From a virus (Duplodnaviria; Heunggongvirae; Uroviricota; Caudoviricetes): a DNA stretch of 64,000 bases. The stretch spans positions 78,633-142,632 of the IMG/VR virus record IMGVR_UViG_3300032893_000003; one strand, 5' to 3'. This document shows positions 1 through 64,000 of the stretch, piece after piece. How positions within the stretch are numbered: position 1 is the first letter of the stretch; each line of letters opens with the position of its first letter. Position numbers and translations under genes: made by a program. The notes beneath the pieces are model-generated. The model made no database searches, was not told the origin of the DNA, and worked only from the letters and a program-made list of their open reading frames with translations.

Positions 1-839
1 TTGCTGAAGTCAGCGAGCTTATAATTGACATCGACCGCCGAAACAGCAAGAACGCCAGGATAGGCTGCAGGGTAGATCACAGCCCCGCCGTCATTGCCAG
101 CCGCGGCTACGACAATTAAACCAGCTCTCTGCGCGTCAGCCACAGCTTCTTTCATGATGGAACTGTCCCCGCCCCCTAAACTCATACTGATAATCGAGGC
201 GTGTCCAATGCAGGCTTTAATCCCATCAGCCACATTCGCGTCGGTCCCGCTTCCTTGAGAATCAAGGACTTTGACAGGAAATATTTTAGCCTTAGGTGCG
301 ACACCCTGGACACCATTTTGAGAATCGGCTTTGGCTGCAATAGTTCCGGAGACGTGTGTCCCGTGGCCCATATCGTCGTACCAATCCTCTTTCCCAGTAG
401 CTGTCGTTTTGATAATAGCAACGCCAGGCAGATAGACGCCGGCTAAGTCCGGATGATCAGTTCCAGCCCCCGTATCAACAACACAGATTGTAACGCCCTC
501 TCCACTCCCGTTTGGTAGCTTATTAGCTTGAGGGGCATTGACCGCAGTCGTTCCCCACGGAACTGGCGTTACGGTGTCGCTAGCCGCGACGCGCGGACGG
601 CCCATGATATGGACTGTGCCATTCTTCTCCACCATAAATCCTTGGTTCTTGAAGTTTGCTACTTGGCGATCGCTGAGATCAGCCACAAAACCTTCGAAGT
701 ACCGGAGATGCCTTTTGATTGGAACGCTAGCCGCAGCCGCATTAAGACTTAATGCCTGAGGATCCGACGGAAGGCGCACGATATATTCTGTGGCCATCGC
801 CTGACAACTTACTAACACGATCACTAACAGCTTTAACAT
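1..839 (-). CDS. subtilisin-like serine protease (peptidase S8), secreted; partial, C-terminus with catalytic Ser lies beyond the window start
   Basis: Own translation of the minus strand from the ATG at 839 (RBS AAGGAGAGG) is stop-free to position 1. It begins MLKLLVIVLVSCQAMA (signal peptide) and contains VCVVDTGAGTDHPDL (Asp motif), HGTHVSGTIAA (His motif) and AAAGNDG (oxyanion Asn). It is absent from the ORF track because it runs off the window edge. Confidence 0.8.
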   Translation of the reverse strand, partial: MLKLLVIVLVSCQAMATEYIVRLPSDPQALSLNAAAASVPIKRHLRYFEGFVADLSDRQVANFKNQGFMVEKNGTVHIMGRPRVAASDTVTPVPWGTTAVNAPQANKLPNGSGEGVTICVVDTGAGTDHPDLAGVYLPGVAIIKTTATGKEDWYDDMGHGTHVSGTIAAKADSQNGVQGVAPKAKIFPVKVLDSQGSGTDANVADGIKACIGHASIISMSLGGGDSSIMKEAVADAQRAGLIVVAAAGNDGGAVIYPAAYPGVLAVSAVDVNYKLADFS

Positions 840-857
840 AACCTCTCCTTTGGTTTG

Positions 858-931
858 TGGCGCTCGGGATGGGAATCGAACCCACCTAACTACTTTTAGA
901 GAGCAGCGCCTGACCGATCGGCCACCCGAGC
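858..931 (-). tRNA. tRNA with anticodon CUA (amber suppressor-type, reads UAG)
   Basis: The reverse complement reads GCTCGGGTGGCCGATCGGTCAGGCGCTGCTCTCTAAAAGTAGTTAGGTGGGTTCGATTCCCATCCCGAGCGCCA. It has a 7-bp acceptor stem GCTCGGG/CCCGAGC, a GGTTCGATTCC T-loop and an encoded CCA. The anticodon stem is CTGCT/AGTAG with a 7-nt loop CUCUAAA, placing CUA at positions 34-36. Confidence 0.7.
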
Positions 932-937
932 AGACCA

Positions 938-1258
938 TTATACCAGCTTAAGGAAATCAAACCAATCAGGAGGCGAAAGTGTCGCAAATGCTGTCATTTC
1001 GTTACCAATGTCTGGTTCGTAGAAGGGGTATGCTTCCTCGCAGTCAGTATAGGCTTCTTTAAACGAGACTGGGTCTGTCTTTAGATACACAAGTGTCTCA
1101 CCGTCCCAACGTGCTGGAACTACTTCCATTTCCCGTCCATTCCAGTGATGTCGCCTAAATTCGCGAGAGCAGAAGGCCGCCACGGCATGGCCGGCCTGCA
1201 CCGCTTGCTGACTACGCGACAGGTCGGATCTGACTAGCACGAAAAGCCGCCTGCTCAT
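938..1258 (-). CDS. peptidyl-tRNA hydrolase PTH2-like protein
   Basis: The 106-aa N-terminus LVRSDLSRSQQAVQAGHAVAAF matches the PTH2-family motif (vvRtDL..gkgaAQ..HA). The gene sits next to the tRNA/tmRNA genes. Confidence 0.45.
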   Translation of the reverse strand: MSRRLFVLVRSDLSRSQQAVQAGHAVAAFCSREFRRHHWNGREMEVVPARWDGETLVYLKTDPVSFKEAYTDCEEAYPFYEPDIGNEMTAFATLSPPDWFDFLKLV

Positions 1259-1535
1259 CTTGCACCTTCTTTAATAATGCGTTGATGATATCCCACTTAG
1301 GTTCGTTACCTTCGTGGACCTTTGACTCAATCTGCTCGTAGGATCTTCCGCGAGCCAGGCAGTAAGCGATGTGCTTATGCCTGAACTCCGGAACTGATTT
1401 CCAGAGCGGTTTAGAGTCGGGCGGGAAATTACTGACTCCGCGGCTTCGTTGAAATTCCTTAACTGCGGCGCGCGTAAGACTGATGTTTTTAGCGAGGGCT
1501 TTTAGCTCCTCTTTCATTTGTTTTAAGGGTGACAT
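1212..1535 (-). CDS. hypothetical protein (ends with a TAG stop)
   Basis: 107-aa ORF overlapping its neighbour by 47 nt in another frame. No recognisable domain. Its stop codon is TAG. Confidence 0.45.
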   Translation of the reverse strand: MSPLKQMKEELKALAKNISLTRAAVKEFQRSRGVSNFPPDSKPLWKSVPEFRHKHIAYCLARGRSYEQIESKVHEGNEPKWDIINALLKKVQDEQAAFRASQIRPVA

Positions 1536-1638
1536 TTATTCCTCCGTAATTTTTAGATTTTTGTGAAAGTTGCTAGCAAAAACGCAAATTCACACAATCA
1601 CGGAGGTTTTTTAGGTATCTAACGTTCCATGCCTATTA

Positions 1639-1860
1639 CTATGCCTTTGGCTTTTCTTTTTGTCCAGGCTTTTTTATCTCTGCAATAAGTGCGCGGAAAA
1701 ACAATAATAAAGTCGGGACGGCTACCGCCACGACTACAGTCGGCATAAGTCCTATTTGGGTCCGCAGGGTATTTAGGATGAATGATACCAGAAACCAACC
1801 GACGGCCAGGACGATAAGGTCAATAATGGTCATAAATAAAGCTCGTTTAATCTTGTCCAA
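1639..1860 (-). CDS. small membrane protein (2 predicted TM helices)
   Basis: 73 aa with two long hydrophobic stretches (IIDLIVLAVGWFLVSFIL and VVVAVAVPTLLLFF). The stop codon is TAG. Confidence 0.5.
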   Translation of the reverse strand: MDKIKRALFMTIIDLIVLAVGWFLVSFILNTLRTQIGLMPTVVVAVAVPTLLLFFRALIAEIKKPGQKEKPKA

Positions 1861-2095
1861 GATGTTCCTCCAATAAATTAAAAAATTCCTCTCTTATGGC
1901 TTCATACTCTTCGTAGGCGTCATTGTTCTTGGGATCCGTGTGTTTGTAGCGCCTACGAAGTTTTTCACCGAATTCGTGAATAAAAAAATCCATAGCCCCT
2001 GCTTTGCAAGCTATCTTAAATTCTTCATTCTCCTCGGGAAGTTTAAAATAAAGAGCCGCTTTTGGCATTTTACTCTCCGTGTGTGGTGGTTTCAC
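1847..2095 (-). CDS. hypothetical protein
   Basis: 82-aa acidic ORF whose start overlaps the downstream gene; co-directional with its neighbours. Confidence 0.45.
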   Translation of the reverse strand: MKPPHTESKMPKAALYFKLPEENEEFKIACKAGAMDFFIHEFGEKLRRRYKHTDPKNNDAYEEYEAIREEFFNLLEEHLGQD

Positions 2096-2495
2096 CCTTA
2101 TGAACAGTCTGTTTACTGTAGATGTTGTTCGGATCGATCTTCTCTTCCCACATGGAGCGCTGAATAGCTGGGCTCTTAAACGCCGCCCGTATGAGATCGT
2201 TTTGCATAGATGCCGTCATTTTGTGCGACTCGACATCTTTCTTTAAAAGCTCAACTTCAAAGCGTTGTTCGCGTTTTGCAATGTCAGCCAGCTTAGCATC
2301 TATCTCTTCTTGTTTTTTAACCCTATTCTCTAGCGCCAGAAGTTTTTGATTGCAGGCGTCGTATCGCTCTCGAAGATCAGCATTGGCTTTCTCAAGTTCG
2401 GGAACGCGGGCGGCTTTTGCAAGCTCCGAGCGAAGAGCCTCTACTTGCATCGCAGGCAAGCTCTTAGTTACTAGATCCATAATTTCTTTTGTCAT
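2070..2495 (-). CDS. coiled-coil protein
   Basis: 141 aa with a heptad-like E/K/L/A-rich sequence; an RBS lies upstream. Confidence 0.5.
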   Translation of the reverse strand: MTKEIMDLVTKSLPAMQVEALRSELAKAARVPELEKANADLRERYDACNQKLLALENRVKKQEEIDAKLADIAKREQRFEVELLKKDVESHKMTASMQNDLIRAAFKSPAIQRSMWEEKIDPNNIYSKQTVHKGETTTHGE

Positions 2496-2648
2496 TTGCG
2501 TCTCCTTTGTAAGGCACGCCCGCGGGCAGCCTTGAAGTGGTGGATGATGTAGTCCGTCCTTTAGTAAAGGGTCTTCAATACGGCTAAAACGCCTGTACCT
2601 AGCTATATTATCTTACCACCTCAAGGACTGCCTCGCAGACAGCCAATT

Positions 2649-4133
2649 TTAAAACGGAACGCCTGTGCATTCCGCAAGTCTATTCCTAATCTCTGAGAAC
2701 GTTTGGAAGTTTTGAATCTTCCCGTCTAAGAACACCGTCCGAAGCAGATCATTCGGGTACTCTTCAAGAAGACTCAGACCATCCTGACATTTCAAAACGC
2801 CTGTATCAAGATCGCGATAAACAACGATGCGGCCTTTGGGCGACTTCTTAACACCACTGTCAGTTACAGGATCTTTGAACATTTGGCGCTCCTGTCCGTC
2901 TACAATACAAGCTGTTGCTTTAAGTGCTTGGCCGAGGTTATCGCGCGTATTGTGTTGATACGTGAAAGAACCAATACCGAACACAACATTCGTAGACGCA
3001 AATCCCTTTGCTTCAAGACCAGAGAGGATCTTGTCAGCAATAATAGTTGTAATCGAGTCACCATAGATAGCTCCAATATGCGGATCGAGTTGCTTATAGC
3101 CTTTTAGCGTCATAGTTCCACCAAATATCTCCCACAAGATCTCAATTGTGCCTTTCCGCTCAGCTTCAGTCTTGCCATTTGGATCGCCACAGATGATCTT
3201 TACTGGGTCGCCAGAATCAGGTCGAATGACGACCTTGCCGTCGCGATTCACGATGACATTTCTAAGATCATAGACAACTTTAGTCAGCACATCCCAGTAG
3301 TTCCATGTGTCCGACACGATTGAAACAAAACCCTTTGGGTAAAGCTCCGTGATCAAGAACTTGAAGGTTGCGTGTTCATCTTTTCCGTGAGCACACATAA
3401 CTGAGTGCTCGGTTGCGGGGATAGATGTACCAATGAGCTCCTTTTCAATGTCAGCGCCGTAGAAATGCTCAGTGTACTCGATGCTCGGTGCTGTATCAGT
3501 ACCAACAAACGAGAGAAGATGTGCCGATCCTGATCTTGTGGCTGCGTAAAGTCCCGCCATTCCGCGCATCGAAAAGTCATGCCCTTGGAATTTCACAAAG
3601 CTCGCATCACCTACGGTCTTCATTGCGTAATTGTGAAGAAGCTTTTTATAGACCTGCGCAATAGTTGCGTTATTGATCGATTGCCAGATTTCACAAGACA
3701 TGAGCGTTTCAACCCAGTTTGTGAACCAAAAGAAATCCTTTTCAGTGTTTTGAGATGTGAACATCGGCACTCGAATCGGGACCATTGTTCCTTCAGGTAG
3801 AGCACGAATGTGTAGCGGAACATAACCTAGATCGTGAAGGTCTGCTATGTGCTTAACCTCAGGGTTTTGGTCACCGAGTGTGTACTTCACAAAACGGGTA
3901 TACTTTTTTAGCACGTCATCAATAGGCTGCTTAAAGAAATGCTCGTTAAAGAAGTCAATGAGCCACTCCTGATTGAAGGCCTGAAGATTGTACATAACAG
4001 CCCCGTCAGCTCCGCCGATACGACAAGTGCGCGGTGTCCAAATGGAACTAACAACTTCAGTGTTCTTTGGATATTGTGGCCTATGGGAAAATTTGTAGAA
4101 ATCACATAGAGCCATGGCTTGCGGTGTAAACAT
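2649..4133 (-). CDS. nicotinamide phosphoribosyltransferase-family protein (NAMPT/NadV-like; candidate NARP1 Namat)
   Basis: 494 aa carrying NAMPT signature motifs DFYKFSHRPQYP, IRALPEGTMVPIRVPMFT..FWFTNWVETL and VIRPDSGDP. ATG start with RBS AAAGGAG. Confidence 0.9.
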   Translation of the reverse strand: MFTPQAMALCDFYKFSHRPQYPKNTEVVSSIWTPRTCRIGGADGAVMYNLQAFNQEWLIDFFNEHFFKQPIDDVLKKYTRFVKYTLGDQNPEVKHIADLHDLGYVPLHIRALPEGTMVPIRVPMFTSQNTEKDFFWFTNWVETLMSCEIWQSINNATIAQVYKKLLHNYAMKTVGDASFVKFQGHDFSMRGMAGLYAATRSGSAHLLSFVGTDTAPSIEYTEHFYGADIEKELIGTSIPATEHSVMCAHGKDEHATFKFLITELYPKGFVSIVSDTWNYWDVLTKVVYDLRNVIVNRDGKVVIRPDSGDPVKIICGDPNGKTEAERKGTIEILWEIFGGTMTLKGYKQLDPHIGAIYGDSITTIIADKILSGLEAKGFASTNVVFGIGSFTYQHNTRDNLGQALKATACIVDGQERQMFKDPVTDSGVKKSPKGRIVVYRDLDTGVLKCQDGLSLLEEYPNDLLRTVFLDGKIQNFQTFSEIRNRLAECTGVPF

Positions 4134-4146
4134 TTAAATCTCCTTT

Positions 4147-4434
4147 TTAATAAGAACAATAAAACCTAATAGTCTTTGCTTCTTTGGGGATATCTTTCAC
4201 TTCAATTTCAAATCCGTCACGATGATCATCGCTCCACTCTTCATGGGGTATTTCGATTTCAGCAAACTGCTCTTTGATGTATTCATCTTTGCACTCAATC
4301 TCACTACCGAAATATTCCGTCACCTCTTTTGGATAGCTTAAGCCCTCCTTGTCGCAGTACTGTTTTGCCTTCATCATCTTTTTAAATTTACCGTCAAGGT
4401 CTCGAAATCCGGTTACGTGCATAGACATTCCCAT
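4147..4434 (-). CDS. hypothetical protein between the NAMPT-like and Prs-like genes
   Basis: 95-aa acidic ORF whose start/stop overlap its neighbours (ATGA-type coupling). Confidence 0.5.
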   Translation of the reverse strand: MGMSMHVTGFRDLDGKFKKMMKAKQYCDKEGLSYPKEVTEYFGSEIECKDEYIKEQFAEIEIPHEEWSDDHRDGFEIEVKDIPKEAKTIRFYCSY

Positions 4435-5225
4435 TACTTAATCTCCCCGTCTTTTGTGAAAATACGACTAATCCCCGCATCTCTAAGTGGTTTAAGCCCC
4501 TTAGAGAAGATGCCGTGGCTGACGTATAGATAAAGTTCGCGCGCCCCGTAGGTTTTAAGCTCGTCCGCCGCTTTAATAAATGTCATGCCGCCATCACAAA
4601 TATCGTCCAGCATCAGAATATCGAGGTCACCGAGATTAGTGGCTGGCTTATCGTCACCCCACTTAACGCTAAGCCCTATGATCTCACCTGTTTGCTGATT
4701 CCTTACCTTGTTTCCTATAAGCACTTCATCCATCGGGCGCTCGATGAGCCCAGCATAGCGATTATTGGCACCCTTATCCGGAAAATAGATGCAGTGGGGC
4801 TCACACGCCGCAATAGTTTTACGAATTTCTGTCAAAGGCTGCCGGCTTCTAAGATTGTGGATAAGCTCCGAAGCCACGGGAGAATGGACATCTACGGACA
4901 TCACAAGATCGAACTTAAAAGCGTTAATCACGGTGGCAAAGGTATGTAAGGAAAAAGTGAGGCTATTATCGATCTCTTTGTCCTGTCTGGCGTAAGGTAA
5001 ATAAGGCATATCCAAGTGCTTACTTGCCCTCGGACATTCCTTGTCCAGAAGATTCTTTAGCTGAAGGACAGGCATGAGCTCGCGTTCGTAAGAAAAGTCC
5101 CATGTAATGGTATTGATCGTAATCGCCGAGTGTTTATTAAACCACTCGCCTGGAATTTTCCAAACTTGAGAAGTGCCGTCAGGAAATAGCGTCGGCGTGA
5201 CCTCGTGGTCGTTTAGCAGAATCAT
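4434..5225 (-). CDS. ribose-phosphate pyrophosphokinase (PRPP synthetase)-like protein (candidate NARP1 Adps, ADP-ribose pyrophosphokinase)
   Basis: 263 aa with the Prs-type motif SVDVHS (compare TVDLHA) and the PRPP-binding loop LMLDDICDGGMTF (compare VDDMIDTGGT). It lies immediately upstream of, and is co-transcribed with, the NAMPT-like gene. Confidence 0.8.
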   Translation of the reverse strand: MILLNDHEVTPTLFPDGTSQVWKIPGEWFNKHSAITINTITWDFSYERELMPVLQLKNLLDKECPRASKHLDMPYLPYARQDKEIDNSLTFSLHTFATVINAFKFDLVMSVDVHSPVASELIHNLRSRQPLTEIRKTIAACEPHCIYFPDKGANNRYAGLIERPMDEVLIGNKVRNQQTGEIIGLSVKWGDDKPATNLGDLDILMLDDICDGGMTFIKAADELKTYGARELYLYVSHGIFSKGLKPLRDAGISRIFTKDGEIK

Positions 5226-5517
5226 TGTGTCTCCTTATTTCTTCTAGCATTGCGAGCTTTTCATCTTCAAGCTTTTTTAAATCAATATCGTAGAACTCCG
5301 CGACAAGATCCGTGAGTTTGGCCCTGATTGGAAAGGCAAAGTCGTAATCCAACTCGCGCTTGGCATCAGCAAAGTCCTCGTTATTTTCATAGAACTCCTC
5401 TGAATAGTTTTCCATGAGGCGGATGTCTTTTGTGTCACTCAGCCATTCTATAAACTCATGAATTGCTTGGCTTTTATACTGTATATACTTTAGTTTTTCG
5501 TGCTCGGGTCGTTCCAT
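5179..5517 (-). CDS. hypothetical protein
   Basis: 112-aa acidic ORF overlapping the Prs-like start by 47 nt in another frame. Confidence 0.45.
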   Translation of the reverse strand: MERPEHEKLKYIQYKSQAIHEFIEWLSDTKDIRLMENYSEEFYENNEDFADAKRELDYDFAFPIRAKLTDLVAEFYDIDLKKLEDEKLAMLEEIRRHNDSAKRPRGHADAIS

Positions 5518-5529
5518 TGCAGATCTCCT

Positions 5530-5727
5530 TTAAGTAAAAATGGCCCAGGACTCAAATTCCTCTTCCCAGGACCAGCTAAGGGCTTCCAATCTTTTCTCAT
5601 CCTCGGCTGACATTTTTGTACCAGAAGGGGGACCGGCATAAAACACATCATGTTCTGCCGCAGTTTCGACTGTGCCGTATTTCTTCATAATTTGAAGCCC
5701 TTCGATGATTTCATCTACCGTTGCCAT
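5530..5727 (-). CDS. hypothetical protein
   Basis: 65-aa ORF with an ATG start and RBS. Confidence 0.45.
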   Translation of the reverse strand: MATVDEIIEGLQIMKKYGTVETAAEHDVFYAGPPSGTKMSAEDEKRLEALSWSWEEEFESWAIFT

Positions 5728-5752
5728 AAATCTCCTTTGTTAGCTACTTAGC

Positions 5753-6280
5753 CTATAACAGAGTTACAAGCTTTTGCGACCGGTTGAGCCAGCCATTTAA
5801 GAACTTAATTTGACCTGGATGATCAAGGACGATGTTAACGTAATATTGCTGAACCTGATGGATGAATAGGTAAAAAAAGTTAATTCTATCCATTTTGTTT
5901 ATAGCAAGTAACGACTCGCTCCCCAAATCTCCGTCAGCCGCTACGCCGGCCGCAGTTTGGGCGAAGATCGCAGCTTTGTAGTTACCGAGATTAACTGACA
6001 TATCTAAAATAGCTGTAGCAACTGAAATATCTGTAACATCATCAAGGCTCTGAGCTTTCCAGTAAAATTCCTGATAAATAGATATAGCTTCATCTTTCGT
6101 GAGATTTTGGACATCGTCTGCAGTTGGAACCGGCTGATTTTGAAGTTGTCGCCAGCGGGCTAAGTCATCAAGGGTAATGCCCCATTTCGTCGGGCCGCCA
6201 CCGTCTTCTGGATCGTCTGTGTATTCGGAACCTTCGTTTAGAAGAACGTACTCAATCGCTGTTTGAAAGTCTGCCACCAA
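5753..6280 (-). CDS. glycoside hydrolase family 108 lysozyme with a peptidoglycan-binding-like C-terminal part
   Basis: The N-terminus LNEGSEYTDDPEDGGGPTKWGIT matches the GH108 signature (EGGY.NDP.D.GG.T..GIT). The start is TTG/GTG with a GGGGGTG RBS. The stop codon is TAG. Confidence 0.8.
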   Translation of the reverse strand: MVADFQTAIEYVLLNEGSEYTDDPEDGGGPTKWGITLDDLARWRQLQNQPVPTADDVQNLTKDEAISIYQEFYWKAQSLDDVTDISVATAILDMSVNLGNYKAAIFAQTAAGVAADGDLGSESLLAINKMDRINFFYLFIHQVQQYYVNIVLDHPGQIKFLNGWLNRSQKLVTLL

Positions 6281-6918
6281 GACACCCCCGTGATAGTTCT
6301 ACTGTCCCAAACTATCTGAAAGTTCTCGCTATCGGTAGCGATATCATTCGGTGTCACGGTCGGAACTCCCAAACTCATTTTGGGAACAAAAGGGCTTTTC
6401 ACTTTGTATTTCTGACAAACCTGGTCATAGCACCACCAGACAAGCTCTGAGCAATAAAAAGCTTTCTGCCCCGAGCTGTTGTACAGAAAGTTAAAGTCGT
6501 AAGGTTTACCCACCTGAAGCTTTGCGATGTCTGAGGCTTCCTTCATAATCGTGTCTTTAAGGGCCCCAAGACCTTTTGGCTCAATGATGAGCATATAGTC
6601 CTTAGTCGTCTCGAATGTCACAAGATCCGTATCGAGCACCCCAGGAGCCTCAGCCTGACAAACGCGCTCATCGATCGCCTCCCCAGGCTGCGGCGCATAG
6701 ATCGCTGCATGCGTCCAGAAGCCAGGAATAAAAGCTGTTGTGAGGTCGCCACGGATCACCGTAATGAAGATCGACCCGGGCTTGAGGTAAGGATAGGACT
6801 GATAATAAAGAACGCCTGTGATGAGCTTGTGCGTAAAAGGTAGATGTACGCCGGATGCCCAGATGAGGAAAGGCCGGACTAGACTTAAGAACCAGCCTCG
6901 AATTGTCGCTAAATTCAT
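6238..6918 (-). CDS. putative cell-wall amidase/peptidase, permuted papain-like (NlpC/P60 superfamily, YaeF/YiiX-like)
   Basis: 226 aa with GKPYDFNFLYNSSGQKAFYCSELVWWCY resembling the permuted NlpC/P60 catalytic-Cys region. It overlaps the GH108 gene by 43 nt in a different frame. Confidence 0.45.
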   Translation of the reverse strand: MNLATIRGWFLSLVRPFLIWASGVHLPFTHKLITGVLYYQSYPYLKPGSIFITVIRGDLTTAFIPGFWTHAAIYAPQPGEAIDERVCQAEAPGVLDTDLVTFETTKDYMLIIEPKGLGALKDTIMKEASDIAKLQVGKPYDFNFLYNSSGQKAFYCSELVWWCYDQVCQKYKVKSPFVPKMSLGVPTVTPNDIATDSENFQIVWDSRTITGVSWWQTFKQRLSTFF

Positions 6919-6959
6919 AGAGTTACCTCGTTAATGTCAACTTCCACGCAATAAAAACT

Positions 6960-7220
6960 TCAGCAAATACGTTCTTTATCTATGACATTATCGATGGTTT
7001 TGATTGCCTTTTCAAGAGCGCGGAACTGAACTCGCGTTAAAGCTATGTCCGTGCGATCAAGCATATCTAATTGAGTCCTAATTTCAAGAAGTGCCTTGAC
7101 GATGGTCTCTGGCTTTTTCTTTTCAATCGTTGCGACATGATGTTTGAAGTTGGTGTCAGCTTTCCATCTGTTATATTCCATCTCTGAGGGAGAAATAAAT
7201 TTACACTCTCGACGTTGCAT
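6960..7220 (-). CDS. hypothetical protein
   Basis: 86-aa ORF overlapping the downstream gene start by 20 nt. Confidence 0.4.
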   Translation of the reverse strand: MQRRECKFISPSEMEYNRWKADTNFKHHVATIEKKKPETIVKALLEIRTQLDMLDRTDIALTRVQFRALEKAIKTIDNVIDKERIC

Positions 7221-7686
7221 AAGATCTGCTCACTTTCGCGATTGTCCATCCAATAAGTTGTTCTAAGTTTGCGGCCTGCTGGACTGCGTAGCGGCTGCAG
7301 ACAATGTCCACGTTCCCCTTGCGCCAAAATCCTTCTGGGCAGCATACGATAAGCTTTCCTGTTTTAGCATAAAGCCCAAGTTCTAGAAGAGATATGGGGG
7401 ACTTGGTTGTGGGGTCAAAGTACATCGCTATATGTGTTGCGCGCTCGAGACACGAAAGTTCCCAAGTGACCTGCTCGCGGAACTTATCATTTGATATCTT
7501 CTGTTCCCATGACGAATCCCAGTCATCGCGCCGCGGATTAAGTACGGTCACATCAAGAAACCTAAGCCTGTGTGTTATCTCTGTCTGCCAATCCACTGCC
7601 TTTCCCATCTCAATGCTGCCAGCGAGAAAGACAGAGACAATTGGCGCATCCATAGGGATTGGTTCTGGCGCTTTAACAACAATCAT
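7201..7686 (-). CDS. nucleoside 2-deoxyribosyltransferase-like protein (Rcl/DNPH1-like fold)
   Basis: 161 aa with SVFLAGSIEMGKAVDWQ...LNPRRDDW...ELGLYAKTGKLIV, matching the flavodoxin-like nucleoside deoxyribosyltransferase pattern. RBS GGAGAT. Confidence 0.55.
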   Translation of the reverse strand: MIVVKAPEPIPMDAPIVSVFLAGSIEMGKAVDWQTEITHRLRFLDVTVLNPRRDDWDSSWEQKISNDKFREQVTWELSCLERATHIAMYFDPTTKSPISLLELGLYAKTGKLIVCCPEGFWRKGNVDIVCSRYAVQQAANLEQLIGWTIAKVSRSYATSRV

Positions 7687-7700
7687 TCAAATCTCCTTTA

Positions 7701-7720
7701 TTCCATATTGGAATATGGAA
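7701..7720. promoter_or_regulatory. inverted repeat TTCCATATT-GG-AATATGGAA immediately upstream of the RBS of the 7201-7686 gene
   Basis: Perfect 9-bp arms with a 2-nt spacer. On the minus strand it lies directly 5' of AAAGGAGATTTGA-ATG. Confidence 0.4.
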
Positions 7721-7741
7721 TATACAAGTAAAATCATTTAG

Positions 7742-8044
7742 TTACCTTCTTTTTGGCTTTTTGTCCTCAAATTGAGCGGACAATTTCTTAGCAAAACTCT
7801 CAGTCGCTTTGTCTCCAAAGTGCTCGGCTACCTGATCAAGTGTAACCCAGCCTATAAGATGAAGTGCTTTTCGAGCAGCTTTGCCAGGAACGGCCAGACC
7901 CTCCTCGGTCGTCCCCAAAAGAACTGCATAAAACTCTTTACCTTTATGAGCTTTGTACATGGAGCGAACTGAGGTCTTCTCATCCACTGGTTCTTTTATT
8001 GTAATTGTTTTGGTATAGAAAATGTTGCCGGCGTTGATTTTCAT
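7742..8044 (-). CDS. hypothetical protein
   Basis: 100-aa ORF whose start is overlapped (ATGA) by the stop of the upstream gene. Confidence 0.5.
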   Translation of the reverse strand: MKINAGNIFYTKTITIKEPVDEKTSVRSMYKAHKGKEFYAVLLGTTEEGLAVPGKAARKALHLIGWVTLDQVAEHFGDKATESFAKKLSAQFEDKKPKRR

Positions 8045-8976
8045 AAATCTCCTTTATTTAAAATACCGTTAATGATGCCGCAAATAGCCTCGGGTGGCAA
8101 TGTACTTCCCGTTTCCCGCGGAGAGCCTCCGATAGTGTTGGATCCGCCCCAGCGATTTGCTTCCGTGATATTTTCATCTCGGTTGTTTAGTGCCTCATAG
8201 ATCTTATCAAGCGGAAAATTAATCCACGTTGATTTCCGACCTAGTACATAGATCCCGTGTCCACGATCAGATAGAAAAGCGTTGACCCCGCTTGCGAACA
8301 TGAACATTCGAGATGATGTGCTAGTTTCTTTTACAAAAGACCAGCCGTTAAAAGAATTTAGAACCTCGAAGTGTTTATTAATCGAGCATTGTCCAGCCTT
8401 TCCCATGCAATAATCGCAAATTCTACTACCAACAGAGGCTAGTATTGCCTCCATGAGGGATTGGTCGAATTGCCCGTAAGCAGCATTTTGACGAACAGAT
8501 CTATAGGGCTCAAAGATCCAGGCCATCGTTCGTAGAAACTCCGTATCTCCGAACGGATAAGTGCCGCCCGTGCAATCAAGCCTGTCGTTGCAATAAACAA
8601 GGCGGTTGATATTTGGATATGCGTGATGACCAATCTGCTCGTGATTCACAAGAAGCCAATAGGCAAGGCACGTATCTTCGTCAACGTCATTGACATAGAC
8701 ATTCGCCGTCGGAATTCCATCTTTTCTGAAAGTCTCAAAGAGTCCTAAGTTAATCTCCATATGGACCTGATCGGCTGTTGAACGTGTCGATATGCGATCG
8801 ACAAGAGAATGATGGTCGAAGTTTGCGTAAGGACCTTTAGAATCCCTGCGTGTGGGCCCATCAACAAAGCCATCAAGTGCTATCGAATAGGGCGGATAAT
8901 CTTTAGTGAATGTTTCCCAAGAAATAGTTTTCCGTGGTTCTATGTGTAAATTAATCATGTTAAATCTCCTCACCAA
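8041..8976 (-). CDS. hypothetical protein (311 aa)
   Basis: Long intact ORF with an ATG start and RBS. No confident domain assignment. Confidence 0.55.
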   Translation of the reverse strand: MVRRFNMINLHIEPRKTISWETFTKDYPPYSIALDGFVDGPTRRDSKGPYANFDHHSLVDRISTRSTADQVHMEINLGLFETFRKDGIPTANVYVNDVDEDTCLAYWLLVNHEQIGHHAYPNINRLVYCNDRLDCTGGTYPFGDTEFLRTMAWIFEPYRSVRQNAAYGQFDQSLMEAILASVGSRICDYCMGKAGQCSINKHFEVLNSFNGWSFVKETSTSSRMFMFASGVNAFLSDRGHGIYVLGRKSTWINFPLDKIYEALNNRDENITEANRWGGSNTIGGSPRETGSTLPPEAICGIINGILNKGDL

Positions 8977-9015
8977 ACTTATAACTTTTAAACGACGGTT
9001 TTGGTAAGAATAAAA

Positions 9016-9104
9016 TGGCGGAGGAGCCAGGATTCGAACCTGGACGGCTGTTACGCCTTGCTAGCTTAGCACGCTAGTGGTTTAACCAATTCACCCACTC
9101 TTCC
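9016..9104 (-). tRNA. tRNA-Ser (anticodon GCU), type II
   Basis: The reverse complement GGAAGAGTGGGTGAATTGGT...GGTTCGAATCCTGGCTCCTCCGCCA has anticodon stem CTAGC/GCTAG with loop GUGCUAA and a long variable arm. There is one A-C mismatch in the acceptor stem. Confidence 0.65.
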
Positions 9105-9114
9105 ATAATAAAGT

Positions 9115-9206
9115 TGGCGGAGGACCCGAGATTCGAACTCGGACGGCCTTTTCGAGCCTCGCCGGTTTTCAAGACCGGTGGTTTCGTCCATTTCACCCAA
9201 TCCTCC
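9115..9206 (-). tRNA. tRNA-Ser (anticodon UGA), type II
   Basis: The reverse complement GGAGGATTGGGTGAAATGG...CCGGTCTTGAAAACCGG...GAGTTCGAATCTCGGGTCCTCCGCCA has loop CUUGAAA and a long variable arm. Confidence 0.75.
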
Positions 9207-9212
9207 AACAAC

Positions 9213-9300
9213 TGGTGGAGAGAGGTAGATTTGAACTACCGCGGCCCCGAAGGACACCGGTTTTACAGACCGGCCGTTTCAGCCTCTCACGCATCTCTCC
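9213..9300 (-). tRNA. tRNA-Tyr (anticodon GUA), bacterial type with long variable arm
   Basis: The reverse complement GGAGAGATGCGTG...CCGGTCTGTAAAACCGG...GGTAGTTCAAATCTACCTCTCTCCACCA has loop CUGUAAA. Confidence 0.75.
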
Positions 9301-9307
9301 ACAAAAA

Positions 9308-9384
9308 TGGTCTGGGTGGCAGGATTTGAACCTGCGACTTCCTGGTTCCAGGCCAGGATCTCTACCGGACTGAGTTACACCCAG
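9308..9384 (-). tRNA. tRNA-Pro (anticodon UGG) candidate
   Basis: The reverse complement CTGGGTGTAACTCAGTCCGGTAGAGATCCTGGCCTGGAACCAGGAAGTCGCAGGTTCAAATCCTGCCACCCAGACCA has a perfect acceptor stem CTGGGTG/CACCCAG and anticodon stem CCTGG/CCAGG with loop CCUGGAA. Position 33 is an unusual C, which lowers confidence. Confidence 0.55.
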
Positions 9385-9406
9385 ATATCTAAAACAAAAC
9401 CTCCTT

Positions 9407-9484
9407 TGGTGTCGGGGGTGGGATTTGAACCCACAGCTTTACGGCTCTTAAGGCCGTTGCGTATGCCAATTCCGCCACCCCGAC
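9407..9484 (-). tRNA. tRNA-Leu-like (anticodon UAA) with an atypically short variable arm
   Basis: The reverse complement GTCGGGGTGGCGGAATTGGCATACGCAACGGCCTTAAGAGCCGTAAAGCTGTGGGTTCAAATCCCACCCCCGACACCA has a Leu-type D-arm (TGGCGGAATTGG) and an A73 discriminator. The loop is CUUAAGA. The variable region is only about 5 nt, so it is not the type II arm expected for Leu. Confidence 0.5.
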
Positions 9485-9485
9485 A

Positions 9486-9568
9486 TGGTGCCCTCAGGGA
9501 GAGTCGAACTCCCACGCTTGCGCGATCGCTTCTAAGGCGATTGTGTCTGCCAGTTCCACCACAAGGGC
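9486..9568 (-). tRNA. tRNA-Leu (anticodon UAG), type II
   Basis: The reverse complement GCCCTTGTGGTGGAACTGGCAGACACAATCGCCTTAGAAGCGATCGCGCAAGCGTGGGAGTTCGACTCTCCCTGAGGGCACCA has loop CUUAGAA and a 12-nt variable arm. Confidence 0.75.
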
Positions 9569-9573
9569 ACAAT

Positions 9574-9609
9574 AAATAAAAAAACCCTGAGGTATTAGCC
9601 CAGGGTTTT
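9574..9609 (-). terminator. rho-independent terminator-like hairpin followed by a T-run on the minus strand, directly 5' of the tRNA cluster
   Basis: The 8-bp stem AAACCCTG/CAGGGTTT with its loop is followed on the minus strand by TTTTTTTTATTTATT. Confidence 0.5.
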
Positions 9610-9851
9610 AAGTATCTAACTCTAAATTTTAACTGAAGTTAGACGATATCCCCCCTGAGCTCAGTGCTCAAATATGACGGTAGACTTGGGGAGAGTCGTA
9701 AAAACTTCATGAAAAGAGTTTAGATGAAAAAATGGAGCCCGTCCACCACTAAAGGTGAAGATAAATATCCTCTCTGGAGGCGTAAGCGGCCATGTCACGC
9801 TTCTTTGGACTCGCTGGTCCAGGATTGATATCTATCAACGGGCATAAGGTT

Positions 9852-10418
9852 TCACAGATATTCTTTCCTACCACCTGATTTTATTAAATAAAACTGTTTG
9901 TTATCTTTTTCAAAATATTTATCTGGATTCTGGTAACAGGGATTAAACTCCCCAAAATTTTGTTTAATCTGCGCCGCGTACTTCTTACCCCAACTGCGCC
10001 TAACCGACCATTTCCACGACGGATCCCTGAGCTTTAAATCATATCCATCATTATTTAGTTTGGTGAAGAGTCGGTAAAAGTAGTAAGGATCATTTTCCAA
10101 AATGCCAATGCGAAATAATTTTACAGATCTTTTTTCACAGAGATACTTTTTGATATCGTCGCGATCTATTTGATTTTTATCGGTTATGTGATGCGGCCCT
10201 TGCACTTCAAATGCGATTTTATTGTTAGGTAAATAAAGATCGAGCTCTAACCTGCATCCTGTCTTGGGATTCACTAACCATTTTGGCCAGGCCCCTATAA
10301 CTATATTTTCCTCCGCTAAAAGTACGGCGGTAAGGGTGCGAAAAACTTGAACTTCGGCCTGAGATCTGCCCATAAATAGATTCTTAAAAATTGTAGCGCG
10401 GATGTCAATGCCCGGCAT
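9852..10418 (-). CDS. DUF559/Vsr-like (PD-(D/E)xK) endonuclease-domain protein, possible homing endonuclease
   Basis: The motif ELDLYLPNNKIAFEVQGPHH matches the E-D...EvDG..H pattern of DUF559/Vsr-like nucleases. The tool start at 10472 is TTG and overlaps the tmRNA, so I used the in-frame ATG at 10418. Confidence 0.55.
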   Translation of the reverse strand: MPGIDIRATIFKNLFMGRSQAEVQVFRTLTAVLLAEENIVIGAWPKWLVNPKTGCRLELDLYLPNNKIAFEVQGPHHITDKNQIDRDDIKKYLCEKRSVKLFRIGILENDPYYFYRLFTKLNNDGYDLKLRDPSWKWSVRRSWGKKYAAQIKQNFGEFNPCYQNPDKYFEKDNKQFYLIKSGGRKEYL

Positions 10419-10436
10419 CCGCGCTACAAACAAAAA

Positions 10437-10861
10437 TGGTGTAGGTAGCGGGAATCGAACCCGCGTCCACAAAAACTTTCAAACGCTCTCTACATACTTA
10501 GCCGTCTTCTGGTCAGGCTGACCCGCTTGCAGTTAAACTCGGCAAGCTCACGATTGGGGGCGGACTACACCGCCAGATCCACCAGCCCGTATTTTGCGCT
10601 ACGACGGGACCGCGCAGGATTTGCCGCGTGTTTTTATCCAGGTCACTTCAGCCAGCTCCTGGTTTTGGTGGTCTTTAGTTTCAAGGCTTCCACCGGCCCC
10701 GCGCGCTACGGATTAGGCAGCGCGAGCGACTGCAGCCTTGCGGCCGAAGTCAACGTGTACGACATTGTCGCCACTTAATAAGTTGCATCATTGATGATCC
10801 GTTCATGCTCCGGGGTATGCAAACGCTTGTCTGTATTCCGTGTCGAAACCATGTTACCCAC
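10437..10861 (-). ncRNA. ssrA: tmRNA (transfer-messenger RNA, SsrA)
   Basis: The reverse complement begins GTGGGTAACATGGTTTCGACACGG (compare the E. coli 5' end GGGGCUGAUUCUGGAUUCGACGGG). It ends ...CTAAGTATGTAGAGAGCGTTTGAAAGTTTTTGTGGACGCGGGTTCGATTCCCGCTACCTACACCA, with a tRNA-like T-arm, acceptor pairing GTGGGTA/TACCTAC and CCA. An internal ORF ends ...GCT GCA GTC GCT CGC GCT GCC TAA (AAVARAA*), consistent with a tag reading frame. Confidence 0.85.
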
Positions 10862-10869
10862 ATTAAATT

Positions 10870-11181
10870 TCAATAACTTTGAAGACGCATTTTACGCTTT
10901 TCTCTAGCCTTCTGGCAACGGCTAGGAGCCGTATGATGCTGCTGATAACGCCGAACTTTAGTCTTAAGCCGCGGCTCAAAGTACGTTTTTCGTACCCAAA
11001 GCTCGCGCTCATGCTCGATGTTCTTAAGCCTCGCTAATGCCTTCTCGTCGATCGTTGGCTTTGGGGGCTCATAGCTCCTGGCAGGCTCCCAGACATCGTT
11101 CCAGTTCACAGCCGTACCGTCGTAGACCAGGTTGTAGCTTGCAGTCGTCTGGTGGGGCCAGTTGTAGGTTACAGTCACCAT
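10870..11181 (-). CDS. hypothetical protein
   Basis: 103-aa ORF co-directional with its neighbours and starting with ATG. Confidence 0.45.
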   Translation of the reverse strand: MVTVTYNWPHQTTASYNLVYDGTAVNWNDVWEPARSYEPPKPTIDEKALARLKNIEHERELWVRKTYFEPRLKTKVRRYQQHHTAPSRCQKAREKRKMRLQSY

Positions 11182-11318
11182 GTTCAGCCTCGCTTAAATG
11201 TTCAATGAACGTGAACTTTTAGGAAAGTTTCATGTAATAGTTTTATAAGATAACGTAAACACTAGCATTTTAAAGCTATATCGGAATTCCGATAAATGGT
11301 ACGCCGCAGCTTTCCTAT

Positions 11319-11660
11319 TTAGAAAAACTCTTCATGATGGCTGATGCAGTATCCTTTGGGATCCATAAATTCGGATTGAGGATTTCCAAGTACCCTTCCG
11401 TCCTGGCCTTTTTCGACCACCTCGCAGAACTCATCAAACGGAATGTTCCTTTCGTACTCGTCAAAGATCCTAAGATTCCATGTCCAGATGAACTTCTTCC
11501 ACTCGTCCCATGATTTAAAGCGCGGGTTAAAGATAAACTTCCAGCCCCCGCTTTTTTTACCGATGTGAATCTCTTCTTCGGGAGTTATGTCAGCGCGGCC
11601 GCAGTGTTCGCACTTGTTCTTCTCTTCACGGAACGTTTTTATATAGTAATTTGTGCCCAT
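11319..11660 (-). CDS. hypothetical protein with a CxxC zinc-ribbon-like N-terminus
   Basis: 113 aa containing CEHCGR. Confidence 0.5.
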   Translation of the reverse strand: MGTNYYIKTFREEKNKCEHCGRADITPEEEIHIGKKSGGWKFIFNPRFKSWDEWKKFIWTWNLRIFDEYERNIPFDEFCEVVEKGQDGRVLGNPQSEFMDPKGYCISHHEEFF

Positions 11661-11929
11661 TAGCTTTTCTCCAAGAATTTCATCATATCGAGTTGTACAC
11701 CGATCGCCTCAACATTTTGATGCTCATATACTGGCTTTCCGTCTTGTACAATGAGGCGCGTTTTATTGCCGCTAGGTTCAGCCACAAAGAAAACCTGAAC
11801 GGTTTTCGGAAGTCCTTTGGCTAATGCATATCGCGTGGTGCTTCGATCAAGCCACATCTTAATCCCCGAGTCTGTTATATGATCTGGCTTTCGATCTGTG
11901 TCCCATGGTAGTTTCATCTCTTCCATCAA
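11660..11929 (-). CDS. hypothetical protein
   Basis: 89-aa ORF with start/stop coupling to its neighbours. Confidence 0.45.
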   Translation of the reverse strand: MMEEMKLPWDTDRKPDHITDSGIKMWLDRSTTRYALAKGLPKTVQVFFVAEPSGNKTRLIVQDGKPVYEHQNVEAIGVQLDMMKFLEKS

Positions 11930-12276
11930 TCCATCCTCCCATACTCAAACCAGCAATGAATCCCCTGATCACGCAAAAGCTTTACCATATTCTGAGCACT
12001 GTGTTCCCAGACAAAGCAGCCTTGCGCAGGGGTCACGTCGAAAGCGCTAATCAATCTGTGTTTAACAGGTTTTCTTTTCTTTTTAGGTAAGTAGTGTATA
12101 TAGATTCCCGCACCTAAAACGCAAGGACCGCGGTCGCCGTTATTTTTGTAATAATCATCACAGCAGCGTCTCCAGACGCGTTTAGCGTCATCAACAATCT
12201 GCTTAAAGCCAATGTCTTCGATATCTTGTGGTTGATAAATTTGAATGGTCTCATCGCCATAGGTCATTAATTTCAT
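11926..12276 (-). CDS. hypothetical protein
   Basis: 116-aa ORF whose stop overlaps the downstream start. Confidence 0.45.
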   Translation of the reverse strand: MKLMTYGDETIQIYQPQDIEDIGFKQIVDDAKRVWRRCCDDYYKNNGDRGPCVLGAGIYIHYLPKKKRKPVKHRLISAFDVTPAQGCFVWEHSAQNMVKLLRDQGIHCWFEYGRMD

Positions 12277-12286
12277 TTAAATCTCC

Positions 12287-13423
12287 TTACTTAATTTTAA
12301 TTCCAACACCGCCTTTACCCACACGATACTTATTCCCGCGCCATTCGATTTTTTGACCCACAAGCGTATGCGCCCACAGGGGCAAACTTAAGAGCTCACG
12401 AAGAAGCCACGCACCGATATCCTTGAAATTAAAGAATCTATCTTGCGTGGCGGATAGTGAAACCATGTCGGCCATGAACCAAAGGGTGAAATGATACGCA
12501 AGCACCTGCAGCGTATGAGCCGGATCAATGTGCTGCATAGCCACATAGGCTATAGCGCCTGAGCTAAAAAGCCCGTAAAAGGGCTCAAACAGGAAAACAA
12601 AAACATTGTGTCCTTTACGCATCCGGCCCCAGCGCACATGGCGCGTCCAGAACTTTTTAAAGCTGTAGTTTTCAAGCGTTTGTTTAATCGGGGCTGACAT
12701 TACATGCGTCTTATGACCAAGCGCCTTCATCTTCTGACCAATCATATAATCTTCAGCAAGATAGTTTCCAATCGAGTTAAGTCCACGGAATTTGCGAGCC
12801 GTAGACTTTCTAAACAGCATCGATGCCCCTATGATGATGGGGAAACCTAAAAGGTTCGCTAGGAAAATAAACCGCACATAGAACGTGCTTAAGTAAGCCA
12901 TTTCTAAATATTGACCTAGCCCTGAAGGATTTACGACCGTAGACGCAGCTGTAAGAATGCCCATTGTTTTTGTGAACCCATTACGGAGTGACCACAAGTA
13001 CTCCTTATGAGCAATTGAGTTGCTGTCGCTGATAAGAACAAGATCGTTTTTCGCTGCTTCGTAAGCCCAATAAATATTTTGAATCTTCGGATTTGTAAAA
13101 AAGCGACACGGTTTAACGATAAGCTTAGCTGGCACTCTGTAGTAATGGGCTATGAGTTTTCGAATCACATCACAAGCGGTATCTCCATAGCTTTCAACAC
13201 AGAACAGAAGCTCATCGCCTACAATGAACTCCTGTTTAAAAAACGTCTCAAGCTTTTTTTCTAAGCCTTCGCTAAAGCCCTTAACCGGTTTTAAGATGGT
13301 AATTGGTTCCATTCGGGTGAGCGATTTTGGCGGTTTAAAGTAATAATTATAAAGCACAAGCCACGCTCCGAAGACCGTGAAAAAGAGAGCTATCATCCAT
13401 GACAGCAATAGCAGCTCGTACAC
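12287..13423 (-). CDS. membrane glycosyltransferase, family 2 (GT21/ceramide-glucosyltransferase/HpnI-like)
   Basis: 378 aa with an N-terminal TM helix, ILKPVKG, the AEDYMIG (D/ED) motif and the WTRHVRWGRMRK (QxxRW-like) motif. The start is GTG with a GAGG RBS. Confidence 0.7.
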   Translation of the reverse strand: MYELLLLSWMIALFFTVFGAWLVLYNYYFKPPKSLTRMEPITILKPVKGFSEGLEKKLETFFKQEFIVGDELLFCVESYGDTACDVIRKLIAHYYRVPAKLIVKPCRFFTNPKIQNIYWAYEAAKNDLVLISDSNSIAHKEYLWSLRNGFTKTMGILTAASTVVNPSGLGQYLEMAYLSTFYVRFIFLANLLGFPIIIGASMLFRKSTARKFRGLNSIGNYLAEDYMIGQKMKALGHKTHVMSAPIKQTLENYSFKKFWTRHVRWGRMRKGHNVFVFLFEPFYGLFSSGAIAYVAMQHIDPAHTLQVLAYHFTLWFMADMVSLSATQDRFFNFKDIGAWLLRELLSLPLWAHTLVGQKIEWRGNKYRVGKGGVGIKIK

Positions 13424-13434
13424 GCTTTAAACCT

Positions 13435-13731
13435 CTACATTAGATTTAAAAGAACCCTCCGCGCCCCTAGTAAGTATACCATATCCGCTGAGCCTGCTGT
13501 TATCTGCCTGCCATCTGCTAGATGAACGTAAGGCACACCTGCTTTATCAAAACCAAACTCCTCGACTTCCCAAACACTGAAATCCCATCTCTTCTCGATA
13601 TGATCGGCAAAGAACTCGACAAGCGCGCTAACGGGAACTTCGATACTTACAGTGAGTGGCTTTCCCTCACTCATAATTTCTCCCACAGCTCCAAAGCTTT
13701 TGCTTGTTGTTTTTGTGTTAGACTGTCCCAT
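13435..13731 (-). CDS. hypothetical protein
   Basis: 98-aa ORF. Confidence 0.45.
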   Translation of the reverse strand: MGQSNTKTTSKSFGAVGEIMSEGKPLTVSIEVPVSALVEFFADHIEKRWDFSVWEVEEFGFDKAGVPYVHLADGRQITAGSADMVYLLGARRVLLNLM

Positions 13732-13822
13732 TCAGCATCCCTGTCCTGAAGGGACTCGATAAATTCAAGCTCCCAGGAATTCCAGGGTGAGTTGCTAATG
13801 CTTAGGCTTTCGATGAGGTCTT

Positions 13823-14419
13823 TTATGACACTGCTTCGTTCGTCTGACATGGCGGCACCCTCACTTTCCTTTTACAATCTGGAAACCAACTAACAAGCGT
13901 TTGTTTAGCAGCCCAAGCTCTGCAAAACTCATCAAGTTCTTGTAAACCTATTAGATGGTCAGACGCATCTTCGTGGTAGTTATCGTCTACATGATCGACA
14001 ATCCAGTCGCTCATCTTAAAACGAAGATCATCTTTTGCGATTCTCTCATCACAACAAAAGACAAATTCAGGACGCTCTTCAGTCTCGTCCTGATCGTCGT
14101 ACCACTCAGTAGCCTCATCCATATCACCGAAATATCTATCACGAAACGGATCATAAACGGGGCCATCGTACTCCGTAAGGAGCTCTGCATTTGCGAGTCT
14201 GAACTTGTCACTACAGGGGGAGCACCTTGTCCAGTGCTGATGTGTTTCTTTACCGCAGTCCTGGCAAAACCACTTCTTGCAGCAATTTTTAGCGATGTCT
14301 TTAGCGTTCTCGCTATAGACAATGCCACAGTGAGCGCAAGCCCAGCATCTAATGGTCGCTGGGTCCTCGGTGAAAATTAAAGCCTTGGGCTCAAGAGTCT
14401 CTTTAAATGTCTCTTTCAT
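13823..14419 (-). CDS. Cys-rich (multi CxxC) acidic protein
   Basis: 198 aa with CWACAHCG, CCKKWFCQDCG, CSPCS and FVFCCDE. Confidence 0.5.
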   Translation of the reverse strand: MKETFKETLEPKALIFTEDPATIRCWACAHCGIVYSENAKDIAKNCCKKWFCQDCGKETHQHWTRCSPCSDKFRLANAELLTEYDGPVYDPFRDRYFGDMDEATEWYDDQDETEERPEFVFCCDERIAKDDLRFKMSDWIVDHVDDNYHEDASDHLIGLQELDEFCRAWAAKQTLVSWFPDCKRKVRVPPCQTNEAVS

Positions 14420-14769
14420 AACATCGACCTCTTCATTCGTTCCTTTTGTTTAGCTTCAGCCTCTTTGGGGTATAAGTACTGGCACGGCAGGTCTGGCACA
14501 ACCCCGTAATCCTTACACACCTTGGGCCTCATTGAATAGATCGAGCACTTGCCCTCTTTTAAGTACGGACACGTGCCATCTGCGAGCGCAATCATATATC
14601 CGCTCGCACCGCGGTCCACGTTTTTATCGTAATTCTCGACGTGCTGAAACGGTGTCACAGTCGCGTTAAACGGAATGCCCACGGCAAGCCTTACCACTAA
14701 AAATTCTTGCGGGGTAAATGTTGGGTAAGTACAACATTTGCCTTTGCATTCAGCGCACGGTAATAACAT
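14416..14769 (-). CDS. YkgJ-family-like putative Zn/Fe-chelating protein (CxxCxxxCC)
   Basis: 117 aa with the N-terminal CAECKGKCC plus downstream Cys residues. Confidence 0.45.
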   Translation of the reverse strand: MLLPCAECKGKCCTYPTFTPQEFLVVRLAVGIPFNATVTPFQHVENYDKNVDRGASGYMIALADGTCPYLKEGKCSIYSMRPKVCKDYGVVPDLPCQYLYPKEAEAKQKERMKRSML

Positions 14770-14777
14770 AAAACCTC

Positions 14778-14969
14778 CTAATCTTTTTCATAGCCCCACT
14801 CAAGGTCTGGTGGCGGCCCCATTGCTTTTAACTCTTTCCTTTTTCGCTCAATCCACTCTTTCGCTTCATCTGGTATCACAAATCCACCGACAAGATCAGC
14901 GTGACCTTCACCGTTCCACTCGGGATTTGATTCGCTTTTGACCCACCATGTTCCTGGTTTTAAAGCCAT
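14778..14969 (-). CDS. hypothetical protein
   Basis: 63-aa Trp-rich ORF. Confidence 0.4.
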   Translation of the reverse strand: MALKPGTWWVKSESNPEWNGEGHADLVGGFVIPDEAKEWIERKRKELKAMGPPPDLEWGYEKD

Positions 14970-14998
14970 AGAATTCTCCTTTATGTAAAAAAGAGCGC

Positions 14999-16048
14999 TT
15001 ATGGAGAAGCGCTCGTAGATATATCTGGTGTCACGTTTTTAAAGTGACGCTCGTGCTCTTGAATCATAATAAGCTTTGTCTGCCCTCTTCCAGGACCGCA
15101 GGGTTGCCATCTGAAGTGTGTTCTGACCATCGTACTATCCTTGGAGTAAACAACTCCTTTGCCGTAATTCCAGCTGACATAAACCAAAGGATAGATAGAG
15201 TTGTTAAGTTCTAGTCCATTTTTAACGGTCTCCTTACGCTCTCTAGATGTTTGTTGACTGACCGGCTTCAAGTGAGTCACATCTGGATTTAGAGAGTGGA
15301 GGTACATCACAGCATTGATAAGAGTTCTAAAAACTTTTTCGTCAAGCAGACCATTATTCCTAGGAAGCTGTTTTTCAAAATCGGATAATCCAGACGTGTC
15401 GACAGGTACTTTAAAATAGGAATCTGAAAACGTGGCCCCCAGATGTATTCCTGCGATTAGAGTTGTGGGATTTCCAAAAGTCAAAATATGCAACCCAGAA
15501 GACGGTCCGTGAGGAAACACTGAGGCGGAAAACACAAAATCAGCCCCCTCAGTCATCTTGTCATATCCCTCGACGGGTTTTCGTAAAAAAACATAAGCCC
15601 CGATCAATCTTTCTCCGTCCGCATCTGCCAAGACATCGTCTTCAAAAGAAAAGTAAGCGCTAAATTCGCTTTGCGGTAAAAGTTCCGACCGCAACTCTAC
15701 ATCCATACGACTTAGTGCCATTAGAAACTTAGAATTAAAGCGGTATATCTTTTTTTCTGAAAGCTGTTTAAATTTCTCCGCAAACATGGCTGATCGCATA
15801 AGGTTGACATCGTATGTAAGCGCATTAAAAGCCCTCCTAAAAACATCAGTTCTAAAACTTTCAGCAGCCTTTTTTAAAAGTTCAGCACCAAGTTTTAAAG
15901 ATTCGGGGTCCGATCCTCCGTTTCTCACAAACATATCCACTTCGTAACTGCACCTTCCGGCAGCTGCGAAAACCTCCATAACCCCTTTCTCTCCTTCGTT
16001 GTTTGATCTTAATCCGGAATAGTATTCCGGGTGTAATGGAATTTTCAT
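14999..16048 (-). CDS. hypothetical protein (349 aa)
   Basis: Long intact ORF with an ATG start. No confident domain. Confidence 0.55.
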   Translation of the reverse strand: MKIPLHPEYYSGLRSNNEGEKGVMEVFAAAGRCSYEVDMFVRNGGSDPESLKLGAELLKKAAESFRTDVFRRAFNALTYDVNLMRSAMFAEKFKQLSEKKIYRFNSKFLMALSRMDVELRSELLPQSEFSAYFSFEDDVLADADGERLIGAYVFLRKPVEGYDKMTEGADFVFSASVFPHGPSSGLHILTFGNPTTLIAGIHLGATFSDSYFKVPVDTSGLSDFEKQLPRNNGLLDEKVFRTLINAVMYLHSLNPDVTHLKPVSQQTSRERKETVKNGLELNNSIYPLVYVSWNYGKGVVYSKDSTMVRTHFRWQPCGPGRGQTKLIMIQEHERHFKNVTPDISTSASP

Positions 16049-16140
16049 AACTCTCCCTGTAGCTGATTTTACGTCTGAGGGCGAAATTGCCCTTTAAGAA
16101 CTTATACCAGGATATAAACTTTACTTGTTTATATTCAGAG

Positions 16141-16169
16141 ATAAAAAGCGCCTTGTAAGGCGCTTTTTT
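16141..16169. terminator. bidirectional intrinsic terminator-like hairpin
   Basis: A-run, then stem AGCGCC/GGCGCT, then TTTTTT. It lies 3 nt downstream of the stop of the 16172-16945 gene. Confidence 0.6.
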
Positions 16170-16171
16170 CC

Positions 16172-16945
16172 TTATGGTGTAGGTTGGGGATTTTCGTCGC
16201 TTTTGTGCCGGTTAATCTGAGACAAATCATCTGAGGTTACTGGGGCCATGTTGTCCACGAAGTCGTCGTAAGTTTCGACTACAACGTCTATATCACCTTT
16301 AGAAATGAGCTCATCAGACAGGTTAGTCACAAAGTTTCTAAAAGTCTGCACGTATTTAGGGACTGTCGCCTGACCTTTTAGAAATTTTAACCCTTTAGTT
16401 GTAGGTCCCCACGTCCCCTTTTCCTCGCCGTGCTGTAGCAGTTTGAAGTACCTAAGCTTTTGAAAATTGCGGTCCTCGGAATAACCAAGAGCTTTGTGAA
16501 TAGTCTGGACGTGTTCGACATTCGTTGTCCATCCAACTAGATCGGTAATTTTGTGCAAAGCGCTTGCGAGGACCAAACTCATATGATGCTTATGCTTCAT
16601 AAGCCGGGCGTGGCAGTATTTGCAGTATGGAACTGATCCGTGATAGTAAACGTCATGATATTCATCTATATCGAAAAAGTTTAGATAAGAGGGTTTAGCA
16701 TCTCCGACCCAGCTACCAACGACCAAGTCCTCTTCCGTCAAATCGGCTGGCAATACCAACTCCTCCTTGAGTTTTACTCTAGATTCCGCACTGTCTATTT
16801 TCTGCGACACATATTCGAAAAATTTTAAAAGCGCTTCTTTCGATCCTGCGTTCTCATCCCCTTTTAAAAATTCTTGCCCAAGATAGACCAGATCATCCAC
16901 TCTCAGCGCTGTTCGATTTGTATCGATATTTAATTCTAGATCCAT
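16172..16945 (-). CDS. hypothetical protein (257 aa) with a His/Cys cluster
   Basis: Intact ORF containing CKYCHARLMKHKHH. Confidence 0.5.
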   Translation of the reverse strand: MDLELNIDTNRTALRVDDLVYLGQEFLKGDENAGSKEALLKFFEYVSQKIDSAESRVKLKEELVLPADLTEEDLVVGSWVGDAKPSYLNFFDIDEYHDVYYHGSVPYCKYCHARLMKHKHHMSLVLASALHKITDLVGWTTNVEHVQTIHKALGYSEDRNFQKLRYFKLLQHGEEKGTWGPTTKGLKFLKGQATVPKYVQTFRNFVTNLSDELISKGDIDVVVETYDDFVDNMAPVTSDDLSQINRHKSDENPQPTP

Positions 16946-16960
16946 TTGTTGTCTCCTTTG

Positions 16961-17269
16961 TTATTTCGTCTCCCACTGTTCCAAAAACCTCTTAATCTCC
17001 TCAAGCTGCTCGATGTCCCGCCGCGTATCAATGTCAAACCACAGGAATATGAAAAACGCGAGAGCGTGGATCGGGATGACCGAGTAAAACTCAGCTATTG
17101 CTGCATGAGCCGCAAACAGCACTTGGATAAGCCCAAAGCCCTTCATTAGCCAACTATGGCGGCGCATTTGCTTGATCAATGCTACTACGTCTTGGTATTG
17201 TTCTTTTCGGGCCATTTCATCTCCTCTCTCAATCCGCATCTTTCTATGTGATAATAATTTTCCCACCAC
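16961..17269 (-). CDS. small membrane protein
   Basis: 102 aa with a hydrophobic C-terminal half. Confidence 0.45.
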   Translation of the reverse strand: MVGKLLSHRKMRIERGDEMARKEQYQDVVALIKQMRRHSWLMKGFGLIQVLFAAHAAIAEFYSVIPIHALAFFIFLWFDIDTRRDIEQLEEIKRFLEQWETK

Positions 17270-17568
17270 GTAAGTCGATCGCGAACTGGATTATCGTGCC
17301 AACAGCGAACTTCACACTTGCGCTCGCTGTCCCACCAGGACACGTTATCAAAACCTCTGTCGGTTCCTACTAGAAATCCGTCGATCAGCTTCTCTTCTAT
17401 CAGCCTCAGAGTTGGTCTCCACAGATATGTGTTAACGATCAGAATTCGCTTAATCGGGATAACTTCTCCAAATCCGTATTCGCGCATGACAGAGTCGCGG
17501 CACAGTTCTTCCACTTTTTGGAAAAACTTCTGATCTTCCTCTTTTTCAATTTCGTCTACGGTCCCCAC
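17185..17568 (-). CDS. hypothetical protein
   Basis: 127-aa Trp-rich ORF in a different frame from the overlapping 16961-17269 gene. Confidence 0.4.
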   Translation of the reverse strand: MGTVDEIEKEEDQKFFQKVEELCRDSVMREYGFGEVIPIKRILIVNTYLWRPTLRLIEEKLIDGFLVGTDRGFDNVSWWDSERKCEVRCWHDNPVRDRLTWWENYYHIERCGLREEMKWPEKNNTKT

Positions 17569-17768
17569 TGGGCTACTCCTTTAGCGAGATAGGCTTCAGC
17601 TTCTTCTTTTGTGCTTTTCACACAAAACGGAATATCAGAGCAAAAAACCTTGTGTTCTTTGCTACATTCAGGGCACCTAAATTCTTCCATTTCATTGTGG
17701 CCTGACTGCTTCCCATACGAAACCCTAAGCCACTGCTCGCACTCACATTTAAAGTAATCTCTCGGCAT
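17556..17768 (-). CDS. zinc-ribbon protein
   Basis: 70 aa with CECEQ...CPECSKEH. Confidence 0.45.
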   Translation of the reverse strand: MPRDYFKCECEQWLRVSYGKQSGHNEMEEFRCPECSKEHKVFCSDIPFCVKSTKEEAEAYLAKGVAQWGP

Positions 17769-17950
17769 TAGCCTAACCTCCTTTTTTGTTTTTCTAGAAA
17801 CCTTTTCCTGTCTTCATCAGCCCTCAGCATCGCCCCATTTCCAGTCAAGTCCGCAGGCTTTGGCGAAACATAGCTGGCGTAGTAGTCCTTGTCGGAAATG
17901 AAGCCCGCGAGGTGCGCGATGCATTTGCTGTTACGTCTGCACACAGTCAT
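17768..17950 (-). CDS. hypothetical protein
   Basis: 60-aa ORF. Confidence 0.35.
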   Translation of the reverse strand: MTVCRRNSKCIAHLAGFISDKDYYASYVSPKPADLTGNGAMLRADEDRKRFLEKQKRRLG

Positions 17951-17953
17951 GGC

Positions 17954-18211
17954 TCACTTCCAGATTCGCTGCTTGATGAACGTTTTGACCGCCTCGTACG
18001 CCTCGATAACGGCCTTTTGGTCGGCGGGTGGTGCGTGTCTATATGCCTGCATCAGCTCATAAAATTCGCGTTCTTCCTCTTCTGTCATTTCCGTCATCTC
18101 CGGCGTCTCCGTCATTTGGTCCTCCATATCATGTTTATGTTGCAAAGGGCGTATAGCCGCCCGGTAAGGTACCGAGACAATAACTGTTGTTGAGTTAAGG
18201 ATTATGCCCAT
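17954..18211 (-). CDS. hypothetical acidic protein
   Basis: 85-aa ORF. Confidence 0.4.
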   Translation of the reverse strand: MGIILNSTTVIVSVPYRAAIRPLQHKHDMEDQMTETPEMTEMTEEEEREFYELMQAYRHAPPADQKAVIEAYEAVKTFIKQRIWK

Positions 18212-18265
18212 TTATATCCCAACACCGGCAGCGCAGTTTTCCACACCGCGGGCACAGTTTTAAAA

Positions 18266-18607
18266 TTAAGCGTCGCATACGAGAACCTTGTTATGATGCA
18301 GGTATTTGCCCACTCTCTTGAGTTTATCTGCGCGAAACTTGGTGACGTTTCGTATTGTCACATCACCAGCCTGAATGAGCAGCGCGAGGGCTGCCGATAC
18401 GTCGCCAAGCTCTTTTTCCAGATTCTCTTTATTGGTTGTCGGGTCTTTCTTACGATCAAACGGATGGCAAGATTCGTATCCATGTCGTAAGATCTTTCCA
18501 ATAATTTGTTGGACCTCAGCACACTCCTCCATTAAGAGTGCCAGCCTCTCGGCTTCGGCCGGTGTCAGTTTGTTGAAATGTACGTTATTCATATAGTCTC
18601 CTTTCAA
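18266..18607 (-). CDS. MazG-like nucleotide pyrophosphohydrolase (paralog 1)
   Basis: Contains the EExxE motif (ERLALLMEECAE), the E..D motif (ELGDV) and the shared block GKILRHGY. It is a paralog of the 44906-45238 gene. Confidence 0.65.
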   Translation of the reverse strand: MKGDYMNNVHFNKLTPAEAERLALLMEECAEVQQIIGKILRHGYESCHPFDRKKDPTTNKENLEKELGDVSAALALLIQAGDVTIRNVTKFRADKLKRVGKYLHHNKVLVCDA

Positions 18608-19134
18608 TTTCGACCAACGATGAGCTTTCTAAGCTCCTGCTGGCTATAGTCAAATTGCATATAAATCTCGGTTGTCGTTAGCCACCTATGCCCGAGCGCC
18701 CGTTGGACGAGTCTGATGTCCTTTGTGCGTTTATAAAGCCTAATAGCAAAGGTATGTCTCAGGCAATGAAGTCCTTTGTGCGCCGGACGGTATTCAACCC
18801 AAATCTGCCGAAACCTGTTGTACGTAATTGGAAAAATGAACTTCGATGCAGGCTGCACTTCAGTCATCACCCGACGAAATAGCCACTTAGGTATCGGGAT
18901 ATCCCGATCGCAACCCTCTTTCAAACCACTAACGTAAACAGATAGGTTTTTGTTATCAAGATCCTGGGGCTTAAGGTTTAAGAGTTCCTGTGCCCGAGCG
19001 CCTGTGTGCATGGCTAGCCACAGCAGCGTACAGTTCCTAGGATCTTTGTGTTTAAACTTTTCTAGGATCTGCTCGAGGTGGGCATACTCCTCGTCTGAGA
19101 GGAACTTGTGCTTTGTTAGTTTATAGCGCGCCAC
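18604..19134 (-). CDS. tyrosine recombinase (phage integrase family), catalytic domain only
   Basis: 176 aa containing the full catalytic set: TGARAQEL (Arg), HCLRHTFA (H-x-x-R), LGHRW (His) and TTTEIYMQF (Tyr). There is no N-terminal DNA-binding domain. Confidence 0.7.
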   Translation of the reverse strand: MARYKLTKHKFLSDEEYAHLEQILEKFKHKDPRNCTLLWLAMHTGARAQELLNLKPQDLDNKNLSVYVSGLKEGCDRDIPIPKWLFRRVMTEVQPASKFIFPITYNRFRQIWVEYRPAHKGLHCLRHTFAIRLYKRTKDIRLVQRALGHRWLTTTEIYMQFDYSQQELRKLIVGRN

Positions 19135-19190
19135 AAATCCTCCTTTTTATTAGACTTACAACTGTGGCTTCTCCTGAAGAAGTCACAGTG

Positions 19191-19445
19191 TTAAGTAGCG
19201 GTATCTATTTGAATAGTTGATCCGTCTTCGAGCACTGCTTCGATTACGGTAAAACGCCCTTCGCCACATGGGGCGTCTCCAGTCTCGTCCTCGTTGCCAG
19301 CGCGCCAAAACTCCAATTGGCGGTTGCAGTCACAGCCAAAATTGCCGTCTGTCCACCAAAAATGGCTAAACTCAAAATCGTAAGGTCTGGACTGCCGAAT
19401 TTCTCCGGTCTGGTTATTGCGAATCCGCACTGTATAAGCCATCAC
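19191..19445 (-). CDS. hypothetical protein
   Basis: 84-aa ORF. Confidence 0.4.
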   Translation of the reverse strand: MMAYTVRIRNNQTGEIRQSRPYDFEFSHFWWTDGNFGCDCNRQLEFWRAGNEDETGDAPCGEGRFTVIEAVLEDGSTIQIDTAT

Positions 19446-19906
19446 TTAGCGCCTTTCTTAGCCAGGAATTCCTTTGCCCACTCATCCATGAAATTCCCCT
19501 CTGGTAAACCGCTCGCGAGCTCCACAACCCCGTCCAGCATTTCTTTTGCTTTGCGACGAAGCTCGTTGTGCGCGTCCTTTCCAAAGTCCGGATCTCTTGC
19601 CATTGCCCATTGGCACGGACACCCTTCGGCACCGTTGACTGTGTAATCACATTTAAAGCCCGCCTGCGCGCAATCGGCTGTGGCTTTAAAATCGCTCAAG
19701 AGAAGATCAAATTTTGCTTGCAGCTCTTTATTGACTGAGCTCTTAGGCACAACAAGAGTCGGCTTAATGGGCCACGTAGTATATCCATTGTCTGAAGGCT
19801 CTGCTGCCCACCATGTCCAAAACTCAGGCGGCGGCTCTGTTTCAAATTTCGGCAAGTTCTTTTCATTTCCCTGTCGTTGATTATCGAGTTCTTTCCCTGG
19901 ATTCAT
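19442..19906 (-). CDS. hypothetical Cys-containing protein
   Basis: 154-aa ORF. Confidence 0.5.
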   Translation of the reverse strand: MNPGKELDNQRQGNEKNLPKFETEPPPEFWTWWAAEPSDNGYTTWPIKPTLVVPKSSVNKELQAKFDLLLSDFKATADCAQAGFKCDYTVNGAEGCPCQWAMARDPDFGKDAHNELRRKAKEMLDGVVELASGLPEGNFMDEWAKEFLAKKGAK

Positions 19907-20175
19907 ACAATCCTCGCCTTCCCATCTTTAAGTTCTGTCTCGTTAGCTCTAACGCCCTTGCGGTATTGATTCATACCGCCTCGCATCTTCACGTAGCCTT
20001 GATACCAGATGCGCCGGCTCTTACCCCATACCTCGAAGTAGGCGTTCATGGGAAAATGCTTCTCAGCCCATTCTATTGCGTCCTGGATGGTCTTAAAATC
20101 AGGCGGCGGGTTACGTTCCAGTTCAAGCTCAATCTCTTCTCTGGCTGAGCCAGAGCAGTCGACGAATAGTGTCAT
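19903..20175 (-). CDS. hypothetical protein
   Basis: 90-aa ORF with ATGA coupling. Confidence 0.45.
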   Translation of the reverse strand: MTLFVDCSGSAREEIELELERNPPPDFKTIQDAIEWAEKHFPMNAYFEVWGKSRRIWYQGYVKMRGGMNQYRKGVRANETELKDGKARIV

Positions 20176-20390
20176 AAATTCTCCTCAACTTTCGTACCCC
20201 TCACTGAGATACAGCAATCAAATATCACAACTCTCCAACGCGTTTTACAGTTCACACACGTCATGATAAAGGGCTCTTCCATCTCTTCATGCTCATCGCT
20301 ATCGTAGATACCTGTGGTAGGCTCTCCGCACGTACCACAAGTACCTACGAGATGCGCTTTGTGAATAGCGACGAGATCACTTGCGTTCAC
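20172..20390 (-). CDS. zinc-ribbon protein
   Basis: 72 aa with CGTCG...CVNC. Confidence 0.45.
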   Translation of the reverse strand: MNASDLVAIHKAHLVGTCGTCGEPTTGIYDSDEHEEMEEPFIMTCVNCKTRWRVVIFDCCISVRGTKVEENL

Positions 20391-20653
20391 AAATACTCCT
20401 TAATCTCTTTCATCTGCTCTTCAGTCATCGGCGCAAGTACTACCTTCCTGTCAGGCGGCAGACTTTCAAGCCGCTTCATAAAGCACTCAAAGCAAATGAA
20501 CTGAGCATTATTTTTCTTAGCCAGATCAAGGCTTGCGTGAGAGATCCAGATCTCATGAGCACACTTCGTGCACATTCTGATGACGCTTGGAACGTGTATT
20601 TCTTCAGTTGTGCGTACGCACATGATAAATGGTTGTTCTTTTTCGTCACTCAT
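20387..20653 (-). CDS. zinc-ribbon protein
   Basis: 88 aa with CTKCAH...CFEC. Confidence 0.45.
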   Translation of the reverse strand: MSDEKEQPFIMCVRTTEEIHVPSVIRMCTKCAHEIWISHASLDLAKKNNAQFICFECFMKRLESLPPDRKVVLAPMTEEQMKEIKEYL

Positions 20654-20856
20654 GGGCTCTCCTCTATAAAATAATCTTCATTACAATCAGGACAATAACC
20701 CACATAGGTATTACATGTAGCCTGATCATACAAATATCCCCGTGGATGAGCGCACAGCTGCTTGCGCACTAATCTTTTCAGCGCGATTCTGCGCCTTCTG
20801 GACGCTAAAGCAGGAAATAAAAAATTTCTTAAGCGGTAGTAAAGGGTCTTATTCAT
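20650..20856 (-). CDS. hypothetical Cys-containing protein
   Basis: 68-aa ORF. Confidence 0.4.
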   Translation of the reverse strand: MNKTLYYRLRNFLFPALASRRRRIALKRLVRKQLCAHPRGYLYDQATCNTYVGYCPDCNEDYFIEESP

Positions 20857-21125
20857 TATTCGTCCTTGCTCCGTTCCTCTTCATAGATCTGACGAAGGCG
20901 CGAAATGCCTGGAGAGATAACTTCTTCAGGGTCTATCTTACCGCCCCATTTATCGACGAGATGTTTAAAAGTCGCTGCGAGCTTATGGTCCAAGATAATG
21001 ACCACTCCGTCTTGAGCGAGATAGACACCATCGGGCATTTCTACCTTGTCGCCAACTTTATAATTAATGAGCTTACAGGGTCCGGTCTTTAACTGAATCT
21101 TTCCGTACCAGTCAAACATTCCCAT
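20856..21125 (-). CDS. hypothetical protein
   Basis: 89-aa ORF. Confidence 0.45.
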   Translation of the reverse strand: MGMFDWYGKIQLKTGPCKLINYKVGDKVEMPDGVYLAQDGVVIILDHKLAATFKHLVDKWGGKIDPEEVISPGISRLRQIYEEERSKDE

Positions 21126-22120
21126 TATTCATCCTTCCATTCCACTTTGGGGCAGTAATTGTTTTTCGCAGCTTTCACGTATTCCGTGAGAAGCTCAGTA
21201 CAGTTAAAAACCGCTTCCAGAAAATCGTTCTCTAACCACCGACCTGTCGCTTTAAATGGTCGTCTTATCTGCCGCCATAGAAACTGAAACGGCACAGGCA
21301 CAAACCAGCACTTGCCAAAAAGCTTTTTCATGATCTTAAAAGCAAGAGTGCCAACGATCCATCCCACAAGAGCGCAGATACCTACAGCTCCTGTCCAACA
21401 AAGCCCTTTGACAACGTAATGCCCAACAATAGCCCAAGGGATGACAGCCCAGAGTGCTGCAAAGATCTTATAAAAGCCATAGACCACACCTGACACAAGC
21501 GGCAGACCCACTAAAATGAGAAGGAACGGCGCAAACTTCTGCGTCGTTGTCGCAAGCTTCATAAGATTTTCCTTCCGCTCACGCTTTGACCGCAGGTACT
21601 CTTGATAAGCCTTTTCCTTTTCTTCAGCACGTTGCTTACGCATTTTGGCGACTTCGTCTTCGTACTCACGAAGTCTAGCGAACCATTCGTCCCCGTAGGC
21701 TTTCCGCCAGCGCTCAAAGAGGCGTTTAGACTTGTTATCTCTAAAGCTGCCCCACTTATAATTCGAGCCGCTGAGATCGCGTAGCCGCACCACTTCTTCA
21801 GGCGATAACCCTTTTAGATAAGTCTCAACATACCAAGTCTCGAGCGGTCCGCAGATGAACTTCTTAAAAGGGTAGGAAATAAGATCTGAGATGGCGTCAA
21901 AAATTGTTACCATCGTGCGCAAAATTACAGCAAGTCCGAAAACTGTGTAGGTAATCGGCACACGCCACAAAAAGACAAACGGCACAGTAAGTAAACAAAA
22001 TACCGTGAGCCAAAAGTATGGGCAAAGATTTGCAAAGTCATCTTCACGGTTTGTCTTGATATCAAGCACATATCTTTGAAGTCTTCGATGCCAACTATTT
22101 CGTTTGAGCGTTAGAGCCAT
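21125..22120 (-). CDS. multi-pass membrane protein with a central coiled-coil
   Basis: 331 aa with several hydrophobic helices flanking a charged K/E/R-rich segment. Confidence 0.55.
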   Translation of the reverse strand: MALTLKRNSWHRRLQRYVLDIKTNREDDFANLCPYFWLTVFCLLTVPFVFLWRVPITYTVFGLAVILRTMVTIFDAISDLISYPFKKFICGPLETWYVETYLKGLSPEEVVRLRDLSGSNYKWGSFRDNKSKRLFERWRKAYGDEWFARLREYEDEVAKMRKQRAEEKEKAYQEYLRSKRERKENLMKLATTTQKFAPFLLILVGLPLVSGVVYGFYKIFAALWAVIPWAIVGHYVVKGLCWTGAVGICALVGWIVGTLAFKIMKKLFGKCWFVPVPFQFLWRQIRRPFKATGRWLENDFLEAVFNCTELLTEYVKAAKNNYCPKVEWKDE

Positions 22121-22379
22121 TTTTTACTCCTGTTCTTTTGTGATAATTAAGTATTGCGAGCTGAAGATTAGACTGGGCTGCTGCGAAAAACTTAGCTGCC
22201 GCCGCTACGTGAGGGTCAAACTTACATTCGGCTACAACGCAAAGCCACGGCATCGCATCTATCATCTTTCTAAGCACGGTGTGCTCGCGGCCTTTTAACG
22301 GTCCGAAAGGTAATTCAAAAACTCGGCGTTCATACATTGAAAATTCGATGCCTTTATCCTTCTTTTTCTTTTTTGCCAT
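22095..22379 (-). CDS. hypothetical protein
   Basis: 94-aa ORF. Confidence 0.4.
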   Translation of the reverse strand: MAKKKKKDKGIEFSMYERRVFELPFGPLKGREHTVLRKMIDAMPWLCVVAECKFDPHVAAAAKFFAAAQSNLQLAILNYHKRTGVKNGSNAQTK

Positions 22380-22653
22380 GAGTCTCTCCTTTAATACGTT
22401 TTGCTTCTAATCCAACAAGCGATACCTGCACAGGAACCCCAGCCCACCAGGATTTGTGATAGGCATGACTCACGGGCATTGTATAGTCATGCCCATGATC
22501 GTTATAACTCTGACTGTAGCTTTCAACAGCCGCTTTTAGCTTTATGACTTTCCCATTAGGAAATGTGACTTCAAGAGTCTCGCCATCTTTGATGGTTTCG
22601 CCATCTAGCTGATCAAGCTCGCACCAATTGCTGTAGCGTTCAATTTTTCCCAT
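22354..22653 (-). CDS. hypothetical protein
   Basis: 99-aa ORF. Confidence 0.45.
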   Translation of the reverse strand: MGKIERYSNWCELDQLDGETIKDGETLEVTFPNGKVIKLKAAVESYSQSYNDHGHDYTMPVSHAYHKSWWAGVPVQVSLVGLEAKRIKGETHGKKEKEG

Positions 22654-22661
22654 TTAAAACC

Positions 22662-23039
22662 TCAGAAGAAATAAAAGATTATTGGAACTAAAATGGCGAG
22701 AATGAGAAGCATTAAGAGCGCGTGTTTTACCCACAGACTTTCAAACCGGCTAAAGATGGGCTCTTTTGGCGGCTTGTAGTTTGGAAGAACATCGCTTGCA
22801 ATGTGGTAAGAGACGTCCGCTCTGATGGGCGCGCACTCGTAAAATTTCTTAGCTACTGCCGCGTTAGCCGCGCCAAAGATAGCAGGAGGCTGAGGAAGTT
22901 TAGGGTCAAGAAAAAGCACAAAAGGGGGAGTAGCCCACCTAACTGGATAGTCCTTTAGATAGTTCGCTGGATATGTCCCAAGGAATTTATCAAACTCCTC
23001 TTTTGTTACTTTCACCCATTCGAATTCGCGCGTATCCAT
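22662..23039 (-). CDS. hypothetical protein with a C-terminal TM helix
   Basis: 125-aa ORF. Confidence 0.45.
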   Translation of the reverse strand: MDTREFEWVKVTKEEFDKFLGTYPANYLKDYPVRWATPPFVLFLDPKLPQPPAIFGAANAAVAKKFYECAPIRADVSYHIASDVLPNYKPPKEPIFSRFESLWVKHALLMLLILAILVPIIFYFF

Positions 23040-23293
23040 TCCTGAACCTCCTCTGCGACCTTCAGATAATCTTCCGAAGGTGTCATCGTCTCTTCCTGCC
23101 CGGGATCATAGGACCTCCAGATTTTGCTGCGTAACGTGGCCGGGAGCCTAAACCAGTGCGCGGAACATCCCCAAAGAGCAGGTTTTACCTGCTTACCACA
23201 ACCTGGCCAATGACAGGTGTGCGGTCTTGTCTGCGCTGCGTTTCGTACGTAGTCAGCTTTGCTCATGGTAAGTACCATCCGATCGCTAAACAT
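23012..23293 (-). CDS. hypothetical Cys/His-containing protein
   Basis: 93-aa ORF. Confidence 0.4.
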   Translation of the reverse strand: MFSDRMVLTMSKADYVRNAAQTRPHTCHWPGCGKQVKPALWGCSAHWFRLPATLRSKIWRSYDPGQEETMTPSEDYLKVAEEVQEWIRANSNG

Positions 23294-23350
23294 ATAGCAG
23301 CGACTAGCATTAAAAGACCGTAGTTGTGTTTGAAATAATCTCTGTAGAAA

Positions 23351-24331
23351 TCATGTCGATGTGCCATTGTTCTCCCTATACCATTTAATTGTTTCAGCCA
23401 ACCCAGTCCCGACACTTACCCTCGGCGTATATCCGAGGGAGGCCTTAGCACGTTCGATGTCCGCACGAGAACATGGAATGTCTCCCTTACGCCAGTCTGC
23501 GCACTGCATATACTTTGTCGGAAGTGGAAGCCCCTGGTTACAAAATTCCTTAAGAATTTTTAGAGAAAGCTCATCAAGCGTCATATCGCTGCCCATACCG
23601 ATGTTATAGACCTTACCTCCGACAACATCTTTATCAGCGGTAGCCGCCGCAAGAATGGCATCAACAGCATTGTCTACGTAACAAAAATCTCTGGTTATTC
23701 CGGCACTTCCATACAGAATGCAGGGCTTTAGCTCCAAAAGAGATGTTATCCAGTTAGGGATAACAGCCGCATAGCCGCCCGTTGATTGCTGCCTCGGACC
23801 AAAAATATTAAAAAACCTTAAGCCCACCGCCGAAAGTCCAAGCGAGTGATGATACGACTCAGCTACGATCTCGTTTATTCTCTTAGAAGTTGCGTAAGGC
23901 GACAGGGGCTTGCCAATGATGCTCTCGGTTTTAGACGCGGACAGGTCATCGCCGTAAACAGCACTTGAAGAGGCATAGATAAATTTCTTTACGCTAGTGC
24001 CTCGTGCAGCATCGATGACGTTGTTAAAGCCGGTCACATTGTTCTCAAAGGTATCGCCGGGTTCCTCTATAGAGCGAACTACGCTGCATTTGGCAGCCAA
24101 GTGAACAACGACATCTACCTCTTTTGACAGATAGTTGCAAAGCAGCCGATCGCGAATGTCTCCGGCGTGAAGACTGAAATCTTTGCTTTTAAGCGCCCCA
24201 TAAAGGTTCCGACAGTTTCCGTTAGCCGAATGGTTGTCGAGTCCAATTACGCGCTTGCCCGCGGCCAAAAGACGATCCACCAGATGAGAGCCTATGAAGC
24301 CCGCGGCACCAGTGACAAGCCAACGATCCAT
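23351..24331 (-). CDS. NAD-dependent sugar-nucleotide epimerase/dehydratase (extended SDR)
   Basis: 326 aa with GAAGFIGSHLVDRLL (Rossmann fold), YASSSAVYGD and YATSKRINE (YxxxK). Confidence 0.85.
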   Translation of the reverse strand: MDRWLVTGAAGFIGSHLVDRLLAAGKRVIGLDNHSANGNCRNLYGALKSKDFSLHAGDIRDRLLCNYLSKEVDVVVHLAAKCSVVRSIEEPGDTFENNVTGFNNVIDAARGTSVKKFIYASSSAVYGDDLSASKTESIIGKPLSPYATSKRINEIVAESYHHSLGLSAVGLRFFNIFGPRQQSTGGYAAVIPNWITSLLELKPCILYGSAGITRDFCYVDNAVDAILAAATADKDVVGGKVYNIGMGSDMTLDELSLKILKEFCNQGLPLPTKYMQCADWRKGDIPCSRADIERAKASLGYTPRVSVGTGLAETIKWYRENNGTST

Positions 24332-24363
24332 ATTAAATCTCCTTTTATTTACCTTAAATATTC

Positions 24364-24678
24364 TTAAGCCTCATCGCTACGATCAAGCGCCTGCGCTCGG
24401 TAGCGACTGCTCTGCTCCCTCGTACAAGCAAGGTCAATTAAAAGACAAAGTAACTGATGTTGATTTACCTCTACATGGCAGCGTAAGTGATTACATTCCA
24501 GCTGATGGGGATCTGTTAAAACTTTGAAATCAAGGCGCTCTAAAAGCTCACGCTCGCGGATACTAAGGTTCTCTCGCACAACGTGCATCGGTTGCGCCAT
24601 GTGAATAATGTCTGTCATTGGTTGCTGCATGTGGACTCCTTTGTTGTTTCCTCGGTGTATTTCCAATCTTTCAGCCAC
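24364..24678 (-). CDS. hypothetical protein
   Basis: 104-aa ORF. Confidence 0.4.
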   Translation of the reverse strand: MAERLEIHRGNNKGVHMQQPMTDIIHMAQPMHVVRENLSIRERELLERLDFKVLTDPHQLECNHLRCHVEVNQHQLLCLLIDLACTREQSSRYRAQALDRSDEA

Positions 24679-24956
24679 CGGCTGATCCGAAAAGCTATGC
24701 CGGCTTCTTTGTGCTCGTGCTTAGGATCCCACGAACAGGCGTGAGCTCCGAACCACCGATAAAACTTCTTCGGGTCGACTCCCTCATTAAAGTCCATCGC
24801 AACACCTTTTCCACCGCGGTAAAATATGTGGCTAAAAAACTTATTCCAAGTGGTCTTGCCAGCTTTAAATTCATCTGGAATATCTTCCCACTTGGGAAGA
24901 CCTTTAGTAGTTCCAAAGGCGATCTCAACATCAGTTACATCTTCCATTTCGAGCAT
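24615..24956 (-). CDS. hypothetical protein
   Basis: 113-aa ORF. Confidence 0.45.
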   Translation of the reverse strand: MLEMEDVTDVEIAFGTTKGLPKWEDIPDEFKAGKTTWNKFFSHIFYRGGKGVAMDFNEGVDPKKFYRWFGAHACSWDPKHEHKEAGIAFRISRWLKDWKYTEETTKESTCSNQ

Positions 24957-24966
24957 AAAATCTCCT

Positions 24967-25416
24967 TTATTTACTTATACCGGCTTTCTCGATCTTTTTA
25001 AGCATCGCGTGCGCTATTTCAGACCCTCTACTGTCCTGGATATCTTTGAAAGCCTTAGCAGACTCCCGCAATAGATCCATAAGTTGCGCCCTGTCGGCCT
25101 GGACGTCTCTAAAGTTAGCCTCGATGGTTGATCGGCCGGCAAGAGCTTTTCGCAGTAGAGAATTTTCTTCCTCAAGCGCATTAAAGGAGTCTTGATCCAC
25201 TAGATAGATCTCAGCTCCGTCTTTTATAGCGTCAATCTGCCACCATTCAGGACTATCGGGCGAGAGCTCGCCCGTTGTCCATTCGTGTATTTCAACAGGG
25301 TTGCCACACATTAAAAATTTTCTCATTTCACCTTCCTCCTCATAAAGATCACAAGCCGGACAAGTGTTTGAAAGCCCCATTTTCTGCCAATCTAGGCAGC
25401 GGTCGCATTCTGTCAT
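24967..25416 (-). CDS. zinc-ribbon protein
   Basis: 149 aa with CDRC...CPAC. Confidence 0.45.
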   Translation of the reverse strand: MTECDRCLDWQKMGLSNTCPACDLYEEEGEMRKFLMCGNPVEIHEWTTGELSPDSPEWWQIDAIKDGAEIYLVDQDSFNALEEENSLLRKALAGRSTIEANFRDVQADRAQLMDLLRESAKAFKDIQDSRGSEIAHAMLKKIEKAGISK

Positions 25417-25712
25417 GCTTTAACTCCTAGCTTGCGCTCAAACGCAACCATGGCATTTCGCAAAGACAGATCTATACCGTCTTCATCATATATTTTCAGC
25501 GATCTATAGAGCGCTGTCACTTCGGGAGGAGGATTCCTCCGAACCCAGTTGATATAATCAACTGCCTGGTATTCGTGCTTGATGTTAGGAAACGTATCCC
25601 TCAGCTTTTGCTGCCATTTATCTTCAGTTATCGTCTCACACGTCGGCTCGTGTGCATTCAGCTCTATAGGCTCGTCAGAGAATTTTCCACAATAAAGACA
25701 CTGATATTTCAC
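25413..25712 (-). CDS. small protein, paralog family member 1 (C2H2-like finger plus the RRNPPPE and FERK.G motifs)
   Basis: 99 aa with CLYCGKFSDEPIELNAHEPTC ... WVRRNPPPE ... FERKLGV. Confidence 0.5.
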   Translation of the reverse strand: MKYQCLYCGKFSDEPIELNAHEPTCETITEDKWQQKLRDTFPNIKHEYQAVDYINWVRRNPPPEVTALYRSLKIYDEDGIDLSLRNAMVAFERKLGVKA

Positions 25713-25972
25713 GGGGCACCTCTGCCGCTTTTACGCTCGAATTCGGCGAGGGCTTCCATTGCCCATTTAGCGTTATGGGTTGGATATATATCCGATCCGT
25801 GCACTTTGTGTTCTTTTGCAACAATACGAAGCGCCTCAACCAGCGCCAGCGTCTCCGGCGGCGGGTTCTTGCGGACCCATTCCGCCATATCCTTGCAATA
25901 TGGAGCATGGGCCCCACAGATTAAATGAGCCTTTGCATTCATAGCCTTCTGCCATTCTTCTTCAGAAATCAT
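25709..25972 (-). CDS. small protein, paralog family member 2
   Basis: 87 aa with WVRKNPPPE ... FERKSG; ATGA coupling with both neighbours. Confidence 0.5.
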   Translation of the reverse strand: MISEEEWQKAMNAKAHLICGAHAPYCKDMAEWVRKNPPPETLALVEALRIVAKEHKVHGSDIYPTHNAKWAMEALAEFERKSGRGAP

Positions 25973-26304
25973 ACTTTTACTCCCGTCTTGCGCTCGAATT
26001 CCGCAAGCTTCGCAATTAACAGATCCCAGTTCTCGTACGATTCGTGATCTCTGTACTTTTTCAGTGCTTCCACTAGCTCCTTTATTTCAGGAGGTGGATT
26101 CCTCCGCATCCAGGCAATGATCTTACTAGGGGTAGTGAAGTGCCCTTCAAATTTACCGTTCTCATCATACGGGCTATTGCAGTATTCGTAGATCTTTTTC
26201 TGATATGCCTCTTCAACCCCGCACATAACATCGCAAGTCGCCATGTGCGCAATCCGCGCCATAGGCTCATCAAACTCTTTTCCGCAGTTGCATAAGTAGC
26301 TCAT
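25969..26304 (-). CDS. small protein, paralog family member 3
   Basis: 111 aa with CNCGKEFDEPMARIAHMATC ... WMRRNPPPE ... FERKTGV. Confidence 0.5.
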   Translation of the reverse strand: MSYLCNCGKEFDEPMARIAHMATCDVMCGVEEAYQKKIYEYCNSPYDENGKFEGHFTTPSKIIAWMRRNPPPEIKELVEALKKYRDHESYENWDLLIAKLAEFERKTGVKV

Positions 26305-26445
26305 GGCTTCACTTCCTTTTCTACAAAACAGCCGCTAACAAACCTGATCTGACACCAACGGCAAAACACAAACCGGTGCTCGTGCCCATCTGGTGCCTGA
26401 TCATACCCATGCCAATATTCGTGGAATCCGAAATGGCATTTAATC

Positions 26446-26793
26446 CTACGTAACAGCTTTTTCACTACTCGCCTCCTTAAGAACCTGCTCTCCTAACTTG
26501 ACCGTGTGCCTAGCCATATCGAGTTCATATTGCTGTGTACGGTGTAGCTTCGACACGGACTCAATAGCTTCAAGTTTTGCTACAAGCTTACGCGCAGCTT
26601 CTAAGGCATACCTGATAGCAGCTAATTTCTCTTCACGTGTGCTCATCTTTTTCCCCTCGTAAAATTTTCCGTATTCGTTTAGCCTCTCGCCTCGCCCAAT
26701 CGAAATCCTCTTGGGTCCAATATTCACGGCGCTCAGCTTTCTTTTGCTTTCGCTCAAGTTCTTCAGTAGATTGCTTGTCGACAAGGCGGTCAT
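26446..26793 (-). CDS. hypothetical coiled-coil protein
   Basis: 115-aa ORF. Confidence 0.4.
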   Translation of the reverse strand: MTALSTSNLLKNLSESKRKLSAVNIGPKRISIGRGERLNEYGKFYEGKKMSTREEKLAAIRYALEAARKLVAKLEAIESVSKLHRTQQYELDMARHTVKLGEQVLKEASSEKAVT

Positions 26794-27005
26794 GAAGTGA
26801 TTTCATGTCCAGGACATCCCGTCTCATAGCTAAAACCCTCGCACTCGCCAATGGGAATTAGCCGCTTACCTTCCCTTACATATTGTCGGAAAATCGACTT
26901 GCATTCCTCAACTGAAATCCCATTCTCTTTGGCAACGGATTTCCATTCTCGCGATTTCCAGTTTTTTAAAGCTCTCTCAACGGATTGGCAGAGATGATAT
27001 TTCAT
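26790..27005 (-). CDS. hypothetical protein
   Basis: 71-aa ORF. Confidence 0.4.
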   Translation of the reverse strand: MKYHLCQSVERALKNWKSREWKSVAKENGISVEECKSIFRQYVREGKRLIPIGECEGFSYETGCPGHEITS

Positions 27006-27253
27006 TCCGCCTCCTCCGCAAATTTAAGAAGTGCCCTCGCCAGTCTCCGTGCTTGTGCCTTCGATAAATGAGCCGTAGCGCTTATGTATTGCCCAGTCGC
27101 TTTATCAAACACGCCGTCGTTGCCGTCTTTGTCTTTTACAAACACCCAGCAGCGCGGAGCGCAGGCGCTAGAAGACATCTGCACTCGAATCGTGTTTTTA
27201 TACGTATCCTTAAACTCCGAGTAGATCGGAAAACCTCTGTTTGTCTTCTTCAT
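27002..27253 (-). CDS. hypothetical protein
   Basis: 83-aa ORF. Confidence 0.4.
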   Translation of the reverse strand: MKKTNRGFPIYSEFKDTYKNTIRVQMSSSACAPRCWVFVKDKDGNDGVFDKATGQYISATAHLSKAQARRLARALLKFAEEAE

Positions 27254-27486
27254 AGATACCCAAGCCTTTCAGCGCCTTTTTCCTTAAGCTCTTGTCGTAC
27301 AATCCTAGTCGGCGTGACGATGTGGAAACAACAAGTGTCTTCGCCTTTACCACGAACCATAAAGCCCATCTTTCTAAGTACTCTCTTAGGCACGTTCATC
27401 TCGATCTCGGTACGAAGTCCAACTTCAGTAATGGGGCGCATAACCATAAGATCTTCGCAAAATAACCAAACTTCAGGGCGCATCAT
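27250..27486 (-). CDS. hypothetical protein
   Basis: 78-aa ORF. Confidence 0.4.
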   Translation of the reverse strand: MMRPEVWLFCEDLMVMRPITEVGLRTEIEMNVPKRVLRKMGFMVRGKGEDTCCFHIVTPTRIVRQELKEKGAERLGYL

Positions 27487-27718
27487 TAATTACCTCCTCA
27501 GCGGGTTTTCTTTGCAGCGTATCAGTAAGTTTCTTATGTAAAGTCACTTCGAGAACTTCTTTCAAGTACGAAAGATCCTCGACAGCGCCGGCATTTAAAA
27601 AGATTCCCTGCCCTGTCTTATCAATGCCCAAGATGATGACGGCTGTCCCGCCCTCTAAGCGATCTACGTATCCGTGAAGGGTCTTTATGGATTCTGGTCC
27701 TATAATTGTTTGGCTCAT
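27473..27718 (-). CDS. hypothetical protein
   Basis: 81-aa ORF. Confidence 0.4.
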   Translation of the reverse strand: MSQTIIGPESIKTLHGYVDRLEGGTAVIILGIDKTGQGIFLNAGAVEDLSYLKEVLEVTLHKKLTDTLQRKPAEEVINDAP

Positions 27719-27735
27719 TTTTTCTCCTTTATGGT

Positions 27736-28506
27736 TTATAGTTTTAAATAACTCAAAGTCATCCCCGCATCTCGCTTTGACCTGTTGTAGTACCTAAAAC
27801 AGCTATCGTGCCAATGAGTACTCGGGTCTGTAACCTTCATCGGAATGTAGTTGTCAAAATACTCAGGCGGCGCTTGCATCAATACTTTCTTAGTTTGAAC
27901 GCGCGGATAACATGCAGCAATCCATGACGGACCGCTGTCCGGACCGATAAAAACACTTGCCTGTGCAATGAGTCCAACTAGACGCCAGACGTCGTCAGTT
28001 TTCCCCCTAAGATCCGCAGCACCAGGGACTGGAACATCGTCTTTTCCGCCAACTTGGATCATGGCATAGCCGTGATATTTTAGCTTAATGTGACGAATGA
28101 TTTCTTCGTTTAGAATCATCGCCTGATCGTACCCGCGCCAAGTATGAACAGCTTGAGTACCTGTCGTGTGCACGATGACGGTGCCGGATGATTCGCACTC
28201 CTCAAACTTATAAAGCCGCGGGTGCGCAAGGCTCACAGGCACACTAAGCATTAAGGCGTTTCGTTCAGCCAGGCTCGTGTAGATAGGACGACCTGGGTAC
28301 TTGATCTTATCTAGCGGGAACTTCCATAGATTTATAATCTCCTTAGGCTGTTCATTGCGAACAACATAAGGGTTGTGATCAAAGACCCACGCTTTATCTA
28401 CGTCGATCAGTTTTTTACCCGTTGCTTTAAAATAGTTCTCGGGCATTGATGTGAACTGGATCATGTCGCCGATGCCCGGGGCACCTTCAAGGGAAATTCC
28501 TAACAT
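27736..28506 (-). CDS. glycosyltransferase family 9 (heptosyltransferase)-like protein
   Basis: 256 aa. The C-terminal GGKDDVPVPGAADLRGKTDDVWRLVGLIAQASVFIGPDSGPSWIAA matches the GT9 motif (DL.GKT.L..L..LI..A.L.IGNDSGP.HLAAA). The N-terminus carries GIGDMIQF. Confidence 0.6.
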   Translation of the reverse strand: MLGISLEGAPGIGDMIQFTSMPENYFKATGKKLIDVDKAWVFDHNPYVVRNEQPKEIINLWKFPLDKIKYPGRPIYTSLAERNALMLSVPVSLAHPRLYKFEECESSGTVIVHTTGTQAVHTWRGYDQAMILNEEIIRHIKLKYHGYAMIQVGGKDDVPVPGAADLRGKTDDVWRLVGLIAQASVFIGPDSGPSWIAACYPRVQTKKVLMQAPPEYFDNYIPMKVTDPSTHWHDSCFRYYNRSKRDAGMTLSYLKL

Positions 28507-28509
28507 AAG

Positions 28510-28746
28510 CTACTCCAGACGCTTGCCGTCTTCGGGATTAACTTTTGCGGTTCCGATGGCTTTAGTTAGCCTAGCTAACCCCAATAAACGGGGATCATTA
28601 AAGTCCTCTAAGAGACCTACAGCTAGGTCTTTCATTGTGTTGAAGCCTACTAAATAGGCTTCTTCAACAGCTATTGTCTCGGTACCTTTAGGAATTACCG
28701 TCCAATTCTGGGCGTACTTGCGGGCTAAGTATTCGCAGGCTTTCAT
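28510..28746 (-). CDS. hypothetical protein
   Basis: 78-aa ORF lying between the nucleotidyltransferase-like and GT9-like genes. Confidence 0.45.
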   Translation of the reverse strand: MKACEYLARKYAQNWTVIPKGTETIAVEEAYLVGFNTMKDLAVGLLEDFNDPRLLGLARLTKAIGTAKVNPEDGKRLE

Positions 28747-28765
28747 ATAAATCTCCCTTATTTAC

Positions 28766-29203
28766 TTATACCTGAGTTTTCGGACCAATGGTCTTGGTCT
28801 CGAAGTCGCGGATAATAAGCTGTCTGAGGCGACTCGACGATACCGGATGCAGCCGCTCACAGTAGTGAATCTGAATGTCCTCTATATCCTTGCCGGTAAA
28901 AGGCTTATCTTCGTAATCAGATCCCAAGAAGCGGACAGCTGGCATGATGAGTAAAAGTAAATTTTTCAAGTCTTCTTCCGTTTCGTAAGGGATAACTTCG
29001 TCAACATAGCGACAAGCTTTAAGAGACAAATATCTTTCAGCCGCTGATTGAACGGGCTTATTCTTGCTAGGGCGCTCACGGCTAGGATCCACATGAAGAG
29101 CTGCGATTAAGTAGTCGCAATTTTCCTTGGCTTCTTTGAGCATTACGATGTGGCCGGCGTGTGGTCCTAGATCAAAGCATGAGGCGACAAATCCGATTTT
29201 CAT
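28766..29203 (-). CDS. cytidylyltransferase-like (H/T)xGH nucleotidyltransferase (TagD/HldE-domain-II-like; an NMN adenylyltransferase function is not excluded)
   Basis: 145 aa with the N-terminal GFVASCFDLGPHAGHIVMLKEA (FD...H.GH) and RYVDEVIP (compare TagD IRYVDEVIPE). Confidence 0.7.
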   Translation of the reverse strand: MKIGFVASCFDLGPHAGHIVMLKEAKENCDYLIAALHVDPSRERPSKNKPVQSAAERYLSLKACRYVDEVIPYETEEDLKNLLLLIMPAVRFLGSDYEDKPFTGKDIEDIQIHYCERLHPVSSSRLRQLIIRDFETKTIGPKTQV

Positions 29204-29379
29204 TTCGTAGCCTCCTTAACTTTTAAAGCCTCTTCAAGCTCCTGTATGCGAAGTTTTTGCTCCGTTCCTTTGCGGATAAGATGCTCGACTAAGTCTGCTA
29301 TAACGTGAAGCTGTTTGTCTGCCTGAGCGCGCAAGTAATCTGGCGCATAATATATCTGTGGTTGTGTCTCTGTTTCCAT
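29200..29379 (-). CDS. hypothetical coiled-coil protein
   Basis: The tool ORF 29200-29481 overlaps the TerC gene and a terminator. The in-frame ATG at 29379 (METETQ...) has a GGAG RBS and lies downstream of the terminator. Confidence 0.45.
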   Translation of the reverse strand: METETQPQIYYAPDYLRAQADKQLHVIADLVEHLIRKGTEQKLRIQELEEALKVKEATK

Positions 29380-29392
29380 AAATCTCCAAAAT

Positions 29393-29421
29393 AAAAAAAG
29401 GCGCGCCGTATTAGGGCGCGC
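29393..29421 (-). terminator. rho-independent terminator downstream of the TerC-like gene
   Basis: The stem GCGCGCC/GGCGCGC (7 bp) with a 7-nt loop is followed on the minus strand by TTTTTTT. Confidence 0.6.
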
Positions 29422-29426
29422 ATGGT

Positions 29427-30080
29427 TTAGGTAGAAACCTTTGCACTTACTTTTTTTGTAAATCCGTATCCAAAGCAGCATAAAAGAAAGGCATAAAAAG
29501 CTATCTCTGGAACTTTAAAATCAGTCAGACCTTCAATAAAGATCCGAACACCCGCGATAGTGATGAGCAAATAAGCCGCATCCTCAAGTCGCGGAAACGT
29601 CTGCATAAGGGTTGCAAAAAACCCTGCCGCAAGACGCATGGCGATGATACCGACGCAACCGCCTGCCACCATGATCCAATACACATCTGTTACAGTAACA
29701 GATGCGAGAACTGAATCAGCACTAAAAGCAATGTCAGTGATCTCAACCATGAAGACGATCTTCCAGAAATGAGCCGATACCGCTTTGGTATCGGCTTCAT
29801 CCCCCTCTGAGTCATCTCCCCAGACAAAATACTTAACTGCTAAATAAAGTAGGTAGGCAGCGCCGGCAAATCTCAGCCATTGATAGGTCAAAATTTGTTG
29901 CAGGAAGAAAAGAGCAATGATCCTAAAACCAACCGCTCCCCAAATACCATAGGTCAACGCCTTGCCGCGCCGACCACTTGGCAGATGTTTTACAATGCCC
30001 GCAATTGCAAGTGCGTTGTCCATCGACAAAGCCACTTCCAAGAACACAAGTAGTAACACCATAAAAAGCTGAGATGCCAT
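29427..30080 (-). CDS. TerC-family integral membrane protein
   Basis: 217 aa, multi-TM, with LEVALSMDNALAIAGIV matching the TerC family motif. ATG start with RBS AAGGAG. Confidence 0.7.
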   Translation of the reverse strand: MASQLFMVLLLVFLEVALSMDNALAIAGIVKHLPSGRRGKALTYGIWGAVGFRIIALFFLQQILTYQWLRFAGAAYLLYLAVKYFVWGDDSEGDEADTKAVSAHFWKIVFMVEITDIAFSADSVLASVTVTDVYWIMVAGGCVGIIAMRLAAGFFATLMQTFPRLEDAAYLLITIAGVRIFIEGLTDFKVPEIAFYAFLLCCFGYGFTKKVSAKVST

Positions 30081-30212
30081 TTGCTATTCTCCTTTTAAAC
30101 TTGTTTCGATGTCCTTCTCAACGCGCTTCTTCCAAAAAAGAAGCGCGTCTTTGAACCGGACAACGAACAGGGTACCAACGACCCCAACCGCTAATCCGAA
30201 AGTAAACATGAC

Positions 30213-30890
30213 TTATTCGTCCAGCGCTGCGATCATCGCGTCAATGAGAGTGACGTTTTCCAGATCATCGACGGTTTTAGCGTTCACGATGTCGAACTTC
30301 GCCCCTTCTTTTTCCAGATGGTCGTCAAGGCGCTTTAAATAAGCAGCGGCCTTGGCGCACTTGCCAACCTGAAGGAAAGAAATCCCAGCCTCATCGTCAT
30401 GGTCAAGTTGCTTTGTGAACTTAACGATTGACGATGCTACTGCATCTTCATTATCCGGCTCACCATCGGTGACACAGACAATCATGATGCCGTTTGGCTT
30501 GGCATTCTTGGCTTTTTTGTTAGCGACATAATCGTCGAAGCAGACTTGAAGCGCTGCTGCGAGATTCGTGCTTCCTGCTGGCCAGTTTTCCGCAAACACA
30601 TCCTTCACCTTGTCGGGTGTGGTGTTCGGGTACATTTTAGCCTGGCTAGAGAAGGGAACTACGGTGATGCCGTCGGGATCGAATTCGTTCAGCTTTTTAG
30701 CCAAAGCGATCGTCGATTCCTGGCAGTAGTCCCAACGAGACTTCCCGTTAGCCGTATCGGCCTCCTCCATCGAGCCCGACTTATCGATAACTACATAGTA
30801 GTCACGATTTTGCAGACGCGCGACGGCAGCTGCCTTTGCTGCGGCAGCTGCGCTTACCGGCGCTGTCGGCTGTTGTTGTGTTGTGTCCAT
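30213..30890 (-). CDS. von Willebrand factor A (vWA) domain protein, TerY-like
   Basis: Contains the MIDAS motif VVIDKSGSM followed by a vWA-like topology (VCVTDGEPD). The tool start at 30929 is TTG; the ATG at 30890 has a GGAG RBS. Confidence 0.7.
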   Translation of the reverse strand: MDTTQQQPTAPVSAAAAAKAAAVARLQNRDYYVVIDKSGSMEEADTANGKSRWDYCQESTIALAKKLNEFDPDGITVVPFSSQAKMYPNTTPDKVKDVFAENWPAGSTNLAAALQVCFDDYVANKKAKNAKPNGIMIVCVTDGEPDNEDAVASSIVKFTKQLDHDDEAGISFLQVGKCAKAAAYLKRLDDHLEKEGAKFDIVNAKTVDDLENVTLIDAMIAALDE

Positions 30891-31077
30891 TTGTGTCTCC
30901 TTTGTTATGGGTTGATGGACTTCGTTCAAATCTCTTCGTAAATATTTTCAAAACCGTGTGGTTCTCTTGTTATCTCAATAAAGACATCGCCGTACTTTGT
31001 CTTTATCTTCCACATATCCCACTGATCAAGCTCCTTCGTCACGTACCAACGAAGGAGCTTTTTAAATAACCAGAACT

Positions 31078-31572
31078 TCATTTGGTGTTCTCGTGAGGAC
31101 TGGGATCGACTACATTTAACTTAGCAAAATCACCAAATCTCTCTTTAGCGATTTTGTTATAAGCTAGTGCGGCCTCCTCTTCTGTATGGAAGCGGCCAAT
31201 AGTCGTATTTTTTCCAGATTCTTCGATGCCAGCTAGCCACCGCTTCCTGCGTTTGCCGTTACGGTCAAAACGAACGCCTTTGTATTTGCTTACAGTACCG
31301 GGCTGCTTCCTACTGTTTCTGACATTCTCTCTAGCGGTGCATATCCGTAGGTTAATACGTCGGTTGTCTAAAGGATTTCCGTTTATGTGGTCGACAGTCA
31401 TGCCTTTAGGACATTTAGTAATAATCCTGTGAAGAAACTCCCGAACACCATCAATCGTAACTCTAACGTAGCCGTCGTGTCGAACGTACAGGGACAATTC
31501 TTTAAATCTTTCGTAAAACTCAGCATCTACTATGACATAAGACGCTGAGTTTGCTGCTTTTAGTTTTCTCAT
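31078..31572 (-). CDS. HNH homing endonuclease with an AP2 DNA-binding domain
   Basis: Contains VDHINGNPLDNRRINLRICTARENVRN (HNH) and YKGVRFDRNGKRRKRWLAGIEESGKNTTIGRFHTEEEAALAYN (AP2). Confidence 0.75.
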   Translation of the reverse strand: MRKLKAANSASYVIVDAEFYERFKELSLYVRHDGYVRVTIDGVREFLHRIITKCPKGMTVDHINGNPLDNRRINLRICTARENVRNSRKQPGTVSKYKGVRFDRNGKRRKRWLAGIEESGKNTTIGRFHTEEEAALAYNKIAKERFGDFAKLNVVDPSPHENTK

Positions 31573-32393
31573 TTTGCCACTTTATCTAAGTTAAACAGAA
31601 ATCCATTCCCGCTACCGCCCACCACAGCAGGGGTGTGACCGTCCCACTTCTGCAGTGCTTCGTACTGCAGAAGTTGGGGCGTGATGCTGTTATTCTTCAG
31701 TCTGTTAGCCTCTGCTTCACCGCGAGCGACCGCAATCGCTTTCTCAGCCTGAGCTCTAGCTTGTGCTACCTCGTTTTCAAGTTGCAAAGCTTTCTGCGTT
31801 GCTTGGATCTTGGCGTTTAAAGAATCTTGCACAGCCTCGGGCAGGCGCATAGCGCCGACACTTGCGATGCTGATAACATGGATGCCGATCGGGTCTATTT
31901 GTGCGTTAACCGCTGCCGTTACTTTTGATAACAAATCACCCTTCTGCGATCCATAGATGTCTTCAACCTTCATCGTTCCGCCAATCGCGCTAAAAGCATT
32001 CCTCACCATATTGCGTAAAACAACGTTAGTGATTTCATCGATGCCTTTGCGATAAGTTGTAAAGATGTGCGCAACCTTCGCAGGGTCAATAATGTAGGAA
32101 ATGGCGATGTCAGTGTTTATCTGAAGACCGTCCTTATCCTGAAACGTCATGGATTCATCATGAGGAGAACCTTCATGAGGCGAAGCAGTCCAGACCCAGT
32201 TCTGCTGAAACGTTGGAAAGGTATAGAGGTCCACCGTCGGGGGAAGCCAGTAGTAGCCAACGCCCACAACCTCGCTATCAACCCCTTTTGAGCCACCCAT
32301 TGTATGGACCTTGACTCCCACATAACCTGCCGGAACTTTTGAGCATCCACAGGTACTAAGCAGCAGGCCTAGTAGGACCATTATCTTTTTCAT
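31569..32393 (-). CDS. SPFH/Band-7 (stomatin/flotillin-like) lipoprotein
   Basis: A lipobox signal MKKIMVLLGLLLSTCGCS is followed by the SPFH core and a coiled-coil tail (AQARAQAEKAIAVARGEAEANRL). Confidence 0.75.
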   Translation of the reverse strand: MKKIMVLLGLLLSTCGCSKVPAGYVGVKVHTMGGSKGVDSEVVGVGYYWLPPTVDLYTFPTFQQNWVWTASPHEGSPHDESMTFQDKDGLQINTDIAISYIIDPAKVAHIFTTYRKGIDEITNVVLRNMVRNAFSAIGGTMKVEDIYGSQKGDLLSKVTAAVNAQIDPIGIHVISIASVGAMRLPEAVQDSLNAKIQATQKALQLENEVAQARAQAEKAIAVARGEAEANRLKNNSITPQLLQYEALQKWDGHTPAVVGGSGNGFLFNLDKVAK

Positions 32394-32607
32394 TTGAATC
32401 TCCTTTGTTGTTTGGCTTATCGCAGCCAGTTATCTTTTTAACCATGAATCGCGTCATGAAATAAAATGTCGCGATAAAAATGGCATAGACAAGAATCAGG
32501 GCAATGTCGCTATCTTCGTCGAAGACAGCTGGCACTACCCACGCATAGAGAACCCAAGCGCCGACCGCGCTTAGGAAAATTGTGTCGAATATTTTTAACG
32601 CTTTCAT
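32356..32607 (-). CDS. small 2-TM membrane protein, NfeD-like partner candidate of the SPFH protein
   Basis: 83 aa with an ATG start and GGAGG RBS. It overlaps the SPFH start by 38 nt, a gene order typical of NfeD-SPFH operons. Confidence 0.4.
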   Translation of the reverse strand: MKALKIFDTIFLSAVGAWVLYAWVVPAVFDEDSDIALILVYAIFIATFYFMTRFMVKKITGCDKPNNKGDSNEKDNGPTRPAA

Positions 32608-32615
32608 CAGTCCTC

Positions 32616-34376
32616 CTAAATACTATTAATCACAAGTTCACTCAACGAACTATCAACCTTAGCCACAAAAATCTGTACGTCTTTCGGAAGCAGATCCACA
32701 TATTTGTCTACGAGGTCAGCATTATCAAAAAACATCCAGCTTGGCGGCTGCTTTGAAGCTTTACGCAAACTTTGGCAGAAAGCTAGGTCTACCTTCATGC
32801 GTCGACCGGAAGATAAACTTGGATAGAGGATGCCGCTACTTTTAACAGTTAACTCCCCGTCCTGAAATTCGACAACAACGCCAGGGACTTGTAAGGTCTC
32901 AAGCAGTGTCTTAGTTTCGATTTCTGGTAGCTTACGCAAAGCATTTTCAAGCTGTGCGCAGGAATCAACGTAGTGCTTCAACTCTAAATTAGACTTGGTT
33001 AGTAGCGCCTCTTGTGCCTTAAGATGCTCGAGCTGAGTTTCATGCCTTTTAACAGCATTGATATCGGTACTAAGCTCTAACTGTTCTTTTTGGAGTTCAG
33101 AGCGGTCGGTTGTAGGTTTTGATGGAGCCTGGGGCTTACTCGGGTTCATGGCTTTAAGCTTCTCATCGAACTCGTCCATTAGCTTATAAGTCCGCTCGTT
33201 CTCGCGTTCAATCTCGTTGATGCGCGCAACAGCTTTCCGATGGCTTTCCTCAAGCTTACTGATGGCCTCTTTTTGCGCTAAGATGTTTTCGTTAAGGGAG
33301 CGATTGTGCTTCTCAACAGCGCTTGCCTCTTTGTTGTATTCTGTAAGCATACGCTCGTATGCCTCCATGATCCGATTCAGATGGCTGCCGTCGATTTTCT
33401 GTCCACACTTGTCGCACTCAGCGCCTTCCTGAAGAGAAGCACCAGTTGGCTTCTTTGGAGCATTCGGAGGTGTCCTGAACTTTTGCTCAAGGGCGGCGAT
33501 CGTCTTGTTGAGATCAGCGATCTCCGTGTCAATAGTTTGAGTGTGCGTCTCCAGCTTATCCACTTCGTCAGTGGGTAGTATCTTCAGCTTTTGACGTTCT
33601 TTGCGATATTCCGCAAGCCTAGCTTCCTGACTTTCCCATCGCGCCAAGTCCCCGTTATATTTAGCAAGTATCTTGTCGTAGGTCGTATGCTCCTCAAGAG
33701 CCGCGTTAACTTCGTTAAGGCGAGCCTGGAAAGATTCTACATCTGCCACCGCAGCGCCAGCTAGTTGCTGTAACTGAGTGACAACGACCTTTAAAGCGCC
33801 CTCATTACTCGCCATCTTGTTTTGGGCTTGTCTTCTATCGCCCGCTATAGCGTCTGCATCAATCCTTGGATTTGTGAGCTTCACTTTAGCTGGAACCTGA
33901 AAACCCTGCGGCAATTGACCCATAAGAAGCGCGCGCCTATCTAATTGCGCAAGCTCTGCCATAACGGCTAATTTCTTCTCAGTCTTAAGTTCCATGAAGT
34001 AGCCAACATTCCAGCAGCTCATAAAGGCTTCAAGACTTGATTTCAAAAGGTTTTGCAGATCTGTCTGAGACATCGGAACCGGAGGCAAGTTCTGGCGGGC
34101 GAGCTTTAAAGCGCTCGTGGCTCCGCGGCGTTTCTTACGCATAATGGTAGACTTAGGTGTCGCGATTGCGACTTCCATCTCTTCGGCACCCTCAGTAATC
34201 AAATGATCTGGATTCTTTGTGCCCACTGCGTCTGTACCAAACCATGCAAAGGCTATCGCTTCTTTAATCGTGCTCTTACCGCATTCATTAGGACCGCGAA
34301 GGATGTTGATCCCAGGGAAGAATGAAAGTTCCCTTGTATGCCCTCTAAAGTTCACTAAACTGATTTTTCCGATCAT
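32616..34376 (-). CDS. Rad50/SbcC/T4-gp46-like SMC-type ATPase
   Basis: Carries Walker A GPNECGKSTIKEAIAFAWFG (compare T4 gp46 GRNGGGKSTMLEAITFGLFG), a long coiled-coil, the signature-like SSGRRMKVDLAFC and the Walker B MFFDNAD. The tool start at 34484 is GTG; I used the ATG at 34376 with a GGAGA RBS. Confidence 0.75.
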   Translation of the reverse strand: MIGKISLVNFRGHTRELSFFPGINILRGPNECGKSTIKEAIAFAWFGTDAVGTKNPDHLITEGAEEMEVAIATPKSTIMRKKRRGATSALKLARQNLPPVPMSQTDLQNLLKSSLEAFMSCWNVGYFMELKTEKKLAVMAELAQLDRRALLMGQLPQGFQVPAKVKLTNPRIDADAIAGDRRQAQNKMASNEGALKVVVTQLQQLAGAAVADVESFQARLNEVNAALEEHTTYDKILAKYNGDLARWESQEARLAEYRKERQKLKILPTDEVDKLETHTQTIDTEIADLNKTIAALEQKFRTPPNAPKKPTGASLQEGAECDKCGQKIDGSHLNRIMEAYERMLTEYNKEASAVEKHNRSLNENILAQKEAISKLEESHRKAVARINEIERENERTYKLMDEFDEKLKAMNPSKPQAPSKPTTDRSELQKEQLELSTDINAVKRHETQLEHLKAQEALLTKSNLELKHYVDSCAQLENALRKLPEIETKTLLETLQVPGVVVEFQDGELTVKSSGILYPSLSSGRRMKVDLAFCQSLRKASKQPPSWMFFDNADLVDKYVDLLPKDVQIFVAKVDSSLSELVINSI

Positions 34377-34839
34377 AGGTGAGTCTCCATTTGTTAAATA
34401 AATCTTTAGCGTTTGTCGCAACACAGAGTGGGCACTTTGGACTATCAAATGAATGCCATTCTTTGCCGACCATAAACTCTGCACCGCAATTATTGCACTT
34501 ATATCCTAGACCAGCCCATTTATGCCTCCAGCCCGCCGCCTGCCAATAGAGCAGTCTAAAGCCAGTAAGAAGGAGCCGAACCGCATGAACTAGCTGCGAG
34601 TTCTCGTGTCTTAAAGTTCCAATTTCATCTGTCATACGTTTTTGCACATGATGAAGTTTTTTAGTCTTCATAATACGCGCTTCAAGGTCAGCCACGCCCT
34701 GTTCCCGATCCAGTAAGTTTAGGACAAACTCGAAGTCATCCAACATTGGATTGGGAATAGGGACCGCTCTGACCCTTTGAAATTCAACCTTAATGGCATC
34801 AAGCCTGTCGCGCTCCTCTTTGGTCATTAATGGACCCAC
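34345..34839 (-). CDS. hypothetical protein with a C-terminal zinc-ribbon
   Basis: 164 aa with CNNCG...CPLC. Confidence 0.5.
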   Translation of the reverse strand: MGPLMTKEERDRLDAIKVEFQRVRAVPIPNPMLDDFEFVLNLLDREQGVADLEARIMKTKKLHHVQKRMTDEIGTLRHENSQLVHAVRLLLTGFRLLYWQAAGWRHKWAGLGYKCNNCGAEFMVGKEWHSFDSPKCPLCVATNAKDLFNKWRLTYDRKNQFSEL

Positions 34840-35438
34840 CGCCCCAAATAATCAAACATACTTTTTTGCTTCTCAGCAAAGTTGTGCTGTAAGAGAGCTA
34901 CAGAGTGATGAAGGGCGTCAGGAATCCCCATCGTCGTATTTTCGACATTTGCTATAGAGCAGCCGCGATCCGCGATGAGAGCTGTGCATGCGTCAAAAAT
35001 AACATAAGTCTGTTCGGAAAACTTCAGGTCCTTGTATTTAAGATCAGAAAAAAAGATATCGCGCGCTTGAGAGAAAACCTCCTGCAAATTTTTAGATGCT
35101 TCGAGTATTTCTTTATGCCGCTTTTCTGTCATCTCTTCGCTTTTAATGGGACCCGCGGGTGCCGCGGCACCTAAGACTTCCATAACGCTTTCTTTAGGCT
35201 TTTCCATGTTAGACCCCCCAGTCTGTGCCCCAGCTGTTTCTTGTAACGAAAGCCTGGATTGCATCTCTTTCACGTGTTGAATGGCACGTGCATAGTTGTG
35301 ACTCAGGTATCGAACCTGTGCTTTCAGGTCTTCGATCTCTTTGTCGGTTGCAGCTTCCGATGAAGCTGGTAAAGATCTCGTTTTTGCGGGCTGGGGAAGA
35401 AGCCATTGCATAAGCCATTGCTTGATCCGATTCATCAT
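34827..35438 (-). CDS. hypothetical protein
   Basis: 203-aa ORF. Confidence 0.5.
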   Translation of the reverse strand: MMNRIKQWLMQWLLPQPAKTRSLPASSEAATDKEIEDLKAQVRYLSHNYARAIQHVKEMQSRLSLQETAGAQTGGSNMEKPKESVMEVLGAAAPAGPIKSEEMTEKRHKEILEASKNLQEVFSQARDIFFSDLKYKDLKFSEQTYVIFDACTALIADRGCSIANVENTTMGIPDALHHSVALLQHNFAEKQKSMFDYLGRWVH

Positions 35439-35482
35439 ATGTCACCTCATTAATGGGGAATCCTAAAACTTCTGCAAGTTCT

Positions 35483-35860
35483 TCAAGGTTTCTTATCCGC
35501 GTCGCTCTTATCATGTTGATCCTCCATTTGCTTAACAATACTCTTAATCGTGATGTCGTACCAGTAGCTCCAGTTTGCCTTAATTTTTTCAAAGACAAAC
35601 TCTTTTGAAGCGGCCTTATCTTTTAAAAGCGATGCCATATATGTAGCCAAAAGCCCCACAGAGACTCCGGTAAAAATGTAGCCCGCGTCTTCAACTAAAG
35701 CCTCGTCTGGAATTTCGTTTGAAACACGGCACACGCATTCCTCGACCAAAGAACTTACTATCTTTTGTAGATTTTGAATGTGCTCTTGATGTTTCTTAGC
35801 AGCTGCCTTTAAACCCGTATTCATTAGGTTTTCTTTTTCCCAAAGTGCTTTTTCATCCAT
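35483..35860 (-). CDS. hypothetical protein
   Basis: 125-aa ORF. Confidence 0.5.
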   Translation of the reverse strand: MDEKALWEKENLMNTGLKAAAKKHQEHIQNLQKIVSSLVEECVCRVSNEIPDEALVEDAGYIFTGVSVGLLATYMASLLKDKAASKEFVFEKIKANWSYWYDITIKSIVKQMEDQHDKSDADKKP

Positions 35861-36182
35861 GAGGCATCTCCACGACTTGCTTCATAAGCTGTTCATAAGG
35901 GGCTAAATCTTTATGCAAATGCTCTGGCAGGTTTTTCCTCGCCAACTGAAATAGATCACAAAATGCGCGATAAAGTGTAGGAGCCGCAATCACGATGTTC
36001 CCGCGTGAACGGATAGTGCCGTAATTAAGGCCATGGATGTCGGCGACGCGCCCGCCTGTTTCGCGATCGATCACACAGGCCGATGTCCCACTCTTAACTT
36101 CCAGTCTCCAGTCAAATTCGATAGGCTTAGGTTTTGATGGCTGGTTTAGCAAAGGCTTCCAGTTTACGTTTGTCTCCGCCAT
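35853..36182 (-). CDS. hypothetical protein
   Basis: The tool ORF extends to 36257 through the promoter motif. The ATG at 36182 (MAETNVNW...) has a GAAGGAG RBS. Confidence 0.5.
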   Translation of the reverse strand: MAETNVNWKPLLNQPSKPKPIEFDWRLEVKSGTSACVIDRETGGRVADIHGLNYGTIRSRGNIVIAAPTLYRAFCDLFQLARKNLPEHLHKDLAPYEQLMKQVVEMPHG

Positions 36183-36207
36183 TTGTTGCTCCTTCGTTTT
36201 GTAAAAT

Positions 36208-36228
36208 AATAGGAAAAAATTTCCTATT
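36208..36228. promoter_or_regulatory. palindromic motif copy A (AATAGGAAA-AAA-TTTCCTATT) in the promoter region of the 35853-36182 gene
   Basis: Perfect 9-bp inverted arms. Read on the minus strand it gives TTTTTTCCTATTATTTTAC, containing a TATTAT -10-like hexamer. Confidence 0.55.
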
Positions 36229-36268
36229 TGTCTTTGACTATTACGCTTATGACGCAAATAAGCTAAAT

Positions 36269-37084
36269 TTAGCTTTCAAGTTTTGGCTGAAGTGCGTTGT
36301 AAATAAACTTCTGCTCCTTACAAAGCATCTCTTCGCTGACGTATGTCATAAATAAAAACGTAGCCCGCGCTTCTGGCTCCTTGATCTCTCTTAACGGCCC
36401 CTGCCCTTCAATATGGAAATTACCGCCATTAAAATCAAGCTCGGGCGGCAACATTTTGTAGGCATAGAATGACCCCAAGCACAGACCGCCCATGGCTGCC
36501 AGATAAGCCTGATTTGTTTTGTTAAAGGCGTAAAGGCAGCTGCCTGGCTGATCAAACCGTCGATCGAGAAACCGAAGGAGCCTGAAAACCCCAACCATCC
36601 TTGCCGCGTGGTCGTTATTTTTAAGACCCCTTTGCAGGAACCGATCAAAGAAATGGGCTGTAAAAATAAAAATAACCGGCCGCGGCACGGCTTGCCTGAC
36701 GATGTAGACATACCCTTTCGGAGTTTCAAAGTAGTTCGCCACGCTGTAACTAAACCCGATGCGCTTCCTGTTTGCCGCGTTGATCGTAATGAAAAGTGTC
36801 GTCTTCTTCAAAGCTGACTGATGAAGTATGGTTTTCCCATCAAGCTTAGCCAGTAACTTTTTAGAATAAATCTTCCGGTGACCGCCCCTTCTAAACTCTT
36901 TTTCTATCGTTTCGGCTGAAAGCTTTTCGATATCCGAAACTGGAATAAATTCATCCCGCTGAACGCGATCCCTGAAGTTCTCTAAAATCTCGTCAACCTC
37001 AGGACCGCGCTTTTCAACAGGCTGTCCTTCCAACCATTTAAAAATTTCGTCTGGCATCTTGTTCGTGACTTCGACCATAGCCAT
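36269..37084 (-). CDS. hypothetical protein (271 aa)
   Basis: Intact ORF with no confident domain. Confidence 0.5.
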   Translation of the reverse strand: MAMVEVTNKMPDEIFKWLEGQPVEKRGPEVDEILENFRDRVQRDEFIPVSDIEKLSAETIEKEFRRGGHRKIYSKKLLAKLDGKTILHQSALKKTTLFITINAANRKRIGFSYSVANYFETPKGYVYIVRQAVPRPVIFIFTAHFFDRFLQRGLKNNDHAARMVGVFRLLRFLDRRFDQPGSCLYAFNKTNQAYLAAMGGLCLGSFYAYKMLPPELDFNGGNFHIEGQGPLREIKEPEARATFLFMTYVSEEMLCKEQKFIYNALQPKLES

Positions 37085-37367
37085 CTAAATCCTCCGTTGT
37101 TGCAGGCACGAGCTTAAATAGCGGCGTGACCCCTGCCTCTACACACATCCTCTTAGCTTGCTCATTGAGATAGAGATAAACAAGCATCTCCGGTTGTATC
37201 CGCACAGCATCAGCCCAGGCTACTAAAAATTTCCCAGGAATTGGTTTAATACTTAGCTCCACCGCATCCACTGTGCGCACATCACATCCCACAACTCTCG
37301 CTAAACTTTCATTTGTATGCCCAACACTCTGGCGCAGTTGGCGCGCGACAAGTCCGAACCCTTTCAT
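37038..37367 (-). CDS. XRE-family helix-turn-helix transcriptional regulator
   Basis: The N-terminal LRQSVGHTNESLARVVGCDVRTVDAVE fits an HTH_XRE domain. A palindromic operator lies immediately upstream. Confidence 0.6.
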   Translation of the reverse strand: MKGFGLVARQLRQSVGHTNESLARVVGCDVRTVDAVELSIKPIPGKFLVAWADAVRIQPEMLVYLYLNEQAKRMCVEAGVTPLFKLVPATTEDLDGYGRSHEQDARRNF

Positions 37368-37381
37368 AAGTACCTCCCAAA

Positions 37382-37417
37382 TACTAATTGCTACTAATTA
37401 CTACTAACGTTAGTAGT
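37382..37417. promoter_or_regulatory. operator-like array: two direct TACTAATT repeats followed by the perfect 18-bp palindrome ACTACTAACGTTAGTAGT
   Basis: The sequence TACTAATTgcTACTAATTACTACTAACGTTAGTAGT sits 15-35 nt upstream of the XRE regulator start. A GTGGCAC-N5-GTGGCAC direct repeat lies further upstream near 37466-37485. Confidence 0.55.
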
Positions 37418-37535
37418 TACTGAACTTATGACAGGATTTAAAAGATTTAAGAATGGATGGGCGGTGGCACCTTCCGTGGCACAATCCAACCGCGCCCGAA
37501 ACTATTTTAGCTACGTTCACGTAAATCACAAAGAT

Positions 37536-38000
37536 TTAATTTAGTAACCGCTTTTCAAAGTTACTTTCGACGACCTGGTTTGTTTCTGTGTTGACTCGAC
37601 ACGTGAAGTAGTACGTGTCTGTACTCACCGCAAACACAAAACGCTTGATTTTTAGAACGCAGTCCCAAAAGTTATCGATGATTTCTTTATCAGCCGCGAG
37701 CTCGTACGAAAAGGTTTCCGTATCCTCATAAGAGGACTGCTCATCACTTGGAGGCAAGAACAAATAAAGCTGAAGCCTCGCTTCCGCTAGCTCGTCGCGA
37801 TCAAGGACCCCTCCATCGATCTTGATGAGATCTTCTTCTGGGGGATAGTCCTCGCAGCCAATATAAACGGCCGTGACGGTAGGAGATTGGTTCTTAAAGT
37901 TTCCGTCTTCGACAGGCGAGAGGACGAAATATTTGGGCTTAGGAAGCGCCTGCTCCCCTTCATTAGGGTCATTTGGCTTATTCCCCTCGTCTGTGCTCAT
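37536..38000 (-). CDS. hypothetical acidic protein
   Basis: The N-terminal 33 codons of the tool ORF (37536-38099) are Arg-rich read-through. I used the ATG at 38000 (MSTDEGNK...). Confidence 0.45.
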   Translation of the reverse strand: MSTDEGNKPNDPNEGEQALPKPKYFVLSPVEDGNFKNQSPTVTAVYIGCEDYPPEEDLIKIDGGVLDRDELAEARLQLYLFLPPSDEQSSYEDTETFSYELAADKEIIDNFWDCVLKIKRFVFAVSTDTYYFTCRVNTETNQVVESNFEKRLLN

Positions 38001-38734
38001 GCCCCTCCTGACGCGGCGCTCACGCCCGTTTTTGACATCGAGAACACCGTTCCTGTCACCTGATCGAAGTTTACGTAAACTAGGTCTCCTTCTTTCCATG
38101 GATCCGCCTGTCTCTGGGAACTAATAAGCCATGTGTAGAGAACGCCGCTGCGGCACATGGCTACAAGGCGGCCAGGGAGTTTGAAAATAAGGGTTGCCTC
38201 AACCGTTGCCGGCTCGGCCTGCCCACCGCCATCACGATTAAAAGGTTTTCTCAAAAATAATTCCCCATGTCTAATTTTCAGGGGGCTGCCGATTTTACGT
38301 CAAACTATGAAAGGTCTGGGAAGACTTTATAAAAGCGCTATCCATAAGCAAAAGTTTTTAAGCCGCGGAGTGACGTGTAAATGTCAATACTTCCTAAAAC
38401 ATAAAGGAACCCATGGAAAAAATTAATTTCACAAGAATGGGGGTAGATATATATTTGTGTTTTTAATTTCATTACGCACACAGTATATTATATAAAAATG
38501 GTATGACATTGATGACACTCACCGCGTTATTTGTATACACGAGCTTTATCAACATCTTGACGCAATAGGTGCCACTTTTATCAGCATAAAAAACGTCTAC
38601 TTTGTAAGCTATTCAGTGCGTCAATTTCTAGTGATTTTGTTTAGACGCGCCATAGTTAAATTGACGCGTTAGGTTACGGTGACAAAAATTGTCACTTTTT
38701 ATACGGAGCATTACGTGCTAGACTAGGTGCATCC

Positions 38735-38773
38735 AAAAAATGTCAGCGGTTTGTGTAAGCCAAACCGCTGACA
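38735..38773 (-). terminator. rho-independent terminator in the AT-rich strand-switch region
   Basis: The 13-bp perfect stem TGTCAGCGGTTTG/CAAACCGCTGACA with a 7-nt loop is followed on the minus strand by TTTTTTGG. Confidence 0.6.
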
Positions 38774-38936
38774 GAATAGATAACGTCTGCTTATACATCG
38801 GCGCGTTAAACGACATATTAAAATTCGGCAAAATTTTCGTTATATCGGCTCGACATATCGAAAATGCGCGACTGTTTCAACCGTTGCGCCATGTCGCAAT
38901 TTTAATGTAAAATGATAATTGCGGAGGTGTATCGAA

Positions 38937-39173
38937 ATGATGACTAACTCTATTCAATACAAGAAGCCTTTGTTGAAGCAGGGCGGCATTATATCCACCC
39001 AAGCAGATGGCGTAGTGTGTCTAGATATGTCTGGGACAATGTCCTACATGATCGACACGTCGGACGACAACGGGCAAGTTTGCTACTTCCAAAATCCCGG
39101 GGTCGGCGAAGACACAACTATGACCACGCTGTATGCCCAAGCAAAGGCGGCTTATCCAGCGTTATTTATTTAA
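38937..39173 (+). CDS. hypothetical small protein
   Basis: The RBS GCGGAGGTG sits 6 nt before ATGATG. The tool ORF 38919-39173 is in the same frame. Confidence 0.45.
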   Translation: MMTNSIQYKKPLLKQGGIISTQADGVVCLDMSGTMSYMIDTSDDNGQVCYFQNPGVGEDTTMTTLYAQAKAAYPALFI

Positions 39174-40148
39174 TAACGAATTGGGGTAAATGCTAAGATC
39201 CCTAACGCGGTTATCCGCTTCGCGCCTTATTCCCTTAAAAATTTTATTCAGATAACTGTCAGTCGCCTGTTTAAGAGAATAATAGGTACGGTGAGTTCTG
39301 TCTGAATAAAGCTGCCAGTTATTAAAAACAAGTGAGAGCTTTGCGTAAAGCTCTCTGGCATCAATCCCGCATCCAAGACGTAAGAGCTCAAGCCCGTATT
39401 TATCGTTGTCGTCCATGAGAGGGTTTGCGCGTACCAGCCCATCATTAGCGGGAGAGTAGATCGCAGGAATCCCCCGGGCCCAGGCTTCTTGAATGGTGTT
39501 TGAATAGCACTCAATATGTGAGAGGTGGATAACGACTGAGCAACGCCCCAGAATCTGTAAGAAGTCTTTGTGCTCTTGATTTGTAAAGGCAGGTGCTATG
39601 ATCTCGCAGTTTTTATGCGAAGCCGCAAAATCTCTAGCTACCTCAATAGCGCCATAAGTATTTTTAAAGACATTGTTTGTCCCGCCAAAAATCCCAATTA
39701 CAAATTTATCATCCTTTTTCTTCTGCGGCTGGACGGCAAAAGCGTGGGGAACAAAGATAGCCGGAATTTTCTTAATGTCGTTAAAATATCTCACAGTCGG
39801 CGGGTGCACAAAGCCTATGAGATCCGTTCCGCCAAGCGATTTTGTATCTAAAAATTGTTGCCAATAAATCTCATCGCAGAACATATTCCCATGAAAAGCA
39901 GTACTATGGTAAACGCTTAAGACAGGGAATTTTCGTTCGATTTTTAATTTAAGTAAAAGCTCTTTATAGCCCTTACTCCAGCCCCCAACAACGAGGATGT
40001 CGGGGTCGAGCGCCAAAAGAGTACGAACGTACTGAATAGTAGCCCCAGGATGCTCGATGTGAGGAAGGGGATAATACTCCGTGCACGTTGCCCGCGTGGC
40101 AATGGAAACGCCTTTAAAATTGGGGTTGGAAATGCCGAGAACCTTCAC
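39162..40148 (-). CDS. glycosyltransferase family 4 (GT-B fold)
   Basis: 328 aa with a C-terminal EX7E-type motif (ECYSNTIQEAWARGIPAIYS). The start is GTG with an AGGAG RBS. Confidence 0.7.
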   Translation of the reverse strand: MKVLGISNPNFKGVSIATRATCTEYYPLPHIEHPGATIQYVRTLLALDPDILVVGGWSKGYKELLLKLKIERKFPVLSVYHSTAFHGNMFCDEIYWQQFLDTKSLGGTDLIGFVHPPTVRYFNDIKKIPAIFVPHAFAVQPQKKKDDKFVIGIFGGTNNVFKNTYGAIEVARDFAASHKNCEIIAPAFTNQEHKDFLQILGRCSVVIHLSHIECYSNTIQEAWARGIPAIYSPANDGLVRANPLMDDNDKYGLELLRLGCGIDARELYAKLSLVFNNWQLYSDRTHRTYYSLKQATDSYLNKIFKGIRREADNRVRDLSIYPNSLLNK

Positions 40149-40160
40149 ACTCTATATCTC

Positions 40161-41123
40161 CTAAAGCGTCTGATAAATATCCAAAAACTTCTGTGTAGTG
40201 ATTGTAGGATGCCAATACTTTTCCATCCACTTCCTACTTCCGTCAGCGACTAACTTAACTCCGTAAGGGTCATGGATGCAAGAGATTAGGAGTCTTCTTA
40301 GTCCATACTTGTCGGCTATTCGCCACGGCAAAACGTCAGCTCCGGTTAGATCTTTAAGGGTTTTAACCTGGAGTTCATCAAGGCCGGCAATGGTCAATAG
40401 ACCCTGGCTTAGCGCTTCAAGCGAACAGAGATGGTATGAACCCGTAATGATCTCGTCGATCGCTATGTGTCCGCGGCCCCTATGTTCCAGGCACTCGGCA
40501 TGAGGCTTATCGAAGATAACTTCTGCCGTGATAAATTTCTTATTTACGAATTCTTGTAAGACAGGCACTGTCTCGTCATAGCCTTTGTCATCCCAGCCAG
40601 GTAATCTGATCCGCGAAGGGGAAAAGATGACTCGAAGCGGGATAGTCCAGTCTCTTTCTATCGGCGTAAGTTCGGGAAGGGTAATATCGATGACATTTGG
40701 GACGACTGTACATTCGGGCCACTGCCTTGGATGATACTGCCCAATAACGAGATGTTTTGCTTTAGCGTCCTTAAGTCCTTCCTCAATGTCCATCCACGTA
40801 GTGGATCTTTGCGAGTGGACTTGCCATACTCTGGCTTTCGCTTTTCCAATCTCCCAGAGATCGGGGTATCTTTTGAATAAGTCTTGTCTTGAATAGAAGT
40901 TATGGAAGTGCCAGATGTCGGCCCACCGCAAGGTATCTCTGATCTCTTCATACGTATTTTTAGTAGTTAACATATCTGATTTGAAAACTCTATTTTCATT
41001 TCTGTCAGATGCCGCGATGTGCCTGGACTGGACCTTGCCCGCTTGGAATTTATTAAGCGCCAGATTTAAGTTCATCGGCGCGCCGGCAATGGGGTTCTCG
41101 GTGATGTGGATGACTTTAATCAT
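40161..41123 (-). CDS. glycosyltransferase, GT-B fold (GT4-like)
   Basis: 320 aa with IAIDEIITGSYHLCSLEALSQGLLTIAG resembling the GT4 sugar-donor-binding region. Confidence 0.6.
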   Translation of the reverse strand: MIKVIHITENPIAGAPMNLNLALNKFQAGKVQSRHIAASDRNENRVFKSDMLTTKNTYEEIRDTLRWADIWHFHNFYSRQDLFKRYPDLWEIGKAKARVWQVHSQRSTTWMDIEEGLKDAKAKHLVIGQYHPRQWPECTVVPNVIDITLPELTPIERDWTIPLRVIFSPSRIRLPGWDDKGYDETVPVLQEFVNKKFITAEVIFDKPHAECLEHRGRGHIAIDEIITGSYHLCSLEALSQGLLTIAGLDELQVKTLKDLTGADVLPWRIADKYGLRRLLISCIHDPYGVKLVADGSRKWMEKYWHPTITTQKFLDIYQTL

Positions 41124-41142
41124 ACGACGCTTCTCTTAAGGG

Positions 41143-41172
41143 TTGACGAGCTAGGAAATTATTTCCTATTAT
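41143..41172 (+). promoter_or_regulatory. sigma70-like promoter (-35 TTGACG, 18-nt spacer, -10 TATTAT) with palindromic motif copy B (AGGAAAT-T-ATTTCCT) in the spacer
   Basis: It lies 38 nt upstream of the first plus-strand gene (the Fis-type HTH at 41210), in a divergent intergenic region. Confidence 0.6.
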
Positions 41173-41209
41173 AAATTCAGTTGTTTAGGAAGATCAAGGA
41201 TATTTAAAA

Positions 41210-41410
41210 ATGGGCTCGACTTTACCACAAGGTACTTTGACACTATCGTCTCCAAAGTCTTTACAGGACGTGGAAAGAGCCTACATTCTTGAGGTATTAG
41301 TTCATTGTAGATGGCGCATCACAGCCACCTGCCGGATACTAAAAATTTCACGAGCAACTCTGTACCGCAAAATTAAACGGTATGGATTTAAAAAGGAAAC
41401 TAACACATGA
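41210..41410 (+). CDS. Fis-type (HTH_8) small DNA-binding protein, paralog 1
   Basis: The C-terminal ILEVLVHCRWRITATCRILKISRATLYRKIKRYGF matches the Fis/NtrC C-terminal HTH (compare [25 protein letters not shown]). Confidence 0.65.
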   Translation: MGSTLPQGTLTLSSPKSLQDVERAYILEVLVHCRWRITATCRILKISRATLYRKIKRYGFKKETNT

Positions 41411-42018
41411 GACACTTTTCGTCAGACTTTCACATTTGGCATACCAATGTTGTCGTAAAATACGGCCGCGGTCATTTCGGCACGATCGAGAACATGAACG
41501 AGTCCTTAATTAAAAACTGGAATGAGCGCGTGAAGCCAGAGGACACAGCCTATATGCTTGGCGACTTCGCTTTAGCCTGGCAGCCCGTGGGGCGCTACAC
41601 TCGCCGCTTAAACGGGAATAAAGAGCTTGTTGCGGGTAATCATGACTATTGTCATCCGGCCTGTAAACAGGCTCGGAAAAAGAATCCTGATCGCCAGTAC
41701 TGGATCAACCGCTACAAAGATCTTGGCTGGTCTAACGTATTTCTAGTCGGCGATATTACGTTAAAAAACGGTATGAGGTTTAAGATGTGTCACTTGCCCT
41801 ACGTTACGGGCGACTCGCATGACGTAAAGCACTTTGAGCACCGCATTGATGATCAGGGGATACCACTTTTATGTGGTCATGTGCACACTGCGTGGAAACA
41901 TCGGTATACGCCGAAAGGAACACTCATGATCAACGTTGGCGTAGATCAATGGAATTATGCGCCGGTATCAGAAGACGAGCTTTGCGAGTACATTAAAACT
42001 TTAGGAGGGCCCAAATGA
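41407..42018 (+). CDS. calcineurin-like metallophosphoesterase
   Basis: Contains SDFHIWH, GDF, VAGNHDY and CGHVHTAW motifs. Confidence 0.7.
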   Translation: MRHFSSDFHIWHTNVVVKYGRGHFGTIENMNESLIKNWNERVKPEDTAYMLGDFALAWQPVGRYTRRLNGNKELVAGNHDYCHPACKQARKKNPDRQYWINRYKDLGWSNVFLVGDITLKNGMRFKMCHLPYVTGDSHDVKHFEHRIDDQGIPLLCGHVHTAWKHRYTPKGTLMINVGVDQWNYAPVSEDELCEYIKTLGGPK

Positions 42019-42362
42019 GCACTGAAAGAGAAGTGTTTAAAAAGATAGATGACTTGGTTAAAAATCATCAGTTCGAAAAGGACAAATACGCTATAGCCGC
42101 CTTCTCTTTAGCGAAGGCAGCGCTGAAGGAAGTAATGCTCGAGCATCCTGAGATCGAGGTGCTTAAAAGTACGGAGAATGGCTTCTACCTCAGGGTTTAT
42201 GTTGATGGTGAATTTAATGGCCCTGCTGGTCTGCACATGACTGGCAAACATGAAAAGCTCGCAAAGTGTTTGGAAGTTTTAGAAGAAAAGCTAAGGATCC
42301 TCGATTATTTACCGAGAAAGATTTTTATCACTCAAGCTGACGCAAGAAGGGAGACCGCATGA
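42015..42362 (+). CDS. hypothetical protein
   Basis: 115 aa with ATGA coupling. Confidence 0.5.
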   Translation: MSTEREVFKKIDDLVKNHQFEKDKYAIAAFSLAKAALKEVMLEHPEIEVLKSTENGFYLRVYVDGEFNGPAGLHMTGKHEKLAKCLEVLEEKLRILDYLPRKIFITQADARRETA

Positions 42363-42446
42363 TTTTAGATTTTATAAGTAACCACTCAGACGAAGTGTGC
42401 GGAATGTTTATCATTATTGTCATCTTAATCTTTATGAGGAACTAAA

Positions 42447-42884
42447 ATGAAAATAGAACAGGTTTACCCAGGAGTCTTTAGAAGTGCCCAACCTGAAGTG
42501 CAAGCCGACTTCGAAGCTGTGTTAAAACTCGGCCAGAGGGTTGTAGTCATAGATCTAGAAAATGAAAGCGGAGAAAGCCCGTGGGAGCAGGCCCAGTGGG
42601 CACAGTTTGCAGCCCGGATAAACTTCCAAAGTTTTCCGATGTCGAGCTTTTGGCCACCATCAGAAGATAAGGTAAAGCAGATATTAGCCACTATTGCTTC
42701 GGCTGTCGCGCAAGGCTTTGTGGTTCTTGTCCACTGTAAGCATGGCCAAGACCGCACTGGACTTATTATAGGAGAGCTTAGGCTCTCGAAAGGCTGGGAC
42801 AAAGACGATGCTTGGGGCGAGATGCTTGATAAGGGATTTCACCCAATTCTTTTGGGGCTTACGATTTATTTCTGGTTACACTAA
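42447..42884 (+). CDS. protein tyrosine/dual-specificity phosphatase (CX5R)
   Basis: Contains VVLVHCKHGQDRTGLIIG, matching the HCxxGxxRT P-loop. Confidence 0.7.
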   Translation: MKIEQVYPGVFRSAQPEVQADFEAVLKLGQRVVVIDLENESGESPWEQAQWAQFAARINFQSFPMSSFWPPSEDKVKQILATIASAVAQGFVVLVHCKHGQDRTGLIIGELRLSKGWDKDDAWGEMLDKGFHPILLGLTIYFWLH

Positions 42885-42899
42885 ATAAAGGAGATTTAT

Positions 42900-43076
42900 A
42901 TGGCTAAAGAAGAAACAACAAAAAGTACGGGGAAGGGTGATACTAAAATCATCACTTGCTCGTGCCATCACGACTATCAGGACGAAAAGTACGGCAAAGG
43001 TCGAAGGCTCTATAACCCTTGTAAAGACGGTAAGGCTCATCGCTGTACCGTATGCGGTACTGAGCGGCTGAATTAA
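42900..43076 (+). CDS. small zinc-ribbon protein (58 aa; below the ORF-track cutoff)
   Basis: RBS AAAGGAG. The translation is MAKEETTKSTGKGDTKIITCSCHHDYQDEKYGKGRRLYNPCKDGKAHRCTVCGTERLN. Confidence 0.45.
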   Translation: MAKEETTKSTGKGDTKIITCSCHHDYQDEKYGKGRRLYNPCKDGKAHRCTVCGTERLN

Positions 43077-43134
43077 TTTTTATTTAGTTTGCTGTATTCG
43101 CTTAGCTGGCGAGTATAGTGAAGAGGAGATTTAA

Positions 43135-43374
43135 ATGGAATCACAATTTGAAGTACCTGTAATGAGGCTGATTCTGGTCATAGGAGCCGTTATCACAGGC
43201 CTCTGGTATCTCTGGCCGGACCCAACTCGCGATATGTGCCACCAAATGGCTGAAGATATGACGCGGTCTATGTATCCGGTGTGTCACGACACTGCAAAAA
43301 TTGTGGATGAACTGACCACGACCTGCGTTGATTATGTCAACGCCAGTCCATTAGGTCATTCGAGGGCGTTCTAA
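43135..43374 (+). CDS. small membrane protein
   Basis: 79 aa with the hydrophobic segment LILVIGAVITGLWYLW. Confidence 0.45.
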   Translation: MESQFEVPVMRLILVIGAVITGLWYLWPDPTRDMCHQMAEDMTRSMYPVCHDTAKIVDELTTTCVDYVNASPLGHSRAF

Positions 43375-43613
43375 TGAGTGATGAAGAATTTTGGAATGCT
43401 ACAGAGCTCGGTCACCTTGAAGAACGGTGCAATGAGCTTAGGACGCTTATGATGAGCCAGCGGCCGTTACGATTTACCATCTGGGGCGATAACGGCGCTG
43501 TTGAAGGAAATTTCTTACCCCACGAAGTTGTTCGGGACTGCATCAGGGTTGAGTTACAGAAGGTCACCGCAAAGATTGTTCGCCTTCGAAAGGAGATAGA
43601 ATGCTCGAAATAA
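43374..43613 (+). CDS. hypothetical protein
   Basis: 79-aa ORF with ATGA coupling. Confidence 0.45.
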   Translation: MSDEEFWNATELGHLEERCNELRTLMMSQRPLRFTIWGDNGAVEGNFLPHEVVRDCIRVELQKVTAKIVRLRKEIECSK

Positions 43614-43716
43614 ATTTTAAACAATTTTCAGTATGGCAACGGATCGCGATTGCTTGGCACATTTTGCTTGGTAGAACGTGCCAGTTCAATGAATCGACAA
43701 CTGCGAACGTTGAATA

Positions 43717-44010
43717 TTGCAAGAGGGACGCATGATAACGGTTCAAGAGATGGAGCCAGAGCGCTGTCCGCGGTGCTCAGGTAAAACGATAGCCGTAGCC
43801 CGTAATATGAAAGGCACAAGGAGCTGTGCTGACTGTCATCTTACTTGGAATCCGTATGTTCGCGTGGAGGACCGTAGTTGGCAGAGAGCCCGCGAGATAA
43901 TATCCCAAATACTTGTGGCCCATGGCAGCAGTATCCCTATTGGGTACATAAACGAACTTAAAACTATATTTGGATTGCCTGGAGGAAATTATGAACATGC
44001 TACCGATTGA
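43717..44010 (+). CDS. zinc-ribbon protein
   Basis: 97 aa with CPRCSGK...CADCH. Confidence 0.45.
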   Translation: MQEGRMITVQEMEPERCPRCSGKTIAVARNMKGTRSCADCHLTWNPYVRVEDRSWQRAREIISQILVAHGSSIPIGYINELKTIFGLPGGNYEHATD

Positions 44011-44242
44011 GTTTGTCCAGGGGGACCAAGGTCCTCACTATACGGACACAATTGAGCTCGCTCTTGAGCGATGTGTGGTTACAGAAAAGGGCACACAAGG
44101 CGGACTTCCCATCGTGGACTTTGTGATGAAAGGTCCTGCTGGTCAGAAGTATATGTTTTGCGTGACAGGCCGAATGATGACAATGCTTGCGGCTGCTATC
44201 AAAGGCGTTAACGTACGTAACCACGGAGTGGCTGAGCCATGA
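43970..44242 (+). CDS. hypothetical protein
   Basis: 90-aa ORF. Confidence 0.45.
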   Translation: MDCLEEIMNMLPIEFVQGDQGPHYTDTIELALERCVVTEKGTQGGLPIVDFVMKGPAGQKYMFCVTGRMMTMLAAAIKGVNVRNHGVAEP

Positions 44243-44481
44243 AGGAGTCTAATATGAGAAAAAACAAAAAAGTTTCAAAAGGCGCTTACGAAAGAGGGTA
44301 CTTGAAAGCCGTTAAGGACTGCGCAATTCTTGCTCGCAGGTGGGCTAAGAACTATCCGATTGATGTGTTTCCTCCACCGAAGGCTGGCGACGAGTCTTCA
44401 TCAGTTAGGGCGGCAGCGCAGATGGCACGACATACGTGCGAAACTTTAGCCATGAAAATGTGGGAGGAGCTAAAACCATGA
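44239..44481 (+). CDS. hypothetical protein
   Basis: 80-aa ORF. Confidence 0.45.
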   Translation: MKESNMRKNKKVSKGAYERGYLKAVKDCAILARRWAKNYPIDVFPPPKAGDESSSVRAAAQMARHTCETLAMKMWEELKP

Positions 44482-44711
44482 GCTACAAAACAGAACTTGA
44501 GCCAGTTTACAGAACCTACACCATTAAAGCTCCGTCGAAGTTACTCCCAAGTGCAGAGCAGGTCCTTGGGAGAATCATCTTTAAAGACAAAGAGTTTTCT
44601 CACTGTGAATTTAAAGGCAAGAATCCTTATTCTCGGGAAGACTGGAAGATGCTTGCTTTTATCGAGAAGTCGATCGGTAAGATCGAAAAGGAGTTAGCAA
44701 ATGGAAAATGA
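44478..44711 (+). CDS. hypothetical protein
   Basis: I used the ATG start (MSYKTELEP...) with ATGA coupling. The tool start at 44436 lies upstream in the same frame. Confidence 0.4.
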   Translation: MSYKTELEPVYRTYTIKAPSKLLPSAEQVLGRIIFKDKEFSHCEFKGKNPYSREDWKMLAFIEKSIGKIEKELANGK

Positions 44712-44919
44712 TCCGGTAAACTCGCCAAAACACTATACGTCACATCCATCAGGGATTGAATGCATTCAAGTTACGAGGCACATGGGATTTAATCTCGGGA
44801 ATGCCTTCAAATACATCTGGCGTGCTGATCTTAAAAACGGAGTCGAAGATCTTAAGAAAGCTATTTGGTACATCAATGACGAGATTGAAAAAAGAGAAGG
44901 TAAGAATGGAGCCGTTTAA
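44701..44919 (+). CDS. hypothetical protein
   Basis: 72-aa ORF. Confidence 0.4.
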   Translation: MENDPVNSPKHYTSHPSGIECIQVTRHMGFNLGNAFKYIWRADLKNGVEDLKKAIWYINDEIEKREGKNGAV

Positions 44920-45238
44920 TGGTTTAACTCCTGCGCAAGTGGAACGTCTTGCGGTCCTTAGCGAGGAGCTAGGTGAGGCGCAACAGCGTGTTGGCAAGAT
45001 CTTAAGACATGGCTATACCCGTTCGAAAAAGGTCGTAAACAACCGCGAACAGCTGGAGATTGAACTTGGAGACGTAATGGCAGCCATTTCAGTTCTTGTG
45101 CGATATCAGGATCTGAGACTGGGCCGCATACGGGATCGTAAACATCACAAGCTTCAAACTGTTTGGGATTATTTGCATCACAACAAGAAAGAAGATGTCT
45201 ATGTATCAGAGGATGAAGGACGGCCTGATAACCTATAG
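44906..45238 (+). CDS. MazG-like nucleotide pyrophosphohydrolase (paralog 2)
   Basis: Starts MEPFNGLTPAQVERLAVLSEELGEAQQRVGKILRHGY and contains ELGDV. The tool ORF begins at 44756, but the ATG at 44906 has RBS GAAGGTAAG. It is a paralog of the 18266-18607 gene. Confidence 0.6.
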   Translation: MEPFNGLTPAQVERLAVLSEELGEAQQRVGKILRHGYTRSKKVVNNREQLEIELGDVMAAISVLVRYQDLRLGRIRDRKHHKLQTVWDYLHHNKKEDVYVSEDEGRPDNL

Positions 45239-45434
45239 CAATGGACGGCTATGGGGCGCTGCTGGCGGCCAGCTCGAATACGTCTCGCAAGAGATCGTGC
45301 TTGATCCTGTGCTTGGGCAATTTGTGATGCTCATCAAGTTTACTGATCATGATCACAGTTTTAACAATCCAGAAGATGCGCCCGACCTCGTTGAAGGGCG
45401 CTACTATGTTCTGGAAGTTCCACTTGCGGAGTAG
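45195..45434 (+). CDS. hypothetical protein
   Basis: 79-aa ORF. Confidence 0.4.
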   Translation: MSMYQRMKDGLITYSNGRLWGAAGGQLEYVSQEIVLDPVLGQFVMLIKFTDHDHSFNNPEDAPDLVEGRYYVLEVPLAE

Positions 45435-45438
45435 ATTT

Positions 45439-45717
45439 ATGAAAAAAGCTAAAAGAGAAGTGTGGCTAGAGGTGAGGCAAGATGGCACGTACGTCGAAGT
45501 TCACGACAAGCCAGAGAAGACTTATAAAGACAATGATTTGATTAAACTTGTGGACGCTGAGTCCTTTGATAAGTTGGCAGCCGAAAACTGGGTTCTACAC
45601 GACACGAATCTTCGGACATATGACGGCATGGCAAGGAGAGCAGACAAGTACGACAAAGTCATGAGGCTCTTAGTGAAACTTGCAGAAGACATCAACAAAA
45701 TTTCGGAGGAAAAATGA
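45439..45717 (+). CDS. hypothetical protein
   Basis: Starts at the ATG of MKKAKREVWLEV... The tool start at 45349 lies upstream in the same frame. Confidence 0.45.
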   Translation: MKKAKREVWLEVRQDGTYVEVHDKPEKTYKDNDLIKLVDAESFDKLAAENWVLHDTNLRTYDGMARRADKYDKVMRLLVKLAEDINKISEEK

Positions 45718-46166
45718 AGCAAAAGGCTATAATTTGCGATCTCGATGGGACGCTTTTTGACATCAGACACCGCGAACATTTGGCGCGAGAGAAGAAGTGG
45801 GATGAATTTCACGCTGCCATGATCAACGATACTCCGCATAACTGGTGTGCGCAGCTCATTAGAACTTTCTGTTTTTCCGATGTGGCTGGTATGTTTGATG
45901 TGCTCTATGTTACCGGTCGGCCAGAAAAATACCGCGAAACTTCTGCGGAAGTTCTCCGGCTTCATCGCCTAGACCTGCACGAAGCTCTTTTCATGCGCAA
46001 GGATAACGATTTTCGCAAAGACGCGGTTGTGAAGACAGAAATCTACAATGAGCACATCAAAGATAAATACGATATCTTATTTTGCCTTGAAGACCGCAAG
46101 CAGGCTGTCGATGCTTGGCGGGCGTTGGGGCTTACTTGCTTGCAATGTGCGGAAGGGGATTTTTAA
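45714..46166 (+). CDS. HAD-superfamily phosphatase
   Basis: The N-terminal AIICDLDGTLFD matches HAD motif I (DxDGT). Confidence 0.65.
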   Translation: MKQKAIICDLDGTLFDIRHREHLAREKKWDEFHAAMINDTPHNWCAQLIRTFCFSDVAGMFDVLYVTGRPEKYRETSAEVLRLHRLDLHEALFMRKDNDFRKDAVVKTEIYNEHIKDKYDILFCLEDRKQAVDAWRALGLTCLQCAEGDF

Positions 46167-47141
46167 GTGATTGCGCTAGCGGTCAGCTCGGCGTGGCCGC
46201 GGTACCACGCTTCATCACCGTTTCTAAATCTCTTCAATGCCATACACCCTAAGTTTTTGCCATGCCACGCCTTGCCGCACGAGGTGGCTAGCCCCGAGTA
46301 TCAGGCGAAGGTTAATTCTTGCAGTGCCTTGGTAGTTGACGATGTTCTTTCACAACATATGGGTTTTTACAAGAACGGCCCAAAGCTCATGATTGGCGGT
46401 GACCCGCATGCACATAGACCGGACCAGGTTGAAAGGCTTACCAAAGAATATAACTGTGTCGATTACGTTCTCACAGGGGCTGTATTTAGTAGGAAGCTTA
46501 AAGACAAGTATCTCTATCCGGCTGATGAGCTTTGGAATAAGCACGTTTATTTTCCGCACATGGTTCCGGACACATTGCCAAGTGGTCTAACAAACTGGAC
46601 TGCGCGCGCTGACAGAGTACTTCTCTCAGGGGACCTATCTGAAGCTGTATACCCTTACAGATATGCGTGTGCTCAGCTCGCGAAGACAGCGCATTCCCCG
46701 CTGGAAGTGCTGGGGCGAAACGACTTCCATCACACGAAGTACTTTGAAAAGCTTGCGCAATATAAGGCAGCGACGACGTGCACATCTATTTTTAGATATA
46801 TGGTGGCTAAGTACCTTGAGATCCCGTGGGTTGGTACAGTTCTAATGGCACCCAGACCCATCACCGATGAATGTGTGCTTATGGGCTTTGAGGATTGTGT
46901 CAATGTCATTTGGTGTGAAATGCCGGAGGAAGTGCCGCTTCATTTTAAAAAGATGCTTCCACTTCTCGAAGAGGTTGGGGAAGCAGGATCTAAGCTCATG
47001 CGCGAGCATCATACGACAACAAGAAGGCTTGACTACATTGTCCATCTCGTTGACCGTATAAATAAAGGCGGTTTTGTGCCAGAAGACGCAAAACAGCTTT
47101 TCTTAGACTTGCGCAAAGGAGCTGTGCATGCACTTCCCTGA
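46167..47141 (+). CDS. hypothetical protein (324 aa); a GT-B-like C-terminal half is possible
   Basis: The start is GTG. The C-terminal YMVAKYLEIPWVGTVLMAP weakly resembles the nucleotide-sugar-binding segment of GT-B glycosyltransferases. Weak evidence. Confidence 0.45.
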   Translation: MIALAVSSAWPRYHASSPFLNLFNAIHPKFLPCHALPHEVASPEYQAKVNSCSALVVDDVLSQHMGFYKNGPKLMIGGDPHAHRPDQVERLTKEYNCVDYVLTGAVFSRKLKDKYLYPADELWNKHVYFPHMVPDTLPSGLTNWTARADRVLLSGDLSEAVYPYRYACAQLAKTAHSPLEVLGRNDFHHTKYFEKLAQYKAATTCTSIFRYMVAKYLEIPWVGTVLMAPRPITDECVLMGFEDCVNVIWCEMPEEVPLHFKKMLPLLEEVGEAGSKLMREHHTTTRRLDYIVHLVDRINKGGFVPEDAKQLFLDLRKGAVHALP

Positions 47142-47763
47142 TGATTTTTTCCCAGGCAATCATATCCATGAAACGGCTGTTATCTCAACAGGTGCTCAGA
47201 TAGGGACTGGAAACATAATTGGTCCCTACTGCTACATTGGGTCTGAAGTTACGATCGGCAACAACAACCACTTTTTTGGTTATGTCTCAATCGGCATGAC
47301 GGCTGAACATAGAGATTATTTTAACAGTCCTGGTGAAGTTGTGATTGGAAATTCTAATGTGGTGCGGGAATTTGTGACAATTAATTCATCCACAAAGGGC
47401 GTTACAAAGATGGGGAATGGCTGCACCATGCTTCGGGGCAGCCATTTGAGCCATGATTCAGTTCTTGAAGATCGCGTGACAGTGTCATGTAACGTTTTAA
47501 TTGGCGGGGAGTCTTACATCATGGAAGGAGCTAATCTGGGATTAGGAGCGGTTCTTCATCAGTATCAGGTTATTGGCGCTTACGCGATGCTTGGGATGGG
47601 TGCTGTCGTTCCTAAAAAGACCGATATTCTGCCTGGTCAGATCTATGCTGGGAATCCCGCTAAATTTTTAAAACGAAACGAAATTGGGCTTGAACGAAAC
47701 AAGATATCAGCCCAGCTTCTGGCAGAACTAACTGATAAATATTGGAAACTCAGGAGAAAATAA
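47128..47763 (+). CDS. left-handed beta-helix hexapeptide-repeat acyltransferase, LpxA-like
   Basis: Contains IHETAVISTGAQIGTGNIIGPYCYIGSEVTIGNNNHFFGYVSIG as hexapeptide repeats, in a pattern like the LpxA N-terminus. Confidence 0.65.
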   Translation: MHFPDDFFPGNHIHETAVISTGAQIGTGNIIGPYCYIGSEVTIGNNNHFFGYVSIGMTAEHRDYFNSPGEVVIGNSNVVREFVTINSSTKGVTKMGNGCTMLRGSHLSHDSVLEDRVTVSCNVLIGGESYIMEGANLGLGAVLHQYQVIGAYAMLGMGAVVPKKTDILPGQIYAGNPAKFLKRNEIGLERNKISAQLLAELTDKYWKLRRK

Positions 47764-47764
47764 A

Positions 47765-48505
47765 ATGGAAGAATATTTTGTGGTCGCAGATATTGCGGGG
47801 CAGTTTGACGCCCTTCAAAGACTTGTAAAGCGTGTGCCAGAGACAACGCCCATCATTCTTGTTGGGGACCTTGTTGACCGCGGGCATGAATCTTACGAGG
47901 TTGTGGATTGGGCGATGAAGACCCCAAGGGTTACGAGTCTGCTGGGGAATCACGAACACATGATGTGGGACTATTACACTAATTACGGATCTAAAACCTT
48001 TTATGATGATATTGAGGGGCAACCGTGCTGGCTTTACTGTGGACAAAACGGCAATAACGGAGGGGGAGCTACGAGAGCCTCATATTCTAGGAATGGCTTT
48101 AAGCGCCCTCCCCAGGAACACCTTGATTGGATTATAAGCCGCCCACTTCATTTTCAAACGGAAGATAAGAAGATGGTTGTTACTCACGCGCCGATTCTAG
48201 CTGGCGAGACGTTGGAGTCAGCCCTTCAGAAGACGGCTGAGTTTGTAAAGAACGGCGGGTACCGCCACGCGGATGGATCCTTAATATGGAATAGGACCCC
48301 TCCTACACACAAACCATATTTACAGATTTTTGGTCACAACTCGTATTGGGGTTTGCAACCCTTCTACAGCAAGGATGACGAGGCTGTCGGGGATATCTAT
48401 GCTTTGTGCATAGATCAGTCAGGAAAGGGTATTTTAACAGGTTTTCACTGGCCAACCTACGAAATTCTAGAAGAGCACTACCTCGCAAGCGATAACCCAA
48501 AATAA
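47765..48505 (+). CDS. lambda-PPase-like Ser/Thr protein phosphatase (PPP-family metallophosphoesterase)
   Basis: Contains GDLVDRGHESYEVVDW, LLGNHEHMMWDYY and NGGG, closely paralleling lambda PPase (GDLVDRGAENVECLEL, RGNHEQMMIDG, LLNGGG). Confidence 0.75.
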   Translation: MEEYFVVADIAGQFDALQRLVKRVPETTPIILVGDLVDRGHESYEVVDWAMKTPRVTSLLGNHEHMMWDYYTNYGSKTFYDDIEGQPCWLYCGQNGNNGGGATRASYSRNGFKRPPQEHLDWIISRPLHFQTEDKKMVVTHAPILAGETLESALQKTAEFVKNGGYRHADGSLIWNRTPPTHKPYLQIFGHNSYWGLQPFYSKDDEAVGDIYALCIDQSGKGILTGFHWPTYEILEEHYLASDNPK

Positions 48506-48525
48506 TCTGGTCTTGTTTAGAAGAT

Positions 48526-48556
48526 AGAGACCTTTCATAATTTATGAAGGGTCTCT
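48526..48556. promoter_or_regulatory. 15-bp-arm inverted repeat (AGAGACCTTTCATAA-T-TTATGAAGGGTCTCT, 1 mismatch) ending 5 nt before the metalloprotease start codon
   Basis: The hairpin would sequester the region immediately 5' of ATG 48561. No T-run follows it, so it is not a classical terminator. Confidence 0.4.
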
Positions 48557-48560
48557 GAAA

Positions 48561-49115
48561 ATGAAGATTTTATTGTTCATTTTATTCTTCGCCTTGCCCG
48601 CCGAGGCTCAATGGAGCGTTGATCAAAACCTAAGATCTTACGCTGAAGACTTTATTGGAGACAGCCACGGTATGCTTCGTGATGGCGATCTTGATCACGT
48701 ACACTTTAAATTTGAAAAGCTAGGTTACGATGTGAAACTGGGTTCTGGCATTATCGGGATGTGCTATCGCACAATCTTTTCCGACAACTTTACGATCGGC
48801 ATTGACCCTGACTACTGGAACAACGCCTACACTTGGGAGGATGACAGATGGCAGCTTATGTATCACGAACTCGGGCACTGCATGTGCAATCTCGAACACC
48901 CCATCGATTCAGAGCCATTAAAGTTCATCGAATTTTTAGGAAGGTACGGCATAAAACATAACCGCTACAAAATGTTCTTCGACGGCTGTCCCATGACTCT
49001 CATGCACCCGATTAACGTCGAGCATTACTGCCTCAACAACCACAGGGAATATTACGTTAAGGAAATCTTCAAGCATTGCAGGGTCTTACGAACTTCTGAC
49101 TTCTCCACTGATTAG
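48561..49115 (+). CDS. secreted zinc metalloprotease-like protein (HExxH)
   Basis: The signal peptide MKILLFILFFALPAEAQ is followed by MYHELGHCM (HExxH) with downstream His and Cys residues. Confidence 0.6.
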   Translation: MKILLFILFFALPAEAQWSVDQNLRSYAEDFIGDSHGMLRDGDLDHVHFKFEKLGYDVKLGSGIIGMCYRTIFSDNFTIGIDPDYWNNAYTWEDDRWQLMYHELGHCMCNLEHPIDSEPLKFIEFLGRYGIKHNRYKMFFDGCPMTLMHPINVEHYCLNNHREYYVKEIFKHCRVLRTSDFSTD

Positions 49116-49209
49116 TGGGTGCCTTTTTTATTTAGCTATTATATGATGGCTCTAATTAGCTCTCTTAAAAACGCGGACCGAGAGCGCCGCATACAAAAAG
49201 GAGGCCACA

Positions 49210-50007
49210 ATGGCTGGATACGAACAACCTGGCTTTATTGCCACTATCATCGGACCTGATGGTAGACCAATCAGGGAACACAACGAAAACGGACGACGAG
49301 TCGCAAGACTCCCTTTTGGCAGCGAATATAAAGTTCGTCTGCAAAATAAAAGTCTGCTTCGTGCGCTTGTCGGAGTCGAGATCGACGGCACTAATGTCAC
49401 ATCTGCTGGCAAGATTATCTTGCATGCGGGGGAGTCGGTCGACCTTGAGCGGTTCTTAGAGAACCTAAACGGCGGATCTAAATTCAAATTTGTGGAAGCT
49501 TCAAACGGGGCGGTTCAGGATCCGACAGCTATGGAGAATGGTCGGATTCGCGTGACATTCGAAGGGGAGCTGCTAGTTACTACAGCTTGGTGCCCGCCGA
49601 TACAGCCAAGCTGCTCCGGTGTCTTGCGGGGTATGGGCTTTTACGGTGCCGTTAATAACACGGCCTATATCAGCAGCACTTCGGCTAAAGGGATGACCAG
49701 CAGTACGCAGGCTTGTGTGAATAGCTCTGCGCCTATCATGGACGCCTTCCCATCTGACGCGGGTGCCACAGTCGACGGCGGCCACAGCTCGCAGCAGTTT
49801 AACTCATCTAACGAGTACTTCCCTGTCAATGCCCCGATCTATATCGATCTCTGGCTCAAAGGGCTGCAGCCCGTACTGTATAATGTCTGCCGACAAGGAA
49901 GCGGCATTCAGGTGAACGGCCACTACTTCGAGCACGGGTCTGTGACGATTGAAGGCGGTAAAGTTCGCATTGAACTTCCGGCTGATAAGACGAGCGTCAG
50001 GCTCTAA
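49210..50007 (+). CDS. hypothetical protein (265 aa)
   Basis: RBS AAAGGAGG. Intact ORF; the last gene of the plus block. Confidence 0.55.
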   Translation: MAGYEQPGFIATIIGPDGRPIREHNENGRRVARLPFGSEYKVRLQNKSLLRALVGVEIDGTNVTSAGKIILHAGESVDLERFLENLNGGSKFKFVEASNGAVQDPTAMENGRIRVTFEGELLVTTAWCPPIQPSCSGVLRGMGFYGAVNNTAYISSTSAKGMTSSTQACVNSSAPIMDAFPSDAGATVDGGHSSQQFNSSNEYFPVNAPIYIDLWLKGLQPVLYNVCRQGSGIQVNGHYFEHGSVTIEGGKVRIELPADKTSVRL

Positions 50008-50012
50008 TAGTT

Positions 50013-50044
50013 AAAAAAAGGGAAGACCCCGCGATTAAGCGGGG
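50013..50044. terminator. terminator-like hairpin between convergent genes
   Basis: An A7 run precedes the stem CCCCGC/GCGGGG (loop GATTAA, which contains the stop of the minus-strand gene). On the minus strand this is followed by CTTCCCTTTTTTT. Confidence 0.5.
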
Positions 50045-50901
50045 GTTTCCTCAAGCAACAGCTTTTTATCATGATGGATACCAGTAACCTGACAGAAGAT
50101 CGCGTTTAAGCGATCGAGACGGCCAAGCCTCTTGGTGTCTTGAATCTTCGTCAGTTTGTGCGTTAAAACGTTTGTGAAGTTATTGTAGTAGCTCCAGAAC
50201 GTCTGCGGTTGGCAGCCTAAGTTTGGATCGAGGACATCGCTATGATCTTTGATCGTTTTCTTGGCCACAACTTGGAACTTAAGCGCGCTATCAAGGATCG
50301 CTTCTTTAGCTTCCTCGTTAACGTCCCTGTCAGCCCACGTGCGCCAGACATTGCCAGCTCCACGGAAAAGCTCAAGGACAGAGTCGGGATCTGGAAATTT
50401 AAGCTCTGAATTTTTAAGGTGTGGGAAACTCAGTTCAAGCTCGCCTCCTGGGATTGTCATGCCATTTAAGCAGCGTAAAACCATCCCGCCGATTTTTACA
50501 ATACGGGAGCTGGTGCCGTCATAGGTATTGATGAATGAAATGCGCAAGTTAACGATATCGCCAACCTTACGGTTTTCGACCTTTATCTTTTCTTTTGGAA
50601 AAGTGCTCGTCATAACAAAGCGCAGACCGTCACGCTCAATAGCTTTTGTTTGTGTCTGATCACCAAAGTGATGAAGAAAGTCATTAGCTGCGTCATACAT
50701 CTGGCTGTGAGTGAAAAGATCATAACGACTTTTGACCACCGATAAGGGTTGGTCATTGTCGGTGCGCACGACACTCTTAGCGCCTTTGATGAGCTTTCCA
50801 TGCTGAGTGTAGACATCCTGAAGTTCAACTGGAAAATCGAATTTTACTGCTTTTGCTGCTTCCATTTTTATATCTCCTTTATGGTTTAAAATTTTGTCCA
50901 A
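50035..50901 (-). CDS. DUF932-family protein (phage/plasmid-related)
   Basis: 288 aa with SFINTYDGTSSRIV matching the DUF932 motif (nSHDGSs-like). Confidence 0.6.
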   Translation of the reverse strand: MDKILNHKGDIKMEAAKAVKFDFPVELQDVYTQHGKLIKGAKSVVRTDNDQPLSVVKSRYDLFTHSQMYDAANDFLHHFGDQTQTKAIERDGLRFVMTSTFPKEKIKVENRKVGDIVNLRISFINTYDGTSSRIVKIGGMVLRCLNGMTIPGGELELSFPHLKNSELKFPDPDSVLELFRGAGNVWRTWADRDVNEEAKEAILDSALKFQVVAKKTIKDHSDVLDPNLGCQPQTFWSYYNNFTNVLTHKLTKIQDTKRLGRLDRLNAIFCQVTGIHHDKKLLLEETPA

Positions 50902-51118
50902 GTACTAATCTTGCTATGGCTTTCGCCCCTTCTTCATTCACGAAGAAGTGAAAGTCTTCACCAACGGCAGACTCAAAGGTGAGTCCCATCGGCGTCTTTG
51001 ATATTTTGGAATAATCTCTGCGCACTTTGATGTCACCCATCTGTACAAAAGGGATTGTTTCATCTAAGCCGTCGTTATTATCGTTTGCGTCGTTCATGTG
51101 TGTCCTTCCACTTTCCAA
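50879..51118 (-). CDS. hypothetical protein
   Basis: 79-aa ORF. Confidence 0.45.
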   Translation of the reverse strand: MESGRTHMNDANDNNDGLDETIPFVQMGDIKVRRDYSKISKTPMGLTFESAVGEDFHFFVNEEGAKAIARLVLGQNFKP

Positions 51119-51408
51119 TGCCCGTTATCCTTAAGCCATTTATTTAGCTCAAGATTATTTGCGCACCTAGAGCGGTGCTTTTCATCACGCTTATACTTTA
51201 AAAAATTTCTTGCCGTCTCTTCACTTCCAGTAGCGATCACCTCTTCGTAGCCTGCGATATCCGCTTCGAGATGGGCGCGTTCGTCTGGAGTTTTGTTCTG
51301 GTTGCGATACGATATTAATTGGAGTCGGAAGTGTTGAAACATCCCTAAAGTTCCGTCGTATTCTTTGCCAGCATCGCCGAAAGGGCTTTCTTCGATCTTT
51401 ATTTTCAT
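51094..51408 (-). CDS. hypothetical protein
   Basis: 104-aa ORF. Confidence 0.45.
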   Translation of the reverse strand: MKIKIEESPFGDAGKEYDGTLGMFQHFRLQLISYRNQNKTPDERAHLEADIAGYEEVIATGSEETARNFLKYKRDEKHRSRCANNLELNKWLKDNGHWKVEGHT

Positions 51409-51620
51409 TAGGACTCCTTTTTAGATAAGCACAATGAGCGTTTCACCAGACAGGTTGCGAACCCAAGTACTGGCTTTCGCTAGTGAGTTTTTCTGGTTCT
51501 CTCCGCTTAAAACGTAAGCGCTAAGAGTCAGCTTCACCACAGGACTTGCGAAGTCCCTGTGCGGATCGCATCCGCGTCAGCACTCCGGTTACTCCGCCCA
51601 CTGTGCCAAATAGTTTCATT

Positions 51621-51655
51621 TAAAAAAGGCCGGCCTCTTGGACGAGAGACCGGCC
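51621..51655 (-). terminator. rho-independent terminator
   Basis: The hairpin GGCCGG-C-CTCT-TGGACG-AGAG-A-CCGGCC is followed on the minus strand by TTTTTTAAATG. It lies 18 nt downstream of the 51673-51903 gene. Confidence 0.65.
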
Positions 51656-51672
51656 AACCTTTGAAGGGAAGT

Positions 51673-51903
51673 TTACGGAGCTTCGGAAGCAACTCGAAGT
51701 TCCGTTTTAGTACCGGGTAAATACCCTATACCAAACTCGGTTTCATTGATACCTATCTTAAGCCACGGGCCGCCGTCGCTTGAACCATAATCCACATAGA
51801 ATTGGATCTTATGGTGGCAAGGGACGCGGTTTTCAACCACACTAAACGTCGTCCTTGTGTTTCGGTTGATATGTTTTGTTTCTTGGGATGCTGCAGTAGA
51901 CAT
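51673..51903 (-). CDS. hypothetical protein
   Basis: 76-aa ORF. Confidence 0.45.
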   Translation of the reverse strand: MSTAASQETKHINRNTRTTFSVVENRVPCHHKIQFYVDYGSSDGGPWLKIGINETEFGIGYLPGTKTELRVASEAP

Positions 51904-51940
51904 AATGTCACCTCCTGCAGCCCTTATACGACTAAATGGG

Positions 51941-52138
51941 CTATTTTTGCCTACCCCTTTGATAGGGGAAGCGGGTGTTTAGCCCGAAGCGTTTTATCCA
52001 GTTTCTGACCGTTCTGACTGATACCCCTAAGATCTCAGCTGCGCGCGTCCGGTTGCCCCTTGTCTCGATCAGGGCCCGCTCCGCGGCCTTCTTTCTGATA
52101 TCCGCTATCTTAAGGTTTGTTGTCTTCTCCATGGTCAT
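51941..52138 (-). CDS. Fis-type (HTH_8) small DNA-binding protein, paralog 2
   Basis: The C-terminal ERALIETRGNRTRAAEILGVSVRTVRNWIKRFGLN is a Fis/NtrC-type HTH. The tool start at 52174 runs through motif copy C, so I used the ATGACCATG at about 52138. Confidence 0.6.
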   Translation of the reverse strand: MTMEKTTNLKIADIRKKAAERALIETRGNRTRAAEILGVSVRTVRNWIKRFGLNTRFPYQRGRQK

Positions 52139-52148
52139 AGGGAATAGC

Positions 52149-54158
52149 TTAATAGGAAATTTTTTCCCCGTCAACGCTAAGTTCCGTCGTAATCTTAAGT
52201 TTTCTCCAGTCTATTCGCTCACCTAGAAGAATAGCCTTATGGAACTCGGTCGGAAAGAGCGCTTGGCACTTCCGGATGAATCCGATAATGGCGTTATCTA
52301 ATAAGAACGTGACTGAGAAGTCTTTGTCGTTACGAGTACTGCGGCCGTACATTTGCCTGATAGCGGTTGCGGTCTTTGCATTATACCAAGGCCATCCACC
52401 AGGACCATTCACCTTCTTTTTTACAACAGCGTCCCCCAAGGATGGGTAAGGGCAGCGTGTAAAAATCTGAATGCGGCACAGATCGCCATCGAAGTCGTAA
52501 CCTTCGCGGCAAGCCGGCGTGATCAGGATGTAAGGCATATCGTCTTTAACGTCTGAATAATCTGCGATCATCTGTTTATTTTCCTCACCATTGTGAGGGC
52601 AGAGAACGCGGGTATTGCAGGGTTTGTAAGACAGATATTTGGAAAGCTCTTTCCCAAATGTGTAGCTATTGGTATGGACCAGAATTCGGTGATCGGGATA
52701 GGCGTCTGCAATCTCGCCGATAGAATCCGCAATTGGTTTATAAACAGCCACGGGATTTTCCTTAATGTTCTTGTGGCTTGCTGTCGCAACTCCCCACGGG
52801 ATGATGGGTCTATTCTGCACGGGGAATGTATCAGGAAGTGTGATAACTTTCGTTCGCGCGATATCGAGGCAAGTGCTTCTGCAAAAGACACTTATGTCTG
52901 CAATGGTCGCGGACATAAAAACATTGTGCTCGCCGTACACATCACGAAATGACTGTGGCAGATCGACGGGTGTTAGCTCAAGAAGAGGGTTTCTAAGTTC
53001 TAGTTTTTTCCCTTCTTCAGACTCAGGAAATGTCAGTGCTTTGGCGAAGTTTGCGCGGGGATCCATCGCGAGCTTAAAAATCTTATGATATTTAATAAGG
53101 CGGGCGGCACTTGAATCCTCGCCAAACTCTTCAGCAAATTCGGCGTACTCTTTAAACTTATCCTTAAGCCCAAAACTTTCCATGTTCTTTAACAAAGCAG
53201 TTTTGTTTATATCGTAAAGCTCTCTAAAGAAATCAGGTGACTCGACATTTTTACCACGAAATTCTACGTACTTCTTAGGAGACTTACCTAAGACTTTTTT
53301 GTAAAGCTCGTTAAGGCCAAAGTCAGTGATCGTTAACGCATAGAAATCCCTCGCATGGTCTTCGATATTGTGGCACTCATCAAAGATCATAAATGGGCGT
53401 GGCTTAAAAAACGGCGACTCCTTGGCGTGGGTATTCCACATGAAGTAACCTTTAAGGTTAAGTACGGCGATCGGAGACTCGGATGCTCTCTCCCTCGCTA
53501 CGCGATAAGGGCAGAGGCACTTATCGGTGCAAAGCCGCATTTGGTGCCCACCTGTCCATTCAGCCCGCGCATTTTTAGAGTACTGATACATCTCTCCATA
53601 AAGCGCACCCGTGGACAGTCCCATGTGGCTAGTTGCGTTATCCGTAACTTCCGCATCGAGATCGGCGTGGTCCGTTACGATAGGGTCGACTACAAGGCCG
53701 CTAGCGCCACGCATATTCTCTAAAGGCTTAAACTCAGTGTCGTAGCCTGTACAGGGCGCTGTATCGGCTCTAAGAGGCTTTCCGTTCTCTTCGTAAAGGG
53801 CGCAAGGATAGTTGGACTGTCCTTTAAAGGATCTAAGCTCACGGGTCTTTTTAAAGGAATCTACGACCTGTTTTTGAAGCTGCCTTGTCGGTGTAAGCAC
53901 CATTGAGGCAAAGCTTTGGTCTGCGACGGCGAGCCCCATTCCGACTGCAATACCTGACTTACCGCTACCCGTTGGTGCGACGACCAGGACATTGTCATAT
54001 TGACCAGAAGCGAAGGCAGTGAATATTTCAACTAGCGCATACCGCTGGTTTTCATAAAGTTCGTAGGGGAATCCAATTCTTTTACCGAGTTTATTTTTTA
54101 CAAATTCGATGGCGCGCTGATAATCAAATGAAGGTCCGAACAAGTTAGTGTCAGCCAT
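52149..54158 (-). CDS. XPD/Rad3/DinG-family (SF2, putative Fe-S) DNA helicase
   Basis: 669 aa with Walker A VVAPTGSGKSGIA, DEAH box MIFDECHNIED and a Cys cluster (CALYEE, APCTGYD, CTDKCLCPY) between motifs I and II. Confidence 0.7.
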   Translation of the reverse strand: MADTNLFGPSFDYQRAIEFVKNKLGKRIGFPYELYENQRYALVEIFTAFASGQYDNVLVVAPTGSGKSGIAVGMGLAVADQSFASMVLTPTRQLQKQVVDSFKKTRELRSFKGQSNYPCALYEENGKPLRADTAPCTGYDTEFKPLENMRGASGLVVDPIVTDHADLDAEVTDNATSHMGLSTGALYGEMYQYSKNARAEWTGGHQMRLCTDKCLCPYRVARERASESPIAVLNLKGYFMWNTHAKESPFFKPRPFMIFDECHNIEDHARDFYALTITDFGLNELYKKVLGKSPKKYVEFRGKNVESPDFFRELYDINKTALLKNMESFGLKDKFKEYAEFAEEFGEDSSAARLIKYHKIFKLAMDPRANFAKALTFPESEEGKKLELRNPLLELTPVDLPQSFRDVYGEHNVFMSATIADISVFCRSTCLDIARTKVITLPDTFPVQNRPIIPWGVATASHKNIKENPVAVYKPIADSIGEIADAYPDHRILVHTNSYTFGKELSKYLSYKPCNTRVLCPHNGEENKQMIADYSDVKDDMPYILITPACREGYDFDGDLCRIQIFTRCPYPSLGDAVVKKKVNGPGGWPWYNAKTATAIRQMYGRSTRNDKDFSVTFLLDNAIIGFIRKCQALFPTEFHKAILLGERIDWRKLKITTELSVDGEKISY
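52151..52169. promoter_or_regulatory. palindromic motif copy C (minus strand GGGAAAAAATTTCCTATTAAG) directly upstream of Fis-type paralog 2
   Basis: Same core as copies A, B and D. It is followed on the minus strand by a TATTAA -10-like hexamer. Confidence 0.5.
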
Positions 54159-54243
54159 GAGTTTCTCCGATGTTTGATTTACTAACTTATACCAGACTTC
54201 AGATAGGTAAAGAAAAAAGGGCCTCGTTAGAAGCCCTTTGTTT

Positions 54244-54459
54244 TTAGAGTTTGAAAACTCTCTTTGGATGAATGGTTTCAGAAGCGCGATAGACTTTCAC
54301 AAGCTGCGCCGTTTCGGGCAAAGCATTGACGAACTCCTCGGCCATGGGGCGGCTTGGACACTCCTCGATTTTAAGTCCATCTTGAGTGTCGTAGACGACC
54401 ACAAAGGTGTACGGATTTCGTGTGCGTTTTACTTCTTCGCTCGGGGCTGCTTGTTCCAT
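54244..54459 (-). CDS. hypothetical protein
   Basis: 71-aa ORF. Confidence 0.45.
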   Translation of the reverse strand: MEQAAPSEEVKRTRNPYTFVVVYDTQDGLKIEECPSRPMAEEFVNALPETAQLVKVYRASETIHPKRVFKL

Positions 54460-54470
54460 GTAAATCTCCT

Positions 54471-57400
54471 TTAGTTAGGTTTCTTGTTAGAACCTACATC
54501 AAAGGGGATTAGATTGTCATCCTCAACTCGCGCTTTTACCGTCTCTTTTTTATAGTCTATATCAAGCCCCAGGGCCTCAATACTGAGGGGCCAAACATTG
54601 ACTAAGTTCTTAGCCGGTCCGCGCACTTGGACTGAGTATTTGCCCGAATCACGCCTAATCTTCTCCTTAGCCATGAACCCATCATCATAGAGCTGTCTTG
54701 CGACGTGTCGTAGAGTCTGGGTATGGTTGCTATTCTTCCGTACCATCTCCGAGGCCATGCCGTGGGCGACCTGCGGGTAGATATAGATAATCCCAGGAGT
54801 TTTCTCGCGATAAAAGCCGATCTGGGTGGAGCTTGCACTGTCACGGATGTCGTTATAACCAGGCCATCCATAGACGATGCATTTGCTCGGGTTTTGGAGG
54901 AGCTCACGAAGAGCGTCCAAAAACACATTAGCTCCCGTGGCATGATCGATAGACTCAAAGATCGTGGTTCGCACAAGCTCCAAGTTTATCTTCTGCCGCC
55001 TGCAAAGCTCGTCGCGCTGAACTTCGGGGATTGCGCCTTCAGCCACCAGCATCTCCATACAGAGCCTAAAAGCCACCATGGCAAGAGTCAGGTTTTCACA
55101 AACCCGTTCCGGTCCAAGGTTTTTTTGCTTCTCTGTTACAGGTGCCATAAATTCGTTGTAGTAGGTGTCCCAGAGATCTTGAATCTCTTCAGACGACAAA
55201 TTTAAAACGAACTTGATGAAATAGGGTGTGAAGCCACAGTAGTCAGCCTTTCGCTTAACGACGCGGTTACCAGCCTCGTTGTTCCGGTTGTAGGGCACAT
55301 CAATGAGGAGCGTTCGAGAGATGACGCTTGCGTCACACTCGATAACATCTTCACCTGTGATTGCTACAAGCCCGCGGACACGGTCCGATCTTCGGCGAAG
55401 GTCACCCTGACGCTGGAGGGCTTGGCGACCATTTCGATCATAAGCGCCTTGGATGAACTGCGGGAATTCCTTACCCGTTGGGTCGGCCAAGTGCTTTTTA
55501 TAATCATCAATGAGCATCCAAGCGTGTCGGAAATTATAGCCATTTCCAAGCCGCGCTTTTGATGTCGTGTTAGCACTTTGGGTAAAGTCGAATTTACCAA
55601 AGAAGTTCTGCACAACACTTGCGACAAATGTTTTACCACCAGACTGACTTCCACCAAGCCACAAAACAGGCGCTTTGGTGTAACCGACAGAAGCTTGGAT
55701 CTGTGGAATGATGGCAGCGGCCATAGCATGGGCAAATGTCGTCATCGTAAGAACAGAGTTATTGCAGTTGAAAAAGTCAGTCACAATATGATTTGCTAAA
55801 TCTTTAAACTCCTCATGAGAGAGAAGCTTAAAGTCCAAACCTTTAGACAGATCGTCTTCAAACGGCACAACAACAAGCTCTTCGTTTTGACGAACAGCAT
55901 CTTTATCAATGACAACAGAAGGCATTACATAAACGAACTGACCGTTAAAGCGGTGGTGTCCGATCTGCCTAGAGGCTTGCCTTGTTACCATCTCTTTATT
56001 GAAGTTCTTAAGACACAGCCGAATGTGGTCGTAGTCACTCCTAAAATGCACAGCCGAAATTCCACCATGCTGCGAGATCCACTTGAAAAATGCGTCAGGG
56101 GTCCCAAGATCACGATGAGTTGCTGTTGCCGGACGTTTGTGACCATCGACATACGCTGTAATTTTATAGCGCCTATCTTCAGCCACAAGGCAATCGCTTA
56201 AATCGTCGGAATCATTGGCTCTGACTTCAATATGTTCCTCAAGGAACTGCAGATGGTAATTCGTAATGGGGGTCTCGCAAGGGCGTCCCTGAGAATCGCG
56301 CCAGATCATAATGTAATGACCATCTTTTAGCACGTAATCTCGACCGCCGTAGCTAAAACTTGGATTTGTGCTTTTAGCCTTCTCGGTTTTGGTGCTTGCC
56401 TTTGCGAGCTTAAAATTCTTTTCCTTTTGATTGAGTTCGCGCACACCCATCCACTTATTTAAAGTGACGTAGGACTTAACGCTCTCCCAATCCTTCGGAT
56501 CCTCAAAGCTTAAGGCACGGTCTAAAAGACCATCAATCCGTTCCTGTGGGTTTGTGTGAACAAATCCCGTTGGCGGTGGTGGTTTTTCTTTGTCGTCCTT
56601 TTTAATCTTGTGCTTCTTGGAGGATTCCTTAAGCGCCCTGAAGATTTCAGCTAGGCGCTCTTTAATGTCATCAATCGTTAGGTTTCTATCTGTTGCGTAT
56701 CGGATAGGGCTAGGTTCCGGCCACTGTTCCTCAGATAGACCATCTGGATTGACGACGCGCTGTCCATTTTCATAGACAACTGGCGGCAATTTTTTCATAC
56801 AATGATTGCCGCATTTTGGATGTTTGCCAACATGGCAAACCCTGTGATCTTGCATCCACTTACAGGTGACTGGGGTGTATCCCGTCGCCTTTGCATGCTC
56901 GATCTGTTGGTTTGTCTTTGACGACGGCCAGCGAGTTTTAAGAGCCTCTTCCCCATCGGTTGTGGAAAGAGCAATCATCATGCTTGCAACACGAGCGTCG
57001 TGAAACAAACCTTCAGGCCGTTCCTGATCCCAGAGAACTTTACCTTTTTCATCCTTTTGCCAGTATTCTTTAAGCGCAGGACACGCCTCGACCACGTTCC
57101 AAAAACTTCCAAAGGGCTTTGCTGGCTTTTCAGTTCCCTCCGCTTTGCCGGCAGCAACGCGAGCTTGCTTTGGGCTACGACTAGCAGGAGCAGCAAGGAT
57201 TTCAATGTTCTTATCCTTTAAGACCTGCTCAAAAGTCTCCCGGGCAATCGGCACGATGCTTTCAAGGTAAGGCCACTGTTTGTCTAAAGGCAGCGGTTCC
57301 CCGTCGTCATCGACCCAGCAGTTTCTTCCCTCGCGCATCTTTGTTTCCATCATTGGAACTTTGATGCCGTTTCCGGTCGAGCCGCTAAATACGGTTTGCT

Positions 57401-57986
57401 TTGGGAACACCTCCGGTAGCCCTACCGAAGGGTTTAGATTATATCGTTGATATAATCCAAGCTCTTCAAAGAGGTAACGGATATAGCTTGAAAATTCGTG
57501 AGGCTTTACAAAGTCAGAAAAGAACCAGTAAAGATGAAAGCCTTTCTGGGTTGACTTGGCAATATGGCACTGAATGCCGCAGCTAACGCTGAGATCACGC
57601 ACCATTTTTGCATCTTCAAAGGTATTGCCTTTGTCGAAGTCAGCCGCACCAAAGCGGATACCCTCTTCGCGAAGCATGAGCAGGATCATCTCTTGCTCGC
57701 CTGAGAGGTGCTTCCAAACCTCTTCATCAGTGACGGGCTTATACTTACGACTGTCGCAGGTGGCGCAGCCGCCACCTTTATTCTGGGTGAGTAGGCACAC
57801 AGATATGTCACCATAGTTACCACACGCCGGCATAGCGTGTGTTTTCTCCTGGAGCTTTACTTCTCCAGTGAGCTTATCTTCTTTAGTGACCATCTGGGGG
57901 CTTCGGATCAGGAATCGATCCTCGCGGGCAACGAACTTGCTTCTAAATAAATCTACTTTCTTCTTCCATGGAGGACTTACTGTCAT
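54471..57986 (-). CDS. DNA primase-helicase: N-terminal archaeo-eukaryotic primase (PrimPol-like) fused to a C-terminal D5/SF3-type helicase
   Basis: 1171 aa. AEP motifs are GAADFD (hhDhD) and STQKGFHLYWFF (sG.H). The Walker A GGSQSGGKTF lies in the C-terminal third. Confidence 0.8.
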   Translation of the reverse strand: MTVSPPWKKKVDLFRSKFVAREDRFLIRSPQMVTKEDKLTGEVKLQEKTHAMPACGNYGDISVCLLTQNKGGGCATCDSRKYKPVTDEEVWKHLSGEQEMILLMLREEGIRFGAADFDKGNTFEDAKMVRDLSVSCGIQCHIAKSTQKGFHLYWFFSDFVKPHEFSSYIRYLFEELGLYQRYNLNPSVGLPEVFPKQTVFSGSTGNGIKVPMMETKMREGRNCWVDDDGEPLPLDKQWPYLESIVPIARETFEQVLKDKNIEILAAPASRSPKQARVAAGKAEGTEKPAKPFGSFWNVVEACPALKEYWQKDEKGKVLWDQERPEGLFHDARVASMMIALSTTDGEEALKTRWPSSKTNQQIEHAKATGYTPVTCKWMQDHRVCHVGKHPKCGNHCMKKLPPVVYENGQRVVNPDGLSEEQWPEPSPIRYATDRNLTIDDIKERLAEIFRALKESSKKHKIKKDDKEKPPPPTGFVHTNPQERIDGLLDRALSFEDPKDWESVKSYVTLNKWMGVRELNQKEKNFKLAKASTKTEKAKSTNPSFSYGGRDYVLKDGHYIMIWRDSQGRPCETPITNYHLQFLEEHIEVRANDSDDLSDCLVAEDRRYKITAYVDGHKRPATATHRDLGTPDAFFKWISQHGGISAVHFRSDYDHIRLCLKNFNKEMVTRQASRQIGHHRFNGQFVYVMPSVVIDKDAVRQNEELVVVPFEDDLSKGLDFKLLSHEEFKDLANHIVTDFFNCNNSVLTMTTFAHAMAAAIIPQIQASVGYTKAPVLWLGGSQSGGKTFVASVVQNFFGKFDFTQSANTTSKARLGNGYNFRHAWMLIDDYKKHLADPTGKEFPQFIQGAYDRNGRQALQRQGDLRRRSDRVRGLVAITGEDVIECDASVISRTLLIDVPYNRNNEAGNRVVKRKADYCGFTPYFIKFVLNLSSEEIQDLWDTYYNEFMAPVTEKQKNLGPERVCENLTLAMVAFRLCMEMLVAEGAIPEVQRDELCRRQKINLELVRTTIFESIDHATGANVFLDALRELLQNPSKCIVYGWPGYNDIRDSASSTQIGFYREKTPGIIYIYPQVAHGMASEMVRKNSNHTQTLRHVARQLYDDGFMAKEKIRRDSGKYSVQVRGPAKNLVNVWPLSIEALGLDIDYKKETVKARVEDDNLIPFDVGSNKKPN

Positions 57987-58029
57987 GTGGCTCCCTTCGT
58001 CGAGAATAACAGACCTTAGGTTAAATCTC

Positions 58030-60084
58030 TCATAACCGAGATTTTCCCTTTTTTATCAATCGGTCTGTCAGGTCTTGAACCAAGCCAGGTACGTCGACCT
58101 CAGCCCTGAATAAGATATCCCTGCCTTTTTCTTTTTCTTTAACGACAGCAAATAGATCATGGTCGATTGTTTCACCACCATCGATAAGTGTCGCAAGACT
58201 ATGAATGACGAAGATATTATTTTTCTGGCCGAGTCGTTCGATCCTCTTGGCTACCTGATAATAGTATTCAAAGTTGTAATCGAACGAAAGGAAAAAAAGA
58301 TAACTGGACGCGGTGAGAGTTAGACCATGCGCTGCGGCTGCAGGTTGCAGTACCATGATCTTATATTTGTCGGTCCGCTGAAAATCAGTAACGCGTTCAT
58401 CGCGGTGCTCGACCTTGACGCGGCCGTCGATGTGCGTGATTCCATAATGCTTATAGCGTTCAAGCACTGTGTTGATCTCTTCAGTGAACTGGCAAGACAG
58501 CACTAATTTGTTGTCACCGAAATCTTCAAGGAAATCATCGAGGTCTTCAAGCTTTGGATTTGTTTTGAAAACACCTTTGATCCCTTCTTCACCCACCATG
58601 AATCCAGAGGTTATCTGCCTGAGCTTCATGAGTTTGGACAGCGTGTTAACAGCTTCAGCCCGGACTTGCTGAGCTGTCCTGGCATCTGTAAACTCCGCAA
58701 TCAATTCATGTTCCATTTCGAGGTAAGCATCCTGTTGCTCCTTTGTCATGCACACTTCGCGGATAAGATCCGTGCGCGGCGGAAGGTCGATACAATCCCG
58801 CTGATTTTTAAAGACTCCAGTACGCTTAACGCGCGCTAGAAGTCTATCCCTGTCAGCGTTTGAACGAATTTTCCACTCGATTGCGTCTTTTCCTCCAAAG
58901 TGCCCCACCCGTATGGGCGTGAAGTACTCAGATAAGAAGTCCTTCATCGAGGCTTCAAGGGTCAGCCCGCGGTCAAGGAAATAGAATTGCCCCCACAGAT
59001 CGATGAGACCGTTGGGATTCGGGGTGCCTGTCAAGATAGTGCGCTTCTTACATTTCCAACTGATGTCTACATGAGCACTAAAATTGTCGGAAGATGGATT
59101 TTTAACCTTCGTAGATTCATCAATCACGACCCAAGCAAATTCGTGTGCTTTTAAAAGCTCTCGATAATTTTTAACACCATCATGATTGATGATGAAAAGA
59201 TCGTATGCGGGATCTTGAAGCATCTCACGTATCTTGTTTTTCTTTGTCTCCTCTTTCCTCACCGTTCTACCCATCACTGGCCCAAAAGGCTTTTCTTCAC
59301 CGTTGAGGTTAATCCCTACTTGCACTTTGGCTTTAAACTTCGTCCAAGGGCCCAAGGCTTTAGTGATCGTATTTAGCTCGGTCGCGATGTCGCCGGCTGC
59401 GTTTCTAAAGAACACTTTAGTTTTCTTCTTAACGGTCACCGCGTCAGCAGGCTTAGGACCCAAGTCATGGAGCTGGACTTCCTCACTTCCTAAAATATCT
59501 TTGTTGCTCTCCTTTGCGCGCAGCACACACGGCTTTAAGTTTGTGAACTGTTCAATATCTTGAATCCAGCTCGTCTTGATAATTGAGAGCGGGACAGAAA
59601 CAAGAATCTTCCCGCGCATCACTTCACCGCGCTCGAGCGCGAGTTCGATAGCCCTAGCTGTGCTAGCAGTCTTTCCAGTTCCGCAATCAAGGATGATTGG
59701 GGAAAAGGGATTTTCCTTTAGAACACTGATAGCTAAAGTCTGGTGCGCCCGCGGGTTAAATTTTCCGTTAGGCTCGACTGGATGCCAATCTGTGCGATTA
59801 AGCTCCACTACACGAGCAGTTGCCCGATTATATGAAGCGAGATTCTCACGTTCTTTATCCATAAAAAAAGACCCGCCGCGAAGGATAGGTCTCTTTGGTC
59901 CCGTGAAGATGGAATAGATACGCTGAAAATTAAGCGCGCCCAAGGCGTACTCAAATACGCCTGGACGCTCACTTACCACACTACCAGTCAAATGCTCGGC
60001 TATTGGCCAATCAGCCGGATCATCAACCTGGAGAAATATTCTCAGTTTCCCCTGGCTGTTTTTCTTGATCTCCACTGTGTTCAT
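58030..60084 (-). CDS. SNF2/Rad54-family helicase
   Basis: 684 aa with motif I LDCGTGKT, motif II VVIDESTKVKNP and motif VI QVAKRIERLGQ. Confidence 0.8.
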   Translation of the reverse strand: MNTVEIKKNSQGKLRIFLQVDDPADWPIAEHLTGSVVSERPGVFEYALGALNFQRIYSIFTGPKRPILRGGSFFMDKERENLASYNRATARVVELNRTDWHPVEPNGKFNPRAHQTLAISVLKENPFSPIILDCGTGKTASTARAIELALERGEVMRGKILVSVPLSIIKTSWIQDIEQFTNLKPCVLRAKESNKDILGSEEVQLHDLGPKPADAVTVKKKTKVFFRNAAGDIATELNTITKALGPWTKFKAKVQVGINLNGEEKPFGPVMGRTVRKEETKKNKIREMLQDPAYDLFIINHDGVKNYRELLKAHEFAWVVIDESTKVKNPSSDNFSAHVDISWKCKKRTILTGTPNPNGLIDLWGQFYFLDRGLTLEASMKDFLSEYFTPIRVGHFGGKDAIEWKIRSNADRDRLLARVKRTGVFKNQRDCIDLPPRTDLIREVCMTKEQQDAYLEMEHELIAEFTDARTAQQVRAEAVNTLSKLMKLRQITSGFMVGEEGIKGVFKTNPKLEDLDDFLEDFGDNKLVLSCQFTEEINTVLERYKHYGITHIDGRVKVEHRDERVTDFQRTDKYKIMVLQPAAAAHGLTLTASSYLFFLSFDYNFEYYYQVAKRIERLGQKNNIFVIHSLATLIDGGETIDHDLFAVVKEKEKGRDILFRAEVDVPGLVQDLTDRLIKKGKSRL

Positions 60085-60445
60085 CGGTTCTCCTTAAAAA
60101 TTTTTTCATTTCCTCTTGTGCAGCTCTGTTGAGCTTATCGAGGTATGCTTGAGCTCTGTTACGAACAGCCACAGCATTTAGAAAAACTTGATCACTCGTC
60201 TTTCCTGGCACAGCCCCGTTGTGCAGAATAATCATCTCTTGAAGAGCTTGGATTAGACCTCTCATGAGAAGAGTTTTTTCGGCTTCGCTGCGAGCATTTT
60301 TAAACGCTTGCTGCACTATAGTAAAATTAGTCTCCTCTTGGGATTCTTCCAATATTTTTATAGTGTTTTCTAAAGAAGCAACCTGCTCTGGAAGTTGCGT
60401 GATTACGCGAAGCAGATTTGTAAACCTAAAGCCGCGTATATTCAT
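60023..60445 (-). CDS. hypothetical protein
   Basis: 140-aa ORF. Confidence 0.45.
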   Translation of the reverse strand: MNIRGFRFTNLLRVITQLPEQVASLENTIKILEESQEETNFTIVQQAFKNARSEAEKTLLMRGLIQALQEMIILHNGAVPGKTSDQVFLNAVAVRNRAQAYLDKLNRAAQEEMKKFLRRTDEHSGDQEKQPGETENISPG

Positions 60446-60672
60446 GACTTCACCAATCCCGTCGGCTTATAAGTTTTAAGATCAATCTTTTCTAAGCCAA
60501 CGCCTGTAACAAACTCAGCAAGCTTTTCAATCTCTCCGTACAAGGCTCGCTCGGTCATCTCTAGAGTCTCTGGATGACGTACGCGGAAACAAAACTCGTC
60601 ATTTTTAAATTCAGCGACCTCTAGAATTTCTCCTGTCCTCGCTCTGTAGACATCTCCAATGTTATAGCTCAT
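60442..60672 (-). CDS. hypothetical protein
   Basis: 76-aa ORF. Confidence 0.45.
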   Translation of the reverse strand: MSYNIGDVYRARTGEILEVAEFKNDEFCFRVRHPETLEMTERALYGEIEKLAEFVTGVGLEKIDLKTYKPTGLVKS

Positions 60673-60941
60673 TTTAACTCCCTATATTTAAAGCCTTTGC
60701 GATCGCCTATACGCCTTTTAAGACAGCGCTTGATATCAAGCTCATAAGCTTTTTGGATCGCGTTCCATTTTTTCTTGTCCGTGAATTGTAGGTCATAACC
60801 GAAGCTTAAATAGAGATCTAAAAGTCCCTTATCTATGCCCTGCTCGTGCATTAAATGAAGAGCGGCGTATTCTGCACGAATACCCCACTCAAAATTAACA
60901 CCCATAAATAGTTGGCTTCTTCGGCTTTGATTGAATATCAA
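60669..60941 (-). CDS. hypothetical protein
   Basis: 90-aa ORF. Confidence 0.45.
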   Translation of the reverse strand: MIFNQSRRSQLFMGVNFEWGIRAEYAALHLMHEQGIDKGLLDLYLSFGYDLQFTDKKKWNAIQKAYELDIKRCLKRRIGDRKGFKYRELK

Positions 60942-61080
60942 GCTTATATCCCAACTTAAAGGCTATAGCTGCAAGTTCAGTGAGCTTGATATTTTCATTA
61001 AGATGAACCGTTATTGGTACCATAAATGTAAATGCTTTTAACTGCGGTGCTTTTACTTTCTTTTTCTTTCCCTTTTTCAT
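60895..61080 (-). CDS. hypothetical basic protein
   Basis: 61-aa Lys-rich ORF. Confidence 0.35.
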   Translation of the reverse strand: MKKGKKKKVKAPQLKAFTFMVPITVHLNENIKLTELAAIAFKLGYKLDIQSKPKKPTIYGC

Positions 61081-61122
61081 TTTTGTCCACTCCCTCCGTG
61101 CCCAACCTTCTTAGGATTGGAT

Positions 61123-61425
61123 TTACCTGGCCTGCGCCATTTGCTCTGTTTTGCTTTTCTTCGGTCGCGTTTTGTTTGTCGTTTTCGGTTTTCCTTGCTC
61201 ATCTTTTCTCCTTTTCATTACAATTATGTGCCCTGAGTCAGCGATTTTGAGCTCAGGCTCTCCTGGAATGCCTTCAATAAAGTTTGCCCACACATACTGC
61301 GCCCAGACGGCGTCCTCTAATGAATCAAACTCTAGATCAAGATCTCCTCTTTCGCCTTCGTCCATCCAGTAGAGATCGCAACCATCAAAACAAAATATTC
61401 CTATTTCCATTAAATCCTCCCCCAT
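61123..61425 (-). CDS. hypothetical protein
   Basis: 100-aa ORF with an acidic N-terminus and a basic tail. Confidence 0.4.
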   Translation of the reverse strand: MGEDLMEIGIFCFDGCDLYWMDEGERGDLDLEFDSLEDAVWAQYVWANFIEGIPGEPELKIADSGHIIVMKRRKDEQGKPKTTNKTRPKKSKTEQMAQAR

Positions 61426-62084
61426 GCAGTTGGTATCGGTACATTTGGCATTTGTCTTTCAGCTTGCGCGGCCGGTAGCAGTGCTACGACCGATCCTGGT
61501 CTTGCAAGTTCAGAATGCCGCGGATGATAATCACACGTTATCTTTTCGCAAGACATACAACGTTGCCCGCTACCTGTCTCTCTGATCCGCGGCTGATCGC
61601 TGTGAGCTCTACAATAATTACATACAAAATCCATGCGGCTGTGACCAGACTTATCAAAAAGCTCGACCTGCTTAGTGCAATAGTCAGCAGGAAAGCGCCC
61701 GCCGCATGAAGCGCAGGTCTCTGTTTCCTCTTGATCGGTGACTTCAATCTTTTCGTTTGGCACAACGAGCTTATTTTTATATATCCAGCACTGAAGTTCG
61801 TGCAGCTCATTTGCTTTTATCCGCACAGAATCGTGTCGTCCCTGCCCTGCTTTAAAGTAAGTTTTTAAAATAGAAGCTGGCTTAGGTTCAACGCCGAGTA
61901 ATTTAAATAAGACTCTAAGACCTGCTTCTGTCTTAAAGAACGCTGTCGCGAGTCTCCCGATAAGCTTCATGTCCTCGATGGATAATCGCCCTCCGGCTTC
62001 CATTAAATTTCCATACACAAAATCGCAGAAATCTTTAGACGCTCCTGGGAGGGTCTTCTCTAACTCTATCCGACGACCGTTCAT
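61410..62084 (-). CDS. multi-zinc-ribbon protein
   Basis: 224 aa with CASCGG, CNYCRAH and CMSCEKITCDYH. Confidence 0.5.
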   Translation of the reverse strand: MNGRRIELEKTLPGASKDFCDFVYGNLMEAGGRLSIEDMKLIGRLATAFFKTEAGLRVLFKLLGVEPKPASILKTYFKAGQGRHDSVRIKANELHELQCWIYKNKLVVPNEKIEVTDQEETETCASCGGRFPADYCTKQVELFDKSGHSRMDFVCNYCRAHSDQPRIRETGSGQRCMSCEKITCDYHPRHSELARPGSVVALLPAAQAERQMPNVPIPTAWGRI

Positions 62085-62484
62085 TTTCTTCCCCTTCGGT
62101 TATAAAGAGCGATGGTACGTGTTTACCACCAGCTGCTAAAAATTCATGATATTGGCTGGCTATTTTTCCAATTTTGATAGCCATCATTACCACTGAACTT
62201 ATATCCGAAACGGGAACATTTTTGGCTGAGATTGTCTCAATAATGTTGAGAGCATCGTTCATTATAAAGTTAGCTTTAGTGATCGGCATATCGAGAATGG
62301 CTTGATAGAGCTGAGGTGCGTTTTGAATGCGCTCCATCTGCTCTGAAAGGGGCAGTGGATATTTAAACTCCATGATCGCTTCGCCGAAACTATAGCCACA
62401 AGCAGGACATTTATCTGGACGTTTGGGGGATGTGAGAGGTGCCTCGCAATGCGGGCATTCATAGACCGTTTTTACGGAAGCCAT
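62035..62484 (-). CDS. zinc-ribbon protein
   Basis: Contains CPHCEA...CPACG. The tool start at 62502 is TTG; I used the ATG at 62484 with a GGAGA RBS. Confidence 0.5.
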   Translation of the reverse strand: MASVKTVYECPHCEAPLTSPKRPDKCPACGYSFGEAIMEFKYPLPLSEQMERIQNAPQLYQAILDMPITKANFIMNDALNIIETISAKNVPVSDISSVVMMAIKIGKIASQYHEFLAAGGKHVPSLFITEGEENERSSDRVREDPPRSV

Positions 62485-62495
62485 TAAATCTCCAA

Positions 62496-62524
62496 TTGCC
62501 AATGAGGCAAAAATTTCCTATTAT
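62496..62524 (+). promoter_or_regulatory. sigma70-like promoter (-35 TTGCCA, 17-nt spacer, -10 TATTAT) carrying palindromic motif copy D (AGGCAAAAATTTCCTATTAT)
   Basis: It lies 26 nt upstream of the plus-strand gene 62550, at the divergent junction with the minus-strand block. Confidence 0.6.
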
Positions 62525-62549
62525 GAATTTTATCTTAAAGGAGATATAA

Positions 62550-63194
62550 ATGGAAGGTTTTAAAGCTCAAGGAAGTTTCGGAATACCATCGACTTTACAA
62601 AAGCAGATGGACGAGGCGCGGCGTGCTAATTTGAAAAAGAAGACTGAAGAAGCTCCGCAGAATGATGCGCCCCCTGTTGCAGCTGCTCAGCCAGCGCCCG
62701 CGAGTGCTGCGCCCGCGGAACAAGCGCCTGAAGTAGACCCCACCAAAGCTCAGCAGGAGAAATTCGAAAAGATTAAGTCAGCGCTTGAGCAGTCTCTTGA
62801 TACCAAAATTACCGAAGAAGATATCAAGGAATATATCTTTAAAGGGCGCATTGTAAAAGATGTCCAGATCATTCCTGGCATCTTAAAAGGCTCTTTCCAA
62901 ACACTCACCACGACGCAGTACATGGAAATTGATGAACGCGTGGCTGAGATGCGAAGCCGCGGGAAAAATACTCAAGAGGGTTACGACAACGACAAAGCCA
63001 TCATTAATCTATCGTTCTCGTGGATCGCGGCGGACGGTCGCCCACTTTCGTCAAAAGATGATCCCAAAATACGCGAGAAATATATCCGCAGTATGGGGGC
63101 TCATCTTGTTGATTGCGCGACAGCTGCGATGAATGATTTCAATACCCTCGTGCGACTCACCCTTCAAGAAAAGAACTTTGTAAAAAAGTCATAG
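62550..63194 (+). CDS. hypothetical protein with an Ala/Pro-rich low-complexity N-terminal region
   Basis: 214 aa. RBS AAAGGAG. It is the first gene of a new plus-strand block. Confidence 0.55.
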   Translation: MEGFKAQGSFGIPSTLQKQMDEARRANLKKKTEEAPQNDAPPVAAAQPAPASAAPAEQAPEVDPTKAQQEKFEKIKSALEQSLDTKITEEDIKEYIFKGRIVKDVQIIPGILKGSFQTLTTTQYMEIDERVAEMRSRGKNTQEGYDNDKAIINLSFSWIAADGRPLSSKDDPKIREKYIRSMGAHLVDCATAAMNDFNTLVRLTLQEKNFVKKS

Positions 63195-63211
63195 GCTCTT
63201 CGGAAGTCACG

Positions 63212-63562
63212 ATGTGGATGGATCTAAGACTTTCCGGTATCGAACCTGAAAGCATAGATCCAATCCAGAAGAGCCTGCTCATCGGCCACATGGCGAGAAA
63301 ACGTGACACTCGATTTTTAGAGGTCACGTTAATCATCAGGGCCATTTTGACTGCGGCGCACATTATTGCAAAAAGCAGCACTGACAATAAACTCAGCGAT
63401 GCGCTTAAAGAATATACCACGCACCTGTTTCCTGAGACCAAGTACGAGACCGAAGATATGGCTAAGCGCGCAGCCACTATCCTTGAAAAAGAACTAGCCA
63501 AAGGACCCCTTAAAATACAAGCTCAAGACTATGGGAAAAGGCGTAGGCGAAATAAACGCTAA
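63212..63562 (+). CDS. hypothetical protein
   Basis: 116-aa ORF. Confidence 0.45.
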   Translation: MWMDLRLSGIEPESIDPIQKSLLIGHMARKRDTRFLEVTLIIRAILTAAHIIAKSSTDNKLSDALKEYTTHLFPETKYETEDMAKRAATILEKELAKGPLKIQAQDYGKRRRRNKR

Positions 63563-63579
63563 ATGCTAAAATTACAAAA

Positions 63580-64000
63580 TGGCGTTTGACCAAAATATAA
63601 CGTATCGCGTTAATGTTGATGACTCCAACTTTCAAGCGCGTCTGACTCAGATGCGCGCTAGCATGGACAGTGCGTTCGGCGGCATGGGCGGAATGGGCAT
63701 GACCGGTATGTACGGCATGATGAACACCATCTACGGCGGCGCTGGTGGCATGGGCGGGATGGGCAACATCGCGGACTTTGGGACGCAGATACGGCCTGTG
63801 ACTTATACGCCCCCTGCCATAGCGATGCAGCCGCACTTCGGAATGTTTCAGGTTCAGCAGACTTTATCTCAGGCTGGCTTAGGTGCCATGGGACCAATAG
63901 GAATTGGGCTCAGCCAAACCATGACCAACTACAGAGCGGGCGGTCTTGGTGGAATTCTCCGCGGGCCTAGTGGACTGCCTGAAAACATTTCAATGACTGA
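63580..64000 (+). CDS. Gly/Met-rich low-complexity protein (partial; continues beyond the window end)
   Basis: Own translation from the ATG at 63580 is stop-free to the window end: MAFDQNITYRVNVDDSNFQARLTQMRASMDSAFGGMGGMGMTGMYGMMNTIYGGAGGMGGMGNIADFG... The two minus-strand track ORFs at this position are antisense artefacts. Confidence 0.5.

Follow-up and report, generated by a model that had tools for sequence, protein, structure and literature searches.

TerC, vWA, nucleotidyltransferase and GT9-like genes of a tailed-phage genome are split over two accessory cassettes

Abbreviated Ter operons have been described on jumbo phages, for which a role in superinfection exclusion was proposed (Iyer et al., 2021; PMC7824862). 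A second described system is formed by MeeY (YkoY) and MeeF of Bacillus subtilis, which act in Mn efflux and in the metalation of exported enzymes and were co-purified with SecDF, FtsH, and the flotillins FloA and FloT, which are SPFH proteins (PMC10550928). Phage-borne Ter genes and GT9 genes have both been previously reported or annotated. Here, a stretch of 64,000 nt (hereinafter referred to as the window) was analyzed, which derives from an uncultured tailed phage of roughly 175 kb. A sequence-only reading had described genes for a TerC membrane protein, a TerY-like vWA protein, an HxGH nucleotidyltransferase and a GT9-like transferase in one co-directional stretch, with the first two recalling the ter neighborhoods of bacteria. 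All four genes are real, but they are split over two separate accessory units. Both kinds of cassette were already known in outline, with putative functions.

All genes under study were located on the minus strand, at the positions assigned to them in that reading. Cassette A extends from 32607 to 29401 and encodes, in this order, an 83-aa membrane protein, an SPFH lipoprotein, the vWA protein, a 41-aa membrane peptide, and TerC, with an HNH-AP2 insertion ahead of the vWA gene; cassette B extends from 29379 to 27736. Because all non-nested ORFs of at least 120 aa between position 1 and ~41,100 share the minus strand, co-directionality was uninformative. Right after TerC, a strong intrinsic terminator was predicted at 29401..29421 (minus strand; GCGCGCC-CTAATAC-GGCGCGC, followed by CTTTTTTTAT). 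It was the first-listed site of the terminator scan and the sole site with 7/7 G-C pairs. When the 93 nt 3' of the TerC stop were folded, the hairpin was part of the minimum-free-energy structure (-17.7 kcal/mol for these 93 nt as a whole). The nucleotidyltransferase and GT9 families were absent from every vWA or TerC locus fetched, and vWA and TerC were absent from every GT9-like locus fetched. Given the predicted terminator and the independent distribution of the two halves, the four genes do not form one unit.

A single ter-like unit, in which TerC, the TerY-like vWA, the nucleotidyltransferase and GT9 cooperate and the nucleotidyltransferase supplies a Ter stress system with its nucleotide-like signal or sugar, is therefore very unlikely, with the predicted terminator, the non-overlapping content of the two sets of loci and the strand common to all genes over 41 kb speaking against it. 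The adjacency and common direction of the four genes would favor it, as would the reported occurrence of nucleotide or nucleoside biosynthesis enzymes with Ter systems (PMC7824862) and the position of a phosphoribosyltransferase-like gene and NAMPT beside the vWA-TerC pair of locus L011. It is further weakened by searches against Pfam, PHROGs, and NCBIfam, in which no TerD-family (TerZ/A/D/E/F), TerB, or TelA gene was found among the 11 ORFs of 27736-32607 or among ~27 other window ORFs scanned. Cassette A is therefore Ter-like and not a ter system, and the assignment to a ter neighborhood was not upheld.

Cassette A has in common with Ter systems, including the abbreviated operons of jumbo phages, a TerC-family protein paired with a TerY/TerF/copine-type vWA on a large phage, and with the jumbo-phage operons also a proposed role at the membrane against incoming phages (PMC7824862). 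Unlike Ter systems, it lacks, besides the TerD family, TerB, and TelA, the phosphoribosyltransferase/HAD signal enzymes and the TerY-P kinase/phosphatase; its TerC belongs to the YkoY/MeeY (Mn) subfamily, and in place of the missing proteins its partners are an SPFH protein and the 41-aa membrane peptide. The view that Ter-like modules are unusual on phages was correct for cultured phages, in which they are rare, but such modules have been described for jumbo phages (PMC7824862) and the vWA family, with >5,000 relatives, is abundant in metagenomic phage contigs. Phages of ~171 kb carried TerC without vWA.

The TerC gene (29427..30080, minus strand) encodes a 217-aa membrane protein, and its family assignment was confirmed by PF03741 (E 7.6e-46; 156.5 bits, gathering score 27.8) and by the NCBIfam YkoY subfamily model TIGR03716 (206.6 bits, cutoff 138.5). 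Both intramembrane acidic motifs (xSxDN and xxxDS), which we take to be the hallmark of the TerC family, were present in the translation as LSMDNA and FSADSV (EVALSMDNALAIA and DIAFSADSVLAS). Control by a yybP-ykoY riboswitch is typical of cellular ykoY and is not defining for the protein. In 26000-35000, Rfam gave no match at E<=1 to this Mn riboswitch or to any other RNA, apart from one sub-threshold sRNA hit. The window TerC is like B. subtilis MeeY (YkoY)/MeeF in its NCBIfam subfamily and its two acidic motifs, and the SPFH gene nearby matches the co-purification of MeeF/MeeY with FloA/FloT (PMC10550928). Unlike MeeY/MeeF, it is phage-borne, shorter, and without a Mn riboswitch, and it shows translational coupling with a micropeptide and a vWA protein, partners that are missing from the Bacillus proteins.

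The vWA gene (30213..30890, minus strand), whose ATG is preceded by an AAGGAG ribosome-binding site, encodes a 225-aa cytoplasmic protein with no signal peptide (VWA_2, E 1.6e-8). The MIDAS recognized in the sequence-only reading was found to be complete (DxSxS, T, D; residues D36, S38, S40, T108, and D142) and invariant across 35 relatives. The fold is of the copine/TerF type; against vWA-TerF-like (PF10138), the window protein scored 21.2 bits, under the gathering score of 29.4, and 22 of the 35 relatives were matched at E<=0.01 (best 1.1e-6). The phage vWA family was matched by no PADLOC model, with E 0.0044 for the TerY model. It differs from the copine-type vWA domains of BON1 and RGLG2 in being a stand-alone protein without C2 or RING domains and in its distribution, which comprises bacterial viruses and cyanobacteria. 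Anantharaman et al. in 2012 reportedly defined the TerY-P triad by a neighboring PP2C phosphatase and Ser/Thr kinase; neither these partners nor a TerD fusion was found in cassette A by Pfam, PHROGs, and NCBIfam searches, nor did any of them appear in loci L011-L015, as judged from gene calls and Pfam matches. Chromosomal vWA homologues of cyanobacteria had neither the peptide nor TerC nearby, and the vWA is therefore independent of both.

Between vWA and TerC, a 41-aa single-pass membrane peptide is encoded (30084..30209, minus strand), with basic residues C-terminal to the helix in a basic/amphipathic tail that ends in LKGE. Its start follows the vWA stop after 3 nt, and the TerC start follows its own stop after another 3 nt. 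A counterpart of 51% identity was found in a related 139-kb phage contig (L012). The SPFH/Band 7 protein has a signal/lipobox-like N-terminus (31569..32393, minus strand; Band_7, E 2e-28; PHROG 200 'lipoprotein', E 7e-74) and was found in 592 phage records; in L012 and L013, its gene is immediately upstream of vWA. The first gene of cassette A (32356..32607, minus strand) encodes the 83-aa two-helix membrane protein, an ORF with no family match, and a 37%-identical ORF lies immediately 5' of the SPFH gene in L012. The insertion that separates SPFH from vWA is an HNH-AP2 homing-endonuclease-like gene (31078..31572, minus strand; HNH_3, E 1e-10; AP2, E 1.1e-6; PHROG 99, E 1.7e-39); it was missing at the equivalent position in L012, where SPFH abuts vWA. 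A 51-aa ORF with no assigned function (30926..31081, minus strand) has its homologue (57% identity) elsewhere in L012, at 12626-12772, and is therefore not a fixed part of cassette A.

The vWA-peptide-TerC membrane cassette recurs in many phages. Among the 40 IMG/VR viral vWA loci assessable for the downstream gene, a short membrane peptide (39-66 aa) was directly 3' of vWA in 25 and TerC, on the same strand, in five, so that one or the other followed vWA in 30 loci; no membrane gene followed it in the remaining 10. The peptides fell into two subtypes with a common architecture and little sequence likeness. In L012 the order was Band_7-vWA-43aa-TerC, and the vWA-TerC pair was also present in L011, L016, L019, L020, L021, and L049. 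A further 24 contigs were common to the top-120 TerC and top-120 vWA homologue lists. The adjacency of vWA and TerC exceeds chance; for comparison, just 17 of the 50,697 phage records deposited contain TerC. Each of the two was also found alone.

Cassette A likely encodes a cation-linked membrane complex on the cytoplasmic face, serving superinfection exclusion or metal handling. The peptide would insert into the inner membrane, leaving its basic tail on the cytoplasmic side, and dock the vWA protein at this membrane. The metal site of the vWA protein may bind a partner adjacent to TerC; TerC would export Mn2+ or a similar divalent cation, and the SPFH protein may act as a scaffold for this assembly. 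By analogy with jumbo-phage Ter, the pay-off would most likely be an altered envelope or metal state of the infected cell that blocks rival phages (superinfection exclusion), with metal supply to exported proteins as a close second. The set may also be purely auxiliary to metal handling and take no part in phage-phage conflict, which we consider possible but rather improbable. TerC would then be a MeeY-like Mn2+ exporter and metallochaperone at the Sec translocon, supplying metal to exported proteins of the phage or the host or shielding the cytoplasm from Mn during infection, with the SPFH protein organizing the site and the vWA sensing or buffering the cation. This is in accordance with the YkoY subfamily score above the curated cutoff, the activities and the SecDF/FtsH/flotillin association of MeeY/MeeF (PMC10550928), the conservation of SPFH beside the vWA-TerC pair in L012, the invariant MIDAS, and a Metallophos gene two genes 3' of TerC in L011. 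However, neither the yybP-ykoY riboswitch nor another Mn sensor was found upstream, no exported enzyme using Mn was recognized in the window, and TerC is absent from most vWA cassettes, so that the core activity must be something other than metal export. In addition, the vWA cassette was found in accessory regions of temperate-looking phages, adjoining a Tad2-like anti-defense gene.

Cassette B begins with a 59-aa ORF (METETQ...; 29200..29379, minus strand; no Pfam/PHROG match), which has a GGAG 6 nt 5' of its ATG at 29379 and a stop overlapping the start of the nucleotidyltransferase gene (ATGA); a longer version of 93 aa was not called by the gene caller. The nucleotidyltransferase (28766..29203, minus strand; 145 aa) was verified as an HxGH enzyme of the TagD/ECT/HldE-domain-II class by its HAGH motif at residues 14-17 and by matches to CTP_transf_like (PF01467; E 3e-12; 47.3 bits, gathering score 21) and PHROG 7878 (E 9e-33). 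Its motif, fold, and size are like those of HldE domain II/HldC and the TagD-ECT cytidylyltransferases (~130-145 residues), and its C-terminal half resembles HldE domain II. Unlike these, it belongs to the phage family PHROG 7878 and reached about a third of either equivalog cutoff, far under both: the best NCBIfam match was rfaE_dom_II (E 1.9e-16; 60.2 bits, cutoff 181.5), and TagD gave E 6e-13 (49 bits, cutoff 165.4). Matches in the PDB comprised only ECT, GCT, CCT, HldC, and a Thermoplasma LPS-core protein, together with marginal pantothenate synthetase and GalT1; by sequence, ECT (E 8.9e-18) and TagD (E 1.2e-10) were best and HldC reached only 0.029.

The order of these PDB matches would fit a glycerol-3-phosphate, phosphoethanolamine, or phosphocholine cytidylyltransferase that makes a CDP-alcohol and is unrelated to the GT9-like neighbor, which would use host ADP-heptose or another donor. 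The 106 phage records that contain PHROG 7878 relatives annotate them in various ways, many as TagD, and enzymes of the window type rarely adjoin GT9-like genes. We hold this to be a minority possibility, as NCBIfam favors rfaE_dom_II over TagD and only 19 nt, in which no terminator was found, separate the gene from the orf78-GT9 pair. In Synechococcus phages, moreover, the window-type gene is immediately 5' of annotated dTDP-glucose 4,6-dehydratase and NAD-dependent epimerase genes (with a 3,5-epimerase annotated between them in phage S-H68), and such enzymes act on NDP-sugars, not on CDP-alcohols. NMN, also named earlier as a candidate substrate, found no support: no similarity to NMNAT, NadD, NadR, or NadM was detected (NCBIfam, E<=0.01; PDB, E<=10). 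It is accordingly highly improbable that the enzyme is the missing NMN adenylyltransferase of a phage NAD salvage route completing NAMPT (PHROG 448, E 7e-188) and the PRPP-synthetase-like gene at 2649-5225, although the HxGH fold is common to NMNATs and no NMNAT was seen among the 38 window ORFs scanned; NAMPT is 24 kb away, and the relatives are found in sugar-nucleotide gene blocks.

The small ORF noted earlier between the nucleotidyltransferase and GT9-like genes was present (orf78; 78 aa, 28510..28746, minus strand); it stops 3 nt short of the GT9-like gene, has no assigned function and no Pfam/PHROG/NCBIfam match, and no homologue of it occurred in any locus fetched. The last gene (27736..28506, minus strand) encodes a 256-aa compact protein predicted to be a GT-B glycosyltransferase of GT9 (heptosyltransferase)-like type. 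The HMM searches that had been suggested as a check supported PF03741, vWA, and CTP_transf_like, but for this protein neither Glyco_transf_9 (PF01075) nor any other Pfam, PHROG, or NCBIfam model gave a match. A confident structural model had strong matches only to GT9 heptosyltransferases, and among known structures its GT-B fold comes nearest to those of GT9. P0493, a distant family member matched by the family profile at E 3.9e-14, scored 28.2 bits against Pfam Glyco_transf_9 (gathering score 22), and PF01075 was the sole match in eight of 10 distant or fused members; canonical GT9 was not reached within the 228 hits of the family profile. The GT9 identity thus holds only at the level of the predicted fold and through a transitive sequence link. 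Compared with the GT9 enzymes WaaC/WaaF and the autotransporter heptosyltransferase TibC (PMC4358343), the protein is ~70-150 residues shorter, shows no iron-finger cysteine set where it aligns to TibC, and belongs to a separate family that comprises just 228 clusters, with many relatives inside phage baseplate modules (~21 loci, beside the E217_GP41 hub and DUF2612).

The probable role of cassette B is to form a nucleotide-sugar and to transfer it. The nucleotidyltransferase would make an NDP- or ADP-sugar, most likely a heptose-like one, and the GT9-like enzyme would move the sugar to an acceptor, which may be a glycan of the host envelope or tail proteins of the virion. The earlier suggestion of an activation-and-transfer pair is plausible in the light of 9-10 phage loci of one clade of distant relatives, in which the GT9-like gene is directly followed by genes for a cupin, a kinase resembling rfaE_dom_I (E 8.4e-28), and an adenylyltransferase resembling rfaE_dom_II (E 1.6e-39). 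However, the two families are not regular neighbors, as a relative of the window's own nucleotidyltransferase occurred in only one of 54 GT9-like loci. A heptose kinase and a cupin were absent from the window.

We lean slightly towards the two-cassette explanation as a whole, including the membrane role of cassette A and the glycan role of cassette B. More tentatively, the vWA protein and its ~40-aa membrane peptide, with or without TerC and SPFH, may represent an undescribed and very widespread phage membrane system that has a conserved and as yet unexplored counterpart on the chromosomes of cyanobacteria. In this system, a copine-like MIDAS protein, tethered to the inner membrane by the micropeptide, would gate or partner a divalent-cation exporter and thereby exclude superinfecting phages or disarm a membrane-based host defense.

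The sequence-only reading had grouped genes for a TerC protein, a TerY-like vWA protein, a nucleotidyltransferase and a GT9-like transferase as one unit, which was not borne out: a predicted terminator follows TerC, and the two halves are distributed separately. The genes for the vWA protein (30213-30890; 225 aa), a 41-aa peptide and TerC (29427-30080; 217 aa) were spaced by 3 nt between neighbours. Directly 3' of the TerC stop, a GC-perfect 7-bp hairpin (29401-29421) was followed by CTTTTTTTAT; this predicted terminator headed the list of terminator-like sites in 27000-35000 and was the only one with an all-G-C stem. A short ORF with its own GGAG started at 29379, and its stop overlapped the start of the nucleotidyltransferase gene (28766-29203), which was followed after 19 nt by orf78 (28510-28746) and, after a further 3 nt, by the GT9-like gene (27736-28506). 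Given the hairpin and the fresh ORF with its own GGAG, two transcription units are predicted. Distributions elsewhere were consistent with this division: the nucleotidyltransferase and the GT9 family were absent from all fetched vWA/TerC loci, and vWA and TerC were absent from all GT9-like loci. Shared orientation was uninformative, since every non-nested ORF of at least 120 aa from position 1 to approximately 41,100 of the window lies on the minus strand.

The identities proposed for the two Ter-like proteins held. TerC matched PF03741 (E 7.6e-46) and scored 206.6 bits for the YkoY subfamily, above its curated cutoff of 138.5. The vWA gene starts with an ATG at 30890, preceded by an AAGGAG site, and its product, whose N-terminus is not hydrophobic, matched VWA_2 (E 1.6e-8), with a vWA-TerF-like match below threshold. 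Its MIDAS residues did not vary across 35 relatives.

The vWA protein is among the better-conserved accessory proteins of this analysis. A total of 5,263 relatives were found at E<=0.001, the closest listed being 50-86% identical, and many were on contigs of 35-47 kb. One such contig carried P22-type portal, coat and terminase genes together with an integrase, and a Tad2-like gene adjoined vWA. Among 50,697 deposited phage records, a vWA match occurred in just one. To describe its partners, genes downstream of vWA were counted in 42 IMG/VR loci from an alignment-based vWA scan; a scan of IMG/VR with a single TerC protein as query found nothing. A membrane peptide of 39-66 aa was encoded downstream in 25 of the 42 loci, mostly starting within approximately 50 nt, and TerC in five; ten had neither, and two were cut by the contig end. 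The peptides were of two sequence types with one architecture, namely an N-terminal helix, basic residues and an amphipathic tail. By the positive-inside rule, the peptide tail would lie in the cytoplasm, as would the vWA protein.

Peptide and TerC were both present in the window and in L012, a related 139-kb phage contig, where the region directly upstream also encoded an SPFH protein and a protein homologous to the 83-aa membrane protein. The window carries an HNH-AP2 homing-endonuclease-like gene between the SPFH and vWA genes (31078-31572, minus strand); it is missing at that position in L012, and so probably entered the membrane cassette by recent insertion. When the top 120 TerC and top 120 vWA homologues were compared, 25 had the same size of longest contig, giving 24 further contigs with both genes. 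TerC without vWA occurred in phages of approximately 171 kb, and 17 deposited phages, chiefly Bacillus phages, carried TerC. A 622-aa SMC/Rad50-like ATPase (AAA_23) is encoded directly upstream of the cassette (32616-34484, minus strand). It resembles Lamassu LmuB (PADLOC E 5.5e-23) and has a 47%-identical counterpart 6 kb away in L012; it was judged not to be part of the cassette.

The best 80 of 577 genomic vWA relatives were all cyanobacterial and chromosomal, with approximately 50% identity, and came from Nostocales, Oscillatoriales, Microcystis and others. They occurred in one to three tandem copies, with a conserved coiled-coil protein encoded downstream in 63 of about 80 loci. In many loci, an upstream ORF resembling NdhN and nearby ribosomal-protein genes were read from translations. 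TerC, SPFH and the peptide were not found near vWA in any of these best 80 loci, so the vWA protein exists independently of TerC. These homologues are apparently uncharacterised, and their neighbourhoods say little about function or host.

The membrane cassette is not a ter system. It had no TerD, TerB, TelA or TerY-P partners; the Mn riboswitch yybP-ykoY was absent, and PADLOC returned no defence-system match for the cassette proteins except for a negligible TerY match. In Bacillus subtilis, YkoY/MeeY has Mn efflux activity and aids metalation of exported enzymes; SecDF, FtsH and two SPFH proteins, the flotillins FloA and FloT, co-purify with it (PMC10550928). The pairing of SPFH and TerC in the window parallels this co-purification, which argues that the pairing is meaningful. 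We therefore envisage a MIDAS vWA protein that would be docked by the micropeptide at the cytoplasmic face of the membrane and would work with a divalent-cation exporter, TerC, with SPFH possibly scaffolding the complex of all three. Metal handling, as in B. subtilis, is a close rival for the role of the cassette. Superinfection exclusion appears the likelier benefit, given that the core of the cassette mostly occurs without TerC and amid accessory genes of temperate-looking phages. Iyer et al. found the Ter components TerD, TerC, TerF and TelA on jumbo phages and proposed that they counter superinfecting phages, the vWA protein building sub-membrane structures and TerC altering transport (PMC7824862). 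Literature searches on phage vWA proteins and superinfection exclusion found nothing relevant.

In the second unit, the 145-aa nucleotidyltransferase was confirmed by its HAGH motif and a CTP_transf_like match (E 3e-12). The top NCBIfam matches were HldE domain II and TagD, each at about one third of the cutoff. PDB matches came mainly from cytidylyltransferases for ethanolamine, glycerol or choline phosphate, from HldC and from a Thermoplasma LPS-core protein; pantothenate synthetase and a GalT1 glycosyltransferase matched marginally. NMN, one of the substrates suggested earlier, found no support: the NCBIfam (E<=0.01) and PDB searches returned no NMNAT match, in the PDB not even at E<=10, and this identity was rejected. 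The window-type enzyme was present in 106 deposited phages. In Synechococcus phages it directly precedes an annotated dTDP-glucose 4,6-dehydratase and NAD-dependent epimerases, and in S-H68 an annotated 3,5-epimerase lies between the dehydratase and epimerase genes. With such neighbours, activation of a sugar-1-phosphate fits better than CDP-glycerol synthesis.

The 256-aa transferase had no direct match in Pfam, PHROGs or NCBIfam. A model built from 43 relatives was very confident (pLDDT 96.7), and matches in a viral structure library were proteins of uncultured phages that already bore the names RfaF, GT9 or Aah/TibC. The family profile matched a single PDB sequence, TibC, over the DSGPSWIA motif. 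Among 1.84 billion representatives it retrieved only 228 clusters, indicating a small, discrete family, and canonical GT9 was not reached directly. The sole Pfam match among distant members was Glyco_transf_9, with one above threshold, a transitive link. At the level of fold, the GT9 assignment holds.

In bacteria, the family was located within polysaccharide-type clusters. Its phage neighbourhoods were compared by clustering the neighbours in 54 IMG/VR loci. In approximately 21, on phage contigs of 40-45 kb, the gene lay inside a baseplate module (for example, L142, 2366-4167), with hub/wedge-like genes, including the hub E217_GP41, upstream and genes for a DUF2612 protein and a fibre-like one downstream, which suggests tail-protein glycosylation or a structural role. 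In 9-10 more distant loci it was followed by genes for a cupin, a kinase resembling rfaE_dom_I (E 8.4e-28) and an adenylyltransferase resembling rfaE_dom_II (E 1.6e-39), neighbours that make a heptose-like ADP-sugar a plausible donor for the family; the kinase and cupin were not found in the window. A relative of the window's nucleotidyltransferase was detected in only one of the 54 loci, as a weak tblastn match. Linkage of the two enzymes across loci is hence at class level, through divergent HldE-type genes, and their putative pairing in the window reflects proximity and class resemblance only. The acceptor could be either a tail protein of the virion or a glycan of the envelope. Other sugar and nucleotide genes, dispersed within the same minus-strand block, encode a GT21/GT2-type glycosyltransferase (12287-13423), a TviC/WbpP-like UDP-sugar 4-epimerase (23351-24331; E 2.5e-74) and a nucleoside 2-deoxyribosyltransferase-like protein (7201-7686).

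The source is a large uncultured tailed phage, the window being part of a 175,168-base contig. Megablast of 27000-33000 against deposited phages gave no match, and the best relative of a window helicase among them was 27% identical; no cultured relative was therefore of help. NAMPT, an endolysin, helicases and many small ORFs are also encoded. NAMPT (PHROG 448, E 7e-188) adjoins a PRPP-synthetase-like gene (2649-5225, minus strand), and the two make up a phage NAD-salvage pair; the window ORFs scanned included no NMNAT. The same pair lies directly upstream of vWA-TerC in another locus (L011, 7396-9653). Seven tRNAs were identified on the minus strand, six in a cluster (9016-9568) and one with anticodon CUA (858-931; amber suppressor, labelled Pyl by ARAGORN), together with a full tmRNA (10437-10861, minus strand; Rfam RF00023, 106 bits) with the tag peptide GDNVVHVDFGRKAAVARAA. 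At 39162-41123 (minus strand), ORFs of 320 and 328 aa share a frame and are separated by one TAG and four codons, the sole such pair within the window; neither had a PHROG match. Because a CUA-anticodon tRNA is present, the pair could yield a 654-aa read-through product. Three tandem paralogous small ORFs of 99, 87 and 111 aa (25413-26304, minus strand) share the motif W-x-R-[RK]-N-P-P-P-E and have overlapping start and stop codons. A short 176-aa ORF of the tyrosine-recombinase/integrase family (18604-19134, minus strand; E 1.1e-19) occurs in this otherwise lytic-looking phage.

Earlier reports or annotations exist for Ter genes and for GT9 genes on phages. Literature searches found no description of the vWA-micropeptide-TerC(YkoY)-SPFH arrangement and its breadth or of the baseplate-embedded GT9-like family, and nothing specific on phage GT9. 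The present value lies in sharply testable hypotheses, none of them established. A vWA protein tied to a micropeptide or TerC offers a small clonable system with which to probe the role of TerC/vWA pairs, and could also be used to ask whether infecting phages manipulate divalent-cation export or membrane microdomains. Some GT9-like genes occur in baseplate modules and others next to genes for heptose activation, which suggests that phages carry out heptose-type glycosylation, possibly with tail proteins as targets; if true, this would bear on receptor binding and on immune recognition of virions.

Follow-up and report, generated by a model that had tools for sequence, protein, structure and literature searches.

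A zinc-hook SMC-like ATPase, an SPFH lipoprotein pair and a homing-type endonuclease as probable independent neighbours in a gene array of an uncultured phage

At positions 31078-36182 of the phage DNA analysed here (a stretch of 64,000 nucleotides, hereafter the window), an SMC-like ATPase, an SPFH lipoprotein and an HNH endonuclease are encoded as independent passengers of one phage gene array and do not form a shared machine. The account that we consider probable as a whole is that of an orphan ATPase, a two-transmembrane (2-TM)/SPFH pair and an HNH insertion, all functionally independent neighbours. The interval is part of a long co-directional early/accessory gene array of an uncultured phage of about 175 kb.

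All eight predicted ORFs were present on the minus strand at the expected coordinates, tightly packed, and are real genes. As calculated from the coordinates, the 109-aa and 125-aa ORFs overlap by 8 nt, 44 nt separate the 125-aa from the 203-aa ORF, the Zn-ribbon ORF overlaps the ATPase gene by 32 nt, 8 nt lie between the ATPase gene and the 2-TM ORF, and the latter overlaps the SPFH gene by 38 nt, which in turn overlaps the HNH gene by 4 nt; the stop of the 203-aa ORF and the start of the Zn-ribbon ORF are joined as TAATG. GGAG-type ribosome-binding sites precede most of the eight starts. The operon had been proposed to end with the HNH-AP2 gene, but the overlapping chain runs on along the minus strand (29427..31081), with 3-4-nt overlaps or gaps between neighbouring ORFs, through a 51-aa ORF (30926-31081), a vWA protein (30213-30929; VWA_2 1.6e-8, vWA-TerF-like 4e-4), a 41-aa TM ORF (30084-30209) and a TerC-family membrane protein (29427-30080; TerC-like phrog_7180, 9.2e-37). 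The first strong terminator-like hairpin, with 7 G-C pairs followed by a T-run, lies beyond these genes on the same strand (29421-29401). On the 5' side the chain begins before 36182, and the closest terminator-like hairpin on that side lies at 38773-38741. Such tight packing, with some ORFs overlapping, speaks for the single membrane-tethered module for DNA processing, defence or anti-defence that was originally proposed, made up of ATPase, 2-TM protein and SPFH lipoprotein, whether or not the HNH endonuclease is included, a reading that we nevertheless regard as very improbable. Overlapping ORFs were found throughout the 38-kb minus-strand array, and overlap is therefore not specific to these genes; in phage early regions, overlapping ORFs are no evidence of shared function.

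Synteny was compared across 16 loci encoding the ATPase family, namely the window and 15 related loci. Downstream of the ATPase gene, an SPFH gene occurred in three loci, a 2-TM ORF in two and the HNH gene in the window only, and the operon was mostly not conserved among relatives, the ATPase-SPFH linkage being missing from 13 of the 16; a single module comprising ATPase, SPFH pair and HNH endonuclease was not borne out by linkage in 3/16 and 1/16 loci, respectively. The ATPase-SPFH order does recur in L002 and L006, with a divergent SPFH protein in the latter, and small TM ORFs follow the ATPase gene in L004, L012 and L009 (in about six of the 16, one of the first two downstream ORFs encodes a TM protein), all of which would suit a module. 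Further points against it are the separation, by the inner membrane, of a Sec-exported lipoprotein from a cytoplasmic ATPase that has neither TM segment nor signal peptide, the occurrence of SPFH proteins of the same PHROG in 585 phage records without this ATPase, the restriction of the HNH insertion to the window, and the absence of any PADLOC model matching the SPFH or the 2-TM protein.

The SPFH/Band-7 lipoprotein (274 aa; 31569..32393, minus strand) was correctly recognised in the original prediction, with matches to Band_7 (2e-28; 100 bits against a cut-off of 23.6) and phrog_200 'lipoprotein' (7e-74) and an N-terminal hydrophobic leader terminating in Cys; a match to HflK (8.5e-6) was below cut-off. 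It is a common phage accessory gene. The 585 records with same-PHROG homologues represent very different phage types, including staphylococcal, Pseudomonas, Caulobacter, Bacillus and rV5-like phages, with the gene in unrelated contexts, and SPFH ORFs were listed among the accessory genes of T4-like phages in 2006 (PMC1524935). Other phage SPFH lipoproteins, such as GAP31_159 of an rV5-like phage and those of the T4-like phages 44RR, Aeh1 and RB43, share PHROG 200 and the lipoprotein leader. GAP31_159 is 38.5% identical to the window protein and a small membrane-protein gene lies just upstream in both, but these small proteins are not homologous, with no similarity detected between them, and the genomic neighbours differ, no SMC-like ATPase gene adjoining the GAP31 SPFH gene. 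Within the ATPase-family loci, the window SPFH protein is 82% identical to that of L002 and 24% identical to the one at the same position in L006, where the flanking genes are 45-70% identical. A divergent SPFH protein in the same place in L006 could mean selection for an SPFH protein at that position and not simple inheritance.

The 2-TM protein (83 aa; 32356..32607, minus strand) has two hydrophobic stretches (residues 6-24 and 34-52) together with a polar tail of 28 aa, and matches phrog_11110 (4e-5); its sole homologue among the 16 loci is in L002. Its description as NfeD-like held for the two hydrophobic helices but not for NfeD itself, as neither Pfam nor NCBIfam gave an NfeD/OB-fold match. 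Bacterial NfeD-SPFH operons (such as YbbJ-QmcA/YbbK) likewise have a small membrane-protein gene overlapping the SPFH gene; however, the 83-aa protein is without the NfeD domain, and the window SPFH protein is a lipoprotein, whereas in NfeD-SPFH operons a TM segment or hairpin at the N terminus serves as the anchor.

The last of the eight genes (164 aa; 31078..31572, minus strand) encodes a free-standing HNH_3 + AP2 homing-type endonuclease, the original call being upheld by matches to HNH_3 (1e-10; 41.5 bits, cut-off 24.8), AP2 (1.1e-6; 29.3 bits, slightly under the cut-off of 33.3) and phrog_99 (1.7e-39). Compared with L002, the closest relative, the gene is a single precise insertion of about 495 bp, lying after the SPFH stop and before the 51-aa ORF, and it is absent from all 15 related loci. 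The HNH-AP2 family was found in 561 phage records from many hosts. The phage homing endonucleases of PHROG 99 have the same HNH_3 + AP2 architecture, with 40-44% identity to annotated ones, and the same intergenic insertion and presence/absence polymorphism, without notable difference. The gene is a predicted free-standing homing endonuclease insertion specific to the window, a circumstance that the original prediction had named, together with unlinked genes in related phages, as refuting its own module.

The ATPase (586 aa; 32616..34376, minus strand) is a CxxC zinc-hook SMC-like protein of the Rad50/SbcC/LmuB class, and its start at 34376 corresponds to the invariant M1 of 22 homologues. Its assignment as Rad50/SbcC/gp46-like was supported by the generic Pfam AAA_23 (7.6e-11; 43.5 against a cut-off of 27), the only curated family to pass threshold, by phrog_77 'SbcC-like' (1.7e-24), and by Rad50 profile and structural matches; NCBIfam Rad50 models scored 51-65 bits, far under their cut-offs of 700-1087. 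Searched against the PDB, the family profile matched Rad50 heads (5.5e-9) and, over query positions 256-377, Rad50 hook structures (6zff, 2e-6; 1l8d, 5.5e-6). The AlphaFold2 model (pLDDT 86.9) contains an antiparallel coiled coil, with long helices flanking residues 300-330; for the model, Foldseek returned Rad50 (3.4e-12), LmuB (9uxh_F, 3.5e-11; also 9ux7_A and 9hqx_f), SbcC (1.8e-9) and also SMC. The family is small, with 23 clusters, all from metagenomes. Motifs were read from one alignment of 23 family sequences, in which K34, Q104, S522, G524, D551, C321 and C324 are all invariant: Walker A is G28-x-N-E-x-G-K34-S/T, Q104 is the intact Q-loop Gln, S522/G524 are the signature Ser/Gly, and C321 and C324 form the CxxC zinc hook at the coiled-coil apex. 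Basic patches are also conserved. Walker B reads W-M-F-F-D551-N552, with position 552 an Asn in 16 sequences and an Asp in seven, so that the catalytic Glu following the Walker B Asp is replaced in all 23 members. The H-loop His is equally absent from all 23, its place being taken by 'Q-x-F-x-A-K/E-V' ('Q-I-F-V-A-K-V-D' in the window), and comparison of the C-lobe sequence with solved ABC ATPases gave no detectable similarity.

An N-terminal ABC head with Walker A, Q-loop and C-lobe signature motif, and an antiparallel coiled coil with a CxxC zinc hook at its apex, are shared with Rad50, SbcC and gp46, and the best sequence and profile matches were Rad50 heads and hooks. T4 gp46 is of similar size (560 aa) and was aligned by hhalign with 94% probability over the N-terminal 115 columns, but has TLILDE and IISHK at the Walker B and H-loop places where the window family has D-N or D-D and no His; the segment from the D-loop to the H-loop position is also shorter in the ATPase than in Rad50 and gp46. 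These losses in 23/23 members, together with a C-lobe without sequence similarity to solved ABC ATPases, make it rather unlikely that the protein is a canonical recombination ATPase of gp46/SbcC type with the gene for its Mre11/SbcD-like nuclease at another site, either in the other 111 kb of the genome or possibly as the small metallophosphoesterase at 41407-42018. Such a role would agree with the phrog_77 match, with the fold search, where phage 'recombination endonuclease subunits' (down to 6e-21) head the viral matches, and with the description of SbcCD pairs as nearly universal in large myoviruses (PMC7824862). The lack of an adjacent Mre11/SbcD-like partner noted in the original prediction was confirmed here and in the related loci, as no Mre11/SbcD/gp47 gene was found within ±7 kb of the ATPase gene in any of the 16 loci, while gene 47 of T4 lies no more than 0.5 kb from gene 46. 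The window holds just two small non-Mre11 metallophosphoesterases (203 and 246 aa), neither adjoining the ATPase gene. The one at 41407-42018, also predicted originally, is real (203 aa; Metallophos_2 4.2e-6, phrog_547); a small metallophosphoesterase gene is found in the syntenic position in L002 and 6 kb from the ATPase gene in L010, which also agrees with such a role. However, the window protein is encoded on the opposite strand 7 kb away, belongs to a PHROG of generic 'phosphoesterase' type, and is too short for the Mre11 capping and Rad50-binding domains.

The genes upstream of the ATPase are variably conserved. An Xre-type HTH gene outside the noted interval (109 aa; 37038..37367, minus strand, as are all genes of this paragraph), overlapping the next gene by 47 nt, is the best-conserved neighbour of the family, with upstream homologues in 12/16 loci by jackhmmer and precomputed HTH_3/HTH_31 matches in relatives. 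It is followed by a 271-aa protein (36269..37084; homologues in 4/16 loci) and by the first ORF of the interval (109 aa; 35853..36182; AAGGAG ribosome-binding site; homologues in 6/16 loci), both without a match in Pfam, PHROG, PADLOC or NCBIfam, and then by a 125-aa protein (35483..35860) without a family match, homologues of which were found in three loci by jackhmmer, with one in L009 added by BLAST clustering. The 203-aa protein (34827..35438) has a variable N-terminal part and a conserved C-terminal helical domain of about 125 aa that terminates in G-R-x-x-H. Only 23 representatives of its family were present among 1.84 billion proteins; its AlphaFold2 model is all-helical (pLDDT 88) and gave no fold match, and no sequence match was obtained in PDB, Pfam or PADLOC. 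Homologues lie directly upstream of the ATPase gene, or one ORF off, in 5/16 loci, and on the basis of this adjacency the helical domain may be a partner of the ATPase in part of the lineage. The slot between the two genes is variable: it is filled in the window by the Zn-ribbon ORF (34345..34839; 164 aa from GTG, with the likely start an ATG at 34827; Zn_ribbon_8 8.4e-4 and FmdB-type zinc ribbon 3.2e-5, both below cut-off), which adjoins the ATPase gene in one of 16 loci and had no homologue in the 15 related ones, and by unrelated ORFs in L006 and L009, and it is empty in L002, where the 203-aa homologue directly adjoins the ATPase.

The other class to which the ATPase shows kinship is LmuB, reported as a hook-bearing SMC-like sensor with a deviant Walker B and slow hydrolysis (PMC12663957; bioRxiv 10.1101/2025.03.14.643221). 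Both have a CxxC hook, a short coiled coil, a size within the 560-650-aa class and a Walker B without catalytic Glu, reported for LmuB as hhhhDD in long forms and hhhhD[Q/S/T/E] in short ones (PMC12663957), and all 23 family members matched the PADLOC LmuB models PDLC03859 and PDLC03863 (best 4.9e-23, the value for the window protein). A Lamassu-like system or a counterfeit of one, with the ATPase as an LmuB-type DNA-end sensor, might on these grounds be entertained, either joined with diverged LmuC/LmuA-like upstream proteins in inter-phage competition or as an effector-less decoy whose capping of the phage's DNA ends counters the Lamassu, RecBCD or SbcCD of the host. We judge it unlikely. 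PADLOC is without an SbcC model, LmuB therefore being the nearest class there by default, and the PHROG SbcC-like and NCBIfam Rad50 matches were as strong; Rad50 headed the PDB profile search, with solved LmuB sequences absent from the best 60 matches listed, and LmuB is reported with D, Q, S, T or E at the Glu position but not with the Asn of the window protein. In Lamassu, LmuC is encoded directly before LmuB, as is a small helical protein upstream of the ATPase in 5/16 loci, but the 203-aa helical domain gave no fold or sequence match to LmuC, LmuA-CTD or SbcD-CTD, although LmuC is known to be too diverse for sequence methods. For the five upstream proteins, PADLOC, Pfam and NCBIfam returned neither an LmuA/LmuC model nor any nuclease, Sir2, protease or other effector domain. 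The genomic setting also differs, the ATPase gene lying in a large-phage early-gene array with no effector gene nearby, whereas LmuB belongs to bacterial or prophage defence islands. It is quite improbable that the family is a phage-borne, effector-less LmuB/Rad50 relative that hides phage DNA ends or intermediates from Lamassu, RecBCD and SbcCD. Such a protein would have lost fast ATP hydrolysis and would clamp onto DNA ends or replication intermediates of the phage itself, perhaps jointly with the 203-aa helical protein; if true, this would amount to counter-defence of an SMC type, derived from a copy of the sensor of the host.

Under the preferred account of independent neighbours, the ATPase would dimerise through its zinc hook and ATP-sandwiched heads and, to judge from motifs and homology, would hydrolyse ATP only slowly; it would act on DNA ends, or on replication or recombination intermediates, as a clamp, tether or sensor. 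It would not be the motor of an Mre11-type nuclease, and the C-terminal helical domain of the 203-aa protein would possibly be its partner in part of the lineage. The 2-TM and SPFH proteins may form a periplasmic-face SPFH membrane scaffold during infection, independently of the ATPase, while the HNH-AP2 homing endonuclease gene, inserted at the junction after the SPFH gene, would have no role in the function of its neighbours.

As the ATPase, SPFH and HNH genes do not make up a system, the module first proposed opens no new biology. Of the three elements only the ATPase is mildly unusual, and the remaining value lies in a small uncultured-phage family of zinc-hook SMC-like proteins that, as its conserved residues suggest, has kept ATP binding and the hook and has lost the catalytic Glu and His, with no nuclease or effector gene adjoining. 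In Lamassu immunity, SMC-like proteins that carry a hook and a deviant Walker B are now recognised as sensors of DNA ends, which makes the phage orphan a reasonable candidate for a protein that tethers or protects ends or serves in counter-defence.

All eight minus-strand ORFs of the original prediction were found as described. In minus-strand order, these encode a 109-aa protein (35853-36182), a 125-aa protein (35483-35860), a 203-aa protein (34827-35438), a 164-aa protein with a sub-threshold zinc ribbon (34345-34839), the 586-aa SMC-like ATPase (32616-34376), an 83-aa protein with two predicted transmembrane helices (2-TM; 32356-32607), an SPFH lipoprotein (31569-32393) and an HNH-AP2 endonuclease (31078-31572). 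Successive ORFs overlap by 1-38 nt or are separated by gaps of 8-44 nt, and GGAG-like ribosome-binding sites precede most of the starts. The zinc ribbon aside, the four ORFs upstream of the ATPase matched no family in Pfam, PHROGs, PADLOC or NCBIfam. The operon had been proposed to end at the HNH gene, but the chain runs on through four more genes, encoding a 51-aa ORF, a vWA protein, a 41-aa TM ORF and a TerC-family protein, with overlaps or gaps of 3-4 nt. The first strong minus-strand terminator-like hairpin downstream lies at 29421-29401 and the nearest one upstream at 38773-38741, so that the "operon" is about 9 kb long and the limits originally given to it are arbitrary. The vWA, 41-aa TM and TerC-family genes (29427-30929, minus strand) belong to this same overlapping chain, which the hairpin at 29421-29401 closes; the vWA protein matched VWA_2 and, weakly, vWA-TerF-like and TerY models. 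This set resembles a Ter-like membrane module in miniature and was found in none of the related loci examined.

The window is a portion of an uncultured phage genome, and a 175,168-bp contig bears an identical ATPase sequence. When the 6-kb region was compared at the DNA level with 50,697 phage records, no cultured relative emerged, the only match being a 120-nt patch of the SPFH gene shared with rV5-like phages; tblastn with the ATPase gave a best identity of 24%. Over roughly the first 41 kb the minus strand carries nearly all long ORFs, and the eight genes therefore sit within a very long co-directional array. The 1171-aa protein encoded at 54471-57986 combines an AEP-TOTE primase domain at the N-terminus with a Walker A motif at residue 779. 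Its gene is flanked by those of a SNF2-family helicase (58030-60084) and an XPD/DinG-like helicase (52149-54158); all three are on the minus strand and probably constitute the phage replication module. Auxiliary metabolic genes on the same strand encode a NAPRTase (2649-4133), a family-21 glycosyltransferase (12287-13423) and a NAD-dependent epimerase/dehydratase (23351-24331), and sugar-modifying enzymes are among the products of the window. Two proteins of 320-328 aa (39162-41123, minus strand) share 70-78% and 48-64% identity with their counterparts in relatives, and the homologue of the 328-aa protein in the related locus L006 had a faint glycosyltransferase match. Also on the minus strand are a six-tRNA cluster (Ser x2, Tyr, Pro, Leu x2; 9016-9568), a tmRNA-like gene (10437-10861) with the tag peptide GDNVVHVDFGRKAAVARAA, and a tRNA with anticodon CTA (858-931), labeled Pyl by ARAGORN, that would read TAG. 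Recoding of TAG was considered for the studied region and rejected: the ATPase, zinc-ribbon and 2-TM ORFs terminate at TAG where their homologues terminate, which indicates that TAG is a stop codon here.

Assignment of the ATPase to the Rad50/SbcC-like proteins was upheld by matches to Pfam AAA_23 (7.6e-11) and to phrog_77, annotated "SbcC-like" (1.7e-24). The PADLOC LmuB model, of the Lamassu defence systems, also matched (4.9e-23), and scores against the NCBIfam Rad50 models were far below cut-offs. The family profile gave two separate sets of matches, to the heads of archaeal Rad50 (5.5e-9) and to crystal structures of the Rad50 zinc hook, 6zff (2e-6) and 1l8d (5.5e-6). The confident AF2 model (pLDDT 86.9) comprises a head and a folded-back coiled coil, for which Foldseek retrieved Rad50 (3.4e-12), LmuB (3.5e-11), SMC heads, MukB and SbcC and, among viral models, phage "recombination endonuclease subunits" with E-values down to 6e-21. 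In an alignment of 23 family members, the Walker A motif G-x-N-E-x-G-K-S/T is intact, the Q-loop glutamine Q104 and the C321-x-x-C324 pair midway along the helical region are invariant, and basic patches (R80, K82, R84; R181, R182) and a signature-like motif L-S-S-G-R-R (S522, G524) are conserved. The Walker B motif reads W-x-F-x-D551 followed by N in 16 members or D in the remaining 7, never by E, and the last strand, Q-x-F-x-A-K/E-V-D, has no histidine. Because the C-lobe profile found no ABC ATPase among PDB sequences, the Walker B and H-loop assignments draw on the alignment of the family, on secondary structure in the AF2 model and on comparison with T4 gp46. With the latter only the N-terminal 115 columns could be aligned by hhalign; gp46 has TLILDE and IISHK in the equivalent positions, the deviation thus being specific to this ATPase family.

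The motifs show a protein that is equipped for ATP binding, for head dimerization through the signature motif and for zinc-hook dimerization, and that is devoid of the catalytic base and of the H-loop histidine. RecF, a slow ATPase of switch-like behavior, likewise has D-D at Walker B. LmuB shares the kind of Walker B deviation seen here (hhhhDD in the long forms, hhhhD[Q/S/T/E] in the short ones), has a CxxC hook and a short coiled coil, senses DNA ends and hydrolyzes ATP slowly with stimulation by DNA (PMC12663957; bioRxiv 10.1101/2025.03.14.643221). PADLOC LmuB models matched all 23 family members, in a library with no SbcC model. The upstream proteins matched neither LmuA, LmuC nor effector domains in the libraries searched, PADLOC among them. 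As originally stated, no Mre11/SbcD-like partner is adjacent to the ATPase, and the same is true of all 16 loci compared, the window included. The nuclease-partner search covered 64 kb of the genome and found neither an Mre11 gene nor an ATPase paralogue. Three plus-strand genes of phosphatase type encode a 203-aa phosphoesterase (41407-42018; Metallophos_2, phrog_547), a 145-aa dual-specificity/PTP-like phosphatase (42447-42884) and a 246-aa protein recognized by a GNH[DE] phosphoesterase motif alone (47765-48505); none is Mre11-like, the 203-aa and 246-aa proteins being the only, small, metallophosphoesterases in the window. The ATPase thus departs from Rad50 in two defining features (D-E with the H-loop histidine, and the Mre11 partner) and from Lamassu in one (the LmuA effector), and for this reason was placed in neither. 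Its sequence marks it as a new and divergent representative of the Rad50/SbcC/LmuB class, and we describe the ATPase as probably working like a slow ATPase of the LmuB/RecF type on DNA ends.

The proposal that the ATPase, SPFH and HNH genes form one module was examined in 15 further loci from metagenome assemblies and IMG/VR with ATPase homologues of 36-52% identity, whose ORFs were searched by jackhmmer with each window protein as query. A single-sequence ATPase query of IMG/VR had found no related locus; the family alignment retrieved three there and five in a metagenome scan, of which L014 is the same contig as L012 and L016-L018 are short fragments. An SPFH gene was near the ATPase in only 3/16 loci (the window, L002 and L006) and the HNH-AP2 gene in the window alone, so the arrangement does not constitute a conserved system. 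The zinc-ribbon ORF was likewise restricted to the window, and the 2-TM ORF was found in two loci. A small TM protein following the ATPase was considered as a conserved feature and rejected, being seen in only about 6/16 loci. The most conserved neighbor was an Xre-type HTH gene (37038-37367, minus strand; 12/16 loci), followed by those for a 187-aa protein (37536-38099; 8/16), the 109-aa protein (6/16) and the 203-aa protein (5/16, confirmed with the family HMM). The HTH gene overlaps by 47 nt a gene for an uncharacterized 271-aa protein (36269-37084, minus strand) with the conserved motif F-T-(G/A)-H-F-F-D-R. In T4, comparably, gene 47.1, encoding a predicted membrane protein, and two small ORFs lie within the 47-46 cluster and are not nuclease components.

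In the five loci that contain it, the 203-aa gene directly precedes that of the ATPase or is separated from it by one variable ORF, a position reminiscent of the placement of the C-terminal domain of SbcD, or of LmuC, before SbcC or LmuB. The intervening slot holds the zinc-ribbon ORF in the window (34345-34839, minus strand), is empty in L002 and is occupied by unrelated ORFs of 133-142 aa in L006 (7622-8050) and L009 (4550-4951). Word-indexed searches with the 203-aa protein returned only itself and then three proteins; an exhaustive HMMER scan of 1.84 billion proteins found 23 representatives of its C-terminal ~125 residues, a tiny family equal in size to that of the ATPase. AF2 modeled this domain with confidence (pLDDT 88) as a helical bundle, for which Foldseek found nothing below E=6 in the PDB, and the protein profile had no meaningful match in PDB, Pfam or PADLOC.

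The SPFH/band-7 lipoprotein was recognized as such (Band_7, 2e-28; phrog_200 "lipoprotein", 7e-74) and has a hydrophobic leader ending in a cysteine, whereas the 83-aa protein, previously termed NfeD-like, consists of two hydrophobic helices and contains no NfeD domain, its likeness being positional only. SPFH homologues were retrieved from 585 phage records, among them those of staphylococcal, Pseudomonas, Klebsiella, Erwinia, Caulobacter and Bacillus phages. In GAP31, an rV5-like phage, the SPFH gene lies amid unrelated genes, without an SMC-like ATPase. As early as 2006, SPFH ORFs were counted among the accessory genes of T4-like phages (PMC1524935), and a literature search on phage SPFH lipoproteins yielded no experimental role. 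The SPFH protein is an exported lipoprotein and the ATPase has neither a signal peptide nor a TM segment, a topology that counts against a physical link. The SPFH protein following the L006 ATPase (L006 9765-10532) is, like that of the window (31569-32393), a phrog_200 member, but the two are only 24% identical, with neighboring genes at 45-70%; the window and L002 share 82% identity in the SPFH protein and 52% in the ATPase. These discordant identities suggest that SPFH genes were replaced or separately acquired at this site. This site may be a hot spot, or selection may act on an SPFH gene there, which casts slight doubt on the unlinked reading. The SPFH and 2-TM proteins would most likely form their own periplasm-facing membrane scaffold during infection.

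The HNH-AP2 endonuclease was also correctly identified (HNH_3, 1e-10; AP2, 1.1e-6; phrog_99, 1.7e-39). Alignment of the window with L002 revealed that its gene is a single clean insertion of ~495 bp separating the stop codon of SPFH from the conserved 51-aa ORF, and homologues are present in 561 phage records spanning many unrelated hosts. Such a combination is characteristic of free-standing homing endonucleases, and the gene, originally counted as part of the module, is an independent and most likely selfish insertion.

Each part is thus of a known kind, namely a CxxC SMC-like ATPase, a phage SPFH lipoprotein and an HNH-AP2 homing endonuclease. On the basis of motifs and homology, we infer that the ATPase would serve as a slowly hydrolyzing, switch-like clamp or tether for phage DNA ends or branched intermediates, and that it would act with no dedicated nuclease adjacent to it, joined in some lineages by the 203-aa protein.

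Follow-up and report, generated by a model that had tools for sequence, protein, structure and literature searches.

A 17-bp palindrome recurs at four loci in the 64-kb window (the whole stretch of DNA analysed here), and we read it as a protein-binding operator placed on promoters, with a probability of roughly three in four. Its consensus, AGGAAAWWWTTTCCTATTA, finds five matches at the four loci when up to two mismatches are allowed, where 0.02 would be expected (100 dinucleotide shuffles, 0 of which reached five). In related phages the palindrome is kept at the same gene junctions. The best candidate for the binding protein is HTH2, a small Fis-type protein encoded directly behind one of the sites, and we consider it slightly better than an even bet that HTH2 both binds the operator and represses.

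Recurrence of the palindrome and its putative promoters

The five matches arise from four loci because S1, a perfect 8+8 palindrome, is matched on both strands. S1 and S2 agree with the consensus throughout, and S3 and S4 carry one mismatch each. The shorter core GGHAAWWWTTDCC picks out exactly S1–S4 in the 64-kb window (four matches, 0.18 expected), and on a PWM built from these sites each one exceeds 32 bits, with 12.6 bits for the highest-scoring unrelated position of the window; no weaker or degenerate members were found with it in the 64 kb. A k-mer census of the window places the motif as the most repeated family besides ribosome-binding sites (TAAAGGAGAT...). All four copies are oriented towards the adjacent downstream gene, the ATG of which follows TATTAW by about 16–37 nt and is always within 40 nt. 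The right half of the site, together with the −10 box (TTTCCTATTA), is invariant across the four sites of the window, and the left half varies. The 3′ end of the HTH2 gene carries what may be a weak operator or half of one; it scores 16.6 bits on a PWM for the family, against at least 25 bits for S1–S4 (table 1).

An initial annotation of this DNA had described the motif as palindromic, placed its four copies to within 1–2 nt and posed random occurrence as the contrary case. The dyad symmetry is borne out, as a 17-bp palindrome, and the counts for AGGAAAWWWTTTCCTATTA, with no weak members beside them, mark the recurrence within the window as non-random.

Table 1. Coordinates of the small HTH genes, the palindromic sites and the putative promoters in the window.
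Feature	Position	Strand	Description
HTH1	41210–41410	plus	66 aa, Fis/NtrC-type, Pfam HTH_8 E = 1.4e-14; first gene of the S2 operon
HTH2	51941–52138	minus	65 aa, Fis-type, Pfam HTH_8 E = 4.4e-8
S1	consensus match 36207–36225; palindrome 36209–36227	minus	ATAGGAAA-TTT-TTTCCTAT, perfect 8+8 palindrome
S2	consensus match 41153–41171; palindrome 41152–41168	plus	TAGGAAAT-T-ATTTCCTA, in 86-bp divergent intergenic region
S3	consensus match 52150–52168; palindrome 52152–52168	minus	GGGAAA-AAA-TTTCCTAT, begins directly after −35 box
S4	consensus match 62505–62523; palindrome 62505–62521	plus	AGGCAA-AAA-TTTCCTAT, divergent region 62035–62502 (−) / 62550–63194 (+)
Possible weak or half operator	51934–51956	minus	TAGGCAA-AAA-TAGCCCA, 3′ end of HTH2 gene
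P-S1, putative promoter	36206–36234	minus	AAGACA (36234–36229)-17 nt-TATTAT (36211–36206)
P-S2(+), putative promoter	41143–41172	plus	TTGACG (41143–41148)-18-TATTAT (41167–41172), 10/12 positions match
P-S2(−), putative divergent promoter	41168–41197	minus	TTGATC-18-TATAAT, 10/12 positions match
P-S3, putative promoter	52146–52174	minus	TTGACG (52174–52169)-17 nt-TAAGCT (52151–52146), 7 nt, ATG 52138
P-S4, putative promoter	62496–62524	plus	TTGCCA (62496–62501)-17-TATTAT (62519–62524); 62550–63194, 63212–63562 and onward

From the sequence, we infer that each of S1–S4 lies on core elements of a sigma-70-type promoter. The region shows no enrichment of promoter-like hexamer pairs (32 found, 26 expected from shuffles); what supports the assignment of promoters is therefore where the sites lie, which way they point and how they are conserved, and not the hexamers alone. 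The annotation had likewise placed the motif over promoter elements at the heads of four operons, of which two start with the small HTH genes, and the −35 and −10 boxes that it named at S2 and S4 are both present. Its register at S3 did not hold up: there TTGACG and the alternative −10 box TATTAA (52154–52149) are just 14 nt apart, which is not a standard spacer, and the register with 17 nt gives TAAGCT, a weak −10 box.

The gene order downstream of each putative promoter is as follows. P-S1 heads an operon comprising 35853–36182, 35483–35860, 34827–35438 and onward, with the Shine–Dalgarno sequence AAGGAG before the ATG at 36182. P-S2(+) is followed by HTH1, a phosphoesterase gene (41407–42018) and a plus-strand block to about 50007; the −10 box of P-S2(−) adjoins the opposite end of the S2 palindrome, and downstream of it are 40161–41123 and the leftward genes. 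S3 overlaps the end of a DEAD-box helicase gene (52149–54158), where it shares sequence with the final seven codons and the stop. The HTH2 start codon lies 14 nt after S3, with no Shine–Dalgarno sequence ahead of it.

Conservation in an uncultivated phage family

The window is phage-like and encodes NAMPT, a Rad50/SbcC-like protein, SNF2 and DEAD-box helicases, seven tRNAs, one tmRNA and an AEP-TOTE primase-like protein of 1171 aa, for which the AEP-TOTE domain (PF22548) was taken from the precomputed annotation of homologs. Searches of GenBank phages in near and distant modes gave no DNA-level match to the window; tblastn against GenBank gave no match for the 1171-aa protein or HTH1, and the SNF2 helicase found only matches below 30% identity among GenBank phages. 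In a large protein collection, the 1171-aa protein is matched at 100% identity by an entry from a contig of 175,168 bp, and its homologs form a graded metagenomic series from 73% to 37% identity, many of them on contigs of 110–182 kb. The window is a member of an uncultivated family of phages of about 110–180 kb, and our search of the literature found no description of this family or of the regulator proposed here.

Syntenic relatives were taken by identity of the AEP protein: L038/L054 (73%), L039/L055 (57%), L076 and L078 (54% each), L041/L056 (52%), L077 (47%), L043 (45%) and L046, L047 and L048 (44–38%). Other routes were less productive. An exact scan of IMG/VR with AGGAAANNNTTTCCTATTA returned 23 single matches on unrelated contigs, a number compatible with chance; HTH1 as query gave no exact-product record and no homolog in the word-indexed search, and in IMG/VR one match of 40% identity (L001) that is without the motif; the DEAD-box helicase query found nothing in IMG/VR. 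The loci gathered through the phosphoesterase (L025–L037) were rejected as relatives, being of T4-like or other contexts, non-syntenic and without the motif.

Across relatives with 38–73% AEP-primase identity, the palindrome is kept at the same gene junctions (S1′–S4′). S3′ stands upstream of the HTH2 ortholog in L038 (identical to S3), L041, L077 and L078, and in degenerate form in L043, L046 and L076. S4′ occupies the same divergent region in L038, L041, L043, L048, L076, L077 and L078; S2′ lies beside a 320-aa gene in L054, L056, L043 and L046; and S1′ is found in L054 (position 15208) in the layout TAGACA-17-TATTAT. When the S2 region of five genomes is aligned, the invariant columns cluster on TAGG.A...ATT.CCTA. 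The promoter hexamers have their counterparts too: P-S2(+) corresponds to TTGACT-18-TATTCT in L054 and TTGACA-18-TACCAT in L056, P-S2(−) to TTGCAT-17-GAGAAT in L054 (read by eye), and P-S4 to TTGTCA-17-TATTAT in L038, TTGCCA-17-TATTGT in L076, TTGTCA-17-TATATT in L077 and TTGCCT-17-TACTCT in L078.

The family consensus is TAGGMAA-WWW-TTKCCTA. Its three central bases are A/T in 45–50 of 50 half-oriented sites, and the outer T and A are enriched even though the pattern used for site selection did not demand them. The half-sites vary in mirror fashion, with AGGAAA, AGGCAA, GGGAAA, CGGAAA and GGTAA on the left and TTTCCT, TTGCCT and TTACC on the right, and the third half-site position is A, C or T on either arm. 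The position of the palindrome relative to the promoter also shifts: it abuts the −35 box in the S3 class and at L047 13728, L061 5261 and L064 2746; at S1, S2 and S4 it adjoins the −10 box; in S2′ of L043 and L046 its centre falls on the −10 box, a poor one; and it lies just downstream of −10-like GATAAT or AATATT in L047 13423, L061 4886 and L064 2369. In L041, no helicase gene lies upstream of HTH2, yet TTGACGGGGAAAAATTTTCCTATTAT is retained in a stop-closed, non-coding frame, which rules out coding constraint at the helicase C-terminus as the cause of S3 conservation. Symmetric half-site variation, the shifting −35/−10 register and the non-coding retention in L041 together point to an operator-like element and not to a promoter element.

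A second recurrent feature concerns translation. The arrangement −35/17 nt/−10/6–9 nt/ATG is found at HTH2 in the window, L038, L041, L077, L078 and L058, and again at the operon heads L047 13728, L061 5261 and L064 2746 and, in L043 and L046, at the helicase genes. This recurrence suggests that the transcripts concerned are leaderless; judged by its sequence, the HTH2 mRNA is probably one of them, and its counterpart in L076 would have GTG as a leaderless start codon. Promoters of this kind appear to be common in the phage family. A precedent for a leaderless mRNA encoding a phage regulator is that of lambda cI transcribed from PRM.

The two small HTH proteins

That both small genes encode Fis/NtrC-type HTH proteins, as the annotation had proposed, is upheld by their Pfam HTH_8 matches (table 1): the PF02954 scores are 54 bits for HTH1 and 33.2 bits for HTH2, both over the gathering cut-off of 22. 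Their description as paralogs is not sustained, for BLASTP gives no alignment between HTH1 and HTH2 and the two fall into separate orthologous groups; their recognition helices also differ (KISRATLYRKIKRYGF vs GVSVRTVRNWIKRFGL). The closest PDB match of HTH1 is the NtrC1 DNA-binding domain, and HTH1 aligns to Fis residues 55–97. HTH2 aligns to residues 52–98 of Escherichia coli Fis (helices B–D, E = 6e-5), including TRGN(Q/R)TRAA. A single-sequence AF2 model of HTH2 (pLDDT 72) is a three-helix bundle with helices at 10–25, 30–37 and 41–51, and Foldseek matches this model best to Fis (TM about 0.66) and also to the NtrC1 and NtrC4 DNA-binding domains. The orthologs of HTH2 share the invariant stretch G.RT.AA..G.SVRT.R.WI. 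HTH2 carries a conserved basic tail, (F/Y)P...G(R/K)..K, and is without the N-terminal arm and helix A of Fis; these make much of the Fis dimer interface, and their absence counts against an HTH2 dimer.

Orthologs of HTH2 were found by phmmer in L038, L041, L043, L046, L047, L048, L076 and L077; the called HTH_8 gene of L078 is also an ortholog, and L057–L059, L061 and L064 came from a metagenome scan that used the HTH2 alignment. L060 does not extend far enough to take in the operon promoter. The more distant HTH2-like matches, L062–L075, are without the motif, except L064, which was counted as HTH2-positive; the motif-free matches were rejected as orthologs and are probably other Fis-type proteins.

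All 13 genomes or contigs with HTH2 (15 fetched loci) contain the pattern GGNAA-N3-TTNCC, which occurs at 35 sites over 339 kb where 6.4 are expected, and HTH2-negative loci of the same AEP family hold one site in 107 kb where 2.0 are expected. Fisher's exact test on the presence or absence of HTH2 and the motif gives p of about 0.006, the genomes being related and so non-independent. L039/L055 retain the synteny and the helicase, with no HTH2 gene after it, and the palindrome is absent at S1′, S2′, S3′ and S4′ in 39.4 kb of syntenic DNA (about 24% of the genome); in the sampled DNA of the L039 genome, no recurrent palindrome that could replace it was found. The phyletic argument hangs on this one informative loss among related genomes, and the remainder of the L039 genome may carry HTH2 or the palindrome.

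The same motif-free L055 retains an ortholog of HTH1 (5973–6158, HTH_8), in the middle of an operon. Further HTH1 orthologs are present in L054, L056 and L076, and HTH1 is usually not the first gene after the operator. Since L055 keeps HTH1 without HTH2 or the motif, it is HTH2 that tracks the motif and not HTH1; HTH1 is probably a regulated gene and not the protein that binds. The proposal that the Fis-type proteins bind the motif is thus favoured for HTH2, which co-occurs with it, and disfavoured for HTH1, which persists where the motif is gone. In all relatives with the upstream region available, the HTH2 gene stands behind a copy of the operator, either in the S3 layout or with the operator heading its operon. 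An autoregulatory operator layout, as the annotation had suggested, is the best reading of this position and conservation.

Proposed regulation and its alternatives

We propose that HTH2, presumably as a dimer, would bind TAGGMAA-WWW-TTKCCTA, with each recognition helix reading one GGMAA half-site across the A/T-rich centre. The DNA-binding domains of Fis and NtrC act as dimers on dyad sites of 15–17 bp with a compressible, A/T-rich centre. With the operator in the −35/−10 spacer, on the −10 box or in the +1 region, bound HTH2 would exclude RNA polymerase, occluding P-S1, P-S2(+), P-S2(−), P-S3 and P-S4; a single protein bound at S2 could block both divergent promoters. Repression is favoured on two counts: the placement of the sites, which fall within the core promoter or straddle it, and the length of the spacers, which is 17–18 nt as it stands. 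An element inside an optimal sigma-70 spacer holds the classical position of a repressor site, as in lambda Cro/CI, LacI-type occlusion and fis autorepression.

Four units would come under this control. The S1 unit would consist of genes of unknown function, with possible read-through to the Rad50/SbcC-like gene (32616–34484) about 1.7 kb downstream; the S2 unit would take in HTH1, the phosphoesterase, the plus-strand block and probably the divergent leftward promoter; the S3 unit would be HTH2 itself and the genes downstream; and the S4 unit would be the rightward block from 62550. By repressing its own promoter, HTH2 would exert negative feedback that sets its own level, and the four units, which are probably an early gene set, would be turned down together. 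A fuller picture, which we hold tentatively and would not yet bet on, is of a 65-aa 'mini-Fis', made of the Fis B, C and D helices and a basic tail, that serves across the phage family as a master repressor with sequence specificity, governing a conserved regulon of several promoters (maybe of early or host-takeover genes) and is made from a leaderless, self-repressed mRNA.

Several other accounts of the motif deserve consideration. It might belong intrinsically to a class of phage promoters, for instance as a signature of the spacer or of an extended −10 box, or be the site of a host nucleoid protein or another phage protein, the link to HTH2 being a coincidence of synteny. The invariance of TTTCCTATTA beside a variable left half in the window's four sites would fit, as would the possible joint loss of motif and HTH2 in L039, a single deletion-rich lineage. 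However, in the relatives variation is as great in the right half as in the left and mirrors it, the −35/−10 register moves by as much as about 15 nt, and the site can fall downstream of the −10 box; in L039 the motif is also missing from the S4 and S2 junctions, neither of which adjoins the HTH2 locus. We regard this account as unlikely. Chance recurrence of an A/T-rich sequence, or an RNA hairpin acting as a terminator or attenuator, has a negligible probability: the sequence is indeed A/T-rich and could fold into a hairpin of 6–8 bp, but the excess over expectation at four loci and the conservation of orthologous positions argue against chance, and the palindrome lies upstream of or across the inferred transcription start and so would not be fully transcribed. 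Nor does it resemble an intrinsic terminator, a candidate that was rejected since the stem is A/T-rich with no G+C-rich part, no T-run follows and a terminator scan lists none of the four sites.

Other alternatives accept a Fis-type protein and differ in which one, or in what it does. Both proteins, or HTH1 alone, might bind the palindrome, perhaps as a Cro/CI-like pair competing for operators, given that both genes lie directly behind a copy of the motif, both match HTH_8 and relatives keep HTH1 in their S2 operon. We think this quite improbable, because HTH1 and HTH2 are without detectable similarity and have different recognition helices, HTH1 is kept mid-operon in motif-free L055, and in L054 and L056 it is not the first gene after the operator. 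As for what HTH2 does, it is possible that a DNA-bending, Fis-like HTH2 activates, or both activates and represses. In its pure form, this would make the palindrome an activator site at which HTH2 recruits or remodels RNA polymerase at otherwise weak promoters, and the circuit a feed-forward switch in which HTH2 stimulates its own expression. In favour, it is from activators that Fis and NtrC-type domains are best known, weak −10 boxes occur at several sites (TAAGCT, TATTTC and TATGCC) and the A/T-rich centre suggests bending; against this, the sites overlap the core promoter and do not lie upstream of it, the −35 and −10 boxes of S2 and S4 are good as they stand, spacers of 17–18 nt make MerR-type untwisting needless, and the first synthesis of HTH2 would require a promoter independent of HTH2. 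We would give activation of this kind little credence beside repression by HTH2. A MerR-type spacer activator, which uses a spacer of 19–20 nt, was rejected on the same spacer lengths, and so was a sigma-54 promoter or enhancer system (GG-N10-GC): the spacing between GG and GC in GGCAAnnnTTGCC is 8 nt, and the HTH proteins, of 65–66 aa, have no AAA+ domain.

The layout proposed for HTH2 and its operator has familiar counterparts. In lambda, 17-bp pseudo-palindromic operators overlap the early promoters, including the regulator's own, and serve to turn down early transcription. The resemblance to lambda Cro lies in an HTH protein of about 66 aa, an operator of 17 bp and an operator common to divergent promoters, as at S2. 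The differences are that the fold here is Fis/NtrC (HTH_8), that each promoter has a single operator in place of the tripartite, graded OR/OL, and that no partner CI or lysogeny is evident in this phage of about 175 kb with tRNAs and a tmRNA. Fis, too, represses its own promoter through overlapping sites. The HTH2 model superposes on Fis and on the NtrC1 and NtrC4 domains, and the dyad site with its A/T-rich centre is shared with them. However, bona fide Fis is a protein of about 98 aa with a beta-hairpin arm and a dimer intertwined through helix A, whereas HTH2 and HTH1 have 65 and 66 aa, and unlike NtrC, HTH2 has neither a receiver nor an AAA+ domain. Fis Arg85 aligns with Val in HTH2. The operator, with invariant GG/CC at ±5 and ±6, is highly specific, in contrast to the degenerate 15-bp sites of Fis, which have G/C at ±7.

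Aca (anti-CRISPR-associated) autorepressors, from the acr–aca operons of phages and MGEs, offer a further comparison: they are small HTH proteins (60–125 aa) that have an inverted repeat in the core promoter and repress in reporter assays, and Aca1 also gives an HTH_8 Pfam match (PMC9410906, Table 1 therein). In common with Aca, we propose here a small HTH protein encoded in an operon under its own control, a conserved inverted repeat inside the −35/−10 region of a strong phage promoter and exclusion of RNA polymerase. Unlike Aca, the operator is spread over four dispersed promoters and not confined to one operon, the HTH2 gene is first in its operon and not last, and no acr or anti-defence gene was identified downstream; the likeness is drawn from layout and HTH_8.

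A phage repressor–operator regulon is known in kind, and what is mildly unusual here is probably the use of a stand-alone Fis-type module together with its probable leaderless, autoregulated expression. The general picture of phage gene regulation is unchanged, for palindromic operators with an adjacent small HTH gene are textbook. If the reading is true, the Fis/NtrC DNA-binding module would be usable as a stand-alone, highly specific phage repressor, and a compact, orthogonal repressor–operator pair would be possible. The analysis also flags leaderless mRNAs as probably widespread in these phages. For the uncultivated family itself, the finding would, if true, provide a first defined regulatory circuit: one operator, four promoters and a candidate regulator of 65 aa.

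Translation starts and small genes

Many starts in this phage family lack a Shine–Dalgarno sequence and instead have a -10-like hexamer 6–9 nt upstream, with a TTGAC box 17 nt before the hexamer; examples from the window and seven metagenomic relatives are listed in the table. Because so many starts share this layout, leaderless mRNAs may be common in the family. By contrast, most other genes of the window are preceded by a very strong Shine–Dalgarno sequence (TAAAGGAGAT). In L038, the relative with 73% AEP-primase identity, the orthologue of HTH2 (the 65-aa Fis-type protein proposed to bind the operator palindrome) lies at ~15821–16014 but is missing from the source's gene calls, an omission presumably due to the lack of a Shine–Dalgarno sequence. 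Further small leaderless genes in these contigs may have been left uncalled in the same way.

Positions of starts, operator-like matches, RNA genes and hairpins
Feature	Locus	Position	Strand	Details
Start, TTGAC/-10-like layout	window	52138
Start, same layout	L043	14523
Start, same layout	L046	3839
Start, same layout	L047	~13760
Start, same layout	L058	~323
Start, same layout	L061	~5291
Start, same layout	L064	~2776
Start, same layout	L077	~13861
Sub-threshold family-PWM match	window	51934–51956		TAGGCAA-AAA-TAGCCCA, 16.6 bits; 3′ end of HTH2
Sub-threshold family-PWM match	window	38822–38844		CGGCAA-AAT-TTTCGT, 15.3 bits
Single tRNA, anticodon CTA	window	858–931	-	suppressor type, reads UAG; ARAGORN label 'Pyl'
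Six-tRNA cluster near CTA tRNA	window	9016–9568	-	Ser-GCT, Ser-TGA, Tyr, Pro, Leu-TAA, Leu-TAG
tmRNA, full-length	window	10437–10861	-	Rfam RF00023, 106 bits
Strong terminator-like hairpin	window	38773–38741	-
Strong terminator-like hairpin	window	38678–38696	+

Further operator copies and possible weak sites

The 25-nt promoter-operator TTGACGCGGCAAAATTTTCCTATTA is present twice in the metagenomic locus L077, at 13520 and 13831 (a spacing of 311 nt), one copy lying ahead of a 72-aa gene and the other ahead of HTH2, an arrangement that looks like local duplication of a regulatory module. The two sub-threshold matches to the weight matrix of the operator family (PWM) could be weak operators or could have arisen by chance.

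RNA genes and a sparsely coding stretch

Genes for tmRNA are uncommon in phages, and the tag peptide encoded by that of the window, GDNVVHVDFGRKAAVARAA* (ARAGORN), may offer a clue to the host. The CTA tRNA could be a sign that the amber codon is reassigned or suppressed over some of the phage genome. Coding density is low at ~37085–39160, where only short ORFs occur, on both strands, and where an Rfam search returned zero matches at the gathering score; the table includes two hairpins from this stretch.

Helicase length and the S2 unit

The SNF2 helicase has 684 aa in the window, compared with ~1070–1080 aa in the loci L076 (6722–9928) and L078 (6685–9927), and a LAGLIDADG_3 match within the L076 protein suggests an intein or homing-endonuclease insertion. 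The plus-strand block behind operator S2 (41210–50007) encodes a DSP-type phosphatase and phosphoesterases. Inside its counterpart in L055, from a relative whose 39.4 kb of syntenic sequence lacks the palindrome and HTH2, lies a minus-strand gene (7459–7698) of the Acb2/Tad1-hairpin family, whose fold is that of anti-CBASS/anti-Thoeris sponges. It is possible that the S2 unit forms an island for anti-defence or for takeover of the host.
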